Positions 1-64,000 of a stretch of DNA of 64,000 nucleotides are shown here, piece by piece. Source of the stretch: Candidatus Omnitrophota bacterium (GTDB taxonomy: Bacteria; Omnitrophota; Gorgyraeia; 2-01-FULL-45-10); NCBI GenBank assembly GCA_041650935.1, contig JBAZKH010000001.1:576911-640910 (forward strand), written 5' to 3'. Under the pieces are notes generated by a model, which saw only the letters and a program-made list of their open reading frames with translations, did no database searches and was not told the DNA's origin. How positions within the stretch are numbered: the first letter of the stretch is position 1; the number at the start of each line of letters is the position of its first letter. The position numbers were made by a program, and so were the translations under genes.

Positions 1-455
1 GAAGTGTTTCGCGACATGCCGATCCGCTTGAAATTGCGCGGCATCGAGCGGACTTTGTCGCCGTGGCTCATCCAGGTGACGCTGTTTTTGGGAATGTCTC
101 TAAAGAGAAGGCGGTTATCCGTCACGGTAAATGCGGCGCGTCCGTACTCCCTGGAGCGGGCGCGCTCTACCCGGCCGCCGAGCGTCTTTGCCATGAGCTG
201 CATGCCGTAGCATATTCCCAGGACCGGTATGCCCAGGCGGAAGAGCTTTTCGTCGCAAGCCGGCGCGCCCTTAGCGTAGACGCTTGCGGGTCCGCCCGAT
301 AGTATTATGCCCCTCGTCTCGAGCGGGTCTATCGAACCGGCGGAGATCGTCGGAGGCACTATTTCGCAGAAGACATTGAGTTCCCGTATCTTCCTGGCGA
401 TGAGCTGATTATACTGTGATCCGAAATCTATTATAAGTATCTTTTCCTGGGCCAT
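1..455 (-). CDS. guaA: GMP synthase (glutamine-hydrolysing), N-terminal GATase domain. Partial: the gene runs off the window start
   Basis: Reverse-strand translation from the ATG at 455 reads MAQEKILIIDFGSQYNQLIARKIRELNVFCEIVPP...GICYGMQLMAKTLGG. This is a class-I glutamine amidotransferase with its catalytic Cys in GICYGMQ, typical of the GuaA N-terminus. There is no stop before the window edge. Confidence 0.85.
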   Translation of the reverse strand, partial: MAQEKILIIDFGSQYNQLIARKIRELNVFCEIVPPTISAGSIDPLETRGIILSGGPASVYAKGAPACDEKLFRLGIPVLGICYGMQLMAKTLGGRVERARSREYGRAAFTVTDNRLLFRDIPKNSVTWMSHGDKVRSMPRNFKRIGMSRNT

Positions 456-457
456 AA

Positions 458-1864
458 TTATTTAATATCCAGTCCCGCGCACCGCGTCTTTTCAAGCGCC
501 TTTTTTGAAGGCGGTTTACAGATCGTCGTCGGATATTTCCCGGTAAAACAGGCCGTGCAGAACTCCTCCCGCGGAAGCATCATGGAGCCCAGCATGCCGT
601 CAAGGCTCAAATATTCGAGGCTGTCGACGCCTATGAACTCTTTTATTTTGTCGATGGTGTGGTGGGCGGCTATCAGTTCCTTCTTCGTGGGGAAGTCTAT
701 GCCGTAGAAGCAGGGCGATATGAGCGGCGGACAGCTTACCCGCATATGTATCTCTTTTACGCCGGCCTGGCGGAGCGCCCTGACCCTGCCCTTCGATGTT
801 GTGCCGCGGACGATCGAGTCCTCCACGATTACTACGCGTTTGCCTTTCAGGACGTCCCTTATCGGGTTTAATTTGATCTTTACCTTGAAATCGCGTATAA
901 GCTGGCTAGGCTGTATGAATGTCCTGCCGATATAATGGTTTCTCACAAATCCCATCTCGAGCGGTATATGCGACTCCTCGGCATACCCCAGGGCCGCGTA
1001 AGTTCCGGAGTCCGGTATGGGCATTACCATATCGGCATCTGCCGGGTGCTCCTTTGCCAGCATCCTACCAAGGTTCTTCCTTGTAAGGTAGACGCTCTTC
1101 GTAAATATATTGCTGTCCGGCCTGGAAAAATAGATATATTCGAATATACAGAATGCGTGGTTGGCCTGTTCCGGCGCTTTAAACGAAGTCAGCCCATTTT
1201 TGTCCAGTATGATTATTTCCCCGGGCTCGACGTCCCTGACATATTCCGCCTGCACCATATCGAGCGCGCAGGTCTCGCTTGCGACGATGTAAGCGTTATC
1301 CAATTTGCCTATGCAGAGCGGCCTGAAGCCGTGAGGATCCCTCATGGCGTATATGGCATCGTTTATCATTACGACGAAGGAATAAGCGCCTTCCATACGC
1401 GAGATAATCGGACGGACCTTTTCACGGTAATTATTCTTATGGTCGCGGACCAGGAAGTGGACTATGAGCTCGGAGTCCATTGTCGTCTGGAGGATCGAGC
1501 CGCTGTCTTCGAGCTCGTTTCGCAGCGCTACGGAGTTGGTGAGGTTGCCGTTATGAGCTACTGCTATGAACCCTTTTTTATGGTTTATTAAGAGCGGCTG
1601 GACGTTCTTGACTGTGCTGGAGCCCGTGGTGGAATAGCGCACATGGCCTATTGCCATGTGGCCTTTTAATTTTTTGAGATCGGCCTCTTTGAAGAGATCG
1701 CCGACAAGGCCCATGCCTTTATGGAGATGCGCTTTCTTTCCATCGAAGCTTACCATCCCTGCCGATTCTTCGCCCCTGTGCTGGAGGGCATATAATGCAA
1801 GGTAGGCCAGCTGGCTGGCGTTCTTGTGTCCGGAGATACCTACTACACCGCAATATTCCTTCAT
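458..1864 (-). CDS. purF: Amidophosphoribosyltransferase (glutamine PRPP amidotransferase)
   Basis: 468 aa. N-terminal CGVVGI nucleophile region, PRTase motif VVIVEDSIVRGTTS, and C-terminal Cys-rich CPPLISPCFYGID, typical of Fe-S PurF. Confidence 0.9.
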   Translation of the reverse strand: MKEYCGVVGISGHKNASQLAYLALYALQHRGEESAGMVSFDGKKAHLHKGMGLVGDLFKEADLKKLKGHMAIGHVRYSTTGSSTVKNVQPLLINHKKGFIAVAHNGNLTNSVALRNELEDSGSILQTTMDSELIVHFLVRDHKNNYREKVRPIISRMEGAYSFVVMINDAIYAMRDPHGFRPLCIGKLDNAYIVASETCALDMVQAEYVRDVEPGEIIILDKNGLTSFKAPEQANHAFCIFEYIYFSRPDSNIFTKSVYLTRKNLGRMLAKEHPADADMVMPIPDSGTYAALGYAEESHIPLEMGFVRNHYIGRTFIQPSQLIRDFKVKIKLNPIRDVLKGKRVVIVEDSIVRGTTSKGRVRALRQAGVKEIHMRVSCPPLISPCFYGIDFPTKKELIAAHHTIDKIKEFIGVDSLEYLSLDGMLGSMMLPREEFCTACFTGKYPTTICKPPSKKALEKTRCAGLDIK

Positions 1865-1871
1865 GGCTTCT

Positions 1872-3425
1872 CTAGGTTACGAAGAGGTTGCGCGATGAGA
1901 ACTTTCCGTCCGTGGTAAGGTTGACGCCGAGCATCTTCAGGCCCACGTCATCGCCGGGCGCCGGGATATGCGTCATATGGACTTCGCAGCCGCCAAGCTC
2001 CACAAGCTTTTTGAGCGCCACTTCCGCGGTGTGGTTCGTGGTCGCGCTGATAGCCAGCGCTATAAGTGTCTCTTCCAGGTCCAGGGATTCCGGCTCCAGT
2101 TTCAGGACGCCTTCTTTAAGGGTCGATATCTGGTTTATTATCTGCGGTGACAATAGCAGTATCTCATCCGGTATTTTAGCGAGGGCTTTTATCGCGTTCA
2201 GGACAAGGCTCGAAGAGGCGTGCATCAGGTGCGAGTTCTTTCCTGTAATTATCCTGCCGTCTTTCAGCTCCAGCGCCGCGCCGCAGTATATGCCGGCAAA
2301 GCCTTTCCCGTTCTTTTCGGTATCGTCGGCTGTTTTCCTGGCTATCTCTACGATGCGGCGGTCGGTTATCTTGACCCCCATCTCCTCCATCAGGAGAGCA
2401 ACTTTGTCGACGGTCTCCCGCTTCTCGATACCCATGACATATTCGGAGTGGTACCGGAAATAGCGGCGTATCAGTTCCTGCTTTGCGGCCTCCTGGACTA
2501 CGGGGTCGTTGACTATGCCGAACCCCGCCCTGTTTACACCCATATCCGTCGGCGAATTATAGACCGGCAAGTTGCTTGCTTTTTTATCCAGTATCCTGGT
2601 TAATATCAATTTTAATATAGGGAAGCTTTCGACATCGCGATTATAGTTAATCGCCGTCTCTTTATATTTTGCGAGGTGAAAAGGATCGACCAGATTAAAA
2701 TCGAGGATGTCGGCGGTGGCAGCCTCGTAAGCAATATTAACCGGGTGCTTGAGCGGAATGTTCCATATAGGGAATGTCTCAAACTTCGCATAACCCGCGT
2801 TAACGCCGCGTTTATGTTCCTGGTAAAGCTGTGAAAGGCAGGTCGAGAGTTTGCCGCTATTGGGTCCGGGGGCGGTTACTACGATGATGGGCCTGGTCGT
2901 TTCGATGTAATCGTTCTTGCCAAAACCTTTATCGCTTACCACAGTATCTATGTCGGCAGGGTATCCTTCTATCGGGTAGTGAAGATATACTTTTACACCC
3001 CGGCGTTCGAGCTTATTCTTGAATATTATTGCGGCGGACTGGTTGTCGAAACGCGTTATTACTACAGATGAGATATTGAGGCCCCATTTTCGCAGATCGT
3101 CGATGAGTTTGAAAGTTGCGGCATCGTAAGTAATGCCGAAATCGCCGCGGACCCTGCCCTTCTCTATGTCGCCGGCATAGATCGAAAGGACTATCTCGAT
3201 CTTATCTTTTAGAGATTGGAGCAGTCTTATCTTGACATTTGGATCGTAACCAGGCAGGACGCGTGCGGCGTGATAATCGAAACAAAGCTTTCCGCCGAAC
3301 TCTAGATACAGTTTATTGTCGAACTTGTTTACGCGATCGATGATCGCGGCGGTCTGCTCTTTTAAATATTTTTCGTTATCGAAACCTTGTCGGCTCGTTA
3401 CCTGGGACGTCGAATTCTTAACCAT
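1872..3425 (-). CDS. DUF1846 (UPF0371) family protein
   Basis: 517 aa. The N-terminus GFDNEKYLKEQ...DNKLYLEFGGKL..DYHAARVLPGYDPN matches the conserved N-terminal signature recalled for DUF1846 proteins. The recall is from memory, with no search. Confidence 0.55.
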   Translation of the reverse strand: MVKNSTSQVTSRQGFDNEKYLKEQTAAIIDRVNKFDNKLYLEFGGKLCFDYHAARVLPGYDPNVKIRLLQSLKDKIEIVLSIYAGDIEKGRVRGDFGITYDAATFKLIDDLRKWGLNISSVVITRFDNQSAAIIFKNKLERRGVKVYLHYPIEGYPADIDTVVSDKGFGKNDYIETTRPIIVVTAPGPNSGKLSTCLSQLYQEHKRGVNAGYAKFETFPIWNIPLKHPVNIAYEAATADILDFNLVDPFHLAKYKETAINYNRDVESFPILKLILTRILDKKASNLPVYNSPTDMGVNRAGFGIVNDPVVQEAAKQELIRRYFRYHSEYVMGIEKRETVDKVALLMEEMGVKITDRRIVEIARKTADDTEKNGKGFAGIYCGAALELKDGRIITGKNSHLMHASSSLVLNAIKALAKIPDEILLLSPQIINQISTLKEGVLKLEPESLDLEETLIALAISATTNHTAEVALKKLVELGGCEVHMTHIPAPGDDVGLKMLGVNLTTDGKFSSRNLFVT

Positions 3426-3576
3426 TGGGCATAATTATATTATATATCATATGGAATGTAAAGTTTTTTTTGTATTTTGCCGGCCCGTTAAGATTATAAT
3501 TGACCGCCTTATTGCATGGTAGTATTATTTAATTACCGCGCATATTAAGTGCGCGTGTTAAAACGGAGGTATTACC

Positions 3577-4794
3577 ATGCTTTACCGAACGGCGCGCGCG
3601 ATCTTCCTCCCCGTAATCGTCTATGTATTTATTTTTGCGGGTCCGGTTACCGCCGGCTCGCTTGCGGCGGAGAAATCCGCTGCCGGCGATGCTCCCAAAA
3701 GCGGCGCTTCCGGTACGCGGGTTGATGATGCCGACGATGCCCCCGGCCGTAAACTTCCACAACTGCAACCCGGCAAATGGGAAACGCTCTTCGAGATGGG
3801 AGAAAGCATCTACCCGTCAGTGGTTATAAGCACTGCTACGCTGAAGAATGGGCTCTGGGACGATGGCCGGCATCTAGGCGACCCCTGGGGAACCATAGGT
3901 ATAGTGGTCCGCGGCATCGAAAAGGATTGCCCGGTAACAGTAGAGATATCGGGCGGAAATTTTATCGGACCCAGCGTATTTACCGGCACATTGCCCGATA
4001 AAGATGCCATATATTGTATATACCCTGAGCTTAAGTATGATTATGAAAAATTATTGGCTGTTAAACAGACCATCCCCGAAGCATTAAGTTTTAAAGTCCG
4101 GATAGGCAGTAAGCAGGAACCCGAAAAGATCGCACGGGTACAGGTCCGCCCCATCAATGAATGTGTCTATAATTTTGCCGACTCCTCGGGGAGCATAAAT
4201 GACGTCTCATTCTTTTTTGCCGCTTATGTTAACGAAAATCATCCGATCATAAGCCAGATACTCAAGGAGGCCATTGATTCTAAGAGAGTGGATAGTTTTT
4301 CCGGTTATTCGGGTGAAAAAGAGGATGTCATGGCGGAGGTCAAGGCGGTCTGGGCGGCTCTGAAGAAGAGGGGTCTGCATTACAGCACGATTACCGCGAG
4401 CGCGGATGATGATAACCCTTACATATCGAGCCAGTATGTCAGGCTGCTTGGAGAAAGCATCAACTATACTCAAGCCAACTGTGTCGACGGCTCCGTCCTT
4501 ATGGCGTCGATATTCCGGAAGATAGGCCTCAATGTGAGCCTTATCGAATTACCCGACCACATGTTTCTTTCCGTGAGCCTGGATGAGGAAGGAAAGGAGA
4601 TGGTTTTCATAGAGACGACTATACTGGGTAGCGGGGATCTGGACGAGGCCATGGATGAAGGTCGTACGCAGTATACGGAGAATAAGGACAAGTTCGATTC
4701 CAAAAAGGAAGACGAACAGGCTTATAATATCATCAATATCCAGGATGCCCGCGTCCTGGGCATTATGCCGATAAAAGATTCGTCGGCAAATTAG
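3577..4794 (+). CDS. Secreted protein with a C-terminal transglutaminase-like (Cys-His-Asp/Glu) domain
   Basis: 405 aa. N-terminal signal-like hydrophobic segment (VIVYVFIFAGPVTAGSLAA). C-terminal NCVDGSVLMASIFRKIGL...PDHMFLSV...VFIETT resembles the Cys/His/acidic core of transglutaminase-like cysteine peptidases. GGAGG Shine-Dalgarno upstream. Confidence 0.45.
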   Translation: MLYRTARAIFLPVIVYVFIFAGPVTAGSLAAEKSAAGDAPKSGASGTRVDDADDAPGRKLPQLQPGKWETLFEMGESIYPSVVISTATLKNGLWDDGRHLGDPWGTIGIVVRGIEKDCPVTVEISGGNFIGPSVFTGTLPDKDAIYCIYPELKYDYEKLLAVKQTIPEALSFKVRIGSKQEPEKIARVQVRPINECVYNFADSSGSINDVSFFFAAYVNENHPIISQILKEAIDSKRVDSFSGYSGEKEDVMAEVKAVWAALKKRGLHYSTITASADDDNPYISSQYVRLLGESINYTQANCVDGSVLMASIFRKIGLNVSLIELPDHMFLSVSLDEEGKEMVFIETTILGSGDLDEAMDEGRTQYTENKDKFDSKKEDEQAYNIINIQDARVLGIMPIKDSSAN

Positions 4795-5895
4795 TTAAAA
4801 AGCGTAAGCAATATGCCCTATCAGGCTTGTCTGGTCGGACCAGGCTTTTACTCCGTTGGACCACGACTCGTCCTGTCCCCGAGGAATATTCGTGTGCCTG
4901 GTCCCGCCGCTCGTCCTTATGCGCATGTAGTCCATACTAATGCCGGCCGTAATTGTCTTCGCGATAATCATATCTATTCCTGCCGTGAAGTAGAGAGAAT
5001 TGCCGTAGGTATTCATAGTGCAGATCATTGTTCCCCGGCGCAGGAGGTGGCGGTCTTCATTGTATCCAAGGACCGGTCCCCAGTCGGCCTCCCCGCTTGT
5101 TTTGATCGTCAGGTACTTGCTCAGCTTCAACTCGTATGATCCTCTCATCCCTATCTGGTACATGTAATAGTCCTGCCGGAAATGTATCGAATCTCCGGCA
5201 AGTTCCAGGGAATTTATATTTCCGTCGATATCCATCGCATCCGGGTCGTTATATATGCCGTTGGTCCATTGTACGCCGTCATGCGCCATAAATTTTAACC
5301 GCTGGAACTGGAACGCGAATAGCGGCCGTATTTCGAAAGACGACGGAAGCCCGAGCCAATCCGAGATATTCACATCGACATCCGTGCGGAAGTGGTAGTT
5401 CTGTTCCGCGCGGCAAGCGCTCTCCGAATACGTGGTCAGCATATCCGTATTTCCATCGTACTCCCAATCCGAATCTTTCATCCGCCCGTCCGTGTTGCGC
5501 GCGACGCTTAAGCCTGCCCGCCCCCCGAGCGACCATCGCGGACAGGTGCGGCGGAGCCTGAAATCGAGCCACCAGGTATTCATCGGGAATTCGAGCCGGC
5601 TTAAGGGTCTCTGGAACGGCTCATTGGAGTTGCCGATCTCATACGAAGTGTGGCTCACAAGGAAACGTTGTAAACCGAAATCGAATACCCAGTTTTTAGG
5701 CTGACTCAACCGGTGATTGGATCCGGTATCGACGATATCGTCCTGGCTCTTCAGCGGGTAATGGCCCAGCACATCGGAAAAGAGGTCCTGCCAGGTTGTC
5801 TTACCGGTCCCCGCAGTACCCCCGCCGGCCTGCGCCGCGGCCGGCAAAAATGTTAACACGAGAAACATCGCTGATAGAATTAGTGTTTTATTCAT
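4795..5895 (-). CDS. Outer-membrane beta-barrel protein (hypothetical)
   Basis: 366 aa. Signal peptide MNKTLILSAMFLVLTFLPAAAQA. Alternating amphipathic strands. Terminal ...GHIAYAF with C-terminal Phe, typical of beta-barrel outer-membrane proteins. Confidence 0.45.
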   Translation of the reverse strand: MNKTLILSAMFLVLTFLPAAAQAGGGTAGTGKTTWQDLFSDVLGHYPLKSQDDIVDTGSNHRLSQPKNWVFDFGLQRFLVSHTSYEIGNSNEPFQRPLSRLEFPMNTWWLDFRLRRTCPRWSLGGRAGLSVARNTDGRMKDSDWEYDGNTDMLTTYSESACRAEQNYHFRTDVDVNISDWLGLPSSFEIRPLFAFQFQRLKFMAHDGVQWTNGIYNDPDAMDIDGNINSLELAGDSIHFRQDYYMYQIGMRGSYELKLSKYLTIKTSGEADWGPVLGYNEDRHLLRRGTMICTMNTYGNSLYFTAGIDMIIAKTITAGISMDYMRIRTSGGTRHTNIPRGQDESWSNGVKAWSDQTSLIGHIAYAF

Positions 5896-5910
5896 CGATT
5901 CTCCTTCTTT

Positions 5911-6309
5911 TTACTTGGCTACGTTGATTATCTTGCCGCTCTTCTCTACTTCCCTGCGAAAAGCGTCGTTTGCTCTCTTAAAGATTACGGCGGATTTTTG
6001 CCACCCTTTATATTCCGGCCGTCTGCTTACCCACTGTTCGAAGATCGCCCATCTTAGTTTGGCGATCGCGACCTCTTCATCGCTTAACCCCATCTTGTTA
6101 GACTTGCTTGCCTCAACGGTGCCTAAAGCGGCTTTGCCCTTGTAGTTTGATAGCGGTTTTACCGTACCCGTGAGCATATTGTATCTGGAGAGTATCTTTA
6201 TCCCGCCTATTTCATAATAGACGGTCCGGACTATCACGAACTTATATAAAAGAAATACCGCGCCTGCGAATAGCAGGACCACAACGACCATGCTCAGCTT
6301 GCCTTTCAC
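5911..6309 (-). CDS. Membrane-anchored hypothetical protein
   Basis: The ORF-track frame 5911..6363 is probably N-terminally over-extended. A GTG at 6309 is preceded by a GGGGGGTG Shine-Dalgarno and followed by the single TM MVVVVLLFAGAVFLLY. No recognisable domain. Confidence 0.35.
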   Translation of the reverse strand: MKGKLSMVVVVLLFAGAVFLLYKFVIVRTVYYEIGGIKILSRYNMLTGTVKPLSNYKGKAALGTVEASKSNKMGLSDEEVAIAKLRWAIFEQWVSRRPEYKGWQKSAVIFKRANDAFRREVEKSGKIINVAK

Positions 6310-6322
6310 TTTGACACCCCCC

Positions 6323-6757
6323 CTATTTTTCCACTTTTCCCTCGACGTCGATAACGTCGTCATCGGATCTTTTAGGCGGCCTGCGATAAAACGGCCCGCC
6401 TGTGTACGTAACCACTTTAGGCGCCAGTACGAAATTCAGGATAGAGCTTATGATACTGAATAATAATGCCGCCCAGAAAGCGCTCCAGAAACTCATAACC
6501 TCGAAACCTTTGACGAATTTTGAGGCGAGGTAGAATATGAATGCGTTAATTACGAGGGTAAAGAATCCCAGCGTCAATATCGTAAACGGGAGCGTGAATA
6601 GGATTATGACCGGCCTGACGAAAGCATTCAGGAGCCCGAGGACAAGGGCCGCTACTACTATCGCGCCCCAACTGTCGGCGTTTACACCTGCGACGATGTG
6701 GATGATGATAAAAAGGGTGAAGATATTGACAGCCCATTTTATTATGAAGTTACGCAT
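6323..6757 (-). CDS. DUF360 / phage-holin-4-like four-TM membrane protein
   Basis: 144 aa. AVNIFTLFIIIHIVAGVNADSWGAIVVAALVLGLLNAFVRPVIILFTLPFTILTLGFFTLVINAF matches the conserved LxNAxxRPxLxxLTLPxTxLTLGxFTxVINA pattern of the YvlD/DUF360 family. Confidence 0.6.
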   Translation of the reverse strand: MRNFIIKWAVNIFTLFIIIHIVAGVNADSWGAIVVAALVLGLLNAFVRPVIILFTLPFTILTLGFFTLVINAFIFYLASKFVKGFEVMSFWSAFWAALLFSIISSILNFVLAPKVVTYTGGPFYRRPPKRSDDDVIDVEGKVEK

Positions 6758-6792
6758 AGCGTACCATTATTTTGTCATTTGTCATTATAGTG

Positions 6793-7209
6793 CTATTCCC
6801 CTATTATCTTTATCAGGACACGTTTCTTGCGCCGGCCGTCGAATTCACCGTAAAAGATCTGCTCCCACGGCCCGAAATCCAGGTTTCCTTTGGTGACGGC
6901 AACGACGACTTCCCGGCCCATTATCGTGCGCTTCAGGTGGGCATCTCCGTTATCTTCGCCGGTCATATTATGTTTGTATCTCTCTTTACCGTAAGGGGCG
7001 AGCCGCTCCACCCATTCGAGAAAGTCCTGATGCAGGCCGCTCTCGTTGTCGTTTATGAAGACGCTGGCGGTGATATGCATGCTGTTGACGAGACAAAGGC
7101 CTTCTTTTATGCCGCTTTTACGGAGCGCGTCTTCGACCAACGGGGTGAGGTTGACGATCCCATACCTATCCCGCGTTTCCATCCAGATGTAATGCGTAAA
7201 CGTTTTCAT
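6793..7209 (-). CDS. YjbQ family secondary thiamine-phosphate synthase-like protein (UPF0047)
   Basis: 138 aa. [14 protein letters not shown]...[37 protein letters not shown] is the typical YjbQ/UPF0047 core. Confidence 0.7.
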
Positions 7210-8174
7210 ATGCTATCGATCAATTTTAGCATCTTGTCGTAGCTGTTTACAAGCGATATCTGGTGGCGTATCCCGGCGGCATTGGGAAAACCGCGCAGAT
7301 ACCACAGCGCCATCTTGCGCATAAAACCCAACCGCCCGGCTGACTGCGCGTCTCTGTAAATTTCGATGTACGACAGGTGTTTCTTCAGGACCTTCTTCCT
7401 CGTTTCGATCGGCACCGCCCGCGGCATCGAGCCGTCTTTTAAATATCCGGTTATCTGGCCGAATATCCACGGGTTGCCGAGGGCGCCCCGCGCGACCATA
7501 ACGCCGTCGCAGGATGTCTCTTTCAGCATCTTTTCGGCGAGTAAATGGTTGAAGACATTCCCCGACCCCAGGACGGGTATATGCACGGTATCTTTTATAG
7601 CTTTTATGGAAGCGTAATCCACGCCGCCGGAATACATCTGCGACCGTGTCCGGCCATGGACGAATATCGCCGAAGCGCCGCTCGATTCGCACATCTTTGC
7701 GAGTCTCGCGGCCTCTTTCGGGCTGGACTCTTCATAACCTGTCCTCATCTTGACCGTTACGGGTATGGGAAGGTTTAGAGCAAGTTTTTTTATGACGGCA
7801 CACAGCTCGTTTGGTTTCCTCAGAAGATAAGCGCCGGAATGCTTCTTTGTAACTTTTTTTACCGGGCATGCCGCGTTTATATCGAGGAACGGCACATCGA
7901 CCAGGTCAAGGATTTTCCCCGCGGCGGCGAGCATATCGTCCGGATCCCGGCCGAGAATCTGTGCGGCGATAGGCTCATCCGGCGGCGTTGTCATCAGCAT
8001 GGTTATCAGTTTTTTGCGCGAGCCGTATATTACGGAATTGCAGTCGATCATCTCGAAGAAGCAGAGCGGTGCCCCGTGTTCGCGGGCCGTGAGCCGGAAG
8101 GCAAGGTCGGTGCATCCTGCCATAGGGGCCAACAAGACGTTGGTAGGAATTTTGTACGAACCTATCTTGAGCAT
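7206..8174 (-). CDS. dusB: tRNA-dihydrouridine synthase
   Basis: 322 aa. [14 protein letters not shown]-terminal Dus signature. TIM-barrel flavoenzyme pattern (DINAACP, KMRTGY). Confidence 0.85.
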
Positions 8175-8194
8175 TAAAGTTATCTACTTAACGG

Positions 8195-8695
8195 TTATCG
8201 GTAATTGGTGAAGCTAAGAGCAAGCGGGAAGTCTATCTTCCGCAGATGGGTTATTACAGACTGAAGGTCGTCCTTCTTCGGTGAAAATACGCGTATCTTC
8301 TCACCCTCTATCTGCGTCTGGACCTTCATGCCGAGATCCTTGATTATCTTCGTGAGGTCTTTTGCTTTTTCCTTGGATATGCCGCTTGCGAGTTCGACGG
8401 TCTGCTGGAGATTGCCGCCGAATATCTTTTCCGGGTCCTTAAAAGTAAGCGACTTTAACGATATGCCCCTCTTTACCATCTTGGCGGAGATCATGTCGGC
8501 GAGAGATTTTAATTTAAAGTCATCCACAGAGATAAGCACTATCCGCTTTTCTATGCGGTTATAATCGATGGAGGAATTGGTGTTTTTGAAATCGAATCTC
8601 TGGGCAAGCTCTTTTTTTGCCTGGTTAACGGCGTTATCGGCTTCCTGGAGGTCGACTTCCGAAACTATATCGAATGAAAAAGTCTCTTTTGCCAT
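8195..8695 (-). CDS. yajQ: YajQ family nucleotide-binding protein (UPF0234)
   Basis: 166 aa. The start FSFDIVSEVDLQEADNAVNQAKKELAQRFDFK is the canonical YajQ N-terminus. Confidence 0.8.
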   Translation of the reverse strand: MAKETFSFDIVSEVDLQEADNAVNQAKKELAQRFDFKNTNSSIDYNRIEKRIVLISVDDFKLKSLADMISAKMVKRGISLKSLTFKDPEKIFGGNLQQTVELASGISKEKAKDLTKIIKDLGMKVQTQIEGEKIRVFSPKKDDLQSVITHLRKIDFPLALSFTNYR

Positions 8696-8745
8696 AGCGT
8701 GTCTCCTTTAACAATTATAGTTGTTTAAGGCCGAAAGTCAACTGC

Positions 8746-8790
8746 TTAAAAAATGACGAAGGCGTTTTCGATGAACGCCTCCGTCATTTT
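8746..8790 (-). terminator. Rho-independent terminator downstream of gdhA
   Basis: About 17-bp stem (aaaatgacgaaggcgtt / aacgcctccgtcatttt, one mismatch) with loop ttcgatg. On the minus strand it is followed by a run of six U (plus-strand aaaaaa at 8747-8752). Lies 22 nt after the gdhA stop. Confidence 0.55.
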
Positions 8791-8811
8791 ACCTTAAAGT
8801 ACCGTTCCTTA

Positions 8812-11613
<2,802 letters not shown>

Positions 11614-11617
<4 letters not shown>

Positions 11618-12435
11618 ACAAGTTTACAGAGGTGTTTCTCTTTATCTGCGTATACCCTGTTCCTCTTTATCAGGCCGTCCCAGTCGACGAGGCTAGCCTC
11701 GAATTCCGGTCCGTCGACACAGCTGAATTTTACCTCCCCGCCTACCGTAACTCTACAGCATCCGCACATGCCCGTTGCGTCTACCATCAGGGCGTTTAAC
11801 GAGACAACGGTGCTTGTGCCGGAATTTTTGGTGACATCGGCAACCCTTTTCATCATAGGTATGGGGCCTACCGCATAAACGAGATCGTATTTATCCTTAG
11901 CCAGGAGTTCAGCCAGGATATCCGTGGTAAAACCCCGTCTCTCATATGAACCGTCGTCTGTGGCGACAAGCAGCCTGTCCGAACTGCCTTTAAGCTCCGC
12001 CTCTAATATCAGCAGGTTCTTTGTCCTGGCGCCAAGGATAACGGTTATCTCATTACCTGCGCCTTTCAACGCTTTTGCCACCGGATATATCTCAGCTATA
12101 CCTACTCCGCCGCCCACAAGTATGACTTTGCCGTATTTTTTAACCTCGGTGGCATGGCCGAGCGGACCTGCCAACGCGTGCAACTCCCCGCCCACCTCGA
12201 GCTTCCCGAGTAATTTCGTGGTGAGACCTACCTCCTGGAATATCAGGGTTATCGAACCGCTGGAATTATTGCTGTCCACGACAGTAAGAGGGATACGTTC
12301 GCCCTTTTCGCCGGTCATCAATACTACAAACTGTCCCGCCCTGACTTTTGCCGCTATGTCCGGAGCGGATATTTCCATCGTGGTTATCTTAATTCCTTCG
12401 GTGTTGCAGAGAGTAGCCTTGCGCAGTATTTTCAT
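11614..12435 (-). CDS. Ferredoxin-NADP reductase-like electron-transfer subunit (NfnA/SudB family)
   Basis: Start placed at MKILRKATLC... (M18 of the track ORF). This matches SudB-type N-termini and the 2Fe-2S Cys cluster CGCCRVTVGGEVKFSCVDGPEF at the C-terminus. Confidence 0.75.
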
Positions 12436-12473
12436 AAAAATAAAAAGACGCCTGCCTTTTAGCGGTAGACGTC
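12436..12473 (-). terminator. Candidate intrinsic terminator after the DUF167 gene, directly abutting the nfnA start
   Basis: Imperfect 10-bp stem gacgcctgcc / ggtagacgtc with 7-nt loop. On the minus strand it is followed by uuuuuauuuuu, which runs straight into the ATG at 12435. Confidence 0.4.
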
Positions 12474-12539
12474 CTTGTCTCCTCATCTCTTGTTTATTCC
12501 GATTAATTCCGATGTATTATAATATTATCGGGAAAAAAG

Positions 12540-12812
12540 TCAAGGGAAAATATCGAATATCTTATTCCTGCTTTTTATTCCTCTGACTAGCGAGATCCGG
12601 CGCCGCGGCACGCCGAAATATTCGCTCAACTCTTCGATAACCGCATCGTTGGCCCTGCCCTCTACGGCCTTTTCTTTCACTCTGACGGTATAGCGGTTTT
12701 CCCCTTCGCGTGTTACCAGGCCCTGTTTAGAATTCGGCTTGACCTTAACCGATATTCTCACCCCGTTACACCCGGGCTTGAAACCGGGGCGGGGCGTGAC
12801 GGAGTTTACCAC
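12540..12812 (-). CDS. DUF167 (YggU/UPF0235) family protein
   Basis: 90 aa. VRISVKVKPNSKQ...VRVKEKAVEGRANDAVIEELSEYFGV...ISLVRGIKSRNK matches the DUF167 pattern. Confidence 0.6.
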   Translation of the reverse strand: MVNSVTPRPGFKPGCNGVRISVKVKPNSKQGLVTREGENRYTVRVKEKAVEGRANDAVIEELSEYFGVPRRRISLVRGIKSRNKIFDIFP

Positions 12813-14197
12813 TTTCCGCTCCTGGACTTCTTTGCCTTCGGGAAATCTTTAATAACCTCGAGCGATTCGCACAGCTCGCTATCCGAAAGATGGAGCTCTT
12901 TTAAGTGTCCGCCCATATACTTTTCATATCCCGTAAGGTCGAGCAGGCCGTGCCCGCTGTAGTTGAATAGTATAACCTTTTCTTTGCCTTCCTCTTTGGC
13001 TTTGTTCGCCTCATCTATAACACAGGCTATCGCGTGGCTCGTCTCCGGCGCGCATACAGTCCCTTCCGTCCTTGCCCAGACGATCGCCGCGTCGTAACAC
13101 TTTAACTGGTCGTAAGAACGCGGCTTTACCAGGCCCTCGACGATGCACTGGCTGACGAGCGGGGCCATGCCGTGGTAGCGCAGGCCGCCTGCATGTATCG
13201 GAGGCGGAACGAACGTGTGGCCTAGCGTATGCATCGGTAGAAGCGGTGTCATGCGCGCCGTATCTCCGTGGTCGTATGCAAACGGCCCCCGGGTCATCTT
13301 GGGGCACGTGGTAGACTCGACCGGATAGATCTCTATCTGCGCGCCGTTTATCTTATCGCAGACGAATGGGAACGATATCCCGGCAAAGTTGCTTCCGCCG
13401 CCCGCGCATCCGATAACGACGTCGGGCTTCCGCTCGCCCGCCAGAGCCAGCTGCTTCTTCGCTTCGAGTCCTATTACCGTCTGGTGCAAAAGTACGTGAT
13501 TCAGGACACTGCCCAGGGTATAGCGCGTCTTGCCTGTCTTGTCGCTGACCGCGGCCTCTATGGCCTCGCTTATCGCGATGCCGAGCGATCCCGGAGTGCC
13601 GGGCATCTTCTTCAGTATCTGGCGGCCGGCATCTGTTTCGCCGCTGGGGCTGGCGATGCACTTAGCACCCCAGACCTGCATGAGCGTCTTCCTGAAAGGC
13701 TTCTGGTCGAAGCTTATCCGCACCATGAAGACTTTGCATTCAAGCCCCAGGAGGCTTGCAGCAAATGCCAGGGCGGAGCCCCACTGCCCTGCCCCTGTTT
13801 CAGTCGTAAGCTTTGTTATGCCGAACTGTTTATTATACCAGGCCTGTGGAATGGCAGAATTTGGCTTATGGCTTCCCGCGGGACTTACGCTTTCGTCTTT
13901 ATAGTAGATACGGGCGGGTGTTTTCAGACGCGCCTCAAGCCGGTTTGCCCTTATAAGCGGAGTCGGCCGCCATATGCGTAAAAGGTCCCGGACCTCATCC
14001 GGTATCTTGATCCATCGTTCGCGGCTCATCTCCTGTTCGATCAGGTTTCCGGGGAAGACAGGTGAGAGCATCTCGGGCTTTATAGGATTACCGTCGGGCC
14101 CCATAGGCGGCTGCATCGGCGACGGCAGGTCTGCGGCTATGTTATACCATTCTTCAGGCATATCGTCTTCGTTAAGCAGGAACTTCTTATTAGCCAT
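12806..14197 (-). CDS. trpB2: TrpB-like PLP-dependent enzyme (tryptophan synthase beta, type 2)
   Basis: 463 aa. PLP-lysine motif SPAGSHKPNSA. Long N-terminal extension and overall TrpB2 layout. No trpA neighbour. Confidence 0.8.
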   Translation of the reverse strand: MANKKFLLNEDDMPEEWYNIAADLPSPMQPPMGPDGNPIKPEMLSPVFPGNLIEQEMSRERWIKIPDEVRDLLRIWRPTPLIRANRLEARLKTPARIYYKDESVSPAGSHKPNSAIPQAWYNKQFGITKLTTETGAGQWGSALAFAASLLGLECKVFMVRISFDQKPFRKTLMQVWGAKCIASPSGETDAGRQILKKMPGTPGSLGIAISEAIEAAVSDKTGKTRYTLGSVLNHVLLHQTVIGLEAKKQLALAGERKPDVVIGCAGGGSNFAGISFPFVCDKINGAQIEIYPVESTTCPKMTRGPFAYDHGDTARMTPLLPMHTLGHTFVPPPIHAGGLRYHGMAPLVSQCIVEGLVKPRSYDQLKCYDAAIVWARTEGTVCAPETSHAIACVIDEANKAKEEGKEKVILFNYSGHGLLDLTGYEKYMGGHLKELHLSDSELCESLEVIKDFPKAKKSRSGKW

Positions 14198-14228
14198 TCT
14201 TTTGCCCCCTTTAATATTTGTTCAGGTT

Positions 14229-15635
14229 TTATCGTTTTGCCCTTTGGTACTGGTCATATGTCTTCTTGCTCCGCAGGAAATCCACCGTCCCTATAACTTT
14301 GGAAATGGTGATAAGCCATTTATACCAGAACATCTCCACAAAGGCCAGAAATATCATGTAAGCTACATATCCGGCGCGGAATACGTTCTGGCTGCGCATG
14401 AAAGCGAATACCGACAGAAGCGAAATGAAGGTTTGCGCTGTTATTGAAAGACAGAAGAAGGCTATGAAGACTTTCAGGCCGAGCAGTCCAGTCAGCCAGC
14501 CCCACAACACCAGCACAATGCTTATGGTTTCCAGGAAGACGCCGAGGACCTCATAGATTATGTAGTACGGCATGGTAAGGAATGCGAAAGCTTTGTACCG
14601 GGGATTGCAAAGCATGTACTTATATTTCCATACGGTTTCATTGACAACCCTCTGCCACCTGCTGCGCTGGGATAAGAGGGATTTTATATTGGACGGGCCC
14701 TCCGTCCAACTCACATAATACGGAAGCATCAATATCTTATAGTCTTTACTCCTTCTCTTCTCAATATAATCATGCGCGCGGAACGTCAGCTCTATATCCT
14801 CACAGGTAAAATCGGTGGCGTATCCGCCCATTTCATATAGTATATCGCGCCGCCAGATACCGAATCCTCCGGGGACGTTGGGCATCGAATTAAACCTGCT
14901 CCATGCGATACGGTTGCCGAAGAACGAGCGGATATATTCAAGGTTCTGGTAGGCGATGATGGGGTTGTACGAGAAGCTTCTTTTCTTTATAATGCCGTCT
15001 TTTATATCGAATCCGTTGGAAAGCCCGAAATAGCTGCCGATCCCTATAACTCTTTCCGGGTCTTTTTCGATATATGCCATTACTTTCAGGAGAGCATCCC
15101 GCTCAAGCACCGTATCGGCGTCCATGACGCAGACATACCCGTAGCGGGCGATATTGAGCCCGGCATTGACAGCGCCGGCCTTTTTCAGGCCCCCGGTTTT
15201 TGTTATGACGGTGACATTCGTATATTTTGCGCTCTTCAATATCTCCTTTACCTGGCCGTCTTTAAAATGTTTTATGTATTGAGTGTTACGGATTTTCAGG
15301 TCCAGTATCTCGTCTAAAATGGCAAGCGTCCTGTCGGTCGAATTATCGTCGACTAATATTATCTCGAACTCCGGGTAGTTCAGATTGAGTATCGACAGGA
15401 AGGAGTCGCGTATCCATTCTTCTTCGTTTCGCGCCGGTATTATTATGCTTACGGGCACCGTAAACGAGGAGAAATAGACGAGCGGATAGATTTCGGCTTC
15501 GCTCTCCCACCGTTTTCTCCTCTCTTCTATAAAACCCACTATCGCGAGAAAGGTGTAGTATGCGATAAGGACGAGGAAGTACAGGAAGAAGGTGACCGAT
15601 ATAATATATGTAATTTTCGGGAAGAGGCTATGCAT
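14229..15635 (-). CDS. Family-2 processive beta-glycosyltransferase (PgaC/IcaA/cellulose-synthase-like), membrane-integrated
   Basis: 468 aa. N-terminal TM. DDNSTD and VMDADT (D, DxD). QRSRWQRV (QxxRW). Multiple C-terminal TM helices. Confidence 0.8.
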   Translation of the reverse strand: MHSLFPKITYIISVTFFLYFLVLIAYYTFLAIVGFIEERRKRWESEAEIYPLVYFSSFTVPVSIIIPARNEEEWIRDSFLSILNLNYPEFEIILVDDNSTDRTLAILDEILDLKIRNTQYIKHFKDGQVKEILKSAKYTNVTVITKTGGLKKAGAVNAGLNIARYGYVCVMDADTVLERDALLKVMAYIEKDPERVIGIGSYFGLSNGFDIKDGIIKKRSFSYNPIIAYQNLEYIRSFFGNRIAWSRFNSMPNVPGGFGIWRRDILYEMGGYATDFTCEDIELTFRAHDYIEKRRSKDYKILMLPYYVSWTEGPSNIKSLLSQRSRWQRVVNETVWKYKYMLCNPRYKAFAFLTMPYYIIYEVLGVFLETISIVLVLWGWLTGLLGLKVFIAFFCLSITAQTFISLLSVFAFMRSQNVFRAGYVAYMIFLAFVEMFWYKWLITISKVIGTVDFLRSKKTYDQYQRAKR

Positions 15636-16785
15636 CCAGCCACCTTTCCATTGTTTTTGCCGATGTTGCGTCGATATCCTTAAATGCTCTTACGATCTTT
15701 TCGCGTAAAGCCGGATCCGCGGTTTCGGCCAGCGAGCTTTCTATCGCCTCGAGGCACAGCCTCCGGGCAAAATCATCGCCTTCCAGGAAAGTCTTCTTCA
15801 TGTAAGGCAATGCGGCCAGGATATTGTCCTTGATGGCGGCTTTGACGGTATCGAGGACAGGGATGGAGCCGTCATTCAAGGAGCCTAGTATGACCGGGAT
15901 AGATTCTCCGCCGAGCGTTTGCGCCAGGGCCTGGACGGCGCGCATCCTGACAAACCAGGTTTCGTCCTCAAGACATTTTTCAAGGACGGGCCGCGATTCT
16001 TTTCCGCCCAGCGCGCCCAGGCATTCGCATACCGCGGCCCTGACTTTATCCGAGGGGTCCCCGGCAAGCGCCTCTACCTTTTTCCGGCATTGCATGGGTT
16101 TGAATTTAGGGAGCAGCTTTAGCGCCCAGAAACGAACGGACGGATCTTTTTCATCCAGCAGTTTTATTATATCGCCGGCAATGCCGGCGGGGAAAGATTC
16201 GAGCAGCGATACCAGTTTCCGTTGCATAAAATGATCCTGTTCCAGCAGGCCTATCAGCGCATGCGCAGAATCGGCCGTCTTCATCTGCGCGAGCGCAATC
16301 GCGGTGAAGTAATGTATGTCCTGATCTTTTGCGGTAAGGCTCTTTCGCAGGATCCTGACCGTTTCTTCTTTTCCGGAGTAACCAAGGGCGATAATGGCTT
16401 CGATGCGCTGCCACTTATTGTGCGAATTTCGCGCGGCCTCTTCGGCGCGCCTTAATGCGCGCGAAGATACGAAACATTCCCTGAATAGCGCCTGTTCCTT
16501 TTGATTGAAGAATACGGCGTCCCGCCGCCTATTGCCTTGTATATCCAGAAATTGCTGGACGCTTGAACCGGCCACGGTTCCCAGGCAGGTCTTGTCTTCG
16601 TTGCCGGATTGGAATAGCGTGTAGAGAGCCCTCTTCAGCTCAAGCAGACCTTTATCCCGCAGGGCGTTTGTATGTCTTTTAACCAGGATATAGAGTACGA
16701 TAGCCGCGGCTAAAAGAAGAGACGCGCCCAAAAGGATTACGTCTATCTTTATTATGAGATCGGCGTGATAATTATACATATTCAA
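15628..16785 (-). CDS. Membrane-anchored HEAT/PBS-lyase-repeat protein
   Basis: 385 aa. One N-terminal TM, followed by repeated HEAT-like units (VRFWALKLL, VRAAVCECLGALG, WFVRMRAVQALAQ). Gene overlaps the GT2 start. Confidence 0.55.
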   Translation of the reverse strand: MNMYNYHADLIIKIDVILLGASLLLAAAIVLYILVKRHTNALRDKGLLELKRALYTLFQSGNEDKTCLGTVAGSSVQQFLDIQGNRRRDAVFFNQKEQALFRECFVSSRALRRAEEAARNSHNKWQRIEAIIALGYSGKEETVRILRKSLTAKDQDIHYFTAIALAQMKTADSAHALIGLLEQDHFMQRKLVSLLESFPAGIAGDIIKLLDEKDPSVRFWALKLLPKFKPMQCRKKVEALAGDPSDKVRAAVCECLGALGGKESRPVLEKCLEDETWFVRMRAVQALAQTLGGESIPVILGSLNDGSIPVLDTVKAAIKDNILAALPYMKKTFLEGDDFARRLCLEAIESSLAETADPALREKIVRAFKDIDATSAKTMERWLDA

Positions 16786-17642
16786 AATTTAAAGTTAAGT
16801 CCGAAGTTGAGGCTCCGCTTTATGAATTTAGGTTTTTCCGTACCGTAACTGCAGCCTACTCTGCACGTGATGCCTTTGTAGAGATTGAGGCTTAACCCGC
16901 TAAAGACTATGTATCCGGTCTCTGAGTGGGCATGCCGGCCGAATATGTCATAAAGCCTTTCGCCGAACGCCGTCCCGCCTGATAGCCGCAGGAAGTCGGT
17001 TATCTTGAAATCACCTTTTATCACGCCGAAGTGGGCATCGTCCCTGCTCTCTATCCAGCCTATGCCGTAGTTAGCGGCAATATAGTGGCCTCCAAAGTAA
17101 TATATGAGGCCCGGATATACGTTGTGGGAATCGCCCGAGGTGCGGTACATCCTGTAGTTATACCCGACCTGCCAGAAGACATCTTTTATAAGCTTGTGCG
17201 CGTATTCGCCTATAGCCTGGAAATCGTAAGTATAATTGACGTTCCAGCCAAAGCCGCTCTCGAGGCGGAGGTATGAATTTTTCATATTTATGTAGGAGCC
17301 GAAATTGGCGTTGTAGTCGTTATTGCCGAACCTGTCGTATTCCGAGACTGAAAAGTATCCCTGGATATTCTGGTGAGCGTATCCGAAGGTGTTGGTAAGC
17401 TCGCCCCAGCGCCCTGTCTTGTTTCCCTGCAATATAAGGCTCGGCTCGTAAAAACTGTCGAAGTACCACTGGTCTTTCGGTTTGGCTTCCACTTCCATCT
17501 CTTTTATTACGGAAATTGGAGGAGTAATGCGGCGGAGCATCTTCTCCGTCTCGCCCGGCTCTGCGGCAAAAAGACGCGGGGACAGTACTGCTAAAACAAA
17601 TGTTGCGGCCAGGACAGGTTTTAGTATGCGCTGGAAGGACAT
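16782..17642 (-). CDS. Outer-membrane beta-barrel protein, possibly YaiO-like
   Basis: 286 aa. Signal peptide. Tyr/Gly-rich alternating strands. C-terminal ...FGLNFKF ending in Phe. Sits in an operon with the GT2 and HEAT genes. Confidence 0.45.
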   Translation of the reverse strand: MSFQRILKPVLAATFVLAVLSPRLFAAEPGETEKMLRRITPPISVIKEMEVEAKPKDQWYFDSFYEPSLILQGNKTGRWGELTNTFGYAHQNIQGYFSVSEYDRFGNNDYNANFGSYINMKNSYLRLESGFGWNVNYTYDFQAIGEYAHKLIKDVFWQVGYNYRMYRTSGDSHNVYPGLIYYFGGHYIAANYGIGWIESRDDAHFGVIKGDFKITDFLRLSGGTAFGERLYDIFGRHAHSETGYIVFSGLSLNLYKGITCRVGCSYGTEKPKFIKRSLNFGLNFKF

Positions 17643-17649
17643 TTTACGT

Positions 17650-18045
17650 TTAACTGCTTTTTTTGAAATTCTCGGCGATCGCTATGGCCGATGTTATACT
17701 CTGTATCTCCTTCTGAATATCGCTTGTCTTTACGATGAATCCCGATGCGTTAAGCTTATTGGCAACACTGAACCTTTCCTCATTCGAAAACGCAGTTATT
17801 ATGAATACAGGCACCTTTGTATCTGTCTTGCGTATCTTCTTCAGCACGTCTATGCCGTCCATGCCCGGCATGAGGATATCGAGTAATATGGCGGCCGGTT
17901 TCTCTTTAGCGAACTTCTCCAGCGCTTCGTCCCCGTTTATAGCGGTGATTACGGTGTAGTTATTTGCCTCGAGTCTTAAACGTATCATTTCAAGAAAATC
18001 TATCTCATCATCAACTACAAGTATCTTCCTCTTTACCATTGCCAT
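17650..18045 (-). CDS. Single-domain response regulator (CheY-like receiver)
   Basis: 131 aa. KILVVDDE, phospho-acceptor Asp in ILLDILMPGMDG, and K in the FIVK region. Confidence 0.85.
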   Translation of the reverse strand: MAMVKRKILVVDDEIDFLEMIRLRLEANNYTVITAINGDEALEKFAKEKPAAILLDILMPGMDGIDVLKKIRKTDTKVPVFIITAFSNEERFSVANKLNASGFIVKTSDIQKEIQSITSAIAIAENFKKSS

Positions 18046-18058
18046 TGCGACGCTCCTT

Positions 18059-19330
18059 TCATGCCTTTTTCGGTAATGTGAAGGTCATCCTGGTACCTTT
18101 GCCGAATTCGCTTTCCGCCCATATCTTTCCGTTATGTGCCGTTACTATACCCTTGGCTATGGCAAGACCGAGCCCGGTGCCTTTCTCTCCCGGTCCGCGC
18201 ATGCGCCCAAACTGCTGGAACTTGCCAAATAATTTCATCATATTCTCCCGGGCTATCCCGATGCCGGTATCCGCTACGGATATTTCGACATTTTCCGCCG
18301 TCTCCTTTATTGAAATATCGATAGACCCCCTGTCTGTAAATTTATAGGAATTGCCGATCAGGTTTGTCAGTACCTGCGTAATGCTATCCGGGTCGCCGTG
18401 GATGATGATACTATTTTTGGGCAACTCAGAGCGCAGGGCCAGTCTTTTTTCTTTGATCTTCGGCTCAAAAATGACCATCGCCTGCCTTACAACCGACACT
18501 ATATCAAAGGCCTCATGCCTGGCCTTTATCTTGCCGGATTCGGCCCTGGATATATCCAGCAGGGAATTGATTATGCGCGCCAGCCTGTCGATATTGTTCT
18601 TGGATATCGTGAGTATCCTTACCTGCTCTTCATTTATCGCGCCGGGGATCTTATCCAGGATAAGGCAGATGCCTTCTTTTGTTATGGATAGAGGCGTCCT
18701 GAGCTCATGCGAAACCGTTCCTATGAATTCATCCTTCACCTTTTCGATGCGCTTGCGCTCCGATATGTCGCGCGATATGGTGGAGGCGCCTGTTATAGCG
18801 CCCGATTCATCGTATATCGGTGAAATTGTGAGCGAAACGTAGATTGTCGTGCCGTCCTTCCTGATACGAGTCGTCTCGAAATACTCGAAAGGTTCCCCGC
18901 GAGCTATCTTTTTAAGGATATCGGTTGTCTCGTCTTTCTTTTCCGGCGGCACTACGATCGAAATAGGTTTCCCTATCGCCTCCGCCTGCGTATAACCATA
19001 TACTTTCTCGGCGCCGTGGTTCCAGGTCACGATCTCACCATCCAGGGTTTTGCTTATAATGGCGTCGTCGGACGATTCGACTATTGCGGCCAGCCTCCGC
19101 AGCTCTTTCGCGGCTTTTTGATGTTTTGCCACTTCGTCAGACATCGGCCGGAAGATAAATATATATAGCGCGGGGTATGCAAGCAGGATTACGAGCACAG
19201 CATCGACCAATGACTCAGCCATAATCCCGAGGTTGAACAGGCACGTGATTATGTTCGTGATGATGTCTATTATAAAGACGATGACAAGGATAGTTAGCAA
19301 AAGATTTAACGCGATGGATAGCTTTCTCAT
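18059..19330 (-). CDS. Sensor histidine kinase (TM-PAS-HisKA-HATPase)
   Basis: 423 aa. N-terminal TMs. PAS-like region. H-box VSHELRTPL. N, G1 and G2 boxes (NLIGNSYKF, DTGIGI, GTGLGL). Confidence 0.85.
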   Translation of the reverse strand: MRKLSIALNLLLTILVIVFIIDIITNIITCLFNLGIMAESLVDAVLVILLAYPALYIFIFRPMSDEVAKHQKAAKELRRLAAIVESSDDAIISKTLDGEIVTWNHGAEKVYGYTQAEAIGKPISIVVPPEKKDETTDILKKIARGEPFEYFETTRIRKDGTTIYVSLTISPIYDESGAITGASTISRDISERKRIEKVKDEFIGTVSHELRTPLSITKEGICLILDKIPGAINEEQVRILTISKNNIDRLARIINSLLDISRAESGKIKARHEAFDIVSVVRQAMVIFEPKIKEKRLALRSELPKNSIIIHGDPDSITQVLTNLIGNSYKFTDRGSIDISIKETAENVEISVADTGIGIARENMMKLFGKFQQFGRMRGPGEKGTGLGLAIAKGIVTAHNGKIWAESEFGKGTRMTFTLPKKA

Positions 19331-19348
19331 AAAGTCTATCTTAGAGTT

Positions 19349-19825
19349 CTATTTGTACTTCTGTTTTAGTCCGGTCAGGTAGACGAGGTGCCGCTTCTCC
19401 TCGTCGATCAATTCGCGCACCTTTTCACTATGATACGGAGTGGTATATCTAAGGAGCTCGCCGAAGAAGAGTATGGCGTCTTTTTCGAAGCCTATTCCGT
19501 ACTGGATGGCCGCAAGCGGTGTCCGTACGTTCTTCGAAAACCACTCGGCCGAGACCTGGTCATACAGCAGGTCGTCGACAGTTGCCTTGACATAGGCCGC
19601 GAACTCGTCCTTATAGAGCCCGGTCGTTTCCGATTCTTCGAGAGCGGCGCGTATAGATGAAAATTTCGCTATATGAGTCTCTTCCCAATCGCGCAGGCGC
19701 GTGAATAGCTCTTTTAACTCTTTCTCCCTGAATTTATCGGCAACATAACCGTAAAAGTCCCGCCGTTTGCGCTCTTTCTCGATACCCATATCTATGGCTT
19801 CAGCCGCATTGAATACGTTGGACAT
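19349..19825 (-). CDS. Ferritin-like / rubrerythrin-fold protein
   Basis: 158 aa. Paired E...ExxH-like helices (GIEKERKRRDFY...EETHIAKF; EKDAILFF...EKRH). Confidence 0.45.
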   Translation of the reverse strand: MSNVFNAAEAIDMGIEKERKRRDFYGYVADKFREKELKELFTRLRDWEETHIAKFSSIRAALEESETTGLYKDEFAAYVKATVDDLLYDQVSAEWFSKNVRTPLAAIQYGIGFEKDAILFFGELLRYTTPYHSEKVRELIDEEKRHLVYLTGLKQKYK

Positions 19826-19855
19826 CGCGATCTCCTTTTCTGCTTCGCAGGAATC

Positions 19856-20956
19856 TTATCGTTTGTCGCCAAAAGAAGTGTCGAGCGACCGGGCGGATGC
19901 TATAAGCGGGTTGTCGAGAGATATCTTACGGGCGCCCTTAGAAACCTCTTTTAGCGAAACCTTGACGAGTTCATTCCGCCGGACTCCGACCATACTGCCG
20001 AACTGCCGCCGCTTTATCATGTCGACGGCCTTGGTCCCTAACTGGGTAGCCAGTACGCGGTCATACGGCGTCGGCGATCCGCCGCGTTGGAGATGGCCCA
20101 TCACTACCGTGCGCGTCTCAAGCCCGCTTGTATTTTCAAGAGCCTGCCCGAGCATAAATCCTATGCCGCCCAGACGTATGGGGTCGCAGCTTTCTTTCAC
20201 TATGCGTTGTATCGCGACCTCCCCGCCTTTTGGGCGGGCGCCTTCGGCTACCACGATTATGCTGAACCTTTTACCGTGCCTGTTCCTTTCTTTGACCTTT
20301 TCGGTGATAATGCCGATATCGTATGGGATTTCCGGGATAAGTATAATATCCCCGCCGCCCGCTACGCCTGAGTAGAGCGATAACCAGCCGGCATTATGCC
20401 CCATGACCTCAACTATCATGACGCGATGGTGCGACTGGGCTGTGGTGTGGAGCCTGTCTATGCCTTCGGTGGCTATCCACATGGCGGAATCGAATCCAAA
20501 TGTTACATCCGTCCCCATTATATCGTTGTCGATCGTCTTGGGTACGCCTATTATCGGTACGCCGTCGGTGAAGAGTCTGTACGCTATGCCGAGCGTTCCG
20601 TCGCCGCCGATACATACGAGGCAATCGAGCTCCATTCCCTCTATATTGTCGAGACAGCGCTGTGAGAGGTCTTTAAACATCAGTTTACTGTTCTGATGTA
20701 TAGCGTACCGGTAGGGGTTGGCTTTTTTCGAGGTGCCGAGGATAGTGCCGCCGAGAGTCAGTATGCCGGAAAGTTCGCTCAACTCCAATTGCCGGTATTT
20801 ATTATTGACGAGGCCTTCATAGCCATCTTCGATGCCTATTAGCTCGGCATCCATCTCGAGCATGGCCTTTTTGGCTACTGCGCGAATAACCGCATTGATG
20901 CCCGGACAGTCACCGCCGCCCGATAATATCCCTATCCTCTTTCTCATCCGTATCAT
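19856..20956 (-). CDS. pfkA: 6-phosphofructokinase
   Basis: Track ORF trimmed to MIRMRKRIGILSGGGDCPGINAVIR. GGDGT in VCIGGDGTLG. MGHLQRGGSPT. Confidence 0.85.
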   Translation of the reverse strand: MIRMRKRIGILSGGGDCPGINAVIRAVAKKAMLEMDAELIGIEDGYEGLVNNKYRQLELSELSGILTLGGTILGTSKKANPYRYAIHQNSKLMFKDLSQRCLDNIEGMELDCLVCIGGDGTLGIAYRLFTDGVPIIGVPKTIDNDIMGTDVTFGFDSAMWIATEGIDRLHTTAQSHHRVMIVEVMGHNAGWLSLYSGVAGGGDIILIPEIPYDIGIITEKVKERNRHGKRFSIIVVAEGARPKGGEVAIQRIVKESCDPIRLGGIGFMLGQALENTSGLETRTVVMGHLQRGGSPTPYDRVLATQLGTKAVDMIKRRQFGSMVGVRRNELVKVSLKEVSKGARKISLDNPLIASARSLDTSFGDKR

Positions 20957-20967
20957 CCCCTCCTGTG

Positions 20968-21528
20968 TTAAATTGCGTGCGCGACTATTTCTGTGAGGAC
21001 CACTATGTCTTCGGTGCAAAAAAACTTTGAGATATTTTTATCGAATAATATATTTGCACCGGGACCAAACTCTTCATCCGCCTTTGACAATGTTATGAGC
21101 ATGGCTACTTCCTCAAAAGGGCGAATGACGATCCCGACATCCCCCTTATCGGCTATCGTGCCCGGGAACCTGGCGAGTGAATCTTTTATTAAGTCAGGAT
21201 CGTTACCGTATTTTTTCAGGATACGGTCGATTGTCCGTTTTTTGAATGCCGGATAATAACCGGCGCCGCCCGCGATCTCGTTGAAATCGACCCATTCGCC
21301 CGTAATGGACGGGACTGTCTTTAATTTCAGTTTTGAGGCAAGGTAATGCAGAAGTATTATGGAGATATGGTCTTTGGCTGGAACGTTGCAAGAGCCGGAA
21401 AGTATGGTTTTGGCCTTAGGGTCTATCGTGTAGGTATCGGATAAAAGGTTTACCGAGACCGGCTTGTCATCGGCGGAAAGGCTGGAAAATGTGTTCCACG
21501 CTTTTTCGATAGCCTGTTGGTAACCCAT
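20968..21528 (-). CDS. Hypothetical protein, possibly DUF3786-like
   Basis: 186 aa with no catalytic motif recognised. A TATACT box sits 6 nt upstream of the ATG, so the mRNA appears leaderless. Confidence 0.35.
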   Translation of the reverse strand: MGYQQAIEKAWNTFSSLSADDKPVSVNLLSDTYTIDPKAKTILSGSCNVPAKDHISIILLHYLASKLKLKTVPSITGEWVDFNEIAGGAGYYPAFKKRTIDRILKKYGNDPDLIKDSLARFPGTIADKGDVGIVIRPFEEVAMLITLSKADEEFGPGANILFDKNISKFFCTEDIVVLTEIVAHAI

Positions 21529-21534
21529 GGGGAT

Positions 21535-21563
21535 AGTATACTACATAATATTTGTATAGACAA
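21535..21563 (-). promoter_or_regulatory. Sigma70-like promoter (TTGTCT-17-TATACT) giving a leaderless transcript for the 20968..21528 gene
   Basis: On the minus strand: -35 ttgtct (plus 21558-21563), 17-nt spacer, -10 tatact (plus 21535-21540). The ATG at 21528 lies 6 nt downstream of the -10 box and no Shine-Dalgarno is present. Confidence 0.4.
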
Positions 21564-21607
21564 AAATTTTTCGCAGTCCGAAAGGGTCCCCGCTCGGCCG
21601 GCCTTAT

Positions 21608-21706
21608 GTTTCCACCCCGGGGTGGAAACAGATCCCTTCCCAGTAGTAAAACATGTGATGTGGCGATGTTGTGCGTCCCTACGAACTACATCGCCACATC
21701 ACATGT
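21608..21706. promoter_or_regulatory. Two perfect palindromes in a divergent intergenic region: a 22-bp palindrome at 21608-21629 and a 19-bp inverted repeat (21651-21669 / 21688-21706) with an 18-nt spacer
   Basis: gtttccacccc|ggggtggaaac is a perfect 11+11 palindrome. acatgtgatgtggcgatgt ... acatcgccacatcacatgt are perfect 19-bp inverted arms. Both lie between the divergent promoters. Confidence 0.5.
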
Positions 21707-21764
21707 AACTACTGCATCGCAAAATTTTATGTTCTTCTACGGACGTTTCGTCTATAATGCTTCT

Positions 21765-23639
21765 ATGATATACGACAGGTTCCAGAATGAGGCGATCGAG
21801 CATATAAAGGCGGGACACTCGGTAATAGTCTCCGCGCCGACCGGCGCGGGAAAGACCGCCATTGCCGAACATGTGCTCGAAAGCTGTATAGCGGCAAAAG
21901 AGGGCGTTATCTACACCGCGCCCATAAAGGCGCTTTCTAACCAGAAGTTCAGGGATTTTGCGGCCAGGTACGGCGATAATATAGGTATCCTTACCGGCGA
22001 CGTTTCGCTGAATGCCGAAGCGCCGGTCCTTATAATGACTACAGAGATATTCCGCAATAAGGTCCTCGACGCGCCGGACAGCTTGAAGAAATATTCCTGG
22101 ATAATATTCGACGAGGTCCATTATATCGATAATACCGAGCGCGGAACGGTCTGGGAAGAGTCCCTCATCTTCCTGCCTCCCCATATGAACATACTCTGCC
22201 TGTCCGCGACTATACCGAACATAAAGCAGTTCGCCGCCTGGATAGAATCCATACATAAGAAGACCGTAAAGGTTGTAATTGAAGATACCCGGCCGGTCCC
22301 GCTCCATTTCTTCTTCCAATGCCACGACAAGGTCGTCGATAACCTTAATAGCCTTAAGGGGGCGCGCAGTTACAAGCAGAATAGGACGCATTCGCTTATA
22401 AAATATGTCGAATCGAGGGATGGCCTGCCGGTCATCTATTTCGTATTCGGGCGAAAGCGCGCCGAATACCTTGCTTCAGAGCTCTATGACTGCCATTTTC
22501 TCGACAAGACGGAATCCGGTCGGATACTTGCCATGTACGAGAATCTTTGCCGGCGCTTCGACCTGACACATGAAAAGAGCGCGCTGGATATGGCGCCCCT
22601 TATCGAAAGGGGCGTTGCTTTCCACCATGCCGGCATGCTCCCTACTTTAAAGGAGGTTATCGAGAGACTGTTTACTAGCAGGCTCCTTAAAGTCATCTTT
22701 ACCACCGAGACGTTTGCGCTCGGCATAAATATGCCCAGCCGCTCGGTCATATTCGACGAGCTTATGAAATTTTACGGCAGTTATACGAGAGCGCTCAAGA
22801 CCCGCGATTTTTACCAGATGGCGGGCCGCGCGGGCAGGCGCGGTATCGATAAAGAAGGGTTTGTCTACAGCCGCATCAATCTTCACCGGATACGGCTTGA
22901 AGAGGTGCGGCGCGTGATTTACGGCAAGCCGGAGGATGTGAATAGCCAGTTCAACGCGTCTTATGCGACGATGCTCAACCTTTACGCGCGGTATAAAGAT
23001 GAGCTATTTAATATCTATCCGCTCTCCCTGCACTATTTCCAGACCAAACCCAGACAGCAGCGCGAAGCCCTCCGCGCAATGGAGGAAAAGTTAAAATTGC
23101 TCAAGGAGCTTGGACATATCGCCAATGGAAAACTTACCCCCAAAGGCGAGTTCGCAAAGGCGGTCTACGGTTATGAGCTTCTCCTGGCGGAGCTGTATGA
23201 CGACGGTGTCTTCGAAAATCTCGACGAGATGGGGCTCGCCATCCTGGCTGTTGCGACGGTCTTCGAACCGAGAAAGGGTCAGGTCGTGGTGGGGCTCTCT
23301 AAGCATAGCCAGTACCTGAAGTCAGTCTCCACCAGCCTTCACGAAAGTATAGTGCGTAAAGAATCGAAGCACGGGATCCACCCATATTGTAAGGCTCCGC
23401 ATTTCAATCTGGCCAAAACGATGGAAGGATGGATGCATGGAATGAAATTCGATCGGATTTTGGATCTCACCGATACGGATGAGGGCGAGGTAATACGTTA
23501 TTTTCGCATGGCGATCCAGATATTACGTGAGATAAGCGATGCGCCCATCTCCCCCGTTCTTTCCGGCAGGATAAAGACGGCGATCCGTATGATAAATCGC
23601 GATATTATTGATGCCGAGAAACAACTGCGTGAGGGTTAA
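21765..23639 (+). CDS. Ski2-like/DEAD-DEAH superfamily-2 RNA helicase
   Basis: Start taken at MIYDRFQNEAIE (Q-motif). Walker A SAPTGAGKT. DEVH box (FDEVHYID). SAT-like LSATIPN. Motif VI MAGRAGRRG. C-terminal winged-helix/DSH-like region. A TATAAT box at 21753-21758 lies 6 nt upstream of this ATG. The upstream in-frame extension to 21552 contains the palindromes and is probably not coding. Confidence 0.8.
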   Translation: MIYDRFQNEAIEHIKAGHSVIVSAPTGAGKTAIAEHVLESCIAAKEGVIYTAPIKALSNQKFRDFAARYGDNIGILTGDVSLNAEAPVLIMTTEIFRNKVLDAPDSLKKYSWIIFDEVHYIDNTERGTVWEESLIFLPPHMNILCLSATIPNIKQFAAWIESIHKKTVKVVIEDTRPVPLHFFFQCHDKVVDNLNSLKGARSYKQNRTHSLIKYVESRDGLPVIYFVFGRKRAEYLASELYDCHFLDKTESGRILAMYENLCRRFDLTHEKSALDMAPLIERGVAFHHAGMLPTLKEVIERLFTSRLLKVIFTTETFALGINMPSRSVIFDELMKFYGSYTRALKTRDFYQMAGRAGRRGIDKEGFVYSRINLHRIRLEEVRRVIYGKPEDVNSQFNASYATMLNLYARYKDELFNIYPLSLHYFQTKPRQQREALRAMEEKLKLLKELGHIANGKLTPKGEFAKAVYGYELLLAELYDDGVFENLDEMGLAILAVATVFEPRKGQVVVGLSKHSQYLKSVSTSLHESIVRKESKHGIHPYCKAPHFNLAKTMEGWMHGMKFDRILDLTDTDEGEVIRYFRMAIQILREISDAPISPVLSGRIKTAIRMINRDIIDAEKQLREG

Positions 23640-24876
23640 AATACCCCATCCTAAGTTTTGGAAACAACCTCTTCAGATAACTCAGCTCCTCTGCGATTCC
23701 CATTAATCCGGTATTCTCGAATTTGTCTATCCGTAATTTTTTGAAATACAATAGCGGATCGTAATTGAGGTTCCGCCACTGGATCATATCGACGTGAAGC
23801 CGCGCGATGAGAGCCTCGAGGCTGCGGACCTCTTCGCGGGAATCCGTAAACCCCGGCATGGTGAGGTAATTTAACGAAACGAAACCGCCTTTTGCTTTTG
23901 CCGTCCTGATGGATGCCATAACATCCTTGAATGAGTAGTTCCGCGGCAGATAATAAGCGGAATAATAGCGCTCTCTCGCGCTATTAAGGCTGACCCTCAC
24001 GGTATCGAGCCCGGCGTCGAACAATCCGGCCAGTACCTTCGGAAGGCTGCCGTTCGTATTTATGTTGATGCGTCCTTTCCGCGTAGTTTTGCGTATCATC
24101 GATATGGCCGTCTTTATTGTGTCCCCCTGAAGCAGAGGTTCACCTTCGCATCCCTGGCCGAAACTGACTATGGGATGCTTAGCCTTTTCGATGTGGAATA
24201 GCGCAATCTCGGTTATCTCTTCCGGTGTGGGAACGAATTTAATGCGCGGCTGGCTGCAACGGATCGCGCCTTTCTGATACGAGATACATCCCGCGCAAGC
24301 CGCATTACATAAAGGCGATACCGGAAGAGGCGCCTCGTACCTTTGGAGAAAGAAATTTTGGGCGTTTGGACATCCGTGCAGGATTGCGCAACCGGCAAGA
24401 TGCCGGACGAGCCGGTTCCGCGTAAAAAGTTTTTTGAATCTCTTTATATTCTTTCTGACTTTGACGGTGTCGATGAGCGTCGAATCGTGCCGGCTGTCCC
24501 TGTCTACCCTCACGGCCGTGGTGTAGAACTCTCCCTTATAAGAAGCAAGCGCGCCGTATGCAAATAGCGGCAGGGGTTTGGCGCTTGCGTCCGCTGTATA
24601 GGCGGCATTATACGTCAATGTGTATCCCGGCGCCGCGAATGCCGCTACCGCGAGAGCGCCGCGAAGGACTACGAAGCGTCCTGTCTGCGGATCGCCTCCG
24701 ACGGGCATTCTGCGGGGAAGCCTGAATAATTGGCTGCCGGCAGGCAGTTTTACCAGTTTATCCGGCTCGAGGACGAAGAATGCGCCCGCTTTCATACCTG
24801 CCGGTTCGAGAGGCGGATATCCGAATATCTTACCCGCCGAATCCGCCACCACCAGACAAGGCCGGTCATTTCTCAT
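23605..24876 (-). CDS. Radical SAM domain protein
   Basis: 423 aa. CNAACAGC (CxxxCxxC) cluster in the middle. Start overlaps the ygiQ gene. Confidence 0.65.
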   Translation of the reverse strand: MRNDRPCLVVADSAGKIFGYPPLEPAGMKAGAFFVLEPDKLVKLPAGSQLFRLPRRMPVGGDPQTGRFVVLRGALAVAAFAAPGYTLTYNAAYTADASAKPLPLFAYGALASYKGEFYTTAVRVDRDSRHDSTLIDTVKVRKNIKRFKKLFTRNRLVRHLAGCAILHGCPNAQNFFLQRYEAPLPVSPLCNAACAGCISYQKGAIRCSQPRIKFVPTPEEITEIALFHIEKAKHPIVSFGQGCEGEPLLQGDTIKTAISMIRKTTRKGRININTNGSLPKVLAGLFDAGLDTVRVSLNSARERYYSAYYLPRNYSFKDVMASIRTAKAKGGFVSLNYLTMPGFTDSREEVRSLEALIARLHVDMIQWRNLNYDPLLYFKKLRIDKFENTGLMGIAEELSYLKRLFPKLRMGYFNPHAVVSRHQ

Positions 24877-26662
24877 GCTTGCGCCTTCCTCTTAAAAATA
24901 TCCCGGCAAGATCCATCCTCCCGAGCTTCTTAAGCGCTTCTATACAATAGCGCCTGTTCGCCGGATTTGTGTATTGCATGAGAGCTCGCTGCAGTTTCCG
25001 TTCGCGCAGGCCCCTGGGGACATATATCGTTTTTCCTGTAATAGGATCCTTGCCGGTGTAATACATGCTTGCCGAGATTGTCATGGGCAGAGGTATGAAA
25101 TCCTGTATCTGTTCGGGATGTATATGCTTTTTAGCTAGCTTAAGCGAAAGGTTCAACGCGTCTTCAAGAGTGCATCCCGGATGTCCGCTTATCAGGTAAT
25201 TTACCAGAAACTGTTTCTTGCCGGCCGAGCGGTTTGCCATATCGAACTTTACCGCGAATTCCTCATACGTCCGGAAAGAGGGCTTGCCCATCAGCCTGAG
25301 AACCTCTTCCTCGGTATGCTCGGGCGCTACTTTCAAACGGCCGCTTATGTGGTAGCGGCAAAGTTCTTTTAAATACTCATTCGCTTTCTTGTCTAACAGC
25401 AGATCGTAACGCAAGCCGCTTCCTATAAAGAGATGCCTGATTTTAGGCAGCGTTCGCACCATTCCCCACATCCGGACGGTCTTTTCGTAATCTATCGTCA
25501 GGTTTTTACACTTACCGGGCATAAGGCATTGCCTGGTTGGGCACGCGCCGTTTACGTCCCATTCCCTACATTCGGCCAGGAACATATTTGCCGTCGGGCC
25601 GCCTATATCGGTAATGGTGCCTTTAAAGTCCGGGCGCCCGCTCAATGCGCGCGCTTCTTCCAGTATAGAGTCCGGGTTGCGTGACTGGACTATACGTCCC
25701 TGGTGGAGATAGAGTGAACAGAAACTGCACCCGCCGCAGCATCCCCGGTGGGATATTATGGAGAACCGGACGGACTCAAAGCCCGGCACCCCTCCGTCTT
25801 TGTCGTAACGCGGGTGCCAGCGTCTGGCGTAATCCAGGCCGTATATCTTATCGAGCTCGGGTGTTGTCAATGGCATGGCCGGAGGAAGCGCTATTACGAA
25901 TCTTTCGCCGTGGGGTTGTACCAGGCTCCGCCCGCGGCGCGGGTCGGCCTCTTTATATATTGTCCGGAAAGCCGCGTTGAATTTATCTTTATCGGAGGCG
26001 ACGTCCTCAAAAGACGGCAGTAGTATATGCTCATCTCCGGGCTCGAGGCGGGAGCGCGCGATCACGGTGCCTCTTATGCCGTCCAGGCGTTTTATATCTT
26101 CACCCGCCTTCATGCGCGCGGCAATTTCAGCAATCTGTCTCTCGCCCATCCCGTAGACCAGTATGTCCGCTTTGGAGTCGAGGAGGATAGATTTACGCAC
26201 TTTGTCGGACCAGTAATCGTAATGCGCAAAACGGCGCAGGCTCGCTTCCACGCCTCCTATCACTACCGGAACGCCCGGGAACGCCTCTCTAGCCCTGTTC
26301 GCATAGATTATAGTTGCTCTGTCAGGCCGCAGGCCGGTTATTCCGCCGGGCGAGTATTCGTCCACGCGCCGCCGGCGTCTGTTCGATGTGTAGTTAGCGA
26401 GCATGGAATCGAGATTGCCTGCGGTGATGCCGAAGAAGAGCCCGGGCCTGCCGAGTGATTTGAAATCCTTGAGGTTTTTCCAATCGGGCTGGGGAATTAT
26501 GCCGACGCGAAAACCCGACGCTTCCAGGAAGCGGCCCAAAATGGCCGCGCCATAAGACGGATGGTCGACATAAGCGTCGCCTGTAATGAGAATTATGTCC
26601 AGCTCGCGCCAACCGCGCGCATTGGCTTCTTCCGGAGTCGTGGGCAGGAACCGCTTTGTCAT
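24866..26662 (-). CDS. ygiQ: YgiQ family radical SAM protein (UPF0313)
   Basis: 598 aa. N-terminus RGWRELDIILITGDAYVDHPS. HRGCCGGCSFCS cluster. Characteristic YgiQ length. Confidence 0.85.
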   Translation of the reverse strand: MTKRFLPTTPEEANARGWRELDIILITGDAYVDHPSYGAAILGRFLEASGFRVGIIPQPDWKNLKDFKSLGRPGLFFGITAGNLDSMLANYTSNRRRRRVDEYSPGGITGLRPDRATIIYANRAREAFPGVPVVIGGVEASLRRFAHYDYWSDKVRKSILLDSKADILVYGMGERQIAEIAARMKAGEDIKRLDGIRGTVIARSRLEPGDEHILLPSFEDVASDKDKFNAAFRTIYKEADPRRGRSLVQPHGERFVIALPPAMPLTTPELDKIYGLDYARRWHPRYDKDGGVPGFESVRFSIISHRGCCGGCSFCSLYLHQGRIVQSRNPDSILEEARALSGRPDFKGTITDIGGPTANMFLAECREWDVNGACPTRQCLMPGKCKNLTIDYEKTVRMWGMVRTLPKIRHLFIGSGLRYDLLLDKKANEYLKELCRYHISGRLKVAPEHTEEEVLRLMGKPSFRTYEEFAVKFDMANRSAGKKQFLVNYLISGHPGCTLEDALNLSLKLAKKHIHPEQIQDFIPLPMTISASMYYTGKDPITGKTIYVPRGLRERKLQRALMQYTNPANRRYCIEALKKLGRMDLAGIFLRGRRKHEK

Positions 26663-27321
26663 GTTATCTCAAATATCTTTCCGCATACTTCCCTGAAATC
26701 CCGTGTCCTGCAGTCGTAGTCGGATATCCGCGACAGCTCCGCGCTCGAGGAGTTAAAGGCGATCGAGTAGCCGCAAACTTTGGCCAGCGGAATATCGCCC
26801 TCGCTGTCGCCTACGCATATCACTTCATGCGGTTTTACGCGGAAGCGTCCGAAGATCTTTTGCAGGATCCTGTGCTTTGCGCCGTGAGAGATATTTATTT
26901 TTACACCGCCCGTAAGGCGGCCGCGCCTGGACTGAAGCCGGTTTGAGAGAGCGTAATCGAATTTAAGTTCTTTCATCAGCCGATCAGGCATGAATTGAAG
27001 GCCTGTGGATACGGCGATAAGTTTAAAATGCGCCGCTTTCAGCCTGCGGATGCACGATACGGCGTTCCGCGAGTACCTGACATGGTCGAATATCCTGCGT
27101 ATCCTGCCGAGGCTCATTCCCCGCCAATGGGCGGCATCGAGTTCGCAAAATCTCCTGTAACTGATCTTGCCCGCGAAGAACTGTTCCTGGTAACGGAACG
27201 CGCGGTCCTGCCATAAACCCAGCCGCTCGTGGATATATCTCCACGAACTTATATGGGTCGTGATCGTACCGTCGATATCGAATATTATGAGTTTATATTT
27301 CGTATTAATGCGGGGTTTCAT
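26659..27321 (-). CDS. HAD-superfamily hydrolase (subfamily IB / phosphoserine-phosphatase-like)
   Basis: 220 aa. Motif I LIIFDIDGTIT. Motif III K. Motif IV VGDSEGD. Confidence 0.7.
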   Translation of the reverse strand: MKPRINTKYKLIIFDIDGTITTHISSWRYIHERLGLWQDRAFRYQEQFFAGKISYRRFCELDAAHWRGMSLGRIRRIFDHVRYSRNAVSCIRRLKAAHFKLIAVSTGLQFMPDRLMKELKFDYALSNRLQSRRGRLTGGVKINISHGAKHRILQKIFGRFRVKPHEVICVGDSEGDIPLAKVCGYSIAFNSSSAELSRISDYDCRTRDFREVCGKIFEIT

Positions 27322-27591
27322 CTAGGCAGGTAATTCGAGCGAATCGACGAGCAGGGTGGCCCTGTTATCGGAAAACTCAAGAAGCCCGTTGCCGGTCAGG
27401 ATAAAATCTACCATAGCATCTTCGTCGGAGCGCAATGTGATCTTGCCCGGGACGAGCCGCGCGATAATGGGCGCATGATGCGCCAATACGCCGAGATATC
27501 CGAGCTCCGCGGGAACGACCAGCGACAAAATCTTTTTATCATAAACGATCCTGCCGGGCAGGATCATATTCAGGTGAAATGAGCAGGTCAC
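27322..27591 (-). CDS. atpC: F-type ATP synthase epsilon subunit, short form with the beta-sandwich domain only
   Basis: 89 aa, in last position of the atp operon. LSLVVPAELGYLGVLAHHAPIIARLVPG matches the epsilon N-terminal domain. No C-terminal helical hairpin is encoded. Confidence 0.75.
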   Translation of the reverse strand: MTCSFHLNMILPGRIVYDKKILSLVVPAELGYLGVLAHHAPIIARLVPGKITLRSDEDAMVDFILTGNGLLEFSDNRATLLVDSLELPA

Positions 27592-29007
<1,416 letters not shown>

Positions 29008-29862
29008 TTAACCTTTCAGGGCCTCGGCCGACATAGCTATCTCGAGCACTTCCTTCGTGATGGCAAACTGCCGGGCCTTGTTCTTCTGGAGCGTGAGCAC
29101 TTCTATCAATTCGTCGGCGTTGTCGGTCGCCAGTTTCATCGCGAGCATCCTTGCGGAGTGCTCGGCTGTGAGCGCGTCCAGAAGTATGCCCCTTATATGG
29201 TACAAGAAATATTTCGCTATTAGTTCGCCGAGAAGCAGTGTTTTATCCGGTTCCAGGATATAGAACCTGTTCTCTTTTTTCGGATAAGCTATTGGCAGAA
29301 TCCGCTCGACCGCGGGGAGATGGCGCAGGTTCGGCTTGAAGTGAGTATATGCCGCATAGACCTCGCCGGCGCCGTTCTCGAGGAAGCTATCCTTAAGCGT
29401 CTTTGCGATATCCGCGGCTATTTCGTTCGAAAATTTCCCCCGGATACCCAGGTATGAGTTTTCGACTGCATAACCCTCTTTTTTAAAATATGAGTATACC
29501 TCTTTACCTACGGCTATGATCCTTACATTAGCCTTACCGGCCTTCTCCGCGAATTCACGCGCAAGCCGGATTATATTATGATTATAATTACTGCAAAGCC
29601 CCGCGTCGGAGGCAATTACCATCAGAGAGATCTGTTTAGTTCCGGTCTTCGTTTCCAGGAGCGGGTGGCTGACGGGCGCTGTATCGGATAAAAATTCGGA
29701 CAGGATGCGTCCCAGGTTGGCGAAGTAAGCCTTTGAAGAGACAAAATCACTCCTGGCGCGGTTTAGCTTTGCCGCAGAAACCATCTCCATCGCGTGAGTT
29801 ATCTTACGCGTGCTCTCTATTCCTTTGATCCTGTTCTTCAGCTGGCGGAAACTCTGTATCAT
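29008..29862 (-). CDS. atpG: F-type ATP synthase gamma subunit
   Basis: 284 aa. [34 protein letters not shown]-terminus. Conserved C-terminal helix. Confidence 0.9.
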
Positions 29863-31379
29863 AATCTATGTGCCGCGTTGAACGCGGCCTTAAATGCCGC
29901 GATAGCGTCGTTTAACCTTTTCCGCATTGCGTCATCCAACGCGCCTTTTGATTCGATCTCTTTTTCGATCTCCGGTAAGTTTTTGTCCATATAACTATAA
30001 AATTCCGACTCGAATTTTAAGACGCTCGGGATCGGCAGGTCGTCGAAATAGCCGTTGGTGCCCGCGAATAGTATCATTACCTGCTTTGCCGTGGTAAGCG
30101 GCGAGTATTGCGGTTGTTTCAGTATCTCCACCATGCGGCTGCCCCTGGTAAGCTGTGCCTGGGTCGTCTTGTCGAGCTCTGTGCCGAACTGCGTGAACGT
30201 TGCCAGTTCCCTGTATTGCGCGAGGTCTATGCGCAGCCTGCCGGCAACCTGTTTCATCGCCCTGGTCTGGGCTTTGCCGCCTACTCTCGATACCGACAGC
30301 CCGACATTTATCGCCGGCCTCACTCCTGCGTAGAACAGGTCGTTCTCGAGATATATCTGCCCGTCGGTAATAGAGATGAGGTTTGTAGGTATATAGCCCG
30401 TCAGGTCCCCCGCCTGGGTCTCGATTATCGGGATCGCCGTCAGCGATCCGCCGCCCAGTTCGTCGGTAAGTTTTGCCGAACGCTCGAGGAGCCGCGAATG
30501 CAGGTAGAATATATCGCCGGGATACGCTTCCCTTCCCGGCGGCCTGCGCAGGAGCAGTGAAAGCTGCCGGTATGCCTGGGCGTGTTTTGACAGGTCGTCG
30601 TATACGATATAGGCATGTTTTCCGGAATGCATGAATTCCTCCGCCATGGCGCATCCCGCGTATGGCGCGAGGAACTGGAGCGATGCCGCCGCCCTGGACG
30701 AGGCACTTACGATAATCGTATATTCCATAGCGCCGTGCTTAGCAAGGATCTCGTTTACAGCCACTATATTCGACATCTTCTGGCCTATGGCAACGTATAT
30801 ACAATATACGCCCTTGCCTTTCTGGTTTATGATCGTGTCTATCGCTATGGCGGTCTTGCCGGTCTGCCTGTCCGCAATGATGAGCTCTCTCTGTCCGCGG
30901 CCTATCGGTATCATCGAATCTATGGCTTTGATGCCGGTCTGTAAAGGTTCTTTGACCGGCTGTCTCTGGACGATCGTGGGCGCAGGCGCCTCCACGGGCC
31001 TGTGCTTGTTTGTGGCTATCGGTCCTTTTCCGTCTATAGGGATCCCGAGAGGGTTGATAACTCTTCCCAGGAGAGCGCCGCCTACAGGTACCTGCGCGAT
31101 CTTGCCGGTCCTTTTGACTATATCGCCTTCGCGGATATTCTTTTCGGATCCCAGGATGACTATACCGACCTTATCCTCTTCCAGGTTCAGGACGATGCCC
31201 ATGATGTTTCCCGGAAACTGGACCAGTTCCCCTACCATTACGTCATCGAGACCGTATACAAGCGCTATACCGTCGCCGACCTGGAGAACGGTGCCGATAG
31301 ACTCCACCCTGAGCCGCGTTTTATATTTCTCGAGCTCCTTCTTTATAATTGCCGTTACTTCTTCGGGCCTAAGCGCCAT
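29859..31379 (-). CDS. atpA: F-type ATP synthase alpha subunit
   Basis: 506 aa. P-loop ADRQTGKT. Confidence 0.95.
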
Positions 31380-31923
31380 ATACCACCTTTGCAGCCAGGA
31401 GCTTTGCTCGCATATCTTCCAGGCGTTTTTTCACGGAACCATCGATCAGTATATTCTCGATCTTCGCATAAATTCCGCCGAGAAGGTCGGAATCAAGCTC
31501 TATATAGAGATGGAGCTTTTTATTAAATTTTCTTTCTATGAGTTCTTTGACAATCCTGATCATGTCGGTGTCGAGCGGGTAGCTTACTTTCAAGAGCGCG
31601 TCCACCTCGACGCCGTGCGAATACGTGACCCTGACATACTCGGCGATATCGCTGAATTTATCGAACCGGCCCTTATCGATCAGGAGCCTCAAAAAATATA
31701 TAATCTCTTTGGAAAAACCGTCCCTGATAACATTGTCGAGCACCTGGAATTTTTCGCGCTGGTCGATCCCCGGCGTCAGCAGGAAGCCGTCGAGTTCCGG
31801 ATTATCCAGCAGCATTCTCCGGATGTTCCGCAGATCCGCGACGCCTTTTTCCAGGCCGCACCCTTCTTTCACGAAAGCCATAAACGCATCGCCGTATCTC
31901 TTGGCCAGTATATCCCTGTCCAT
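31369..31923 (-). CDS. atpH: F-type ATP synthase delta (OSCP) subunit
   Basis: 184 aa. Position between atpF and atpA. OSCP-like helical N-terminus. Confidence 0.75.
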
Positions 31924-32417
31924 TATTTCTTCTCCATCTCTCTTATGAAGGTCTCAACGATCTTTTTGTCATCTTCGGCCGTTAACCGTTCCTGGACCAC
32001 CTTGGCGGCTATATCTACCGTGAGGTTGGCGATAGTATCTTTTAATTCTTCCTCAGCTTTGGCCACCTCTTGCTTTATGGTCTCCTGCGTCTTGGCAAGT
32101 ATCTTTTCGCCCTCATCTCTCGCGTCCTGCCTTATCGCTTCCGCCGCGCATCTGGCCTCTTCAACGGCCTCCTCTATCCTTTTGCGCGCCTCCTCCTCGA
32201 CGCCGGCCATGGCCTTTTCGTAGTCGGCTCTTAGCCTGGAGGCCTCATCCCTTGCCGCGTCGATCGCCTTAAATTCCGCGGCGATGCGTTCCTTGCGGTC
32301 GTCGAGGACCTTCAGGAAAGGCCGCCACGCAAATCGCTTCATCAGGAAGAGGAGTATCAGAAACGTTACGACCTGCGCGACTATCTCATTCGTGCTTAAT
32401 AGCTTTAACAGTTCCAT
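31923..32417 (-). CDS. atpF: F-type ATP synthase subunit b
   Basis: 164 aa. One N-terminal TM, then a long charged coiled coil (AEEARKRIEEAVEEAR...). Confidence 0.8.
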   Translation of the reverse strand: MELLKLLSTNEIVAQVVTFLILLFLMKRFAWRPFLKVLDDRKERIAAEFKAIDAARDEASRLRADYEKAMAGVEEEARKRIEEAVEEARCAAEAIRQDARDEGEKILAKTQETIKQEVAKAEEELKDTIANLTVDIAAKVVQERLTAEDDKKIVETFIREMEKK

Positions 32418-32440
32418 CGCATCTTCGTTCTAACGGTCTC

Positions 32441-32671
32441 TTATATCTTCCCGGACAGGGCGAAGACGAATACGAGAGCGTATATTGTGAGCGCTTCGAT
32501 AAAGGCACATCCCGTAGCCATGTTTATCAATATCTTTGTCGCGGCCTCAGGCTGGCGGCCCGTTGCCTCCATAGCCGAAGCGACCGCTTTCCCGAGTCCC
32601 ATTGCGGAACCGAATGCCACTATGCCAAGGCCCAGTGGAAGCCCTATTGCAAGTACCGATTTATAATCCAT
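32441..32671 (-). CDS. atpE: F-type ATP synthase subunit c
   Basis: 76 aa two-helix hairpin. GxGxGxG helix 1. RQPE loop. Carboxylate in AFIEALTIY. Confidence 0.9.
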   Translation of the reverse strand: MDYKSVLAIGLPLGLGIVAFGSAMGLGKAVASAMEATGRQPEAATKILINMATGCAFIEALTIYALVFVFALSGKI

Positions 32672-32798
32672 CTTTTTCTCCTTTGACTTTAACTACCGTT
32701 ACCGGCAAATTTCAAATGGCAAAATCCAAATAACAAATGAAATCCAAAAACCCAATGTCAAAATTTAAAAATATAATTTTGTTATTGGTATTTGATAT

Positions 32799-33587
32799 TC
32801 ATTTGACATTTGATCTTTGGCATTTGTCATTATGTTCTGACTCCTCATGCGTCAATACAAGCGTAAAATATATCGTCGTCAGCAGGCAAAAGACGAGCGT
32901 TTGCACCAGTGAAACGACTATCGCCATAAGCGAATTGAATAGAAGCAGCGGCACTGCCTTGAGCCCATAACCGGCAAATACCGCAAGGAGCATATCATCG
33001 CCCCATATATTGCTCCTGAGCCTGAGTGACAGGCTTATCGGCCTTACGAGCTCGGATACGATGTGCAGGATAAACATCATGGCCGGGATGAAGACCGAAA
33101 ACGCCAGTATGCCCCTCGGCCTGCCTAAGGCATGGTCTATATAGCCCCAGAATCCAAGCTCCTTAAAACCGACGTACTGGACGTAAAAGAATACGCATAA
33201 CGCGAGCCCCAGCGTCGTCGACCAGCTGGTGGAGGGCGATTTTATAAGCGGTATGATACCCGCAAGATTCATGCAGAGTATATATATAAAGAGCGTGCCG
33301 ATGAAAGGGACGTACTCTTTCCCCTTCGCCCCGATGATGCCGCAGACAAAATCGTTCACACCGCTTACGAATGTCTCGAAGAAACTTTGCAGGCGGCCGG
33401 GTATGGGCGCGATCCTGCGGGACGCTCTTACGGCAACCAGAGTGATCAGGGCCACGATGATGAGCGAAAATATAAGATTCTCCCATCTCATCAGGCTATC
33501 CGCGAAAGCCGTTCCCGCGAATCTCTCGGCCAGGAGCGATACGGCGTTCGGGAGCTCCGCGCTTTTACTTACGCCCGTCTCGTGCAT
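32799..33587 (-). CDS. atpB: F-type ATP synthase subunit a
   Basis: 262 aa polytopic protein. Essential Arg context LSLRLRSNIWGDDM. The track start overlaps atpI by 19 nt, so the true start may lie at an internal Met. Confidence 0.85.
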   Translation of the reverse strand: MHETGVSKSAELPNAVSLLAERFAGTAFADSLMRWENLIFSLIIVALITLVAVRASRRIAPIPGRLQSFFETFVSGVNDFVCGIIGAKGKEYVPFIGTLFIYILCMNLAGIIPLIKSPSTSWSTTLGLALCVFFYVQYVGFKELGFWGYIDHALGRPRGILAFSVFIPAMMFILHIVSELVRPISLSLRLRSNIWGDDMLLAVFAGYGLKAVPLLLFNSLMAIVVSLVQTLVFCLLTTIYFTLVLTHEESEHNDKCQRSNVK

Positions 33588-33844
33588 AGCTTGGCTATCC
33601 CCATCGTAATAAGGGCCGCCGTCAACCCCGCCAGCAGGCTTGATAGCGGAAAGGTCTTAGAAATAACTATCAGGAACCCCGCAAGATATAGAACCGGAAA
33701 TTTCAGCAATATCAGGGCCCAGAGCTTCGCCGCGTCTTTCCGTAAGACGCTTATCTTAAGTATCGTTATCGTAAAATAGAAGTTCGCCGAGGACCATGCC
33801 GCGCCGACGATAAATCCCAGCAGCCATCTAAGAAGACTCTCCAT
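33569..33844 (-). CDS. atpI: ATP synthase protein I-like small membrane protein
   Basis: 91 aa, two TMs, immediately upstream of atpB. Confidence 0.45.
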   Translation of the reverse strand: MESLLRWLLGFIVGAAWSSANFYFTITILKISVLRKDAAKLWALILLKFPVLYLAGFLIVISKTFPLSSLLAGLTAALITMGIAKLCTRRA

Positions 33845-34077
33845 CAGGCTTCCATTTCTTTTTCTGTTTTGAGGGCCAGCCTGATTATCCTTACCGTCTC
33901 TTTGATGCTTGCTATAAATCCTATCGCAATAAAGATGATAGACGTAAAAGACGGCAGGGCGAACCGCTTTTCAAGGTAATCCGCCAGAAAATAACCGCCC
34001 ATCGGCCCCGCAACCATGGCGATAGGAATAAATGAGAGTAATCCACCTATTTTAATCCACTTATAGACTTTTGTCAA
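33844..34077 (-). CDS. atpZ: AtpZ/ATPase_gene1-like small membrane protein
   Basis: 77 aa, two TMs. Located before atpI. Its start overlaps the upstream hycI-like stop (ATGA). Confidence 0.5.
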   Translation of the reverse strand: MTKVYKWIKIGGLLSFIPIAMVAGPMGGYFLADYLEKRFALPSFTSIIFIAIGFIASIKETVRIIRLALKTEKEMEA

Positions 34078-34610
34078 TTGCGCGCCCCGGCAAAACTAAT
34101 CCTTTTTGCCCGTTGCCCATTGCCGACCGCTTTGGCTATTACAGCCGCTACTTCCCTGGATGAGTTCATTACGAGCCTGGACGGCGGCTTACCCAGGTCG
34201 ACCGATGCGGGTTGTATACCTATAAGGAACGGGTCACATTCGAACGAGTTTGAGAAATATTGCATCAATACCCTCGACGGCATTTTATGTGTGGAGAACG
34301 ATACGCCGTCGCCGATGTCGCGCGGGCTCAAGACTATTATCGAGCCGGGTTTCTCGCCAAACTCGACGCTGTCGACCAGGATTATATGGGACGGTGTGAA
34401 TCTTTTAATATCACCGGTAAGGTTTTCCGGGGCGGTTGCGCCTATGAATATTTTAAAGTTGCGGGCAGGTTTTTTTAATAGTCTCTTTACCTCTTCGGCC
34501 ACAAGTAGACCTGCCGCATCGTCCGATCTTAAGTCAGAGCCTATGGCAAGCAACGCCACCTTCTTAGCGTTTTTGAGCCTATCCTTTAGAAACTTCTCCA
34601 GTTTCGGCAC
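34074..34610 (-). CDS. Hydrogenase maturation endopeptidase (HycI/HyaD-like)
   Basis: 178 aa. ALLAIGSDLRSDDAAGLLVAE follows the xLGxGNxLxxDDGxG pattern of [NiFe] hydrogenase C-terminal processing proteases. The conserved H in STHKMP and acidic metal ligands are present. Confidence 0.7.
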   Translation of the reverse strand: MPKLEKFLKDRLKNAKKVALLAIGSDLRSDDAAGLLVAEEVKRLLKKPARNFKIFIGATAPENLTGDIKRFTPSHIILVDSVEFGEKPGSIIVLSPRDIGDGVSFSTHKMPSRVLMQYFSNSFECDPFLIGIQPASVDLGKPPSRLVMNSSREVAAVIAKAVGNGQRAKRISFAGARN

Positions 34611-34667
34611 GATGGAACCTCACGAATTATGCGTCAGGTGTGAAATCCGCCGAAGCCCTCCGTTATC

Positions 34668-35033
34668 TCAGTCAGTTGGCGTAGGCGGATAGGTCACCTT
34701 TAATTTATTTCTTTCCAGGGCGGCAAGCTCGAATTCTTTAGTCGCTTCTAGGGCCTTCTTCAGGCATGAGTCGACGCACTGGGCGCAATATATGCATTTA
34801 CCGAGGTCTATCTCACATTCAAATTTTTTGTCGCCGACTTTACGGATCTCTATGGCGCCCGACGGGCAATCCTTCATGCAGAGTTTACAGCCGATGCATC
34901 GTTCGGGATGGAACGCTATCCTTCCTCTGAAGTTGGCCGGCATCTGGGTTTTTTCGAATGGGTACTTCGTAGTAGCGGGTTTTTTAAATACGGATTCCAG
35001 GACCTGTTTTAACATCTTGCCGGGCCTTATCAT
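34668..35033 (-). CDS. 2x[4Fe-4S] ferredoxin subunit of membrane-bound hydrogenase (NuoI/EchF/MbhN-like)
   Basis: Two CxxCxxCxxxCP motifs (CIGCKLCMKDCP, CIYCAQCVDSC). ATGA overlap with the NuoH-like gene at 35030-35033. Confidence 0.8.
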   Translation of the reverse strand: MIRPGKMLKQVLESVFKKPATTKYPFEKTQMPANFRGRIAFHPERCIGCKLCMKDCPSGAIEIRKVGDKKFECEIDLGKCIYCAQCVDSCLKKALEATKEFELAALERNKLKVTYPPTPTD

Positions 35034-35968
35034 CGGACGATAAATCCTTTCAATATAAGGTCTATGAAGAGCTGTATGAACGCGAGCGGAGCAAGACATT
35101 TCCAACAAAAGCAGATCATCTGGTCTATACGCAGCCGGGCGAATATCGTTCTTAAGATAGAGAGGGTGCAGACTATGGCCAGCACCTTTAGGACAAACAG
35201 CAGGAATCCGGCCGCCGGACCAAGTCCGAGGCCAAATGGCAGATATACGGCAGATAAGAGCGCCGCGCCGACTATCGCCTCGATATCTATCCCCAGCCTG
35301 AAGAGCGCCAGGAGCCTTCCGCTATACTCGGTGAAGGTCCCGGCTACTATCTCTGTCTCCGCTTCCGGTATGTCGAACGGCACCTTCTCGAGTTTACCCA
35401 GCAGCGCTATCATGGAGATCGCGAAACCAAGGATATTGAATAACCAGAAAAATGGATGGACGGAATAGAATAATGACATTTCGCTTAAAGACCACGTGTC
35501 CGCAAGGAGCGCCGGGGCCAGTATGCTCATCAGGAGCGGGACTTCATACGCGAAGAGCTGTGTCAGCGCCCTTACCGCGCCGATCCTGGAGTAGAGCGAA
35601 GTCGAATACCAGCCGCCCAGGAAGAATGTCAGCGTCGGTATCGTCAATAGGTATAGGACGACGATCAGGTCGCCGCTAAAGGCATATATCGGGTTTACGC
35701 TCCACAACGGTATGTAGAAGATCGCCGTGATAGCGGCCGTTATGGCCAGGACCGGCATCAGTTTGAACATTGACGGGTTAGCTTCCTCAGGTATTATATC
35801 TTCCTTGGCTGAAAGTTTTATGAAGTCCGCGAGCGGCTGGAACCACGGAGGCCCTACTCTGTTCTGCAGCCTTGCGCAGAGTTTCCTGTCGACGAATTGA
35901 GCGGCCAGGCCAAATGCGCTTAGGAATAAAAACCCGGGGAATACCAGGATGTAAAATATGCTCATCAT
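35030..35968 (-). CDS. NuoH/EchB/MbhM-like membrane subunit
   Basis: 312 aa, polytopic. Complex-I subunit-1 signature region ARLQNRVGPPWFQPLADFIKL. Confidence 0.85.
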   Translation of the reverse strand: MMSIFYILVFPGFLFLSAFGLAAQFVDRKLCARLQNRVGPPWFQPLADFIKLSAKEDIIPEEANPSMFKLMPVLAITAAITAIFYIPLWSVNPIYAFSGDLIVVLYLLTIPTLTFFLGGWYSTSLYSRIGAVRALTQLFAYEVPLLMSILAPALLADTWSLSEMSLFYSVHPFFWLFNILGFAISMIALLGKLEKVPFDIPEAETEIVAGTFTEYSGRLLALFRLGIDIEAIVGAALLSAVYLPFGLGLGPAAGFLLFVLKVLAIVCTLSILRTIFARLRIDQMICFCWKCLAPLAFIQLFIDLILKGFIVR

Positions 35969-37191
35969 TATTTTAAGGCTTTCATCATCTTCTTGTTGAG
36001 ATCCGTAAAATCGATCCCATGCTCCCGGTAATATTGGATGCTATACGAATGGAGCTCTTCCCATTTCAAGACATCCTTCTTTCTCTTTCCAGCGCGCCTT
36101 ACTCCGGTCAGCCGGTCGGTGCAGGAGAAGCAAGGGTCGATCGCGGCGATCACTATCGGCAGGTCCGCAAGCTGCCTGTCCTCCAGCATCCGCGCAACGG
36201 TCTGTATATTGGCCAATGTCGGCGCGCGTACCTTTACCCTCTCGGGCTTCTCGGTTCCATCGGACTTTACGTAGTGCATGTCTTCGCCTCGCGGCGCTTC
36301 ATACCGGGAGACGGCCTCTCCGGCGGGTATCTTTCGCGGCACCTTTACAACGATAGGCCCTTCGGGCATATTCTTTATTATCTGACGGACGATGCTGTAC
36401 GATTCCAAAAGCTCGCCCGCGCGGACGAGCGTACGGCCATAGACATCGTTATGGTTGTCGGTGACGACCTTGAACTTAACGTCAGCGTATGCGGCATAGG
36501 GATCGTCTCTCCTGACGTCTCTGTCTACACCGGATGCCCTGGCGGTCGGACCAACTGCTCCCAGCTTCACGGCGTCTTTATTCGACAGGACCCCTACTCC
36601 CGAAAGTCTTTGGATGAGGGTCGTCTCTTTAGTGGCTATCTGGATATAATATTTTGTGCGTTCCTCGAGCGTGTCCATAGCTTTCAGTATCTCTTTGGCC
36701 TGCTCGGCCGTTACATTGCGCCTGACGCCGCCGATCGTATTGATGCCGTAATTTACGCGGTTTCCTGTAAGCATCGCGAGGATGTCCATAACGACTTCAC
36801 GGTCGCGCCACGTATACATAAGAAGCGTATCGAATCCCACCTCGTGCCCGGCTACGCCGAGCCACAGGAGGTGGCTGTGTATCCTCTCCAATTCTCCGAC
36901 GAGCGTCCTGATGTATAGAGCGCGTTTCGGTATTGGAGCGCCGGCGATCTCCTCAACTGCCTGCACAAAACATGTAGAATGTGAATGCGAGCATATGCCG
37001 CAGATGCGTTCGGTTAAATAGACATCCTGTATGTATGTTCTCTCTTCGCAGGCCTTCTCGATGCCTCGGTGATTATAGCCGAGCCGCGCGGAGAACTTCA
37101 TTATCCTCTCTCCGCTTAATGTCACGCTAAAGCTCTCGGGCTCTTTTAAAGCCGGGTGCTGAGGTCCTATGGGTATCACTACTTTATGCAT
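35968..37191 (-). CDS. [NiFe] hydrogenase large subunit, group 4 (NuoD/EchE/MbhL/HycE-like), with a C-terminal propeptide
   Basis: N-terminal Ni-binding L1 RICGICSHSH. C-terminal L2 DPCFSCTDR, followed by a roughly 47-aa extension. Confidence 0.85.
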   Translation of the reverse strand: MHKVVIPIGPQHPALKEPESFSVTLSGERIMKFSARLGYNHRGIEKACEERTYIQDVYLTERICGICSHSHSTCFVQAVEEIAGAPIPKRALYIRTLVGELERIHSHLLWLGVAGHEVGFDTLLMYTWRDREVVMDILAMLTGNRVNYGINTIGGVRRNVTAEQAKEILKAMDTLEERTKYYIQIATKETTLIQRLSGVGVLSNKDAVKLGAVGPTARASGVDRDVRRDDPYAAYADVKFKVVTDNHNDVYGRTLVRAGELLESYSIVRQIIKNMPEGPIVVKVPRKIPAGEAVSRYEAPRGEDMHYVKSDGTEKPERVKVRAPTLANIQTVARMLEDRQLADLPIVIAAIDPCFSCTDRLTGVRRAGKRKKDVLKWEELHSYSIQYYREHGIDFTDLNKKMMKALK

Positions 37192-37660
37192 TGGTCTTAA
37201 CCTCGTCTTTCTCGGGCTCTTTTTTCCAATCTTTTCGCAAAGGATATTCGCCCGGCGGCCAGTCATCCGATAGAGGATATCGCTTCCCTTCGGGAAGGCC
37301 CTGGACCTTTGCCCCTAAAAGATCCATCAATTCTCTTTCGTAAATATCGGCGGCAGGAAAATACCCCGTTATAGTCTTTATGACCGGGTTCACCCTGTCC
37401 GCCTTTACCTTTATATTTAACATGATACCATCTTCCCTGCCGACGTGATATATAAATCCCAGCGCTGCGCCTTCATCAAGGCCCGTTATGGTCGAAAGTA
37501 TCACAAAGCCAAGCTTCTGCACGGCATATTCGAATATATCTTTAAAAGAATCCAAGGGCACCTCGGCAAATATGCGCCGCGGCCTCTGGATCCTCGTCCG
37601 ACCTTCAAGAAATCCGAATTTTTTGATCAGTTCGCTCTGGATCGATTCTTCTTTGGTCAC
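37184..37660 (-). CDS. NuoC/EchD/MbhK-like 30-kDa subunit
   Basis: Start placed at GTG 37660, in a GTGA overlap with the NuoB-like stop. The track ATG at 37741 would overlap the upstream gene by 85 nt. Conserved ...FGFL...DL.G...EGHPxLRRL-like region IYERELMDLLG. Confidence 0.7.
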   Translation of the reverse strand: MTKEESIQSELIKKFGFLEGRTRIQRPRRIFAEVPLDSFKDIFEYAVQKLGFVILSTITGLDEGAALGFIYHVGREDGIMLNIKVKADRVNPVIKTITGYFPAADIYERELMDLLGAKVQGLPEGKRYPLSDDWPPGEYPLRKDWKKEPEKDEVKTNA

Positions 37661-38106
37661 TTTTTCTTCTCTTCCTTGTTCTCGAGGCTCGTCAGCAGTT
37701 TTACCACCCCGTCGATTATCGCCTTGGGGCTTGCCGGACATCCGGGGATATATGCCGAAACCGGTATAACCTTGTCGATCCCGGATTCTACGCTGTAACA
37801 GCCGTCAAATACCCCGCCCGAACATGCGCACGTCCCGACCACGACGACAAATTTCGGCGCCGGCATCTGATCGTAGATCCTTTTAAGCCTGTCTTTTATC
37901 TGGCGTGTCACGGGGCCGGAACAGACCAATACGTCGGCGTGTCTCGGCGTGCCTTTAAGTTGTACGCCGAAACGCTCCAGGTCATAGCGCGGAGTGAGCG
38001 CCGCTATTATCTCGATATCGCAGGCGTTGCACGCGCCGGTATTGAAATGGAGTATCCACGGCGATTTTATCCTGGACCATGTGACGATCTTTTGGACCAA
38101 TCCCAT
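37657..38106 (-). CDS. NuoB/EchC/MbhJ-like [NiFe] hydrogenase small subunit
   Basis: 149 aa. Cys ligands in GACNACDIE, GTCACSGG and IPGCPASP. Nuo 20-kDa fold. Confidence 0.85.
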   Translation of the reverse strand: MGLVQKIVTWSRIKSPWILHFNTGACNACDIEIIAALTPRYDLERFGVQLKGTPRHADVLVCSGPVTRQIKDRLKRIYDQMPAPKFVVVVGTCACSGGVFDGCYSVESGIDKVIPVSAYIPGCPASPKAIIDGVVKLLTSLENKEEKKK

Positions 38107-38112
38107 CTGCGG

Positions 38113-38451
38113 TTATCTCCTGAAAAGTATGACGAGCCCCGTTATGGCGGCCGTTATATATATCACGGCTATCACGAACGACCCGACGGTTACAAGCGGC
38201 ACGGTCGCGATAGTCAAAGTAAATACGTGGAGGAGCGTAAAGAAGAAAGCGAAAGGAAAGAACTGGCTGTAGTCGGGCTGCACCATATTCACCGGCGGCT
38301 CTTCCCCGCACGCATATGATTTCTCCGCCCCTTCCCCATGCGTTTTACTCTTATACGATAAAGCCGATAACAATTTTAAAAAGATAAGCATGCCGGCGAG
38401 CGTTATCACAAAAGCTGCCGGCGGTGTCAATAAGATATCGTTTAGAGTCAC
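38113..38451 (-). CDS. NuoA-like three-TM membrane subunit
   Basis: 112 aa. KSYACGEEP resembles the NuoA K..YECG loop motif, followed by an FF..A..F..L helix. Confidence 0.45.
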   Translation of the reverse strand: MTLNDILLTPPAAFVITLAGMLIFLKLLSALSYKSKTHGEGAEKSYACGEEPPVNMVQPDYSQFFPFAFFFTLLHVFTLTIATVPLVTVGSFVIAVIYITAAITGLVILFRR

Positions 38452-38456
38452 TTTAG

Positions 38457-38777
38457 TTAACCTTTCAAATTCTTAAGGTTCCTTACATCGAGAGAATCGG
38501 TGTGTCTGAAGACAGACAGCGCAATGCCTGCGGCCGTGGCCGCGACTACGACTTCTATAATGATGATAGTTATGACCAGGCTCTGGGCCAGCGCGGCGCG
38601 CCCGGTTATATCGCCGACCACGATGATGAGAAGCGTGACGGCCTTTACCAATAACTCGATGCCTATTATGGCGCGGATCATGCTGCGGGTTACGACGAGG
38701 CAATATGCGCCGCAGACAAATAACAGTATGATGAAAAATCCGAACGTGCTAAAGGTCTGCCAATTACCGCTTATCAT
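38457..38777 (-). CDS. NuoK/MrpC/MbhG-like membrane subunit
   Basis: About 107 aa from the internal Met. Three TMs. Conserved Glu in IIIIEVVVAATAAG. Confidence 0.55.
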   Translation of the reverse strand: MISGNWQTFSTFGFFIILLFVCGAYCLVVTRSMIRAIIGIELLVKAVTLLIIVVGDITGRAALAQSLVITIIIIEVVVAATAAGIALSVFRHTDSLDVRNLKNLKG

Positions 38778-39267
38778 TCTTCGTCTCCTCGAATAGCATA
38801 ACCACTCCAAGCGCGCCTGCGATCAGGATCATTACCTGGCCAAGGAGGTCCAGCCTCCTTAAGTCCCACAGCATCGTCCGGACATCGATCGCCGATTCCA
38901 GGGGTTTGGCCATCGCAGGGCCCTGCCCTGCCTTCATACAAACAAGCCCGGCGCCGATAACGACCAGGATGACGGGCAGATACCAGTACCGTTTCATCCT
39001 GTCTTTAGATGCCTGGAGTATCTGGTTATGCGTCAGCGGTTTCGTAAGGCTTATGGTGCTGACAAAGATCGCCGTTATGAGGCCTGCGCAGACGGAGAGT
39101 TCAAAGACCGCGGCAAGCGGTGAATTGAGCCTGAAAATTATTACTGCTATAAGGGCGCTTGTCACGGCTAGCCCTATAGTCGCCTTCAAAAGGCTCCTGG
39201 CCATGACTGTCCATAGCGCCGCTACGGTTGTGAGTATCAAGAGCGCGATATTCATGTCCATATTCAT
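38764..39267 (-). CDS. MnhB/MrpB-like membrane subunit
   Basis: 167 aa, four TMs, glycine-zipper helices. Its position between the antiporter-like and NuoK-like genes is typical of Mrp/Mbh modules. Confidence 0.5.
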   Translation of the reverse strand: MNMDMNIALLILTTVAALWTVMARSLLKATIGLAVTSALIAVIIFRLNSPLAAVFELSVCAGLITAIFVSTISLTKPLTHNQILQASKDRMKRYWYLPVILVVIGAGLVCMKAGQGPAMAKPLESAIDVRTMLWDLRRLDLLGQVMILIAGALGVVMLFEETKNDKR

Positions 39268-39269
39268 AA

Positions 39270-40709
39270 TTACCTTATCAGTATCTCTTTTACGGGCGAT
39301 ATGAGCGTGGTATATACAAACGGAAAGAATACTCCAACGCCTGCGATGATTGCGGCCAGGATTATCGATACGCCTATAACGCCTTTATCCGCATCTTTTA
39401 TATTTTCTAATCCAACTTTAAGCTTACCGAAGAATACGCGGCGCTGCATCGATAAGAAATACGCAAGGGTGATCACGCTTGCAATGACGGCCAGCGCCGC
39501 ATATGTATATTGACCCGCCTGCCAGAGCGCTATGACGATTATCAATTTCGACCAGAAACCGGAGAGCGGAGGAATGCCGCACGTCGATAGAAAAGCTATG
39601 ACCGAAGTGGTTCCTGTGACCGGCATCCGCTGTGAAATGCCGCCCATCTTGTTCATGTTACAGGTGCCCGTTTCCTTCTCCACAACGGCTGAATTTACGA
39701 AGAGGAGCGATTTGAAGACCGAATGGTTAAAGAGATGGAAGACCGCCCCCGCGATGCCTAATCCCGTTCCTGCGCCGAGCCCGAGTATTATATATCCTAT
39801 CTGGCTTATGCTGGAATACGCAAGCATGCGCTTAAAATTATCCTGGCCTATGGCGGCGATCGCGCCGACAAATATCGATATCGTCCCGATGAACATTAGG
39901 ATGGAATTTACGGCCTGGTCGTAAGGAAATAGAGATGTCACTATCCTGATCAGCGTGTATATGCCTGCGGCCTTAGTCACTATGCCTGCCAGGAGTATCG
40001 ACGCCGGCGCCGGCGCCGCCATATACGCGTCCGGCAGCCACCCATGAAAAGGCACGAGCCCCCCCTTTATGAATAGTCCGCAGATAAAGAGGCCGACAGC
40101 CAGGATGACGAGCGAGCTATTGCGCGAGGCTCCTATACCGGCCGCTATTGCGGAGAATGATGTACTGCCCGAGACCAGAAGCAATAAACCGATGGATGAG
40201 AGCATGAGGACCGTTGCTACCGCCGACAGGATGAGATACTTGAATGAGCCCTCGAGCGACTCGAGGCTCTTCGGATAAGCTATCAAAAGAAACGATGAAA
40301 CGGCGGTTATCTCCATGAATACATAGAGCGAAAAGATGTCCTTTACCATTATTATCCCGCTCATGCCCAGGGATGCCAATATGAGGAGGTTCGTAAATTT
40401 GAATCTGCCGGACTCTTCCGCCATCGTATATCGCGCAACGAAGAGGCTGGTGATCGAAACCATCCCGATGCAGATGAACATTATGAAGCTTAAATGATCG
40501 ACGAAAAAACTTACCCCGAAGAATGAATCTATGCGGTCCAGAGAGTTTTTCCAGAGGAATGGGTGGTGGAAGACGGCAACCACGATCTGCAGTACAAATA
40601 CCGCCAGGGCAAATAAAAACGCCCACCTCCTCATTCTGACGTTTCCGGCAAATAAGAGGTTCAGTATAATTACGCCGAATAATGGGATCAATATCATCAA
40701 TGACGGCAC
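39270..40709 (-). CDS. Antiporter-like subunit, NuoM/MrpD family
   Basis: 479 aa, 14 TMs. Motifs VPFHGWLPDAYMAAPAPASILLAGIVTKAAGIY and HSVFKSLLF. Confidence 0.8.
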   Translation of the reverse strand: MPSLMILIPLFGVIILNLLFAGNVRMRRWAFLFALAVFVLQIVVAVFHHPFLWKNSLDRIDSFFGVSFFVDHLSFIMFICIGMVSITSLFVARYTMAEESGRFKFTNLLILASLGMSGIIMVKDIFSLYVFMEITAVSSFLLIAYPKSLESLEGSFKYLILSAVATVLMLSSIGLLLLVSGSTSFSAIAAGIGASRNSSLVILAVGLFICGLFIKGGLVPFHGWLPDAYMAAPAPASILLAGIVTKAAGIYTLIRIVTSLFPYDQAVNSILMFIGTISIFVGAIAAIGQDNFKRMLAYSSISQIGYIILGLGAGTGLGIAGAVFHLFNHSVFKSLLFVNSAVVEKETGTCNMNKMGGISQRMPVTGTTSVIAFLSTCGIPPLSGFWSKLIIVIALWQAGQYTYAALAVIASVITLAYFLSMQRRVFFGKLKVGLENIKDADKGVIGVSIILAAIIAGVGVFFPFVYTTLISPVKEILIR

Positions 40710-40760
40710 TTAATATCCTCTCGTATTAGCAGCCGGCATTTAAATGCCGGCTGCGGCTTT

Positions 40761-42596
40761 TTAGATCGCGCGCATTAAAAAGATTATGACGAGCACTGCC
40801 GCGCCCAGCGACCAGAGTATATACAACGGATAACTGCCGCTATGCATCCTTCTTATCGTTAGGGCAGTTTGATCCGTTACGGTGACTATGAGGCTGTTAT
40901 ATACCCAATCTATCGCCTTATCGGCCCGGGCCGCAATACTTGAAATAAAGTTTATGATCGAGAACCCTATGTTGTAGGGGTCGAAATAACCTTCCTCCGC
41001 CCGGGAATATATCCAGCCCAATACCGGCGCATAATGTATATGGTCCACCGCGCCTATCCCCTTCCCGGTCTTCTTGACGCCATAGATGTGATTTAAGAAG
41101 GCACCCATTAAGACGGCCAGAGAAATAATGACGAGCATGGCATTTGCCGGAAAACCGGAATAATTACGCCCCGCCAGCCTCTCGGGTCCGAGTATCGGTT
41201 GTATTAGGAATTTGAGCGGCAAGGCATTGTAAACGCCGAACAATATACATGCGCCCGCAATAATTATCATCGGCGTTAGCATGGCAAGCGGAGCCTCTTT
41301 TACTTTATCGTTGCGCTTATCCAGCTTGCCCAGGAATGCCGCGTGTCCGAGCTTTAGAAATGAGGCGGCCGTAAAGAACGAACCTATGACGGCAGCCAGA
41401 TAAAAGATCCGCCCGCGTTCAAGCGCGCCGTCATACACCAGTTCCTTGGAAAAGAAACCGTTTAATGGCGGGAAGCCGGATATCGCAAGGGCCGTGATGA
41501 TGAAACATATAAAGGTAACCGGCATCTTCTTCCCGATGCCGCCGAGTTCCTCCAGGTTCGTAGTGCCCGCTTCTTTCTCTACGGCGCCGCCTGTTAAAAA
41601 CAGGCAGCTCTTATACATCGCGTTGTTGATCATGTGGAATATGCCGCCTATTATACCGGCGGGAACGAGCGTGCCGATACCCAGGACCATGTAGCCGATC
41701 TGGCTTATAGCATGGTACGAGAGGAGCTTCTTGTAATCCTTCTGAACGAGCGCCATCATGACGGCAAATATTATGGTTATGGCGCCGACCGTCATGAGCA
41801 TGTAGCTTGCCCATGAATTCAGCTCCAGCTTAAACATGTCGAGCGAGATCCTGGTTAGGAAATATATGCCGAGTATCTTTTCGAGCGCTCCGGGGAATAT
41901 GGCCATGAATGGCAGCGGCGCGTCGATCGCGGCGTCGGGTATCCAGCTATGAAAAGGCATCGCCCCGGACTTTGCTATGGCGCCTATGACGAGGAAGGTA
42001 AAGGCCAGCCCCCCAAGCCCGGCGAGACTGATCGCGGTTACGCCGAGGTTGAACGTGCAGGCAATATGGCCGTATATCGCCATGCCGACCATCATGAAGA
42101 GGTCGCTCAATCCTACGATGATAAAGGCCTTCGTGGCCGTCTTGAATGCCGTCTTGCCGCCCAGGGCGATCAGGCCAAGCTGTGTCATGAGAAGCGCTTC
42201 CCAGAAAAAGAAAATGGCCAGAAGGTTGCTTGCCAGCGCCGCGCCGTTCAAGAACGACAGCGATGCCAGGAAAAATATATAAAAATATTTTGAGTAGTTC
42301 TTCTTGAACGCGAATACGCTCGTATAAAGGCTTATAAGAAAGCCAAAGACGGCGGAGGCGCCTATCGTAAATGCGCTATAGTGGTAGAGCCTTAAATTAA
42401 ATTCGAACGCGCCGAAACCCGCCCACGGCATTGAATATGAAAGATTGCTCCTGAATAAGCATATGGCGACGATGAGATTGGCCAGTGTCCCGATAAGGGT
42501 GATAGCTTCCTTTACGCCTTTCATCTTCTTTGGGATAAACAGGGCGATAACGGCTGATACGATCGGAATCAGTATAGGTAATAATATCGGGTTCAT
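40761..42596 (-). CDS. Antiporter-like subunit, NuoL/MrpA family
   Basis: 611 aa. MPFHSWIPDAAIDAPLPFMAIFPGALEKILGIY. Long C-terminal extension consistent with L-type. Confidence 0.8.
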   Translation of the reverse strand: MNPILLPILIPIVSAVIALFIPKKMKGVKEAITLIGTLANLIVAICLFRSNLSYSMPWAGFGAFEFNLRLYHYSAFTIGASAVFGFLISLYTSVFAFKKNYSKYFYIFFLASLSFLNGAALASNLLAIFFFWEALLMTQLGLIALGGKTAFKTATKAFIIVGLSDLFMMVGMAIYGHIACTFNLGVTAISLAGLGGLAFTFLVIGAIAKSGAMPFHSWIPDAAIDAPLPFMAIFPGALEKILGIYFLTRISLDMFKLELNSWASYMLMTVGAITIIFAVMMALVQKDYKKLLSYHAISQIGYMVLGIGTLVPAGIIGGIFHMINNAMYKSCLFLTGGAVEKEAGTTNLEELGGIGKKMPVTFICFIITALAISGFPPLNGFFSKELVYDGALERGRIFYLAAVIGSFFTAASFLKLGHAAFLGKLDKRNDKVKEAPLAMLTPMIIIAGACILFGVYNALPLKFLIQPILGPERLAGRNYSGFPANAMLVIISLAVLMGAFLNHIYGVKKTGKGIGAVDHIHYAPVLGWIYSRAEEGYFDPYNIGFSIINFISSIAARADKAIDWVYNSLIVTVTDQTALTIRRMHSGSYPLYILWSLGAAVLVIIFLMRAI

Positions 42597-44036
42597 CTAT
42601 ATCCCCATCATCTGCTTTATGGCCATACGGACAAAATCAGACGGATATTTAATATATATGCCGCTCAAAAGAGAAAGTGCTGCCAGTATAGCCACCGAAG
42701 CCACCATCAATTTCGAGCCTTCTTTTGCGGTAAGCGCGCCTGAGCCCAGAAATATCGCGTTAAAGAGCCTGAATAGATAGAGTATCGTGAGGAGCGCGCA
42801 TACCAAAAACGCTATGGTTATAAAAGTCTGGCCGCTATTGACGGCTCCGGAGAATACGAGGTACTTGCTGAAGAAACCGCCGAACGGCGGAATGCCCATT
42901 ATCGAGAAGGCGCAAGCCAGAAACGATATCGCGGTCACGGGCATCGTCGCAAAGAGGCCGCCCATCTTCGTTATGTCTTTTGTCCCGGCATTCTGTTCCA
43001 CTATGCCCGCGCATAAAAATAGCCCGCCTTTGGCGAGCCCGTGCATCAGTATAAAGAGCAGCGCTCCGGCCGCTCCCACGCCGTTGCCTACGGCGAAGCC
43101 CAGGAATATGAAAGCGATCTGACTGACGGTCGAGTATGCTATGATCCTCTTCATATCCGTCTCTATCAGGGCCGCGCCCGCGGCGACGATCGCGCTGGAG
43201 GCCGCGATTATAGGCATGGCGGTTAGCCATAATATTCCTACGGGAAAAGTCACCACGAACAAACGCGCAAAGACATAGACTCCTATCTTTACAAGGACCG
43301 CCGCATGGAGCAGTGCCGTAACAGGAGACGGCGCAACGCCGGCATCCGGCAGCCACGTATGGAACGGCAGTGTAGCTGATTTTGAAAGTATCCCCAAAAG
43401 GATCAGGACGACGACGAAGTCAGGAATGGGATTGGACTTTAGGGCGGTTTTAATGACCGCAAGGTCGAATGATCCCGTCTTCCCATAAATATAGAGGAAG
43501 CCGATGAGCATGGCTAAGGCGCCGAAGACAGTGACGAGGAACGCTTTATCCGCCCTTATGACGTGCGTTTTTTCCCTGAAAAAACCTATTAAACGCCAGC
43601 TTGCTAGAGCAGTTATCTCCCAGAATACGAATAAGAGGATCAGGTTTGCGGAATAGACCAACCCCATCATCGAACCCAGGAAGAGCACGACCATGAGGTA
43701 GTATTCATTGCGGTTGTCGTAATGGCTTATATATCCGAACGAATACAGGACTATTATCGCGCCGACAAGCGATGAGACGAGCGCCATGAAGACCGCCAGG
43801 CCGTCTGCGGCGAGTGAGAAATTAAACCCTAATGGTAATTCTATGGATATAGCCGGTATCTTACCTGCGAGGACAGCCGGCACGAGGAGACTTGAACCGG
43901 CTAAGGATACGCATACAAATATAAGCGCGAGAGCATTTCGTAACCGCTCGGATATCCTTCCGGCAACCGGCAGTAAAAACGAGCCTATGACAGGAACGAA
44001 TATTATCGCTAGAAGGTAGTGATTTTCCATCGACAT
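42597..44036 (-). CDS. Antiporter-like subunit, NuoN/MrpD family
   Basis: 479 aa. LPFHTWLPDAGVAPSPVTALLHAAVLVKIGVY. Confidence 0.8.
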   Translation of the reverse strand: MSMENHYLLAIIFVPVIGSFLLPVAGRISERLRNALALIFVCVSLAGSSLLVPAVLAGKIPAISIELPLGFNFSLAADGLAVFMALVSSLVGAIIVLYSFGYISHYDNRNEYYLMVVLFLGSMMGLVYSANLILLFVFWEITALASWRLIGFFREKTHVIRADKAFLVTVFGALAMLIGFLYIYGKTGSFDLAVIKTALKSNPIPDFVVVLILLGILSKSATLPFHTWLPDAGVAPSPVTALLHAAVLVKIGVYVFARLFVVTFPVGILWLTAMPIIAASSAIVAAGAALIETDMKRIIAYSTVSQIAFIFLGFAVGNGVGAAGALLFILMHGLAKGGLFLCAGIVEQNAGTKDITKMGGLFATMPVTAISFLACAFSIMGIPPFGGFFSKYLVFSGAVNSGQTFITIAFLVCALLTILYLFRLFNAIFLGSGALTAKEGSKLMVASVAILAALSLLSGIYIKYPSDFVRMAIKQMMGI

Positions 44037-44046
44037 GGCCTAAATA

Positions 44047-46371
44047 TTATTTTGAAACGGCCAAATCAGGCGCCGTTCTTTTACTCTTCATCACCGCCCA
44101 GACCAGGGATGCGCATAAAAGCGACACTATTACCCACCCGCCAATCCCAAGTTTATTATACTGGACAACTATCGGCGCAATGATGACAGAGACAAGGTTT
44201 ACTACTTTTATCATAGGGTTGAGCGCCGGACCTGCGGTGTCTTTTAGCGGATCACCTACGGTATCGCCGACGACCGCTGCTTTGTGCCGCTCAGAACCTT
44301 TGCCGGTATTTTCGGCAACGCTGCGCACTTCATCTTCGATAGTCTTCTTCGCGTTATCCCATGCCCCGCCCGAATTTGACATGAATACTGCGAGCAGTTG
44401 TCCTGATAAAATTATACCGGCCAGGAATCCGCCGAGCGCCTCGACCTGAAGCACGAGCCCCACAACTATGGGCGATACTATGCATATGATCGCAAGGCTT
44501 ACGAGTTCTTTCTGGGCCGCTGTTGTGGAGATGGCAACGGCCTGCTTGTAGTCGGGCTTCACCTTGCCTTCTAACACGCCCAGCTTGAATTGACGCCTGA
44601 CCTCATGCACTATAAGAGAAGCGGCCCTTGCCACGGCCTGGATGCTGAATGCCGAGAATAACCACGGTATGGCGCCGCCTATAAGCATACCTACGAAAAC
44701 CTGCGGCACCGAAACGCGTATTCCCAGCGAACTTAGCTGATCGGCTAACGGTACACCTAACGCGGCCTGTACCTTGCTTACGTCGACCATATATGAACCA
44801 AAGAGCGCTACAGCCGCTATTACAGCGGATCCTATGGCTACTCCTTTGGTGATAGCCTTTGTCGTATTTCCAACTCCGTCGAGGTCGGCCATAATCTGGC
44901 GGGCCTCTTTCGTTTCCTTATCTTCTTTGCCGTGCCAGGCCATCTCCGCTATGCCGTTCGCGTTATCCGCGATCGGTCCGAAAGAGTCCATGGCTACGTT
45001 GTTGCCTGTAAGGGTCAGCATGCCTATGCCTGTCATGGCAACGCCGTACAATATATAGGCAACCTTGGTGGCGCCCGCGATCCCGGGAATCGTTCCGAAT
45101 ATAACGATCGATGAGAATATCGTAGTAGCTATGACAAGTATCGACCATACCGCAGATTCATATCCGACCGCGATGCCGGACAATATAGTAGTAGCCGAGC
45201 CCGTTGCGGTGGACTTCCTGATCTCGCGAACCGGCTTACCTTCTGTTCCTGTAAAGTATTCTGTAAGACGGTCGATAGCGATCGCCAATCCTACGCCAAC
45301 CGCCGTTGCGAGGAACGGTCTCCACCATCCGCCCGGAAGCTTGTTCATGTAAACGAACGCTAGCACGCCGAACAGGGTAACAGATATCGCGGCCGATGTT
45401 AAGAAGCCGCGGAATATCGCCTTCATAGCATTACCGCTCTTGGAAGGCCCTTCTTTTACAGCGTAAGTACCTATAATAGAACATAAGACGCCTATGCCGC
45501 GCACGAGGAGCGGATAGACTATCCATTCAAGCCTGTGCGTTATGTGATATAGCGCAAGACCGAGTATCAATCCTGCCACTATAGTTACTTCGTATGATTC
45601 GAATATATCAGCCGCCATACCGGCACAATCGCCGACGTTGTCTCCTACCAGGTCCGCGACTACTGCAGGATTGCGCGGGTCATCCTCGGGGATGCCTGCC
45701 TCGACTTTTCCGACAAGGTCGGCGCCGACATCGGCTGCCTTCGTATATATCCCGCCGCCCACCCTCATGAATAATGCGAGCAGCGTGCCGCCGAAGCCAA
45801 AACCCAATAATGCGTCGGGCGCGGCAACGCCGAATATGATGAATATTATCGTTCCGCCGAATAGTCCCAGGCCGTCTGTCAGCATGCCGGTGATGGTACC
45901 CGAACGGTAAGCTATCCTTAGCGCGTCGCCAAACGACCTCTTTGCTGCCTGAGCTACTCTTACATTACCCTGGACTGCCATACGCATACCGAGCTGACCG
46001 ACAAGAAGTGAAAATACCGCGCCCATGATGAACGCGAGCGCCCTGCCTATGCCTATGATGAGCCTGACCGCATTTTCCGGCTGTCCGGCAAAGCGCTGCA
46101 TCGCTTCTTCGGAAGGAGGCACTATATATACGGAAAAGAACAACGCGAATGTAAGTATGCCGATCAAAGGCAATATACTGAAGAGCTGTTTGCGAAGATA
46201 TGCGTTTGCGCCTTCCCTGATAGCGTTCCAGACCTCTATCATTTTGGCATCGCCTTTATCTTCCCGCAGTATCTGCTTGCGAAGGAAGAGAGCGTAAAGC
46301 AGTCCGAGTATAGATATGCCTAAAACACCCCAAATCGCGACCTGTTCAAAAAATGTAAGCCCATATACCAT
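44047..46371 (-). CDS. hppA: Membrane-bound proton/sodium-translocating pyrophosphatase
   Basis: 774 aa. GGGIYTKAADVGADLVGKVE, DNVGDCAGMAADIFESY and the C-terminal DTVGDPLKDTAGPALN motif. Confidence 0.95.
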   Translation of the reverse strand: MVYGLTFFEQVAIWGVLGISILGLLYALFLRKQILREDKGDAKMIEVWNAIREGANAYLRKQLFSILPLIGILTFALFFSVYIVPPSEEAMQRFAGQPENAVRLIIGIGRALAFIMGAVFSLLVGQLGMRMAVQGNVRVAQAAKRSFGDALRIAYRSGTITGMLTDGLGLFGGTIIFIIFGVAAPDALLGFGFGGTLLALFMRVGGGIYTKAADVGADLVGKVEAGIPEDDPRNPAVVADLVGDNVGDCAGMAADIFESYEVTIVAGLILGLALYHITHRLEWIVYPLLVRGIGVLCSIIGTYAVKEGPSKSGNAMKAIFRGFLTSAAISVTLFGVLAFVYMNKLPGGWWRPFLATAVGVGLAIAIDRLTEYFTGTEGKPVREIRKSTATGSATTILSGIAVGYESAVWSILVIATTIFSSIVIFGTIPGIAGATKVAYILYGVAMTGIGMLTLTGNNVAMDSFGPIADNANGIAEMAWHGKEDKETKEARQIMADLDGVGNTTKAITKGVAIGSAVIAAVALFGSYMVDVSKVQAALGVPLADQLSSLGIRVSVPQVFVGMLIGGAIPWLFSAFSIQAVARAASLIVHEVRRQFKLGVLEGKVKPDYKQAVAISTTAAQKELVSLAIICIVSPIVVGLVLQVEALGGFLAGIILSGQLLAVFMSNSGGAWDNAKKTIEDEVRSVAENTGKGSERHKAAVVGDTVGDPLKDTAGPALNPMIKVVNLVSVIIAPIVVQYNKLGIGGWVIVSLLCASLVWAVMKSKRTAPDLAVSK

Positions 46372-46474
46372 TTCATGCTCCTTTTTGAAATTTTTAAAAA
46401 ATAAAGCCCCCTACTTTGCCCTTCCTACCGAAGGAGGCCTTGATTAAGACATCATTGTCTATCGATTTATATCT

Positions 46475-46502
46475 ATTATAAGCGTTAAACAGAGCTTGTC
46501 AA
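46475..46502 (-). promoter_or_regulatory. Consensus sigma70 promoter (TTGACA-16-TATAAT) for hppA and the downstream cluster
   Basis: On the minus strand: -35 ttgaca (plus 46497-46502), 16-nt spacer, -10 tataat (plus 46475-46480). Predicted 5' UTR of about 95 nt before the hppA ATG at 46371. Confidence 0.45.
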
Positions 46503-46788
46503 GGCAAAAATTTCCCGATCCTGTCCTTATTGTGAAGGCTTTGTTCTCGGCCTGAATTTTTAAAAATTTAAAGGCCGTTCACAAATCCTTCACAATTAGT
46601 GTCAAGCAAGGTAAAATTTTTCACTTTCCGTCGGAGGAATCCGATGAGGGATTCGTGCTGAGCGGGGCGTTAAAAGTTCGAGGCAGCGTACGAGAACTTT
46701 TATCGAGCGCAATTTTCACATGGCTGAAAATTGCGCGTCCCCGCGAGGCACAATCCCGAAATCGGATTACTCCAGAAATCGAAAAATT

Positions 46789-48777
46789 TTAACTCACCCT
46801 TATCGGCATGACGATAAACGGTATGCCTTTTTGGTGCAGACGGCGCTGGACGGCCCATACGGTATAGTTGTAGAGCATCTTTGTAAAAATAGTATCCTCA
46901 GGAAAGACTATCTGGCCGCCGAAGAATACGCTGTCGGGATAGTGTTCGAATATCTCGGAAGCCATCTTTGAAACATCGTCGGCTACCTCTGTGCCTATGG
47001 TAAAATGACTCTCCGCGTAGAACCCCTGGCTCTTCATAAAAGCAGTATAGTGCTCCAGCTCCTCCTGTATATGGACCTTAAGCTCGGCCATAGCATCGAC
47101 CCCTTTAAAGTTTCCGGCGTCCACTATCCCCGCAGTCATGAATACAAAATTCCTGATGTCGCCGAAGAGCCGGCGCACATTAAATACGGTATGGAGCCCC
47201 ATGCCGTTAAAGCCGTTAACTAATATTACAGCGGTCTTCGATTCAGGATCGTATACAGGTTCCGGCTTGGCCTCCTCATTTCCCTCTATAGACTTTGCGA
47301 TCTCGGCGGCGTGGACAAGGTTATCTAGCCGCACCAGCAGTTTCATCGTCCTCTTATAGTAACGCTTTATCGCAACCGCCACCGCGATAAGCGAGCCGGT
47401 AATGAATATGGTTATCCATCCGCCTTCGTTAAATTTTATGATCACCACCGATAACAAAATAAAGGTTGTCAGGATAAGGCCGACGCCGCTTATGGCCAGT
47501 TTCTTAAGCCACGCCTTTACCTTCCCCCTGACACTCCACCAATGGCGCACCATGCCCAGCTGGGAAAGACAGAACGTTATAAATACGTTGATGGCATACA
47601 GGACGACGAGAAACTTTACCGAACCCCGGCTCAGGGCAATCAAAATCAGCGCCGCGCCGCCCATAAGGAAGATGCCGTTTTGTGTAACAAAACGTTCGCT
47701 TAATATGGCAAACTGGAACGGGAACCATCTATCCTGCGCCATGTTCGCCAGGACGCGGGGCCCATCCAGGAATCCTGTTTGAGCCGCGACGAAAAGTATT
47801 ATAGCTTCCGATACGAGCGTAACGAGTAAAAAGATGCATGCGATACCGGGGCTCCAGTGTACGGTCATATTTTCGAGAAGGACGGCATTGAGCGTCTTCC
47901 CTGCCTGGAATTGCACCCCGTAAAGTAGGTATCCCAGCATAAGGCCGCCGGCAACGGTCGCCAGGGATATGGACATATACTTCATCGTCTTCTTGGCCGT
48001 TTCGACCTTAGGTTCTCTCAATATTGGCAGGCCATTGGATACGGCTTCTATGCCTGTATATGTTCCGGCACCCATACTATATGCCTTCATAATAAGGACG
48101 AGCATGCCGAATGTACCTATTTCGGACCGCGTTATATTGACATCGCTTATCGTTGCGTTTATCACACTGCCAAGCTGCGAGGCATGCGTTATGAGGGCGT
48201 ATAGGATAACGAAGATATGGGTTCCCACAAAGATAAGGAATATCGGAACGAGCGGCATGACGGACTCTTTTGTGCCCCTCATATTTAAAACCATGAGAGT
48301 CAGCACGCCTATTACGGCTACAGATAATTTAAAGGGCAGTAATGCCGGCGGTAAAAAACTGAAGAGGGCATCCGCACCGCTGGCAATCGAGAGCGCTATG
48401 GTCAGGACGTAATCTACTAATAATGCGCATCCCGAGACCATGCCTAAAGACGGCGAAAGGAGCTTGCTGGCGACTAAATAGCCTCCGCCGCCCGAGGGGA
48501 AGAGTTCGATTATCTGTGAGTAGCTGGAGCTTATTACGAATATTGTTATGGCGGTGGCAATAGCGACGAATATGCCAAGGAACATGTGGGATTTTAGCGC
48601 CAGGAAGGCCTCTTCCGGACCATAACAACATGAGGATAGTCCGTCCGAGCCCAGACCGACCCATGCAAAGAAAGCTATAAGGGATATCTTATGGAATAGT
48701 TGTGGGTCGTGGAGGCTGCGGGCCCTGCCTATAACAAACTCTTTTACCCGCCCGAATATGTTGGGCTTGTCCGTCAT
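46789..48777 (-). CDS. APC-superfamily permease with a C-terminal cytoplasmic domain (amino-acid or cation transporter)
   Basis: 662 aa. About 12 TMs with a GSDGLSS/GGGGY-type APC signature. About 200-aa soluble C-terminal domain. Confidence 0.65.
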   Translation of the reverse strand: MTDKPNIFGRVKEFVIGRARSLHDPQLFHKISLIAFFAWVGLGSDGLSSCCYGPEEAFLALKSHMFLGIFVAIATAITIFVISSSYSQIIELFPSGGGGYLVASKLLSPSLGMVSGCALLVDYVLTIALSIASGADALFSFLPPALLPFKLSVAVIGVLTLMVLNMRGTKESVMPLVPIFLIFVGTHIFVILYALITHASQLGSVINATISDVNITRSEIGTFGMLVLIMKAYSMGAGTYTGIEAVSNGLPILREPKVETAKKTMKYMSISLATVAGGLMLGYLLYGVQFQAGKTLNAVLLENMTVHWSPGIACIFLLVTLVSEAIILFVAAQTGFLDGPRVLANMAQDRWFPFQFAILSERFVTQNGIFLMGGAALILIALSRGSVKFLVVLYAINVFITFCLSQLGMVRHWWSVRGKVKAWLKKLAISGVGLILTTFILLSVVIIKFNEGGWITIFITGSLIAVAVAIKRYYKRTMKLLVRLDNLVHAAEIAKSIEGNEEAKPEPVYDPESKTAVILVNGFNGMGLHTVFNVRRLFGDIRNFVFMTAGIVDAGNFKGVDAMAELKVHIQEELEHYTAFMKSQGFYAESHFTIGTEVADDVSKMASEIFEHYPDSVFFGGQIVFPEDTIFTKMLYNYTVWAVQRRLHQKGIPFIVMPIRVS

Positions 48778-48792
48778 TCAATTACTCCGGCA

Positions 48793-50985
48793 TCATTTTA
48801 TAAAGAGCATTTCCCGGTATTTGGGCAGATCCCAATGCTCGTCCGATACGACACATTCGAGCGCGTCGGCGTGCTTACGTATATGTTCCATGAGGGGCTT
48901 CAGTTTTTCGAAATATATCTTTGCGCGTTCTTCGTGGTGCGCTTTTTTTGCCTTTTCCAGGAGCGCCATCATCTTTCCGGCATTATGCCGTACATAGTAT
49001 ATTTTGGAACTAACCTCCGCCAGGTGGTCCTTAAGGTCGCCGAATACGGCCGCTTCGATCTTAAGCGCCGCGCTCTTCTTCAGGCTTGCCAGGTCGCGCA
49101 GGTTGCCTGCCAATAGCATCTGGTATTCGTATCCCGGAGGGACTATATTGGCATTGACCATTTCGTTAAGCGTGTTGGCCTCGATCTCCAGGATGGTATT
49201 ATAAGTATGCAGCCAGATATGGTATCTTGCCAGTATCTCTTCCCTGGAAAAGACCTTGTAGTTTTCGAATAGCCTGATATTCTTTTCTTTGGTCAGCGCC
49301 TTTAATGCTTCCGCTGTGGACGCGACATTCGGCAGCCCCCTCTTCTTGGCCTCTTTTATCCATTCGGGAGCGTAGTTATTACCTTCGAAGCGGATACTCT
49401 TGGTCTCTTTTACGATCTCGGATATTACTTTCAATACGGCCGCATTAAAGTCCTTACCGTTAGCGGCCTTATTTATCTTCCCGGCAACGTAATCGAGTGA
49501 ATCGGCAACGATCGTATTGATCACGGTTATAGGCGTCGATACGTTTTGCGATGATCCGACGGCCCTGAATTCGAACTTTGTGCCGGTGAACGCAAAAGGC
49601 GAAGTCCTGTTCCGGTCGGTGGTATCCTTGTTGAACCTGGGCAGGCGCGCTATGCCGAAATCCATTATATCTTTTTTGGATACGGAGGTCTTTACGCCCT
49701 TTTCCAGCATATCCAGGATCTTCGTCAGCTGATCCCCGAGAAAGACGCTTATAATCGCCGGCGGCGCCTCGTTCGCGCCCAGCCGGTGCTCGTTCCCCGC
49801 CATGGCGACGCTGGCCCTTAAAAGATCCGCATAGTTATGGACGGCCCTCAGGACGGCCGCAAGGACCGCCAGGAACTGCAGGTTGTCTTCGGGCGTGTCG
49901 CCCGGGTTCAGGAGGTTGGCCCCTTTATCGTCCGCCAGCGACCAATTCAAGTGCTTGCCGCTGCCGTTTATCCCGGCGAACGGTTTTTCGTGCAGCAGGC
50001 AGACCAGGTTATGTCTTAACGCGACCTTCTTCATAAGTTCCATCAGAAGCTGGTTGTGGTCGGCAGCAATATTCGATTCTTCGAATATAGGGGCAAATTC
50101 GTACTGGTGCGGGGCAACTTCGTTGTGCCTTGTCATTATGGGGATGCCCAGTTTGTAGGCCTCTTCTGCCGCCTCGAACATGAAATTAATGACGCGCTCT
50201 TTTATGGTTCCAAAATACTGGTCCTCGAGCTGCTGTCCTTTCGGCGATGCGGCGCCGACCAGCGTCCTGCCGGTCAGTAAAAGGTCCTGGCGGAGATTGT
50301 AATAATCCTTATCTATAAGGAAATACTCCTGTTCCGGGCCGCAGGTGGAAAAGACCTTCTTCACGCCCTTGTGCCCGAAAAGTTTAAGAAGATTTACGGC
50401 CGCCCTGCTTATGACCTCGTCGGAACGCAAAAGCGGCAGCTTCTTGTCGAGGGCCTCGCCGTGGTAAGAGATGAATATCGTGGGTATGCATAGGGTCTTG
50501 CCAAGCCCGGACTCTATTATAAAGGCCGGGCTCGAAGGATCCCAGGCCGTATAGCCCCGCGCCTCAAATGTCGCCCTGATCCCGCCCGACGGAAAACTGG
50601 ATGCGTCCGGCTCACCCTGTATCAGCTTATTCCCGGAAAACTTCTCGATTACCCGCCCCGGGCCCGATATCGAGATAAAGCTGTCGTGTTTCTCTGCGGT
50701 AAGGCCCGTCATAGGCTGGAACCAGTGCGTATAATAAGTGGCGCCCTTCGAAATTGCCCATTCTTTCATAGCGTCGGCTATTTCGTTCGCCTGCTCAAGC
50801 GTTATTATCGCGCCCTCCGCCATCCAGCGCCTGAACGCTTCGAACGTATTTTTCGAAATGTGTTTTTGCATCGTAGATAAACCGAATGTGTTCTCGCCGA
50901 AATAAGACGAGACCTTTTTGCGGCTGTCGCTTTTTGGCAGATCGATACTCTTAATATCGAACAGGACCTTCTGTCTTACGTTCAT
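48793..50985 (-). CDS. glnN: Glutamine synthetase, type III
   Basis: 730 aa, the GSIII size class. ATYYTHWFQPMTGLTAEKHDSF N-terminal region. GS catalytic domain motifs. Confidence 0.8.
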   Translation of the reverse strand: MNVRQKVLFDIKSIDLPKSDSRKKVSSYFGENTFGLSTMQKHISKNTFEAFRRWMAEGAIITLEQANEIADAMKEWAISKGATYYTHWFQPMTGLTAEKHDSFISISGPGRVIEKFSGNKLIQGEPDASSFPSGGIRATFEARGYTAWDPSSPAFIIESGLGKTLCIPTIFISYHGEALDKKLPLLRSDEVISRAAVNLLKLFGHKGVKKVFSTCGPEQEYFLIDKDYYNLRQDLLLTGRTLVGAASPKGQQLEDQYFGTIKERVINFMFEAAEEAYKLGIPIMTRHNEVAPHQYEFAPIFEESNIAADHNQLLMELMKKVALRHNLVCLLHEKPFAGINGSGKHLNWSLADDKGANLLNPGDTPEDNLQFLAVLAAVLRAVHNYADLLRASVAMAGNEHRLGANEAPPAIISVFLGDQLTKILDMLEKGVKTSVSKKDIMDFGIARLPRFNKDTTDRNRTSPFAFTGTKFEFRAVGSSQNVSTPITVINTIVADSLDYVAGKINKAANGKDFNAAVLKVISEIVKETKSIRFEGNNYAPEWIKEAKKRGLPNVASTAEALKALTKEKNIRLFENYKVFSREEILARYHIWLHTYNTILEIEANTLNEMVNANIVPPGYEYQMLLAGNLRDLASLKKSAALKIEAAVFGDLKDHLAEVSSKIYYVRHNAGKMMALLEKAKKAHHEERAKIYFEKLKPLMEHIRKHADALECVVSDEHWDLPKYREMLFIK

Positions 50986-51097
50986 AATACCCCCTTGTAA
51001 ATATGGAATATCTTACCATGAAACCGGATATAAAAACAGAGACATTCATATAGCGATTGATACGAACGCCTCTTGCGAAATAACCGTAAACCGCTTT

Positions 51098-52774
51098 CTA
51101 CTTATATTTATTCGTTATCGGCATCCTTCTATCTTTGCCGAACGCTTTAGGCGTGATCCTGATGCCCGGAGGAGATTGTCTCCTTTTGTATTCGCTCTTA
51201 TCTACCATTGTCAGGACCCTGGCGACGGCGTCCTTATCAAAACCCATAGCCGCGATCTCGTCATAGGCTTTATCGTCTTCTATGTACTCTTTGAGAATCT
51301 CGTCAAGCAGTTCGTACGGCGGCAATGTATCCTGGTCCTTCTGGTCGGGCTTCAATTCCGCCGTAGGCGGCCTGGCGATCACCGATTCCGGGATTACCCT
51401 GCCCAGGGAGTTTCTATATAAAACCAGCTTATAGACGAGCGTCTTCAGTACATCTTTAATTACAGCGAACCCGCCGGCCATGTCGCCATATAACGTGGCG
51501 TATCCCGTGCTCATTTCGGATTTGTTTCCCGTGGCAAGTACGAGATAACCAAATTTATTCGAAAGAGCCATCAGGAGGCTGCCGCGTATCCGCGCCTGCA
51601 AATTTTCCTCCGCTGTATCCCTGGGCAAGCCGCCGAATTGCTGTTCGAGCGACATGAGGTACAATTTGAATATATGCTCGATAGAAATAATATTAAACTT
51701 GATTCCCAGGTTCGCGGCGACCGCCTTGGCGTCGGCCTCTGATTGAGGCGATGAGTAACGGGTCGGCATAAATACGGTTACGACATTATCTTTTCCCAGA
51801 GCATCTGCGGCAAGGCAGGCCACCAGCGCGGAATCTATGCCGCCGCTCAATCCTATAAGGACTTTTTTGAAACCGTTTTTAAAGACATAGTCCTTAAGAC
51901 CGAGTAAAAGGGCCTGATATATCTCGGCGGTCTCTCCCAATGGCCGGGTCTCTTTTTTAACAACAGGCGGCCTCTGCTTTGGGGCATGATCTTCCGCGAT
52001 GATTATGGCCGTCCGCGGCAGGCCTGGCGCCCCGGCCGCTATCTCCGCGTCGACAACCACCATATCTTCCTTAAACGCGTCTGCCCTTGCAAGCACCCGC
52101 CCGGAGCTGTCAACGACCATGCTCTGTCCGTCAAAGACCAGCTCATCCTGGCCGCCCACAAGATTCGTATAACTGACAACGACGCCGTTTTTCCCGGCCT
52201 GCTTTTTAACTATCTCCTCCCGTTCTTTTACCTTCCCGGCATGGTACGGCGAAGAATTTATATTTATGATAAGTTTTGCCCCTGATTGTGCCTGTGCGCA
52301 AAGCGGCCCTTCGGCATGCCCTGTATCTTCACAGACATTCACCCCGAAGATAATCTCTCCCAGCCTAAAGACGCGGGAATCTTTACCGGGTTTGAAATAA
52401 CGTTTTTCATCGAAGACCCCGTAGTTCGACAATATCTCCTTGCGGCATATGCCCAACACCTTTGCTTTATGTATTACCGCCGCCGCATTATAGATATCTC
52501 CGCCTGCCCTGTCCACGAATCCTACTATTGTCACAATATCGTCGGCCGCTTTCGTGACGCGCTTCAGGGATTCCAGGTTATCTGTTACGAAAGCCTCTTT
52601 AAGCAAAAGGTCTTCCGGCGGATAACCGGTGACGGCAAGCTCGGGGAACGAGACGATGTCGGCCCCGGCATCTTTTGCTTTTCGCAGGTATTCGATTATC
52701 TTCGCGGTGTTCCCGTCGAGATCGCCGACAACGCAGTTAATCTGCGCTATGCATATCCTTACGCTCGTCTTCAT
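51098..52774 (-). CDS. nadE: Glutamine-dependent NAD+ synthetase (nitrilase domain plus NAD synthetase domain)
   Basis: 558 aa. N-terminal CN-hydrolase (RICIAQIN..., catalytic ...NVCED...). C-terminal PP-loop GLSGGIDSAL. Confidence 0.9.
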   Translation of the reverse strand: MKTSVRICIAQINCVVGDLDGNTAKIIEYLRKAKDAGADIVSFPELAVTGYPPEDLLLKEAFVTDNLESLKRVTKAADDIVTIVGFVDRAGGDIYNAAAVIHKAKVLGICRKEILSNYGVFDEKRYFKPGKDSRVFRLGEIIFGVNVCEDTGHAEGPLCAQAQSGAKLIININSSPYHAGKVKEREEIVKKQAGKNGVVVSYTNLVGGQDELVFDGQSMVVDSSGRVLARADAFKEDMVVVDAEIAAGAPGLPRTAIIIAEDHAPKQRPPVVKKETRPLGETAEIYQALLLGLKDYVFKNGFKKVLIGLSGGIDSALVACLAADALGKDNVVTVFMPTRYSSPQSEADAKAVAANLGIKFNIISIEHIFKLYLMSLEQQFGGLPRDTAEENLQARIRGSLLMALSNKFGYLVLATGNKSEMSTGYATLYGDMAGGFAVIKDVLKTLVYKLVLYRNSLGRVIPESVIARPPTAELKPDQKDQDTLPPYELLDEILKEYIEDDKAYDEIAAMGFDKDAVARVLTMVDKSEYKRRQSPPGIRITPKAFGKDRRMPITNKYK

Positions 52775-52786
52775 AAGATATCTCTG

Positions 52787-53503
52787 TCATTTTTTCCGCA
52801 TATTTTCGATCATTATTATGGCCTCGGAGATTTCGCGCATCGATTTGCGCAGGTCCATGCTCTGTTTCTGTATCTTTTTGAAAGCCGCCTCTTCGCCTAT
52901 CGCCTGCTCGCGCATCAATATACCTTTAGCTCTTTCTACAAGTTTACGCGTCTCCAGCTCTTCCTGGACTACTTTTGTCTTGACCATAAGTCCGGCATTT
53001 TCGATAACTATTGCCGCCTGGCTGGCCACGGTTGTAAGAATATTTATCTCATTTCTTGTAAACTTGTGAGGATGGGATGTGTAGTTATTCAATACGCCTA
53101 TCACTTTACCGCGCACCGCAAGCGGCACCGAAAGGAGCGACTTCAAGCCTTCCTTGGCCGCTATATCTTTATATTTATATTCAGGTTCTATGGATAGGTC
53201 GTAGGCGGCCTGCGGGCTATTCCTCTGCGCAACTCTGCCGGCAATGCCTTCGCCGAGCTTTAAGTTCGGTTTTTTATTATAAACTTCGCTCATAGATTGG
53301 GTCGCTTTTAATGCGAGCTCATTAGTCCTGTCGTCGAGAAGCATAAGCGAACATATCTTTGAATCCATTATCTCGGCCGTAACCGTAACTATAAGCTTAA
53401 GGATATCTTCGAGATACAGGTCGGAAGTTATAGACCTGCTTACCTTCGAGAGCGCTTCGAATTGCTTGGCGTGCGAAATCGTTTTTTTATATCTTTTCGG
53501 CAT
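52787..53503 (-). CDS. GAF-ANTAR RNA-binding antitermination regulator
   Basis: 238 aa. N-terminal GAF (SKICSLMLLDDRTNELALKA...GEGIAGRV). C-terminal ANTAR (LVERAKGILMREQAIGEEAAFKKIQKQSMDLRKSMREISEAII). Confidence 0.75.
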   Translation of the reverse strand: MPKRYKKTISHAKQFEALSKVSRSITSDLYLEDILKLIVTVTAEIMDSKICSLMLLDDRTNELALKATQSMSEVYNKKPNLKLGEGIAGRVAQRNSPQAAYDLSIEPEYKYKDIAAKEGLKSLLSVPLAVRGKVIGVLNNYTSHPHKFTRNEINILTTVASQAAIVIENAGLMVKTKVVQEELETRKLVERAKGILMREQAIGEEAAFKKIQKQSMDLRKSMREISEAIIMIENMRKK

Positions 53504-53507
53504 ATGC

Positions 53508-54416
53508 TTAAATCCGCGGTTTGATAATGCGTGTCCCTAAAAAACTGTCGTCCGGTTCGGGGGGCATTTCCTGTATCCAGCCATTATTTAACCCCAATTC
53601 CTTTGCAGCGTCAACTATATTCTTGTACTCGCCGCTCTCGATGCCGGCGGAAAGCTCTTTATAGCCGGCGGCTTTAAAAGTCGGGTAATACTGGCTCATT
53701 ATACTGAGATAGGCGTCCTGCGATATCTCTTTTCTGATGAATTTCATCGTTTCGACCGTTCCGGATATGTTGTGCGGCAGAGCAAGAAGCCTTACGATGA
53801 GCCCTTTCTTCGCCACGCCGGCATCGTCGGCAACCATGTTCCCCACCTGCTCGTACATCTCTTTTACGGCGCGCCTGTTATATCCGACATAATCGGGGGC
53901 CGCCGAGTATTTTGCCGCCATCGCATTATCGGAATAACGCATGTCCGGCAGGTATATATCGACAATCCCTGCCAGCGTTTTTAATGTCTCCACCCGTTCG
54001 TAGCCGTTTGTGTTGTAGACTATCGGAACAGTCAACCCCCCGTCGCGGGCTATTAGAAGCGCGGTAACGATTTGAGGGACAAAATGCGTAGGAGATACAA
54101 GGTTTATATTATGACATCCCAGTTCCTGCAGTTCGAGCATGATGGACGCAAGTTTTTCCGCGGAGACTGCGCCGCCCTTATCGAGCTGGCTGAAGATGTA
54201 GTTTTGGCAATAGACACATTTCATGTTGCAGTAAGAGAAGAAGATGGTTCCGGAACCGCGCTTGCCTGAAATCGGAGGCTCTTCACCGCGGTGGGCCATG
54301 TAACTATAGACTACCGCATTGCAGGGCGCTCTGCAATAGCCCAGTTTGCCCTGCTTTCTTTCGACGCCGCATTTGCGCGGGCATATAACGCACCCGGTCG
54401 TCGTAAGTTCAGCCAT
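53508..54416 (-). CDS. AmmeMemoRadiSam-system-type radical SAM enzyme (PFL-activase-like)
   Basis: 302 aa. N-terminal Cys pairs CVICPRKCGVERKQGKLGYC. Radical-SAM cluster CNMKCVYCQN followed by ...IFSQ. Confidence 0.65.
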   Translation of the reverse strand: MAELTTTGCVICPRKCGVERKQGKLGYCRAPCNAVVYSYMAHRGEEPPISGKRGSGTIFFSYCNMKCVYCQNYIFSQLDKGGAVSAEKLASIMLELQELGCHNINLVSPTHFVPQIVTALLIARDGGLTVPIVYNTNGYERVETLKTLAGIVDIYLPDMRYSDNAMAAKYSAAPDYVGYNRRAVKEMYEQVGNMVADDAGVAKKGLIVRLLALPHNISGTVETMKFIRKEISQDAYLSIMSQYYPTFKAAGYKELSAGIESGEYKNIVDAAKELGLNNGWIQEMPPEPDDSFLGTRIIKPRI

Positions 54417-55128
54417 CCGCTTGATCGGCCCGATGAGTCACGTTTTTGTCTATAAAGTCGATTATCGCGCGTTCCTTCTCTGCGGTCAGATGAGAAAATG
54501 AGATGCCCATCCCCGGATAGGCGTGAGGCTGGAGATCTTTATCGGCTAACCATGAAATCCGGCCGGTGGCTTCGAGAACAGCCGCAGATCCCGGTATGCT
54601 GAAATGGAGGTCCAGGAGTGTGCCCATCGGGAAGGTATGCGGCGTATAGATATATATACCCGCACCGCTTATGTTAAGCACGTTTCCTTCGAAAACTTTG
54701 GCGTTTTTGGTGTCGGCTATCATCTTATACTTTACGATAAGATGGATATCGAGCCGCGGGAATTTTCTGCGCAGGTGTAATTTTTGAGCCTCGCTCTCGC
54801 AAAAACTGTTGATGGCCGTCTCCTCGTCTGTGTAGAGTTCGAACACGGTCTCGAGCTTAACCACCTTGAACATCTCCACTATAGAGACAGGCACGTTAAG
54901 TAATTTTAGCTTTCCTTTATGGTTGACGATATTCTTATACGCTATTGCCAGTATTGAAAGGCCATTGTAGTCCACCATATCCACGTTCTCGAAATTGAAT
55001 ATTATATTCAGCTTGCCGGAATTGACAAGCCATCCGACCATCTCGATGATTTCGGAAGAGTTTATATCGATACGGCCGTCTATATCCAGTATATGGACGT
55101 TATCTTCTTCTCTGAGCCTTATCGGCAT
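54409..55128 (-). CDS. STAS (anti-sigma-antagonist-like) plus PilZ two-domain protein
   Basis: 239 aa. N-terminal SpoIIAA-like STAS. C-terminal PilZ with LRRKFPR (RxxxR) and NVLNISGAGIY (D/NxSxxG). Confidence 0.7.
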   Translation of the reverse strand: MPIRLREEDNVHILDIDGRIDINSSEIIEMVGWLVNSGKLNIIFNFENVDMVDYNGLSILAIAYKNIVNHKGKLKLLNVPVSIVEMFKVVKLETVFELYTDEETAINSFCESEAQKLHLRRKFPRLDIHLIVKYKMIADTKNAKVFEGNVLNISGAGIYIYTPHTFPMGTLLDLHFSIPGSAAVLEATGRISWLADKDLQPHAYPGMGISFSHLTAEKERAIIDFIDKNVTHRADQADG

Positions 55129-55141
55129 AAAGCACCCATCG

Positions 55142-55279
55142 CTACTGCCGGAAGAAGAAAGTATTTATCCCTCTTCCCATCCTATTGACATCTTTACCAA
55201 CGCCCGAGACAGTCTCTCCGCATCCGGTCAGGACTGCAGCTGTTATAAGTATTGCAATCATCAAGGCGGCTCTCTTCAT
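55142..55279 (-). CDS. Entericidin A/B-family small lipoprotein (45 aa), absent from the ORF track
   Basis: Translation MKRAALMIAILITAAVLTGCGETVSGVGKDVNRMGRGINTFFFRQ. Lipobox LTGC. The GC-G-E-T-VSGVGKDV core matches the entericidin C..T.RG.GEDI pattern. AGAGGAAGG Shine-Dalgarno upstream. Confidence 0.65.
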   Translation of the reverse strand: MKRAALMIAILITAAVLTGCGETVSGVGKDVNRMGRGINTFFFRQ

Positions 55280-55297
55280 AATGACCTTCCTCTTTAT

Positions 55298-55335
55298 GGA
55301 AAAAGCCATATCTTATCCAGGATATGGCTTTTTCC
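55298..55335 (-). terminator. Perfect 15-bp stem-loop between the small secreted-protein gene and the entericidin-like gene, a possible terminator or attenuator
   Basis: ggaaaaagccatatc - ttatccag - gatatggctttttcc. The U-rich tract lies within the 3' arm. No clean trailing U-run. Confidence 0.3.
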
Positions 55336-55363
55336 ATTCAAGTGAATACTTGTTTCGCAGGCC

Positions 55364-55732
55364 TTACTGCACCGGCTCTTCTTTATTGGCCTTAACTGGA
55401 ACCGCTACCGTACCCTCCACAGCTTTTTTTGCCGTATCGGCTGTCCCGACTATAGGCTCGGTCACCAGATCTTTGGTCTTGCCAAGGCTGCCGGAGGTAA
55501 CCTGTCCAACCGTCTTTACTTCGTTCGTCACTACGCTAGTTGCGCTTTTCGCGGTATCCGTAACCACGCCCGCTGTTTCGTTCGTCACATTGGCGGGATA
55601 ATTAAAAAGTTTCTGCCAGAAACTTTTTGCGCTCTTATCGGCACTCTTCCCTTCAGCAGCATAAGAGATACCGCTTAGTATAAAGCATAATGCCAGAACA
55701 ACACATGCAACCACTGCCAGTTTCTTTCCCAT
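55364..55732 (-). CDS. Small secreted repeat protein (hypothetical)
   Basis: 122 aa. Signal peptide. Thr/Val/Lys-rich imperfect repeats (TxxTAKxA..VTNE). Confidence 0.4.
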   Translation of the reverse strand: MGKKLAVVACVVLALCFILSGISYAAEGKSADKSAKSFWQKLFNYPANVTNETAGVVTDTAKSATSVVTNEVKTVGQVTSGSLGKTKDLVTEPIVGTADTAKKAVEGTVAVPVKANKEEPVQ

Positions 55733-55803
55733 TGTACTCCCCCTTTCTTAAGGTAAAAGTTTACTATATGTTACGCGAATTGGCAAGCGAAATCTCGCTT
55801 GCG

Positions 55804-56259
55804 TCACTTGAGCAACCCCTGGACAAGTCTGTTTATCACCTTGCCGTCGGCCTTGCCCTTGGCCTTTTCCATGACAACTTTCATTACTTTCCCCGTATCC
55901 GGCTTAGCAACAGCTCCCGTTTCGGAGATAGCGGCTTTGATAATAACCGTCAATTCCTCTTCCGAAAGCTGTTTTGGAAGGTATCCTTCGAGTATCCTGA
56001 GCTCCGCCGTTTCTTTCTCGGCAAGATCGGCTCTCGCGCCTTTTGTGAACTGTTCGATAGATTCGCGATGCTGTTTAACCTGCCGCTGTAATATCTGGAT
56101 CGTATTGTCGTCATCCAGCACTTTGATATTCTTCTCTATCTGCAAAGTCTTCATTACAGACAATGCCATTCGCAGGACAGATAGCTTCAAACGATCGCCG
56201 GTCTTCAAAGCTGCCCTGGCGTCACTGTTGAGTTTTTCATACAAATTCATAAAAAACAC
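55804..56259 (-). CDS. GatB/YqeY domain protein
   Basis: 151 aa. KTGDRLKLSVLRMALSVMKTLQIEK matches the YqeY N-terminus. Confidence 0.7.
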   Translation of the reverse strand: MFFMNLYEKLNSDARAALKTGDRLKLSVLRMALSVMKTLQIEKNIKVLDDDNTIQILQRQVKQHRESIEQFTKGARADLAEKETAELRILEGYLPKQLSEEELTVIIKAAISETGAVAKPDTGKVMKVVMEKAKGKADGKVINRLVQGLLK

Positions 56260-56317
56260 TTCCCCCTTATCATTATCGAAAATGACAGTTTTTAAACAGG
56301 CGGGTCGTAACTAGCCT

Positions 56318-56521
56318 TTAGGATAATTTAACGACTTTTGTCGCTTGTTCGCCCTTAGGACCCTGGACGATCTCAAACTGTACTTTATCGCCTTCCTTGA
56401 GGGTTTTGTAACCTTCACCTTCGATAGCCGAATGGTGAACGAATACATCTTTGCCTGTATCTGCCACTATGAAACCAAAACCCTTCTTATCATTGAACCA
56501 CTTTACCGTCCCCTGCGCCAT
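56318..56521 (-). CDS. cspA: Cold-shock protein (CspA family)
   Basis: 67 aa. [15 protein letters not shown] (RNP1) and VFVHHSAI (RNP2). A 5' UTR of about 200 nt (56522-56720) is typical for csp. Confidence 0.9.
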
Positions 56522-56720
56522 CTAAATTTTCACCTCCTTGCCAAGCATTTACAGCTAAAAATCCTTCGACAGGCTCAGGATTTATACCGAGCGCCAGTCG
56601 AGGCAAAAAAATACCACCTTCAGCCTTTTAAGGCCGGGTGGCATTATATGTTTAAGAGGTTTTCACTAACTCATTCACCGCAATATTGTTACAAAAATAT
56701 ACCACATTACTCTCTATTTG

Positions 56721-57230
56721 TCAAGTTCTCTTCCTTAATTCTCTCTTTCTTACTTTTGTACCGATTTTTCGCTTTAAGAGCAGTTTTTTAATAGGGTTTA
56801 AATAATCTATGATCAATACGCCGGTTAAATGGTCTATTTCATGCTGTAGCGCCCTGGCCAGAAGCCCGTCTGCGCATAATCGCCTGGCATTGCCCTCCTC
56901 ATCCAGAAAATTAACAATGACCATCCTGGCCCTTTTAACCTTGACGTTTACACCGGGCAGGCTAAGACAGCCCTCTTCCAGGACCTCCGATCCTTCCCGC
57001 TTTGCGATAACAGGGTTTATAAGCTTGATGAGCCCAGTGCCCACATCGATTACCGCGAGCTGTTTGGATACCCCGACCTGTGAAGCCGCAAGGCCAACGC
57101 CCTGCGCGAGATACATTATCCTGGCCATCTCATTAAGGAGATCTTTTTCGCAAGGAGTGATTTTTCCGACTTTTGCGGCCTTCTTTCGCAGTGCCGGATC
57201 CGGGAATTTCTTTATAGTTACTTCATCCAT
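56721..57230 (-). CDS. def: Peptide deformylase
   Basis: 169 aa. GVGLAASQVG, EGCLSLPG and HEIDHLTG motifs. Confidence 0.9.
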   Translation of the reverse strand: MDEVTIKKFPDPALRKKAAKVGKITPCEKDLLNEMARIMYLAQGVGLAASQVGVSKQLAVIDVGTGLIKLINPVIAKREGSEVLEEGCLSLPGVNVKVKRARMVIVNFLDEEGNARRLCADGLLARALQHEIDHLTGVLIIDYLNPIKKLLLKRKIGTKVRKRELRKRT

Positions 57231-57585
57231 GATAATTAATTACGGGCTGGTTTTTCGAATTGACCCTGATAACCTTCATCTTAAGCGTTCTCGCCTTTCG
57301 ATCTTCCAGGAGAGCATTGGAAAGGATTATGACGAGATCCCCCACCTTTCCCATGTGTGCCGCGGCGCCGTACAGGCCTATATGTCCGGATCCGGCGGCC
57401 TCTTCGATGGCATATGTCTCAAAGCGTGAGCCGTTATTGATATTTACCACCTGCACTATCTCGCCGGGATATATATCAGCCAGCTTAAGCAGATTTTTAT
57501 CGATCCCCATACTCCCGTCATAGTGAAGGTCCGACTTGGTTATCCTGACACGATGAATTTTCGATTTACACATTACTCGCAGCAT
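57223..57585 (-). CDS. panD: Aspartate 1-decarboxylase
   Basis: 120 aa. MLRVMCKSKIHRVRITKSDLHYDGSMGID, with the self-processing Gly-Ser. Confidence 0.9.
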   Translation of the reverse strand: MLRVMCKSKIHRVRITKSDLHYDGSMGIDKNLLKLADIYPGEIVQVVNINNGSRFETYAIEEAAGSGHIGLYGAAAHMGKVGDLVIILSNALLEDRKARTLKMKVIRVNSKNQPVINYHG

Positions 57586-57609
57586 GGAACTCCGTGGGCT
57601 TGCGCCCCT

Positions 57610-57972
57610 TTACTCGCCTATTTCGGTGAGATTATTTCCGTCAAAATATAACCTCTTTGTATTTGAAAGGTAACCGGCGTCTACGGGTATATTGCCGTAT
57701 TGCGCGCGGTATATCCACACTTCCCTCTCCCCGCGCCACTTCTCTTTATCTTCCGCTATCTTTATCTGGCTGGGTTTGCCCCATATTGCCTCTACCTGCT
57801 GTTTCGTCATCCCTATTTTTATGGACTCGGTGCCAAGAGGATGTTTAACAACTTCTTCGGGATTAGGTATGATTATTGCGGAACAGCCGGTGAGAATAAG
57901 TCCGGCACCCAACAGCATGACAAAGATCGCACCATACATGCCCGCGGTTTTATCGTTTTTTAGCTTTTGCAT
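57610..57972 (-). CDS. BamE/SmpA-OmlA-like lipoprotein
   Basis: 120 aa. Lipobox LTGC. GMTKQQVEAIWGKPSQ matches the BamE core. Confidence 0.5.
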   Translation of the reverse strand: MQKLKNDKTAGMYGAIFVMLLGAGLILTGCSAIIIPNPEEVVKHPLGTESIKIGMTKQQVEAIWGKPSQIKIAEDKEKWRGEREVWIYRAQYGNIPVDAGYLSNTKRLYFDGNNLTEIGE

Positions 57973-58354
57973 CTTTAGCGTCCTCCGGTAAATTATATAT
58001 TAAGTCGCATAGAAACTTCAAAAACGTATTTTTGTTATCCTCTTCGATTTCAAGGAGTTCCATTCCAACATCGAACGGCGCATTATCTTCCAGGGACAAT
58101 TTCTTTTTCCACATGATCTTGCCTGTGGCATGGACGGGACTTAGCACATTCTGCATATCAAGCCGCATCTCGAGTATGTCGCCTTCTTTGACCATTTTAT
58201 CCGCAGTCTGAAATCTCAAGCCTTCGGCCGATATATCTTTAGCGGTAACAGCATATACCTTATCGCGCTCCGCTATCGTATATGTGACGTTTATAGGTTC
58301 ACGCATACGGATAAAACTACGTCTTTCAACAAGCTTGTCTCGAACCTTTGCCAT
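57950..58354 (-). CDS. PilZ domain protein (c-di-GMP effector)
   Basis: 134 aa. RRSFIRM (RxxxR) and DISAEGLRF (DxSxxG). Confidence 0.7.
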   Translation of the reverse strand: MAKVRDKLVERRSFIRMREPINVTYTIAERDKVYAVTAKDISAEGLRFQTADKMVKEGDILEMRLDMQNVLSPVHATGKIMWKKKLSLEDNAPFDVGMELLEIEEDNKNTFLKFLCDLIYNLPEDAKDAKAKKR

Positions 58355-58421
58355 AGGTCTGGCTCCTTTTTTTCGAATCGTCGCTTAAATATAACACACA
58401 ACTATTTTGCGGTCAACGAAA

Positions 58422-60128
58422 TTACTGTTTATTTAACCGGATATCTTCCGGCCCGGCAAGCTCTGCGGTATTAAGATTGAGCCAGTCTCTTATTGCGGCT
58501 AACGCCTCCCTGTCAACGAGATAGCGCATCCTGGAAGATCCGTCACAGCCCAGCTTGCCGAAAAAGTTCCCAAGCGTTTCAAAGTATATTATCGAATGTT
58601 TCATCTTTCCATAGGCAGCCAATGCCTTATCGAAATGGACGATATACGCGGTAGGCGCTTGCGTCTCTTTCCTGCCGTGTAATATTGCTATCGGCGCGGA
58701 AATTTTTGCCATAGCCTGCGCCGGATCGATTGCGTCCAGGTTTCTTGCGGCCTTCAAATAACATTTTTTACCCAGTATGTAACCCCAATCACGGCCAGTC
58801 TTATTGGCCTTGTCATACGTCTCCTGCAGGGCCCGCATAGCGGTTTTAAGATACTCTTCATTCCACTTTTCCAGAGCGGCCCTGTCGCGCAATAGGGTCT
58901 CCCGTTCCTTCAGGCCCGCATTCATTATCGGAGACATGAGCACAAGGCCTTTAATATCCGCATTCTGCGCGGCAAGTCTCATGGCGCTAAGCGCTCCTTC
59001 GGCATGGGATATAACCGCAATCCTGTTTGCATTCACCTCATTCTGCGATTTAAGGAAACTGACGGCGCTTGCCAGGTCCGCCAGATCATCATCCGGAGCG
59101 GCTGTAGCGGCATCGCCGCCGCTTAAACCGACCCCTCTCCTGTCGAATCTCAATACGCAATAACCGTACCTGGGCAGATAACTTGCGATCGACTCGAAGA
59201 GGCCCTGATAACTCCGGTCGTGCGGCCCGGAGCCCCAGATCAGCAGGACTGCCGGATGTTTTCCGGCCGGATTGGTTTGCGATGAAGTGTCTTTGGGCAC
59301 CGTAAACGTTCCGGAGAGCTGACCGGCTTTGCCCGGGAATACCACATCTTTCGACAGGTATTCTTCTGCGGTAACTGACGGCTCCCTGGGCTTGAGCTCT
59401 TTTGGCTCAAAACCGCGGGTTATTTTTAACCCTATCGATGGTATATCTATCATTATAAGCGTCCTGTCCGACTTGGCTACCCAGACGCTGCCGGGCGGCA
59501 TCGATTTTATCTTCAATAAGAGCATCTCGGTCTTTATCTTCCTGCGCCCTATCTTTATATACTCATCTCTCACGGATGTCAGCGTTACGAAGCGTCTTAA
59601 AGGAGGGGTCTGGCTGTCCGGGAGATATATGATGGAATTAAAACCCTGCGCGCCGCCAAGTTTAAAATCATAGTTCTCGATTATGGGTAGATATGTAAGC
59701 GGAGAGCTCTCTTCAAAAATAAATGCGCCTCTCCTGACCGGCACATTACTGATAAAAGTAAACTGGGATGTAAGCCTGGACATAAACGAAACGGAAGCAT
59801 CGTTAGCTTCGGCATAATATAAGTGCGATGCGCCGTTTGCGAAAAGCTCTTTCTGATACTCCAGGAGGTTGTATCTTCTGTCCAGGTCAAGCCTTGAGCG
59901 CTCGTCGGTAAATAGCTCCCTGAACGGCATTGCCGAGGCAGACTTGTATATCAACCTCTCTTCGGTCACGTACTTGTCTATCTTAGCCGTTCCGGCATAT
60001 TGTCCTTCTATGGCAATGTTATAATAAAAAGTCTTGTGGTTATACTTATCGAGATATACGAAAGAGAATATGAAAAGAAGCAGGCTGGCAATGAATACTA
60101 AAAGTACGGTAATATATATCTTTTTCAT
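58422..60128 (-). CDS. Membrane-anchored alpha/beta-hydrolase-fold protein (putative)
   Basis: 568 aa. N-terminal TM. C-terminal half has an alpha/beta-hydrolase-like layout (HPAVLLIWGSGPHD, ...RIAVISHAEGA..., ILHG). The nucleophile motif is non-canonical. Confidence 0.4.
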   Translation of the reverse strand: MKKIYITVLLVFIASLLLFIFSFVYLDKYNHKTFYYNIAIEGQYAGTAKIDKYVTEERLIYKSASAMPFRELFTDERSRLDLDRRYNLLEYQKELFANGASHLYYAEANDASVSFMSRLTSQFTFISNVPVRRGAFIFEESSPLTYLPIIENYDFKLGGAQGFNSIIYLPDSQTPPLRRFVTLTSVRDEYIKIGRRKIKTEMLLLKIKSMPPGSVWVAKSDRTLIMIDIPSIGLKITRGFEPKELKPREPSVTAEEYLSKDVVFPGKAGQLSGTFTVPKDTSSQTNPAGKHPAVLLIWGSGPHDRSYQGLFESIASYLPRYGYCVLRFDRRGVGLSGGDAATAAPDDDLADLASAVSFLKSQNEVNANRIAVISHAEGALSAMRLAAQNADIKGLVLMSPIMNAGLKERETLLRDRAALEKWNEEYLKTAMRALQETYDKANKTGRDWGYILGKKCYLKAARNLDAIDPAQAMAKISAPIAILHGRKETQAPTAYIVHFDKALAAYGKMKHSIIYFETLGNFFGKLGCDGSSRMRYLVDREALAAIRDWLNLNTAELAGPEDIRLNKQ

Positions 60129-60289
60129 CTCGTCTTAAGTTCTCCCATGAGATGCCGATAGGATGACTCCAGCTCCCTGTTCTTTATCTCCAGGTACACA
60201 ACATAACTGACGAGCGTTAAGACCAGGACGATCATAAGCACCAGGCTGGAGACGAGCGCGACTATAATACTCTTCTTTTTTATTATCAT
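60125..60289 (-). CDS. 54-aa single-pass membrane mini-protein, translationally coupled to the downstream hydrolase gene
   Basis: MIIKKKSIIVALVSSLVLMIVLVLTLVSYVVYLEIKNRELESSYRHLMGELKTR. Its TGA stop overlaps the hydrolase ATG (ATGA). Confidence 0.3.
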   Translation of the reverse strand: MIIKKKSIIVALVSSLVLMIVLVLTLVSYVVYLEIKNRELESSYRHLMGELKTR

Positions 60290-60304
60290 TCACACTTCCT
60301 TTAA

Positions 60305-60829
60305 CTAGGCCCTTATCCGCGTCTTGTAACGCTCTCTCATGTCGTTGAATATGCTAAGGTATTCTTTTGTCCTGTAATCCGGGTAGGTCCATGGCCAGGG
60401 ATTGAAGGTGTTCCCCCGGTAAAATAACGTAATCTCACAAAATATGCCTTTATTAAGATATACCCTGTGCGAATAGTCCTTTGTAGAAAATAGCGCCACC
60501 TTCGACAGGCTAAGATAGCCCGGGTCGATATTGACGGCCCTATTCGCACCCTTGGCCAGGAGTCTTTCCAGTCTATTTGTCTTAAGCTTGACCGCATATA
60601 TGCCATCTAGGCCGCGCAAGCGTTCAAAACCCAGGAATCTGCGTTTTAACGCCAGGCCCATCTCGCCGGCATAATAGGATGTATGCGTGAAGTCCATCGG
60701 TTCGCTTTCGAAATCTATCTTACCGAATATCCTGACGAGGGCGCCGCGCGCCGCAGAATATATTTCCTGATGCTGAAATAGCAGGCCCGTAATAAGCTTG
60801 ACCTTTTCAGGGCGTCTGGGGATGCCCAT
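60305..60829 (-). CDS. Hypothetical protein, possibly DUF4416 family
   Basis: 174 aa. KVKLITGLLF...FGKIDFESEPMDFTHTSYYAGEMG resembles DUF4416 as recalled from memory. Confidence 0.35.
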   Translation of the reverse strand: MGIPRRPEKVKLITGLLFQHQEIYSAARGALVRIFGKIDFESEPMDFTHTSYYAGEMGLALKRRFLGFERLRGLDGIYAVKLKTNRLERLLAKGANRAVNIDPGYLSLSKVALFSTKDYSHRVYLNKGIFCEITLFYRGNTFNPWPWTYPDYRTKEYLSIFNDMRERYKTRIRA

Positions 60830-60839
60830 AAGCTTAGCC

Positions 60840-61334
60840 TTAGCTTTCCTGATCCAGCGAACATGAACGTATAAAATTGATAAAATTTAGGCTGGCGGGA
60901 TCTTTTGTTGAAGAAAATTTTATCCCTGAGTAAAAAAAACGCTTACCGGTCGGGTCCGCGGCATCCGCGGCATCTTCGGTCCATACCACATTGCCGAGCA
61001 TTTCTGCTTCCGGCAGCGATCCCGGGAGAGCTATCTTCAGAGTGACGCATGCACCGAGAGGTAATTTTTCGGCTAGAAGCAGTCTCACTCCCCCTTCGGA
61101 GATATCCACGGTCTTTCCGCCGGCAATCTCTGCCGCGCGCTTTTTTATGATCGAATAGGCTACTTCAAGAGAACGCGTGAAACGCGGGTAATGCCTGCGG
61201 TTCACGCCGTCCCAGCATTCCTTGATCTTCGCATAACGCAGGACGTTTCTTATGGCTTGGCCGTCTACCTTGAAGAGCATATAAAGGATGGCCGCCAGCA
61301 GAAATATTAGTAGAAGTCCAATGTATGTCAACAC
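60840..61334 (-). CDS. Membrane-anchored PilZ domain protein
   Basis: 164 aa. N-terminal TM. RRHYPRF (RxxxR). DISEGGVRL (DxSxGG). Confidence 0.7.
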   Translation of the reverse strand: MLTYIGLLLIFLLAAILYMLFKVDGQAIRNVLRYAKIKECWDGVNRRHYPRFTRSLEVAYSIIKKRAAEIAGGKTVDISEGGVRLLLAEKLPLGACVTLKIALPGSLPEAEMLGNVVWTEDAADAADPTGKRFFYSGIKFSSTKDPASLNFINFIRSCSLDQES

Positions 61335-61705
61335 GCCTCTTCGCCTCTTTTTTTGCTCGATACGTAAATTTTGATTATTTCCCTGTCTTTGCTCGAAAGG
61401 TTATCAAAAAATATGGCGGCATCATAATGCCTGATAACGCCGTCGATTATTACAGGGTGTTCCCGGACTATCACACCGTCGACATCCAGTTCCCTGACAG
61501 CCCCATCGGCCTTAAAAAGGTCCGGTACCATAAGCTTGACCCTGACCCTGGACATAATAGGTATCTCTTTATCTATCTTGCAGTATAAACCTGATGCGCT
61601 TACATCCAGGGTATGAGTTACGGTGTCGAAATCGTCCGTCTTTAGTTTTAACGACAACCCTTCGTCTCTCACCCTGGGAAACAATCTTCTTTCTGTGGCA
61701 GCCAT
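61328..61705 (-). CDS. PilZ domain protein
   Basis: Start taken at MAATERRLFPRVR (after the HIT gene stop at 61725). RxxxR plus DVSASGLY. Confidence 0.65.
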   Translation of the reverse strand: MAATERRLFPRVRDEGLSLKLKTDDFDTVTHTLDVSASGLYCKIDKEIPIMSRVRVKLMVPDLFKADGAVRELDVDGVIVREHPVIIDGVIRHYDAAIFFDNLSSKDREIIKIYVSSKKRGEEAC

Positions 61706-61724
61706 TTTTATACCCTCTCTATAT

Positions 61725-62075
61725 TCAGCCCGGGGGCCATGAAAATTTCCGGCCGCCCAAAAGATGCAGATGCAGGTGGAAGACCGCCTGTCCCGCATCC
61801 CGATTACAATTCATAACGATTCTGTAGCCCGACTCCTGCACGCCCTTCCGGCTTGCTATATCTTTTGCTGCCAGTATAAGGCGACCCACCAGCTCGATAT
61901 GCCGTTCCGACAGTCCTGAGATCTTCTCGATATGTTCCTTGGGAATCAGCAATACATGGACCGGCGCTTGCGGATTCACATCCTCGAACGCCAACACGCT
62001 GGAATCCTCCAGGACAATCTTTGAGGGGATCTCCTTCCTGGCTATTCTGCAGAAAAGACAATCTTGCTTTTCCAT
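61725..62075 (-). CDS. HIT (histidine triad) family protein
   Basis: 116 aa. DCLFCRI. HLHLHLLGG (HxHxHxx). Confidence 0.85.
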   Translation of the reverse strand: MEKQDCLFCRIARKEIPSKIVLEDSSVLAFEDVNPQAPVHVLLIPKEHIEKISGLSERHIELVGRLILAAKDIASRKGVQESGYRIVMNCNRDAGQAVFHLHLHLLGGRKFSWPPG

Positions 62076-62097
62076 AGTTTGAGATCATTTTACATCT

Positions 62098-62676
62098 TCA
62101 GCCGCGACTTTTCAAGTCTTTTGCGCAAGCGCCGTATCGGCCGATGTATTTACCCAGGCTCCAATATTCACCCTGATTAAAAACAAGCGGAGCGGCCTTG
62201 GCGTAGTCTATCCGATCCTTTGGAGTGAGTATCTCCTTATTGGCATGGACAAGCGCCGCCTCACCGATAAACATGTCGTGCGAGCCCAGTGAAATCACAT
62301 CCTTCAGCCTGCACTCTATATTGACAGGACATTCTGCTATAAGCGGCGATGAAACCTTACGGGATGGGAGAGCTGTAAATGCGCAGGCTTTGAATTTATC
62401 GATATCCCTGCCGGAGCGGACACCGCAGAAATCAACCTCTTTCAGCATGGAAGCCGCAGGAATGTTTATGACAAAATCGCCCGTGACACCGATAAGTCCA
62501 TGAGAGTATCTCGACGGCCTTATGGAAACACTTAGGAGCGCCGGCGCCGAACAGACGACACCGCACCACGCAACCGTCATGACATTCGGTCTTTGCGCCG
62601 GCTTGTCCATAACGCTGACAAGGGCGACCGGGAGCGGAAATAATGCGGTTTCAGGCGGAAATTCCTTCTTGGGCAT
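62098..62676 (-). CDS. Flavin-reductase-like (flavoredoxin) FMN-binding domain protein
   Basis: Start taken at MPKKEFPP. ...LVSVMDKPAQRPNVMTVAWCGVVCSAPALLSVSIRPSRYSHGLI is the flavin reductase-like domain core. Confidence 0.65.
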   Translation of the reverse strand: MPKKEFPPETALFPLPVALVSVMDKPAQRPNVMTVAWCGVVCSAPALLSVSIRPSRYSHGLIGVTGDFVINIPAASMLKEVDFCGVRSGRDIDKFKACAFTALPSRKVSSPLIAECPVNIECRLKDVISLGSHDMFIGEAALVHANKEILTPKDRIDYAKAAPLVFNQGEYWSLGKYIGRYGACAKDLKSRG

Positions 62677-62686
62677 TGCGCAGATA

Positions 62687-62995
62687 TTATGCGGCGGGAG
62701 CCGGAGCTTCCGGGGTCTCATCTTTCTTTGAAGCCTTCTGCCAGCACCTTTTTGTGCAATAGTATTTACCGGCGCGATAATACCAGCGTTTCTTCTTTAT
62801 CGATTTATTGCAAACGACACAGTTGGCCGGTTTCTCTATTTTCGGTTCTTCTTTCTTCTTGGCGTCTGCCGGTTTCACTGCCTCTGCCGCGGCTTTAACC
62901 TCCGGCGCGGCCGGTTTCGGTTCCGGCGGTTTTTGTTCTACCGGCTTTGCCGCTTCAACCTGAGGTTTTGCCTCTTCTTTTTTCTCTTCTGCCAT
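62687..62995 (-). CDS. Lys/Glu/Pro/Ala-rich low-complexity protein with a C-terminal CxxC...CxxxC zinc-ribbon-like motif
   Basis: 102 aa. N-terminal 70 aa are KPxxE/A repeats. C-terminal CVVCNKSIKKKRWYYRAGKYYCTKRC. Confidence 0.4.
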   Translation of the reverse strand: MAEEKKEEAKPQVEAAKPVEQKPPEPKPAAPEVKAAAEAVKPADAKKKEEPKIEKPANCVVCNKSIKKKRWYYRAGKYYCTKRCWQKASKKDETPEAPAPAA

Positions 62996-63019
62996 ATCTT
63001 CCTTTACGTGTAATATTTC

Positions 63020-63370
63020 CTATTGCCTGTCGAGCAGTTTCAACCACTGCGTATATATATATTCCAGTAATCTGCCTTTATCCGAATTTTCTATTTTTTT
63101 GAATTTGAGCCCGGTCTCATATCTATCCGACCCTGCTTGCTCTTTCTGCCACGCTACTTCGCATGAAGCAAAGATAGGAACGTTATCGCCCGGCACGTCC
63201 ATAGTCAAATTGATCTCGGTGCCTTGCCTTAATTTCTTATCGGCGACGATCAGGGCCCCGTCTTTTGACAGATTCTTTACCCTGCATTGGGCTTTGGATC
63301 TGTCGTGCACAAAATCACAAAGCGCGCTTAACGCCGTATCGAACCGTAAAAATCTTCTTCGCTCGGTCAC
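63020..63370 (-). CDS. PilZ domain protein (GTG start)
   Basis: 116 aa. ERRRFLRF (RxxxR). NLSKDGALI (D/NxSxxG). Confidence 0.7.
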   Translation of the reverse strand: MTERRRFLRFDTALSALCDFVHDRSKAQCRVKNLSKDGALIVADKKLRQGTEINLTMDVPGDNVPIFASCEVAWQKEQAGSDRYETGLKFKKIENSDKGRLLEYIYTQWLKLLDRQ

Positions 63371-63392
63371 AATTACCCCTAAATTTTGTCTG

Positions 63393-63439
63393 TGTGAAAA
63401 AATAAGGGGACAAAAATTATCTTTTCATCCCCTTATTTT
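63393..63439 (-). terminator. Rho-independent terminator after the TIGR04073-like gene
   Basis: Perfect 12-bp stem aaaataagggga / tccccttatttt with a 17-nt loop. On the minus strand it is followed by uuuuuuc. Confidence 0.6.
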
Positions 63440-63462
63440 CTGTCATCCTTAACGGACAACTT

Positions 63463-63798
63463 TTATTTGCCTTTAGCAAACACAAATTCTGGCTCTAGAA
63501 CCGGTGTATAGCCTTCCGGTATTGGGAACGGGAAAGTCACTGTCTCATAAACGCCAGCGCCTGTCCTTACTATGGTCATCCCAACGCCCTTCGCTAATCC
63601 GATTGTAATGCCAGAGAGAGGATTATCTTCTACACTGGTGTCATATATGTTTTTAGGAAGCTCAATCCACCCTGTGACTATATTGGCAACTCCTCTGTAG
63701 AGCTTTTTGCCCATATCCTGAGCATAGCTCGCTGTTGCTATATTGACGATCATTAATACAGCAACACATATAATAATACCCTTTAATAGATTCTTCAT
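63463..63798 (-). CDS. Small secreted protein, exosortase-system-associated TIGR04073-like
   Basis: 111 aa. Signal peptide. KLYRGVANIVTGWIELPKNI...GVGMTIVRTGAGVYETVTFPFP matches the family pattern as recalled. AGGAGGTGA Shine-Dalgarno. Confidence 0.5.
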   Translation of the reverse strand: MKNLLKGIIICVAVLMIVNIATASYAQDMGKKLYRGVANIVTGWIELPKNIYDTSVEDNPLSGITIGLAKGVGMTIVRTGAGVYETVTFPFPIPEGYTPVLEPEFVFAKGK

Positions 63799-63837
63799 TG
63801 TCTTAAGTCACCTCCTTTCGTTTCTGAATTTGATGAA

Positions 63838-63866
63838 AGTATAACACAAAAAGTTAGCTTTGTCAA
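63838..63866 (-). promoter_or_regulatory. Sigma70-like promoter (TTGACA-17-TATACT) for the TIGR04073-like gene
   Basis: On the minus strand: -35 ttgaca (plus 63861-63866), 17-nt spacer, -10 tatact (plus 63838-63843). Confidence 0.45.
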
Positions 63867-63885
63867 GGTGTTGAGGCATCAAAAC

Positions 63886-64000
63886 TACTTATTTTTCTGC
63901 GATACCAGGATATCTTCCACCACTTCCGTGACTTTCTCCCTGTCCTCCGGCCTAATATCGATAAACTCTATGCCTGTATCATAGAGCGGCGCGCTCTTTT
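63886..64000 (-). CDS. 3' end of an unidentified gene (partial, continues beyond the window)
   Basis: Open frame ending ...KSAPLYDTGIEFIDIRPEDREKVTEVVEDILVSQKNK* with the stop at 63886-63888. No domain assignable. Confidence 0.3.

What the first reader, a model, noticed from the sequence alone, without database searches (positions are those of the whole stretch)
34074..44036. Hydrogenase-type complex with intact Ni-binding cysteines but a complex-I-like complement of three antiporter-like subunits
The NuoD-like subunit keeps both [NiFe] ligand motifs (RICGICSHSH and DPCFSCTDR), carries a roughly 47-aa C-terminal propeptide, and a HycI-type protease is encoded in cis. It is therefore a true hydrogenase, not an Ehr or complex-I paralogue. 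The membrane arm nevertheless has three NuoL/M/N-type antiporter-like genes plus MnhB-like, NuoK-like and NuoA-like genes. That is more than Ech (none) or Mbh (one) carry, and is closest to Hyf, yet no formate-dehydrogenase or HyfA-type genes lie nearby. No clear NuoJ homologue and no MrpEFG were seen. The small subunit has a CxxC (GACNACDIE) cluster ligand arrangement and an extra Cys in GTCACSGG. This looks like an under-described group-4 subtype.
Basis: partly seen in the sequence, partly recalled or inferred. Interest (0 to 1): 0.65.

Follow-up and report, generated by a model that had tools for sequence, protein, structure and literature searches.

The report
Complex-I-like eleven-subunit nickel-iron hydrogenase operon
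This is a real membrane-bound nickel-iron hydrogenase operon from an Omnitrophota bacterium that carries a counterpart of all eleven core complex I subunits, including three proton-pump-like subunits; it is widespread in uncultured anaerobes and already catalogued, but nobody has characterised it biochemically.

Summary
Window 34074-44036 (minus strand) is a tightly packed 12-gene operon: three antiporter-like genes, NuoJ/MbhD-, NuoK- and NuoA-like genes, then NuoB-, C-, D-, H- and I-like genes and a HycI protease. The large subunit keeps both Ni motifs and a 47-aa tail that aligns with the E. coli HycE tail.

The same cassette, in the same order, occurs in all 80 related loci examined wherever the contig reaches far enough. 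These span Omnitrophota, Planctomycetota, Kiritimatiellia, Elusimicrobiota, Saganbacteria and Margulisbacteria. All 80 keep the Ni cysteines.

The catalytic module is closest to P. furiosus MBH, not to Hyf. The large subunit forms its own clade (100% bootstrap) outside the MbhL and HycE/HyfG clades. A published HydDB call for the 72%-identical Velamenicoccus orthologue is group 4g, a catch-all of unknown function.

The CxxC in the small subunit is normal for group 4. No MrpEFG, formate dehydrogenase or HycB-type module is present or conserved nearby.

Most likely this is a ferredoxin-linked, reversible, proton-translocating hydrogenase. It is often linked to an H+-pyrophosphatase and an ATP synthase. 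It is a new architectural variant of a known kind, of moderate interest.

The parts
42597..44036 (-). AL1: antiporter-like subunit, 479 aa, with a MrpA/NuoL-type core and no C-terminal extension
   Evidence: PF00361 plus PF00662. Best PDB matches are MrpA 7qru_A at 213 bits, then NdhF and Nqo12. It has TM5 Glu140, TM7 Lys219, TM8 Lys250 and TM12 Lys391. It is naturally fused to AL2 in Margulisbacteria and Phycisphaerae.
40761..42596 (-). AL2: antiporter-like subunit, 611 aa, with a MrpD/MbhH-type core plus a NuoL-like C-terminal TM15, lateral helix and TM16
   Evidence: PF00361. Full-length match to the NCBIfam NuoL model. Best PDB sequence matches are MbhH and MrpD; M. smegmatis NuoL aligns over residues 58-607. 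AF2 model pLDDT 84.8, with helix 540-584 and TM 589-610. Best fold hits are NuoL chains at TM-score 0.77. Carries NuoL-type D165, H321 and E385.
39270..40709 (-). AL3: antiporter-like subunit, 479 aa, MrpD/MbhH/NuoM-N type
   Evidence: PF00361. Best PDB matches are MbhH 202 bits, MbsH 198 and MrpD 197. Has Glu133, Lys215 and Lys388.
40729..40754 (.). GC-rich 11-bp-stem palindrome in the only sizeable intergenic gap of the operon (AL2/AL3 junction)
   Evidence: It is absent from the closest relatives, but several other loci have unrelated structured inserts at the same junction.
38764..39267 (-). NuoJ equivalent, 167 aa: N-terminus MbhD/MbsD-like (DUF4040), C-terminus weakly MbsE-like
   Evidence: Profile of 33 orthologues hits MbsD 6e-10, MbhD 1e-8, E. 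coli NuoJ 3e-3 and MbsE 0.09. 33 of 33 orthologues hit PF00499 and 29 of 33 hit PF13244.
38457..38777 (-). NuoK/MrpC-like subunit (probable ATG at 38777; the ORF extends to 38810)
   Evidence: PF00420 at 2e-16. PDB matches: NdhE, MbsG, MbhG, NuoK. Two membrane Glu residues are visible in the sequence.
38113..38451 (-). NuoA/ND3-like subunit, 112 aa, apparently three TM segments by my reading of the sequence (not run through a predictor), with an invariant YACGE motif in the TM1-2 loop
   Evidence: PF00507 hit in 29 of 33 orthologues, best 1.6e-5. The profile hits ND3 chains at E 0.023 with Y-x-C-G aligned.
37657..38106 (-). Hydrogenase small subunit (NuoB-like) with the CxxC...C...CP [4Fe-4S] ligand pattern
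   Evidence: PF01058. Best PDB match is MbhJ at 164 bits with the same CxxC. GACN[AG]CDIE occurs in 74 of 76 orthologues; the clade-specific second Cys in G-T-C-A-C occurs in most.
37184..37741 (-). NuoC-like subunit, a separate gene; the N-terminal ~30 aa are low-complexity and not conserved
   Evidence: PF00329. Only 18 orthologues cover 85% or more of its length.
35968..37191 (-). [NiFe] large subunit, 407 aa, with a 47-aa C-terminal tail
   Evidence: PF00346 plus PF00374. Motifs and tail length. Best PDB matches: MbhL 343 bits, HycE 268, Nqo4 229. A 100%-identical protein occurs on a 710-kb Omnitrophota MAG contig.
35030..35968 (-). NuoH-like membrane anchor
   Evidence: PF00146. Best PDB matches: MbhM 150 bits, Nqo8 121, HycD 84.
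34668..35033 (-). NuoI-like 2x[4Fe-4S] subunit (probable ATG at 35033, overlapping the NuoH stop codon); presumed ferredoxin entry point
   Evidence: Fer4 families. Motifs CIGCKLCMKDCP and CIYCAQCVDSC are visible in the sequence.
34074..34610 (-). HycI-type maturation endopeptidase
   Evidence: PF01750. 29% identity to E. coli HycI at E 9e-21, with the residues aligned to its GDD, VDA and THNMP motifs conserved. Present in nearly all loci.
44047..46371 (-). Linked neighbour: membrane pyrophosphatase (GNTTKA, K+-independent type), 10 nt upstream of AL1
   Evidence: PF03030 at 1e-238. A PPase lies within 10 kb of the cassette in 23 of 80 loci, in several arrangements.
46475..46502 (-). Perfect sigma-70 consensus (TTGACA-16-TATAAT) about 100 nt upstream of the PPase gene; candidate promoter of the whole block
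   Evidence: This is a consensus match only.
27592..34077 (-). Linked neighbour: F-type ATP synthase operon (atpZ, atpI-like, a, c, b, delta, alpha, gamma, beta), starting at the HycI stop codon
   Evidence: The same adjacency occurs in 11 of 80 loci.

Best explanation
This is an 11-subunit, membrane-bound, energy-converting [NiFe] hydrogenase with its own HycI maturation protease.

Proposed mechanism:
- Ferredoxin exchanges electrons with the NuoI-like 2x[4Fe-4S] subunit.
- Electrons pass through the single [4Fe-4S] cluster of the NuoB-like small subunit to the [NiFe] site in the NuoD-like large subunit, where protons are reduced to H2 (or H2 is oxidised).
- The reaction is coupled, through the NuoH/NuoA/NuoJ/NuoK-like junction, to a row of three antiporter-like subunits. 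All three keep their charged-residue chain. One of them (AL2) carries a NuoL-type lateral helix.
- There is no MrpEFG/MbhABC sodium module, so the coupling ion is most likely H+.

The free energy of ferredoxin to H+ is small. A pump with this many channels can therefore run forward only when partners keep H2 very low (about 1-10 Pa). Otherwise it runs backwards, using proton-motive force to make reduced ferredoxin from H2. The frequent linkage to an H+-pyrophosphatase and an F-type ATP synthase fits a shared proton circuit.

Shown here: gene content, ligands, conservation and homologies. Inferred: the ferredoxin partner, H+ as the ion, stoichiometry, direction and subunit order.
For: - Ni ligands, tail and protease are present and conserved in 80 of 80 orthologues.
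- All 11 Nuo-type core subunits were identified.
- The B, D and H subunits are closest to ferredoxin-dependent P. furiosus MBH.
- There is no extra electron-input gene (FDH, CooS/F, HycB, NuoEFG) in the cassette, and none is conserved in the flanks of the 80 loci.
- TM5 Glu, TM7 Lys and TM12 Lys are aligned in all three antiporter-like subunits. The central TM8 Lys is aligned in AL1. In AL2 and AL3 a Lys sits one residue away from the aligned column, which I read as an alignment offset.
- AL2's NuoL-like lateral helix is supported.
- No MrpE/F/G family was found in the cassette or in the window ORFs scanned.
- Thermodynamics: about 0.4-1.4 H+ per 2e- are affordable at 1 atm H2, and about 2-3.9 at 1 Pa. 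Purified T. kivui Ech2, a 4g enzyme, shows Fd-dependent H2 evolution coupled to H+ translocation and the reverse reaction (PMC9356269).
- A PPase lies next to the cassette in 23 of 80 loci and an ATP synthase in 11 of 80.
Against: - There are no biochemical data for any member of this clade.
- The electron partner is inferred only from the absence of other modules; an unlinked partner cannot be excluded.
- Ion specificity cannot be read from sequence with confidence.
- Three or four pumping sites look excessive for the Fd/H+ couple, so some modules may not pump, or may exchange ions.
- hyp maturation genes are not in the window.
- The NuoA assignment rests on weak scores (E about 1e-5 to 0.02).
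Confidence: 0.7

Rival explanations
1. It is an MBH-style sodium machine. The antiporter-like subunits act as an Mrp-type Na+/H+ exchanger, so H2 evolution ends up exporting Na+.
For: The catalytic module is closest to MBH. AL1 is most similar to MrpA, and AL2/AL3 to MrpD/MbhH. MAG papers label these enzymes 'Mrp-linked' or 'Mbh-Mrp type' (PMC8542988, bioRxiv 10.1101/765248).
Against: No MrpE/F/G or MbhA/B/C homologue is in the cassette or the scanned window ORFs, and none was recognised among the families shared by the flanks of 80 loci. The linked PPase has the K+-independent GNTTKA signature, which by established knowledge marks H+ pumps. The linked ATP synthase c subunit lacks the Q...E-S/T Na+ motif; this is my own reading and was not tested further.
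Confidence: 0.15
2. It is the hydrogenase core of a formate- or CO-dependent hydrogen-lyase (Hyf/FHL-2-like or Coo-like) whose dehydrogenase is encoded elsewhere.
For: It has three antiporter-like subunits, as in Hyf (PMC13645896). The AL2 C-terminus aligns with the HyfB and HycC C-termini. Some Omnitrophota encode CooS/F (PMC10066038).
Against: The large subunit lies outside the HycE/HyfG clade (99-100% bootstrap). NuoC and NuoD are not fused. There is no HycB/HyfA connector subunit, which FHL needs to wire FdhF. No FDH, CooS or FocA gene was recognised among the most widely shared gene families in the flanks of the 80 loci.
Confidence: 0.07
3. Physiologically it is mainly an uptake enzyme: a pmf-driven H2:ferredoxin oxidoreductase, like Eha/Ehb or Ech in methanogens. 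It would supply reduced ferredoxin to the Wood-Ljungdahl pathway, with the pmf provided by the adjacent PPase or ATPase.
For: A high number of proton channels suits uphill ferredoxin reduction at low H2. Many Gorgyraia and Velamenicoccia carrying a 4g enzyme are predicted acetogens with a (partial) WLP (PMC10066038). T. kivui Ech2 works in both directions (PMC9356269). PPase and ATP synthase linkage is seen.
Against: The same cassette also occurs in lineages such as Phycisphaerae, Kiritimatiellia and Endomicrobiales. Whether those lineages lack the Wood-Ljungdahl pathway is my recollection, not something tested or read here. Direction cannot be read from sequence. This is a special case of the main explanation rather than an exclusive rival.
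Confidence: 0.3
4. It is a degenerate or non-hydrogenase complex I relative (Ehr-like) that merely resembles a hydrogenase.
For: NCBIfam's best model for the large subunit is 'NuoD' at 349 bits, just under the cut-off of 360. The nearest neighbouring clade contains three 50%-identity clusters that have lost both Ni motifs.
Against: Both Ni motifs, the tail and the cis protease are intact and invariant in 80 of 80 orthologues. The small subunit has the hydrogenase CxxC, not the complex I tandem CC.
Confidence: 0.02

Closest known systems
P. furiosus membrane-bound hydrogenase MBH (HydDB group 4d; PDB 6CFW)
   Same: It is the closest solved relative of the large subunit (343 bits), small subunit (164 bits) and NuoH-like subunit (150 bits). 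It shares the gene order ...I/A-J(B)-K(C)-L(D)-M(H)-N(I), the separate NuoC- and NuoD-like genes, the CxxC small subunit, the MbhD-like and MbhG-like small membrane subunits, and the presumed ferredoxin donor.
   Different: MBH has one antiporter-like subunit and a MbhA-C/F (MrpEFG/B) sodium module (PMC8165549). Here there are three antiporter-like subunits and no sodium module. In MBH the lateral helix sits on the small MbhI subunit; here it sits on AL2, and the small subunit is ND3-like. The large subunit lies outside the MbhL clade.
E. coli / Pectobacterium Hyf (hydrogenase-4, FHL-2; group 4a)
   Same: Three antiporter-like subunits plus a NuoK-like subunit and a NuoH-like anchor (PMC13645896). 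A C-terminal tail homologous to that of E. coli HycE, and a HycI-type protease, by comparison with the E. coli hyc (hydrogenase-3) proteins. The AL2 C-terminus resembles the HyfB C-terminus.
   Different: Hyf has a fused NuoCD-type large subunit, a HyfA four-cluster connector, an FdhF partner, HyfJ/HyfR/FocB and a different gene order. None of these is present here. Large-subunit identity is only 36-38% and the clade is separate. In FHL the ND3-like loop is fused to HycC (PMC9474812). Here it is a separate NuoA-like protein, and the AL2 extension lacks the CG motif.
Respiratory complex I, 11-subunit core (NuoA,B,C,D,H,I,J,K,L,M,N; also Fpo and NDH-1)
   Same: A one-to-one set of homologues for all 11 core subunits. 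Three antiporter-like subunits, one with a NuoL-like TM15, lateral helix and TM16 (TM-score 0.77 to NuoL). A separate ND3-like subunit with the conserved Cys loop.
   Different: This enzyme keeps the [NiFe] ligands, the tail and the protease. Its small subunit has CxxC, not tandem CC. The lateral helix sits on a MrpD-type core rather than on the MrpA/NuoL-type core. Gene order differs. The relative orientation of the membrane arm is unknown.
Thermoanaerobacter kivui Ech2 (the biochemically characterised enzyme placed in group 4g)
   Same: The same HydDB bin by proxy. A Fd:H+ oxidoreductase with demonstrated H+ translocation and reversibility (PMC9356269, PMC13582414).
   Different: Ech2 has eight subunits: two EchA-like subunits, HycB2, and no NuoJ/K/A-type subunit listed among them (PMC9356269). 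Group 4g is polyphyletic (PMC13582414), so sharing the label does not imply close kinship. I could not obtain the Ech2 sequence to test this.
P. furiosus MBS/Mbx (PDB 6U8Y)
   Same: More than one antiporter-like subunit. MbsH' carries a lateral helix plus TM15-16, like AL2. MbsD is the best match of the J subunit (PMC8165549).
   Different: MBS has lost the Ni site and reduces polysulfide. It has two antiporter-like subunits and keeps the MbsA-C sodium module. Its large subunit is much more distant (197 bits).

Membership tests
[NiFe] hydrogenase, group 4 (energy-converting) | N-terminal RxCGxCxxxH and C-terminal DPCxxC Ni/Fe ligand motifs in a NuoD-like large subunit | tested here: met
   RICGICSHSH at residue 62 and DPCFSCTDR at residue 352. 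Conserved in 80 of 80 orthologues.
[NiFe] hydrogenase, group 4 (energy-converting) | NuoB-like small subunit with one [4Fe-4S] cluster (CxxC...C...CP), plus NuoH-like and antiporter-like membrane subunits and a 2x[4Fe-4S] subunit | tested here: met
[NiFe] hydrogenase, group 4 (energy-converting) | C-terminal tail removed by a dedicated endopeptidase | tested here: inconclusive
   A 47-aa tail homologous to the HycE tail, and a cis HycI that keeps the residues aligned to the GDD, VDA and THNMP motifs of E. coli HycI. Cleavage itself cannot be tested in silico.
HydDB group 4g (putative ferredoxin-coupled, unknown function) | HydDB classifier assignment of the large subunit | not testable with these tools
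   By proxy only. The V. archaeovorus enzyme, classified 4g in PMC10066038, presumably corresponds to the 72%-identical orthologue with the same cassette in locus L047. The Omnitrophota Saelkia and Gorgyraea enzymes are also 4g (PMC8542988). 4g is a polyphyletic catch-all (PMC5037454, PMC13582414).
MBH / group 4d (ferredoxin-coupled, Mrp-linked) | MrpEFG/MbhABC-type sodium module in the complex | tested here: not met
   None of the 12 cassette proteins, and none of the other window ORFs scanned, hits MrpE/F/G families. None was recognised among the families shared by the flanks of the 80 loci.
MBH / group 4d (ferredoxin-coupled, Mrp-linked) | Large subunit clusters with Thermococcales MbhL | tested here: not met
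   The MbhL group (93% bootstrap) excludes the window clade (100%) in the NJ tree. Deep branching is unresolved.
Hyf/Hyc formate hydrogenlyase (group 4a) | Fused NuoC-NuoD large subunit that clusters with HycE/HyfG | tested here: not met
   The NuoC-like gene is separate. The HycE/HyfG clade (99-100% bootstrap) excludes the window clade.
Hyf/Hyc formate hydrogenlyase (group 4a) | HycB/HyfA connector and formate dehydrogenase partner | tested here: not met
   Absent from the cassette and the scanned window ORFs, and not recognised among the families shared by the flanks of 80 loci. An unlinked partner elsewhere in the genome cannot be excluded.
Ech (group 4e) | Six-subunit complex with a single antiporter-like EchA and no NuoJ/K/A-type subunits | tested here: not met
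   Eleven structural genes, three of them antiporter-like.
Ehr / Mbx-type hydrogenase-related complexes | Loss of the Ni-binding cysteines | tested here: not met
   Both motifs are intact.
Respiratory complex I (11-subunit core) | Homologues of NuoA, B, C, D, H, I, J, K, L, M and N | tested here: met
   The NuoA and NuoJ assignments rest on weak but consistent profile hits across orthologues.
Respiratory complex I (11-subunit core) | Quinone site in place of the [NiFe] site; tandem-Cys ligation of cluster N2 in NuoB | tested here: not met
   Ni ligands are retained. The small subunit has CxxC, like MbhJ, whereas the complex I chains align with CC.
Respiratory complex I (11-subunit core) | Membrane arm orientation H-(A,J,K)-N-M-L, with the lateral helix from the distal subunit | not testable with these tools
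   No multimer modelling was available. The AF2 model of a natural AL1-AL2 fusion had pTM 0.57, and its coordinates could not be inspected.

The most novel reading that the evidence does not exclude
This widespread enzyme may be a living [NiFe] hydrogenase whose membrane arm is built like that of complex I. It would have a separate ND3-like subunit, NuoJ/K-like subunits and a NuoL-type lateral helix clamping a row of three proton pumps. The arm would be in the complex I orientation rather than the 180-degree-rotated MBH/MBS/FHL orientation. That would make it the closest extant model of the hydrogenase-to-complex-I transition. It would also be a hydrogenase with a much higher H+/2e- ratio than any characterised one, workable only at syntrophic H2 levels or in reverse.
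Probability: 0.2. Interest if true: 0.8.

Novelty: new variant of a known kind. Interest (0 to 1): 0.5.

Why it matters
Characterised energy-converting hydrogenases have one (MBH, FHL-1) or two (T. kivui Ech2) antiporter-like subunits. MBS, which has lost the Ni site, also has two. Only the poorly understood Hyf has three.

Here a ferredoxin-type hydrogenase without any extra redox module carries the full 11-subunit complement of complex I. It is conserved almost unchanged across at least half a dozen phyla of uncultured anaerobes.

That raises a concrete bioenergetic question. How can three or four proton channels be driven by the tiny Fd/H+ energy gap? Possible answers are very low H2, reverse operation, or non-pumping modules.

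It also offers an experimentally reachable intermediate for the long-standing problem of how complex I evolved from hydrogenases. The recurrent linkage to an H+-pyrophosphatase and an ATP synthase suggests a compact proton circuit that could be central to the energy budget of Omnitrophota and similar ultra-small or syntrophic bacteria.

Tried and rejected
1. Hyf membership was rejected. The large subunit sits outside the HycE/HyfG clade, NuoC and NuoD are unfused, and there is no HyfA.

2. MBH sensu stricto was rejected. There is no MrpEFG/MbhABC module, there are three antiporter-like subunits, and the clade is separate.

3. I looked for a hidden electron-input partner by clustering all flank ORFs of the 80 loci. 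Nothing was shared by more than 11 loci. The most widely shared families, recognised by eye from their representative sequences, look like ATP synthase gamma and ExbB/ExbD-like proteins.

4. I tried to work out the order of the antiporter-like subunits by modelling a natural AL1-AL2 fusion (P0207).

5. A first Biopython bootstrap tree timed out. I replaced it with a numpy NJ implementation. Deep nodes remain unresolved; for example, sisterhood with the P0241 group has only 33% support.

6. The AL2/AL3 intergenic hairpin was considered as a conserved regulatory element. It is not conserved in close relatives.

7. A direct comparison with T. kivui Ech2 or HydDB reference sequences was not possible.

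8. Two literature 'find' calls failed on a term of two characters and were repeated.

Full report
**What is there**

The window comes from a Candidatus Omnitrophota MAG. The large subunit and the 611-aa membrane subunit each match, at 100% identity, a protein found on a 710-kb Omnitrophota contig.

On the minus strand, 44036 to 34074 is filled by twelve ORFs. Their start and stop codons overlap or lie only a few bases apart, with one exception: a 51-nt gap between the second and third genes. In order of transcription:
- AL1, 479 aa
- AL2, 611 aa
- AL3, 479 aa
- a 167-aa 'J' protein
- a NuoK-like protein
- a 112-aa 'A' protein
- NuoB-, NuoC-, NuoD-, NuoH- and NuoI-like proteins
- a HycI protease

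A membrane pyrophosphatase gene ends 10 nt upstream of AL1. A complete F-type ATP synthase operon starts at the HycI stop codon. A perfect TTGACA-16-TATAAT match lies about 100 nt upstream of the pyrophosphatase gene. This is a consensus match only.

**Check of the observation**

- The 407-aa large subunit carries RICGICSHSH (residue 62) and DPCFSCTDR (residue 352). Exactly 47 residues follow.
- That tail aligns residue by residue with the stretch of E. coli HycE that follows its DPCYSCTDR motif. By established knowledge, HycI removes that stretch from HycE.
- The window's protease is 29% identical to E. coli HycI (E 9e-21). It keeps the residues that align with the GDD, VDA and THNMP motifs of E. 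coli HycI, which I take to be its metal ligands.
- The NuoI-like protein has two CxxCxxCxxxC motifs.
- The three large membrane proteins are all PF00361.
- No formate dehydrogenase, HycB/HyfA or MrpE/F/G was found in the cassette or in the other window ORFs that I scanned.

The 167-aa 'MnhB-like' gene is the NuoJ equivalent:
- A profile of 33 orthologues hits MbsD (6e-10), MbhD (1e-8), E. coli NuoJ (3e-3) and, at its C-terminus, MbsE (0.09).
- 33 of 33 orthologues hit Pfam NuoJ/ND6 and 29 of 33 hit MbhD.

The 112-aa protein is ND3/NuoA-like:
- 29 of 33 orthologues hit PF00507, best 1.6e-5.
- The profile aligns its invariant Y-A-C-G-E loop with the Y/F-E-C-G loop of ND3.

The enzyme therefore has a counterpart of every one of the 11 core complex I subunits.

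**Conservation**

A scan of one genome per GTDB species found more than 500 relatives of the large subunit. The best 80 are 70-93% identical. They come from Omnitrophota, Phycisphaerae/Sedimentisphaerales, Kiritimatiellia/Verrucomicrobiota, Elusimicrobiota/Endomicrobiales, Saganbacteria and Margulisbacteria. They include the complete genome of Candidatus Velamenicoccus archaeovorus LiM.

Wherever the contig reaches far enough, the same twelve genes occur in the same order. Further points:
- All 80 large subunits keep both Ni motifs, with tails of 35-71 aa.
- 74 of 76 small subunits keep GACN[AG]CDIE.
- Most small subunits keep the extra Cys in G-T-C-A-C.
- Median identity to the window is 81% for the small subunit, 74% for the large subunit, and 50-65% for the membrane subunits.

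Clustering of all flank ORFs found no further widely shared neighbour, so no dedicated electron-input module travels with the cassette. A pyrophosphatase lies within 10 kb in 23 of the 80 loci. It appears upstream, downstream, or on the opposite strand. An ATP synthase operon follows HycI in 11 loci. That is far more than one would expect for single-copy genes, by my own rough estimate.

**Which family**

Against solved structures, the closest relatives are the P. furiosus MBH subunits:

| Subunit | MBH | Next best matches |
|---|---|---|
| Large (D) | MbhL 343 bits | HycE 268, Nqo4 229, MbsL 197 |
| Small (B) | MbhJ 164 bits | NdhK 128 |
| Anchor (H) | MbhM 150 bits | Nqo8 121; HycD 84 |

MbhJ has the same CxxC as the window's small subunit, whereas the complex I chains align with CC.

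A search of 1.84 billion cluster representatives shows that the whole 70-100% clade collapses into one 50% cluster. Its nearest neighbours are only 53-59% identical. They are unnamed or come from Methanoregula, Anaerolineales, Bathyarchaeota and Asgard MAGs.

In an NJ tree of 93 sequences:
- the window clade has 100% bootstrap support;
- the MbhL group (93%) and the E. coli HycE/HyfG clade (99-100%) exclude it;
- deeper nodes are unresolved.

HydDB itself was not available. However, Seymour et al. (PMC10066038) used it to classify the V. archaeovorus enzyme as 4g. Its orthologue in L047 has the same cassette at 72% identity. Williams et al. (PMC8542988) report 4g for other Omnitrophota.

[quoted passage not shown] Other MAG studies call such enzymes 'Mbh-Mrp type' (bioRxiv 10.1101/765248; PMC6349859). 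The one characterised 4g enzyme, T. kivui Ech2, has eight subunits. Two are EchA-like, and no NuoJ/K/A-type subunit is listed among them (PMC9356269).

The class is thus catalogued but uncharacterised. Within the literature I could search, I found no description of this subunit architecture.

**The membrane arm**

- AL1 has the PF00662 N-terminal domain and is closest to MrpA, NdhF and NuoL. At 479 aa it lacks their C-terminal extension.
- AL3 is MrpD/MbhH/MbsH-like.
- AL2 has a MrpD/MbhH-like core and a 140-residue extension. It matches the NuoL NCBIfam model end to end.

An AF2 model of AL2 (pLDDT 84.8, pTM 0.82) shows TM15 (486-510), short helices, a 45-residue helix (540-584) and TM16 (589-610). 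I read the long helix as a NuoL-type lateral helix; it has seven charged residues among 45. The best fold matches are NuoL chains over the full length, at TM-score 0.77. MbhH and MrpD cover only the core.

AL2 also has equivalents of NuoL D178, H334 and D400 (D165, H321, E385). These are invariant among 50 homologues.

All three subunits keep the TM5 Glu, TM7 Lys and TM12 Lys. The central TM8 Lys is aligned in AL1. In AL2 and AL3 a Lys sits one residue away from the aligned column, which I read as an alignment offset. So all three look competent for proton transfer.

In FHL and MBS the ND3-like loop is fused to the helix-bearing antiporter-like subunit (PMC9474812, PMC8165549). Here the AL2 extension lacks the C-G motif that HycC and HyfB show at the aligned position. 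The loop sits instead on a separate ND3-like protein, as in complex I.

Natural AL1-AL2 fusions exist in Margulisbacteria (about 1000 aa, with AL2 lacking its first 50-68 residues) and in Phycisphaerae (about 1100 aa). This suggests that AL1 and AL2 are neighbours.

I could not establish the order of the subunits. I also could not establish whether the arm has the complex I orientation or the 180-degree-rotated MBH/MBS/FHL orientation. The fusion model had pTM 0.57, and its coordinates could not be inspected.

**How it most likely works**

Shown here:
- an intact, conserved [NiFe] catalytic module with its maturation protease;
- a single 2x[4Fe-4S] entry subunit and no other redox module;
- a NuoH/A/J/K-like junction;
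- three apparently functional antiporter-like subunits;
- no sodium module.

Inferred:
- Ferredoxin is the redox partner, as for MBH and Ech.
- The coupling ion is H+. The linked pyrophosphatase has the GNTTKA (K+-independent) signature, and by established knowledge that type pumps H+. The linked c subunit lacks the Na+ motif. Both points are my own reading.

The energetics are the interesting part (compare PMC9356269):

| H2 partial pressure | H+ affordable per 2e- |
|---|---|
| 1 atm | about 0.4-1.4 |
| 10 Pa | about 1.7-3.4 |
| 1 Pa | about 2-3.9 |

These figures assume ferredoxin at -450 to -500 mV and a proton-motive force of 120-180 mV.

A machine with three antiporter-like channels plus a junction channel therefore has three options:
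- it works forward only at syntrophic H2 levels;
- it works in reverse, with pmf-driven reduction of ferredoxin by H2, which could feed the Wood-Ljungdahl pathway predicted in many of these Omnitrophota (PMC10066038);
- not every module pumps.

Linkage to a pyrophosphatase and an ATP synthase fits a shared proton circuit in either direction.

**Verdict**

The enzyme belongs to a widespread clade that is already catalogued as '4g' or 'Mbh-Mrp type' but has never been characterised. I rate it a new architectural variant of a known kind, with moderate interest. Interest would be high if the arm proves to have complex I topology or a high H+/2e- ratio.

Noticed in passing
window 27592-46502 (minus strand): The pyrophosphatase gene, the 12 hydrogenase genes and the whole F-type ATP synthase operon form one uninterrupted same-strand block of about 19 kb. 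A perfect sigma-70 consensus lies upstream of hppA. An 11/12 consensus (34077-34049) sits exactly at the HycI/atpZ junction, where the annotated TTG start of atpZ coincides with the -35 hexamer. The same three-part block occurs in the closest relatives L001, L002, L003 and L013.
   Followed up: partly
loci L001-L080: A membrane pyrophosphatase lies within 10 kb of the hydrogenase cassette in 23 of 80 loci from several phyla, in at least three arrangements: upstream, directly downstream, or downstream on the opposite strand. This suggests selection for linkage rather than shared ancestry of one arrangement.
   Followed up: partly
proteins P0207, P0177, P0430, P0431 (Margulisbacteria); P0432, P0433 (Phycisphaerae): Natural fusions of AL1 and AL2 into a single protein of 1000-1100 aa. 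In the Margulisbacteria version, the first 50-68 residues of AL2 are missing. Other double antiporter-like fusions of about 1250 aa, annotated 'Hydrogenase-4 component B', occur in Proteobacteria.
   Followed up: partly
proteins P0256, P0284, P0320: The clade nearest to the window's large subunit is the P0241 group (92% bootstrap). It contains three 50%-identity clusters that have lost both Ni-binding motifs. One is annotated 'NADH dehydrogenase subunit' in Firmicutes MAGs. Hydrogenase-to-non-hydrogenase transitions therefore seem to have happened close to this lineage. Sisterhood with the window clade is weakly supported (33%).
   Followed up: partly
window 40729-40754, and the AL2/AL3 junction in L025, L032, L039, L041, L043, L051, L079, L080: The only sizeable intergenic gap in the operon holds a GC-rich 11-bp-stem palindrome. 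It is absent from the closest relatives. Several distant loci carry unrelated structured or repetitive inserts (55-366 nt) at the same junction, as if it were a hot spot for small insertions.
   Followed up: partly
window 37657-38106 (small subunit): A second cysteine two residues after the third cluster ligand (G-T-C-A-C-S-G-G) is conserved in most of the 76 orthologues. It is absent from MbhJ (GACPTGGS) and from the complex I NuoB chains aligned. Its role is unknown.
   Followed up: partly
window 10184-12486 (minus strand): A pair of genes resembling NfnAB/SudAB: a glutamate-synthase-small-subunit-like FAD/FeS protein plus a DHODB-type FeS/NAD-binding protein. They could be a ferredoxin:NADP-type oxidoreductase feeding the same ferredoxin pool.
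   Followed up: no
window 21552-23639 (plus strand): A Ski2/HelY-like DEAD-box helicase with a DSHCT (NUC185) domain. It is one of very few plus-strand genes in a window that is otherwise almost entirely minus-strand.
   Followed up: no
window 54409-61798: Four separate PilZ-domain proteins, one fused to a STAS domain, lie within 7 kb. This suggests a local c-di-GMP signalling cluster.
   Followed up: no
window 32441-32671 and 44047-46371: The ATP synthase c subunit lacks the Gln / Glu-Ser/Thr Na+-binding signature. The pyrophosphatase has GNTTKA (the K+-independent type). Both point to a proton-based rather than sodium-based energy economy, whereas some MAG papers annotate HppA as a sodium pump. 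This rests on my reading of the sequences and was not tested further.
   Followed up: no

Follow-up and report, generated by a model that had tools for sequence, protein, structure and literature searches.

Six PilZ genes, one of them a STAS-PilZ fusion, form a conserved cluster and putative c-di-GMP receptor hotspot in Candidatus Omnitrophota

PilZ genes of the cluster

The stretch of DNA analysed here (the window) comprises 64 kb of a Candidatus Omnitrophota MAG, in which six PilZ genes are mixed with housekeeping genes and genes for small envelope proteins in one tight, co-directional string, all on the minus strand (Table 1). Four of the six encode stand-alone PilZ proteins, one a membrane-anchored PilZ protein and one a STAS fusion, and all carry the canonical motifs. 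Five of them had been recognised in the initial annotation by RxxxR and D/NxSxxG signatures; in the Pfam scan that this annotation had called for, all five exceeded the gathering score of PF07238 (PilZ, 22.5 bits), and an alignment placed RRxxxR and D/NxSxxG in register in 5/5. Its STAS (PF01740, cut-off 22.6 bits), N-terminal TM helix and TIGR04073 calls were likewise correct, as shown by the HMM scores and the hydrophobic N-terminus. A custom PilZ HMM found no additional PilZ gene in the remaining 54 kb of the window.

Table 1. Features of the PilZ cluster in window coordinates.
Feature	Position	Strand	Evidence and remarks
Radical SAM protein, activase-like type, 302 aa	53508..54416	-	Pfam Radical_SAM 38.6 bits
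STAS-PilZ fusion, 239 aa	54409..55128	-	Pfam PilZ 44.6 bits, STAS 42.3 bits; RRKFPR + NISGAG
STAS-PilZ, PilZ barrel and C-terminal helix, residues 129-237	54418-54744	-	
STAS-PilZ, RRKFPR in flexible linker, residues 120-125	54754-54771	-	
STAS-PilZ, STAS domain, residues 1-110	54799-55128	-	
STAS-PilZ, Tyr54 (canonical phospho-site)	54967-54969	-	
55-aa lipobox lipoprotein, small exported	55142-55309	-	13 nt upstream of STAS-PilZ
122-aa signal-peptide protein, small exported	55364-55732	-	
yqeY	55804-56259	-	Pfam YqeY 154.9 bits
Cold-shock protein (csp)	56318-56521	-	Precomputed Pfam assignment
def	56721-57230	-	Precomputed Pfam assignment
panD	57223-57585	-	Precomputed Pfam assignment
BamE/OsmE-like lipoprotein, 120 aa	57610..57972	-	Lipobox LTGC; Pfam BamE 23.5 bits, cut-off 23.2
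PilZ_B, stand-alone, 134 aa	57950..58354	-	Pfam PilZ 48.8 bits; RRSFIR + DISAEG
Membrane-anchored alpha/beta hydrolase, 568 aa	58422-60128	-	Pfam Hydrolase_4 52.3 bits
54-aa TM protein	60125-60289	-	4-nt overlap with hydrolase gene
DUF4416 protein	60305..60829	-	Pfam DUF4416 193.4 bits
PilZ_C, membrane-anchored, 164 aa, one N-terminal TM helix then PilZ	60840..61334	-	Pfam PilZ 44.6 bits, residues 45-141; RRHYPR + DISEGG
PilZ_D, stand-alone, 125 aa from M32	61328..61705	-	Pfam PilZ 27.3 bits; RRLFPR + DVSASG
HIT/HinT hydrolase	61725-62075	-	Pfam HIT 94.8 bits
Flavin reductase	62098-62676	-	Pfam Flavin_Reduct 109.2 bits
CxxC...CxxxC zinc-ribbon protein, Lys/Pro/Ala-rich N-terminal tail, 102 aa	62687..62995	-	Zinc-ribbon matches only sub-threshold
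PilZ_E, stand-alone, 116 aa	63020..63370	-	Pfam PilZ 60.3 bits; RRRFLR + NLSKDG
TIGR04073-family small secreted protein (exosortase-system-associated family)	63463..63798	-	NCBIfam TIGR04073 104.9 bits, cut-off 50
PilZ_F, 3' end (last 37 codons + stop)	63885..64000	-	Cut by window end; frame 2 translation; last 37 residues at 63885-63998

The sixth gene, PilZ_F, was identified from its terminal fragment, which matches the C-terminus of a 121-aa PilZ protein on a sister contig (L002, 9549-9914; Pfam PilZ 53.4 bits) at 25 of 32 residues and at 19/19 in the core; the position is filled likewise in the related loci L002, L010 and L013. For PilZ_D, the gene callers and the orthologues concur on M32, which is more likely the true start than that of the longest ORF (61328-61798). 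PilZ_C begins with a hydrophobic helix of 21 residues (LTYIGLLLIFLLAAILYMLF), and eight orthologues retain its motifs; both motifs are kept in 10/10 orthologues of PilZ_E, and D/NxSxxG in 19/19 of PilZ_B.

Intergenic gaps in the cluster range from -23 to +92 nt, with a single exception of 199 nt. Start and stop regions overlap at PilZ_D/PilZ_C (7 nt), at the end of PilZ_B and the start of the BamE-like gene (23 nt; conserved in L002, L010 and L013) and at the STAS-PilZ stop and the radical SAM gene (8 nt), suggesting that these three pairs are co-translation units. The PilZ density, which the initial annotation had called unusual, is non-random by a chance estimate and is kept across Omnitrophota species: random placement would give at least six PilZ genes in 22 consecutive genes fewer than 0.02 times per genome, a figure that fails only if the genome held PilZ at about 60 per 1500 genes. 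The window was also said to be without a GGDEF, EAL or HD-GYP gene, and none was found in any sizeable ORF. This absence of c-di-GMP turnover enzymes holds inside the window only, and relatives carry them just outside the block: a sister species has a GAF-HD-GYP gene some 8.4 kb upstream of the sixth PilZ gene, and in a distant lineage (L035) a REC-PAS-GGDEF gene directly follows the PilZ_F-like gene and flanks the cluster.

Genes between the PilZ genes

The genes interleaved with the PilZ genes had been described as coding for envelope and secretion-related proteins. Small envelope proteins are indeed present among them; the description is one-sided because most of the interleaved genes are housekeeping genes (panD, def, csp, yqeY, HIT and flavin reductase) that had gone unmentioned. 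The TIGR04073 assignment is solid, and this protein has a signal-like N-terminal helix and is 90-100% identical in sister species. The BamE-like call passes its cut-off marginally, and the same lipoprotein scores 25.3 bits with the OsmE model (cut-off 65). The supposed entericidin-like protein is a small lipobox lipoprotein whose entericidin scores, 15.8 bits in Pfam (cut-off 23.3) and 22.6 bits in NCBIfam (cut-off 86), are too low for the family. Together with the 122-aa exported protein, it adjoins STAS-PilZ in loci with at least 52% STAS-PilZ identity.

Several of the remaining genes keep fixed places. The zinc-ribbon gene is invariably found between PilZ_E and PilZ_D, and a 47-aa version stands there in the distant loci L034, L035 and L038, in which PilZ_D, DUF4416 and radical SAM are contiguous; DUF4416 is linked with PilZ_D in near and distant lineages alike. 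In these distant lineages the radical SAM gene comes after DUF4416 instead of next to STAS-PilZ. In distant loci the compact PilZ_E-Zn-PilZ_D block lacks the flavin reductase and HIT genes, both of which we judged to lie outside the signalling set. The gene pair for the 54-aa TM protein and the 568-aa hydrolase, the latter with weak matches to exosortase-associated hydrolase models as well, is syntenic in L009, L010, L013, L021 and L030.

Conservation of the cluster across Omnitrophota

The entire block is syntenic where STAS-PilZ identity is 57-89%; at 47-48% identity five to six PilZ genes still lie within 8-10 kb, and at 35-38% a compact PilZ_E-Zn-ribbon-PilZ_D-DUF4416-radical SAM unit is still found near STAS-PilZ. 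The immediate neighbours of STAS-PilZ are clade-dependent, being a lipoprotein and radical SAM in one clade versus UppP and a cyclophilin-like protein or a lipoprotein in the other. Recent duplication as the origin of the cluster was ruled out: the six paralogues are 17-26% identical in pairwise comparison. Because each of these old paralogues retains its own position and its RRxxxR and D/NxSxxG motifs in other Omnitrophota species, the data point to a conserved receptor hotspot rather than to recent duplication.

Since the interleaved genes are heterogeneous in function, with unrelated housekeeping functions and without an identifiable partner, the clustering could be inherited synteny without functional coupling, that is, six independent receptors in a slowly rearranging housekeeping block whose proximity implies no common function, regulation or pathway. 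The age of the paralogues fits this possibility, as do the flanking NadE, GlnIII and H+-PPase genes, which are as syntenic as the PilZ block, and L018, L031 and L036, where STAS-PilZ stands with no other PilZ gene within 20 kb. However, six PilZ genes in 22 are rare under random placement, the overlapping gene pairs suggest co-translation, and PilZ_E, PilZ_D, the PilZ_F-like gene and STAS-PilZ stay within 6.5-8 kb of each other in distant lineages despite extensive rearrangement, with the L035 set adjoining the GGDEF gene. We therefore consider synteny alone possible, though rather unlikely.

The reading that we favour, and hold to be probable on the basis of motifs, synteny and analogy, is that the locus is a conserved c-di-GMP receptor hotspot of six anciently diverged PilZ adaptors, with a c-di-GMP-gated STAS-PilZ among them. 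Each PilZ protein would bind c-di-GMP through its RRxxxR arm and D/NxSxxG strand and would then serve as a distinct adaptor with a partner of its own, so that a single cellular c-di-GMP signal would fan out into several outputs, some of them probably envelope-related.

The STAS-PilZ fusion

The STAS-PilZ family has a length of about 237 aa and, at 90% identity, comprises 281 + 103 clusters. STAS and PilZ are both present in all full-length matches listed, and every match with an organism name is from Omnitrophota/Omnitrophica. The AF2 model of the window protein has a pLDDT of 81.9, with values above 90 in the STAS domain and below 50 in the linker that carries RRxxxR, and a pTM of 0.48, at which the domain orientation in the model is uninformative. 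Foldseek searches matched the STAS part to SpoIIAA, RsbV and TM1442, with RsbS and a SulP-type STAS also among the matches, and the PilZ part to the Alg44 PilZ domain; YcgR/MotI/PP4397-type proteins were found among the fold matches too. As modelled, the STAS domain is SpoIIAA/RsbV-like in fold.

The initial annotation had taken the fusion as a hint of c-di-GMP input into a partner-switching module. In the alignment, the phosphorylated Ser58 of SpoIIAA corresponds to Tyr54, which is invariant in 45 family members (32-88% identity) within an equally invariant D-Y-x-G-x-S motif. The score with TIGR00377, the NCBIfam anti-sigma-antagonist model, is 40.5 bits, below the cut-off of 53.45. A search of the 64-kb window and, in 33 related loci, of the DNA up to about 10 kb from the gene found neither an RsbW/SpoIIAB-type kinase nor a PP2C phosphatase, and neither a HATPase_c_2 nor a SpoIIE gene is present in the window or these 33 loci. 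Canonical phospho-driven partner switching is thus not supported, because the phospho-Ser is replaced by an invariant Tyr and an RsbW-type kinase is absent nearby. STAS-PilZ might still be a classical anti-sigma-factor antagonist, driven by phosphorylation, with c-di-GMP as a second input and with kinase and phosphatase encoded elsewhere; the genome may hold such a partner kinase at another locus. The nearest folds and the conserved D-x-x-G-x-S scaffold around the phospho-site are consistent with this, and the gene for an RsbW-type HATPase_c_2 kinase (80.8 bits; L043) lies 20 nt upstream of that for a distant Ser-type metagenome STAS-PilZ (P0258). Two distant Omnitrophota loci also encode, two genes upstream of STAS-PilZ, a zf-HC2 anti-sigma-like membrane protein, but zf-HC2 anti-sigma factors are not partner-switch kinases. 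Given the tyrosine, the TIGR00377 score and the missing switch genes, we regard a classical antagonist as very improbable.

Outside the SpoIIAA clade, STAS domains commonly lack a phosphorylatable residue, and the STAS part could instead serve for ligand binding or oligomerisation, like its counterparts in SulP transporters, MlaB or stressosome scaffolds, rather than as a partner-binding switch. In that case the protein would combine c-di-GMP and a second small molecule as inputs, or form a higher-order complex. The RsbS and SulP-type fold matches and the envelope-related neighbours (lipoproteins in the clade of the window, UppP in the distant clade) are in keeping with such a module; however, the top matches, by sequence as well as by fold, are to single-domain antagonists and not to the STAS domains of MlaB or SulP, and transporter or Mla genes never adjoin STAS-PilZ in the Omnitrophota loci examined. 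This alternative appears unlikely.

The best inference is that STAS-PilZ is a c-di-GMP-gated STAS adaptor. Binding of c-di-GMP should clamp the RRxxxR linker onto the PilZ barrel and, by analogy with two-domain PilZ proteins of the YcgR/MotI type, would reposition the SpoIIAA-like STAS domain. Because of the invariant Tyr and the absence of kinase and phosphatase nearby, c-di-GMP rather than phosphorylation would most likely set whether the STAS face can bind its putative partner.

Comparison with known systems

The stand-alone proteins resemble MapZ/PA4608-type adaptors (reference structure in Galperin & Chou, bioRxiv 10.1101/814665) in being single-domain proteins some 115-135 aa long: RxxxR is on an N-terminal arm, D/NxSxxG on a strand, and the fold has a six-stranded barrel and a C-terminal helix. 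Those adaptors act by c-di-GMP-dependent binding of partner proteins, as predicted here. Unlike them, six receptors lie here in about 10 kb as a set conserved across a candidate phylum, and none adjoins a flagellar, pilus or polysaccharide-synthase gene. STAS-PilZ shares with YcgR, MotI and PP4397 the RxxxR in a linker that joins an N-terminal domain to a C-terminal PilZ barrel, so that a bound ligand can change how the two domains are oriented (Galperin & Chou, bioRxiv 10.1101/814665), but its N-terminal domain is STAS instead of the PilZ-derived PilZN/xPilZ, and STAS is not among the PilZ fusion partners enumerated by those authors. With SpoIIAA, RsbV and TM1442 (PDB 1th8, 6m36 and 1vc1) it shares the STAS fold (target TM-score 0.78-0.86) and the D-x-x-G-L/x-S scaffold where the phospho-site helix starts, and differs in the Tyr, the PilZ fusion, the lack of an adjacent RsbW/SpoIIAB kinase and PP2C phosphatase and the sub-threshold TIGR00377 score. 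The Ser-type metagenome proteins (P0258, P0266, P0286, P0312 and others; 229-245 aa) have the same domain order and length and retain RxxxR and xxSxxG, although they share only 20-26% identity with the window protein and keep the canonical Ser (SSSG, DSQG or DSSG), and that of L043 immediately follows its kinase.

Antagonist-type switch proteins are tied to c-di-GMP signalling in HsbR-HsbA-HsbD (PMC5085249) and SiaABCD (PMC8457831) of Pseudomonas aeruginosa, where the phospho-switch lies upstream and controls a diguanylate cyclase; here, in contrast, c-di-GMP would act upstream of STAS within one polypeptide that has no phospho-site. In Streptomyces RsiG-sigma(WhiG) (PMC13232838), c-di-GMP directly controls a sigma/anti-sigma interaction, but RsiG is neither PilZ nor STAS, and a sigma/anti-sigma partner of STAS-PilZ is only putative. 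Within the same phylum, one or several small pilZ homologues are reported to cluster downstream of Omnitrophota giant genes (bioRxiv 10.1101/2023.11.21.568195), and PilZ may therefore simply be abundant in the Omnitrophota; that locus is defined by the giant gene and carbohydrate-uptake genes, unlike the present one, for which no giant gene was found in the window or in about 9.5 kb upstream in sister contigs.

Results

PilZ genes of the cluster

The initial annotation had described five PilZ-domain proteins in 9 kb, one fused to a STAS domain, one with a transmembrane segment and three stand-alone. An HMM scan with the Pfam PF07238 gathering score (22.5 bits) as the threshold placed all five ORFs in the PilZ family, and an alignment showed the RRxxxR and D/NxSxxG motifs in register in 5/5 complete domains. 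The proposed architectures were also correct, because the Pfam scores, the aligned motifs and the hydrophobic N-terminal helix of PilZ_C all agreed with them. The start of PilZ_D is most likely Met32 of its longest frame, with which independent gene calls and the lengths of the orthologues concur. In addition, a sixth gene (PilZ_F) is cut by the end of the window; its fragment matched the C-terminus of a 121-aa PilZ protein at the same position on sister-species contigs at 25/32 residues (core 19/19), and this full-length orthologue scored 53.4 bits against Pfam PilZ. When the remaining 54 kb of the window were scanned with a PilZ HMM made from the five complete domains, no further PilZ was detected. 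Both binding motifs are kept in nearly all orthologues of the PilZ genes; the sister-species form of PilZ_F reads NIGAGG (3/5 orthologues), with Gly in place of Ser. The intact, conserved motifs rule out degenerate, non-binding domains of the Xanthomonas PilZ type. We conclude that the cluster holds six intact PilZ receptors, for which c-di-GMP binding is predicted from the motifs. As such, the proteins are ordinary representatives of a family that is well known.

Positions of the features discussed in the window and in related loci, with supporting scores
Feature	Sequence	Position	Strand	Evidence
STAS-PilZ	window	54409-55128	-	PilZ 44.6 bits; STAS PF01740 42.3 bits (cut-off 22.6)
PilZ_B	window	57950-58354	-	PilZ 48.8 bits
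PilZ_C	window	60840-61334	-	PilZ 44.6 bits; 21-residue hydrophobic helix at N-terminus
PilZ_D, longest frame	window	61328-61798	-	PilZ 27.3 bits
PilZ_D, from Met32	window	61328-61705	-	125 aa
PilZ_E	window	63020-63370	-	PilZ 60.3 bits
PilZ_F, fragment	window	63885-63998	-	37 C-terminal residues
TIGR04073 gene	window	63463-63798	-	NCBIfam TIGR04073 104.9 bits (cut-off 50)
Second TIGR04073-like gene	L021	5176-5556
Zinc-ribbon protein	window	62687-62995	-	CxxC...CxxxC
Zinc-ribbon protein	L035	17705-17848	-	CxxC...CxxxC
GAF-ANTAR/NAD synthetase string	window	46789-53503	-
ExeA/GspB-like pair	L002	7973-9428	-	AAA_22 ATPase 92.6 bits; T2SSB-like 24.4 bits (below cut-off)
GAF-HD-GYP protein	L002	1-1145		HDAG and HHENYDGSGYP intact
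REC-PAS-GGDEF protein	L035	12206-13402	+	GGDEF 76.4 bits
YajQ/DUF520 protein	window	8195-8695	-	NCBIfam NF003819 191.8 bits (cut-off 146); Pfam DUF520 196.8 bits
Histidine kinase/GT2 string	window	14229-19330	-
405-aa protein and omptin homologue	window	3577-5895	+ (405-aa protein)	anti-phage ProA 78 bits (cut-off 1500); omptin 47.6 bits
Hydrogenase-like complex	window	35000-46400	-
zf-HC2, UppP/BacA, STAS-PilZ	L031	8939-10720
zf-HC2, UppP/BacA, STAS-PilZ	L035	8958-10717
HATPase_c_2 protein, Ser-type STAS-PilZ	L043	925-2098		HATPase_c_2 80.8 bits, 143 aa

Conservation and age of the cluster

The cluster was followed through 33 related loci, found by scanning a single genome for each species; their ORFs were labelled with the PilZ HMM and through BLAST searches against the proteins of the window. 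Loci with a STAS-PilZ of 57-89% identity keep the gene order in full: PilZ_F, TIGR04073, PilZ_E, Zn-ribbon, flavin reductase, HIT, PilZ_D, PilZ_C, DUF4416, TM54, hydrolase, PilZ_B, BamE-like, panD, def, csp, yqeY, hyp122, lipoprotein, STAS-PilZ, radical SAM, GAF-ANTAR and NadE. At 47-48% identity (loci L028 and L030), a span of 8-10 kb still holds 5-6 PilZ genes. At 35-38% (L034, L035 and L038), the block is rearranged: PilZ_E, a 47-aa Zn-ribbon gene, PilZ_D, DUF4416 and radical SAM form a compact group on the opposite strand, 4-6 kb from STAS-PilZ, and L035 and L038 have, in addition, a PilZ_F-like gene downstream of STAS-PilZ. STAS-PilZ stands alone in L018, L031 and L036.

The six PilZ paralogues share 17-26% mutual identity, compared to 50-89% between orthologues, and recent tandem duplication is thereby ruled out as the origin of the cluster. 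Since the orthologues retain their motifs and the paralogues have diverged this far, these sequence comparisons indicate that the cluster is ancient and under purifying selection. The density of PilZ genes, called unusual at first sight of the sequence, was borne out by a hypergeometric estimate, in which six PilZ in 22 consecutive genes are expected <0.02 times per genome unless there are ~60 PilZ per 1500 genes.

Genes interleaved with the PilZ genes

All genes between 51 and 64 kb lie on the minus strand. Neighbouring genes of this string are spaced by -23 to +92 nt, except for one 199-nt gap before csp, and starts and stops overlap at PilZ_D/PilZ_C, PilZ_B/BamE-like lipoprotein and STAS-PilZ/radical SAM gene. 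No Rfam family, c-di-GMP riboswitches included, matched at its gathering score in the 64-kb window, and a scan for promoter and terminator consensus sequences gave generic matches only. The majority of the interleaved genes are housekeeping genes (flavin reductase, HIT hydrolase, panD, def, cold-shock protein and yqeY); the others encode a DUF4416 protein, on which a literature search found nothing, a membrane-anchored alpha/beta hydrolase and a radical SAM protein.

The PilZ genes had also been said to alternate with small envelope and secretion-related proteins, namely a TIGR04073-like protein, a BamE-like lipoprotein and an entericidin-like lipoprotein. The first of these is clear, and its family is one of small proteins associated with exosortase systems. 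The second is marginal: it has a lipobox and reached 23.5 bits (cut-off 23.2) against Pfam BamE (PF04355), over profile positions 10-36/71 only, and 25.3 bits (cut-off 65) against the OsmE model. The third fell below every entericidin cut-off (Pfam 15.8 vs 23.3; NCBIfam EcnA 22.6 vs 86 and EcnB 19.7 vs 94), and this 55-aa lipobox protein near STAS-PilZ is a generic small lipoprotein. PilZ genes are nevertheless found next to genes for small exported proteins, as PilZ_F with TIGR04073, PilZ_B with the BamE-like lipoprotein and STAS-PilZ with the lipoprotein, and in other species PilZ_B is paired with a TIGR04073-like gene. In several species (L019-L025 and L028), this second TIGR04073-like gene is located between PilZ_B and the hydrolase gene, so that PilZ genes are repeatedly paired with small secreted proteins of the TIGR04073 type. 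The recurrent pairing hints, weakly, at envelope-related outputs of the PilZ genes. The arrangement, with its kept gene order and its many housekeeping genes, may also be inherited synteny only, without functional coupling of the PilZ genes; we give this reading a lower weight.

The zinc-ribbon protein always lies between PilZ_E and PilZ_D, and in the lineage of the window it has gained a ~55-residue Lys/Pro/Ala-rich tail that recalls the histone-H1-like tails of bacterial nucleoid proteins; family models gave it sub-threshold zinc-ribbon matches only. In the sister species (L002), a divergently oriented ExeA/GspB-like pair is found directly upstream of PilZ_F. The radical SAM gene has immediately downstream of it a nitrogen-related string, syntenic in most relatives, that encodes a GAF-ANTAR RNA-binding regulator and, after it, NAD synthetase, type III glutamine synthetase and an amino-acid permease.

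c-di-GMP turnover and other parts of the window

No GGDEF, EAL or HD-GYP domain was found in any sizeable ORF of the whole 64-kb window, as had been noted from the sequence; as a trait of the neighbourhood, this absence did not hold up. In the sister species, a GAF-HD-GYP protein ends ~8.4 kb upstream of PilZ_F and, judging by its motifs, is likely a phosphodiesterase for c-di-GMP in the vicinity of the PilZ block; the equivalent position in the genome of the window would be just past the window end. In the distant locus L035, a REC-PAS-GGDEF protein lies directly downstream of the PilZ_F-like gene, with GDDEF as its active-site motif rather than GGDEF/GGEEF. Because such proteins are encoded nearby in these relatives, the absence is an effect of the window boundaries.

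Outside the cluster, the window encodes a YajQ-family protein, possibly a seventh c-di-GMP receptor by its family assignment and unrelated to PilZ. A further string comprises a PAS-HisKA-HATPase histidine kinase, a stand-alone receiver, a 286-aa protein outside any family, a HEAT-repeat protein and a membrane glycosyltransferase of family GT2 with likeness to PgaC/IcaA and an XrtG-associated GT only below cut-off; it may be an exopolysaccharide synthase module, without a PilZ of its own. Elsewhere, a 405-aa protein with partial, far sub-threshold likeness to anti-phage ProA adjoins an omptin-family outer-membrane protease homologue. The genes for a membrane-bound [NiFe] hydrogenase-like complex of the Mbh/Mrp type, with NuoH/B/C/D-like and three antiporter-like subunits and a HycI protease, lie beside an H+-pyrophosphatase gene and the operon of an F-type ATP synthase.

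The STAS-PilZ fusion

STAS-PilZ matches a protein from a Candidatus Omnitrophota MAG at 100% identity, and a search for its homologues returned 281 clusters. All 120 listed combine STAS and PilZ in ~237 aa, apart from a few truncated or longer members, and those named among these 120 are all Omnitrophota/Omnitrophica; starting from a family member of 35% identity, a further search gave 103 more clusters, Omnitrophota wherever named. In a sequence search of the PDB, residues 3-108 aligned with SpoIIAA, TM1442 and RsbV. Because VDYNGLS of the fusion aligned on MDSSGLG, Tyr54 takes the place of the Ser58 that is phosphorylated in SpoIIAA, and a phosphorylatable Ser/Thr directly after the conserved Asp is absent. 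Across 45 members (32-88% identity), D53, Y54, G56, S58, R120, R121, R125 and G157 are invariant, and at least 90% of the members keep N152 and S154.

The AlphaFold2 model (pLDDT 81.9; >90 for STAS residues 1-110) placed Tyr54 at the N-terminus of helix 54-69, RRKFPR within a low-confidence linker (114-126), and the PilZ half as strands between residues 130-212 with a C-terminal helix (216-237); the mutual orientation of the two domains is undefined in this model because the pTM is 0.48. With Foldseek, the closest structures to the STAS half were SpoIIAA, RsbV and TM1442 (target TM-scores 0.81-0.86 for 1thn_B, 1vc1 and 6m36), and the PilZ half matched the Alg44 PilZ, 4xrn and other c-di-GMP-bound PilZ domains. 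None of the Foldseek matches was a solved structure spanning both STAS and PilZ.

The fusion had been taken as a hint of c-di-GMP input into a partner-switching module. The STAS domain and its SpoIIAA-like fold fit such a module; the Tyr at the phospho-site, the antagonist models and the gene neighbourhood do not support one of the classical, phosphorylation-driven kind. STAS-PilZ scored 40.5 bits against TIGR00377 (cut-off 53.45) and 32.3 bits against the SpoIIAA model TIGR02886 (cut-off 114.75). The STAS domain may instead be a ligand-binding or scaffolding module, a possibility that we weigh below a switch. Neither an HATPase_c_2 kinase of the RsbW/SpoIIAB type nor a PP2C phosphatase was found in the 64-kb window or the 33 related loci. 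A classical phospho-switch is possible if its enzymes are encoded distally; with Tyr54 in place of the serine, it too carries lower weight than a switch driven by c-di-GMP. The immediate neighbours of STAS-PilZ differ by clade, being the lipoprotein and radical SAM genes in the clade of the window. In the distant clade, the order is zf-HC2 membrane protein (anti-sigma-like, ~29 bits), UppP/BacA and STAS-PilZ, and the latter two genes share an ATGA overlap.

Ser-type relatives of the fusion

A profile search of 1.84 billion representative proteins gave 34 clusters (50% identity) at E ≤ 1e-30, and the top of the list was the Omnitrophota family itself, with full-length and truncated members. In a second tier (E between 1e-19 and 1e-30), full-length proteins combine STAS and PilZ in 229-245 aa. 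When aligned, these distant sequences (20-26% identity) keep the canonical Ser as SSSG, DSQG, DSSG or DSFG, and three Omnitrophota sequences in the same alignment read D-Y-x-G. Since distant Ser-type fusions exist, the fusion as such is not unique; the alignment identifies the Omnitrophota family as a variant with the phospho-site lost.

In the metagenomic locus L043, an HATPase_c_2 protein, by its domain match a kinase of the RsbW/SpoIIAB type, is encoded 20 nt upstream of a Ser-type STAS-PilZ, and the pair is a candidate for a true c-di-GMP-plus-phosphorylation partner switch. Homologues of this kinase elsewhere adjoin an Mla operon, not STAS-PilZ. No kinase was identified beside the gene at three other Ser-type loci, and at a fourth (L042) the neighbours are mostly without a Pfam match. 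The Ser-type gene of L044 adjoins BacA.

Discussion

Omnitrophota are a widespread uncultured phylum of very small cells that are possibly predatory or host-dependent, and we know of no study of c-di-GMP signalling in them. The conserved block of six intact receptors provides a concrete protein set and suggests many c-di-GMP outputs in this phylum. Each PilZ protein would bind c-di-GMP and then act as an adaptor on its own partner, which is how characterised stand-alone PilZ proteins work. In STAS-PilZ, binding would clamp the RRxxxR linker to the PilZ barrel, as in YcgR/MotI-type proteins, and this clamping would change the accessibility of the STAS surface, so that c-di-GMP would replace phosphorylation as the switch input. 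We put forward, as a tentative proposal more apt to fail than to hold, that a SpoIIAA-type protein lost its phospho-Ser to an invariant Tyr and gained a PilZ domain, that c-di-GMP rather than a kinase/phosphatase pair flips the switch, and that the protein may be the hub of a phylum-wide, co-located six-PilZ set coupling c-di-GMP to envelope or attachment functions in ultra-small, possibly host-dependent cells.

The Tyr-type and Ser-type fusions, one of the latter beside an RsbW-like kinase, offer a natural comparison that could show how a phosphorylation-driven partner switch was rewired to a nucleotide second messenger. If the rewiring is true, it would add a new class of PilZ output and a new class of input to STAS switches; if false, the region is a well-conserved cluster of ordinary PilZ adaptors.

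Our literature search on c-di-GMP in Omnitrophota found nothing beyond a ComFB note and a giant-gene preprint (bioRxiv 10.1101/2023.11.21.568195), whose small pilZ genes downstream of giant genes are the only related report found; the conserved six-receptor block in Omnitrophota is new. In the open-access literature, we found no paper on a STAS-PilZ fusion, and the PilZ survey of Galperin and Chou (bioRxiv 10.1101/814665) lists fusions to PilZN, REC, GGDEF, EAL, HD-GYP, MCP, CheC and HlyD, STAS not among them. The Tyr-type STAS-PilZ family is likewise new. In RsiG-sigma(WhiG) (PMC13232838), the anti-sigma factor is neither a PilZ nor a STAS protein. In the HsbR-HsbA-HsbD (PMC5085249) and SiaABCD (PMC8457831) systems, the partner switch lies upstream of a cyclase. 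In contrast, the signal flow proposed here for STAS-PilZ would place c-di-GMP upstream of the STAS switch, and this direction is new.
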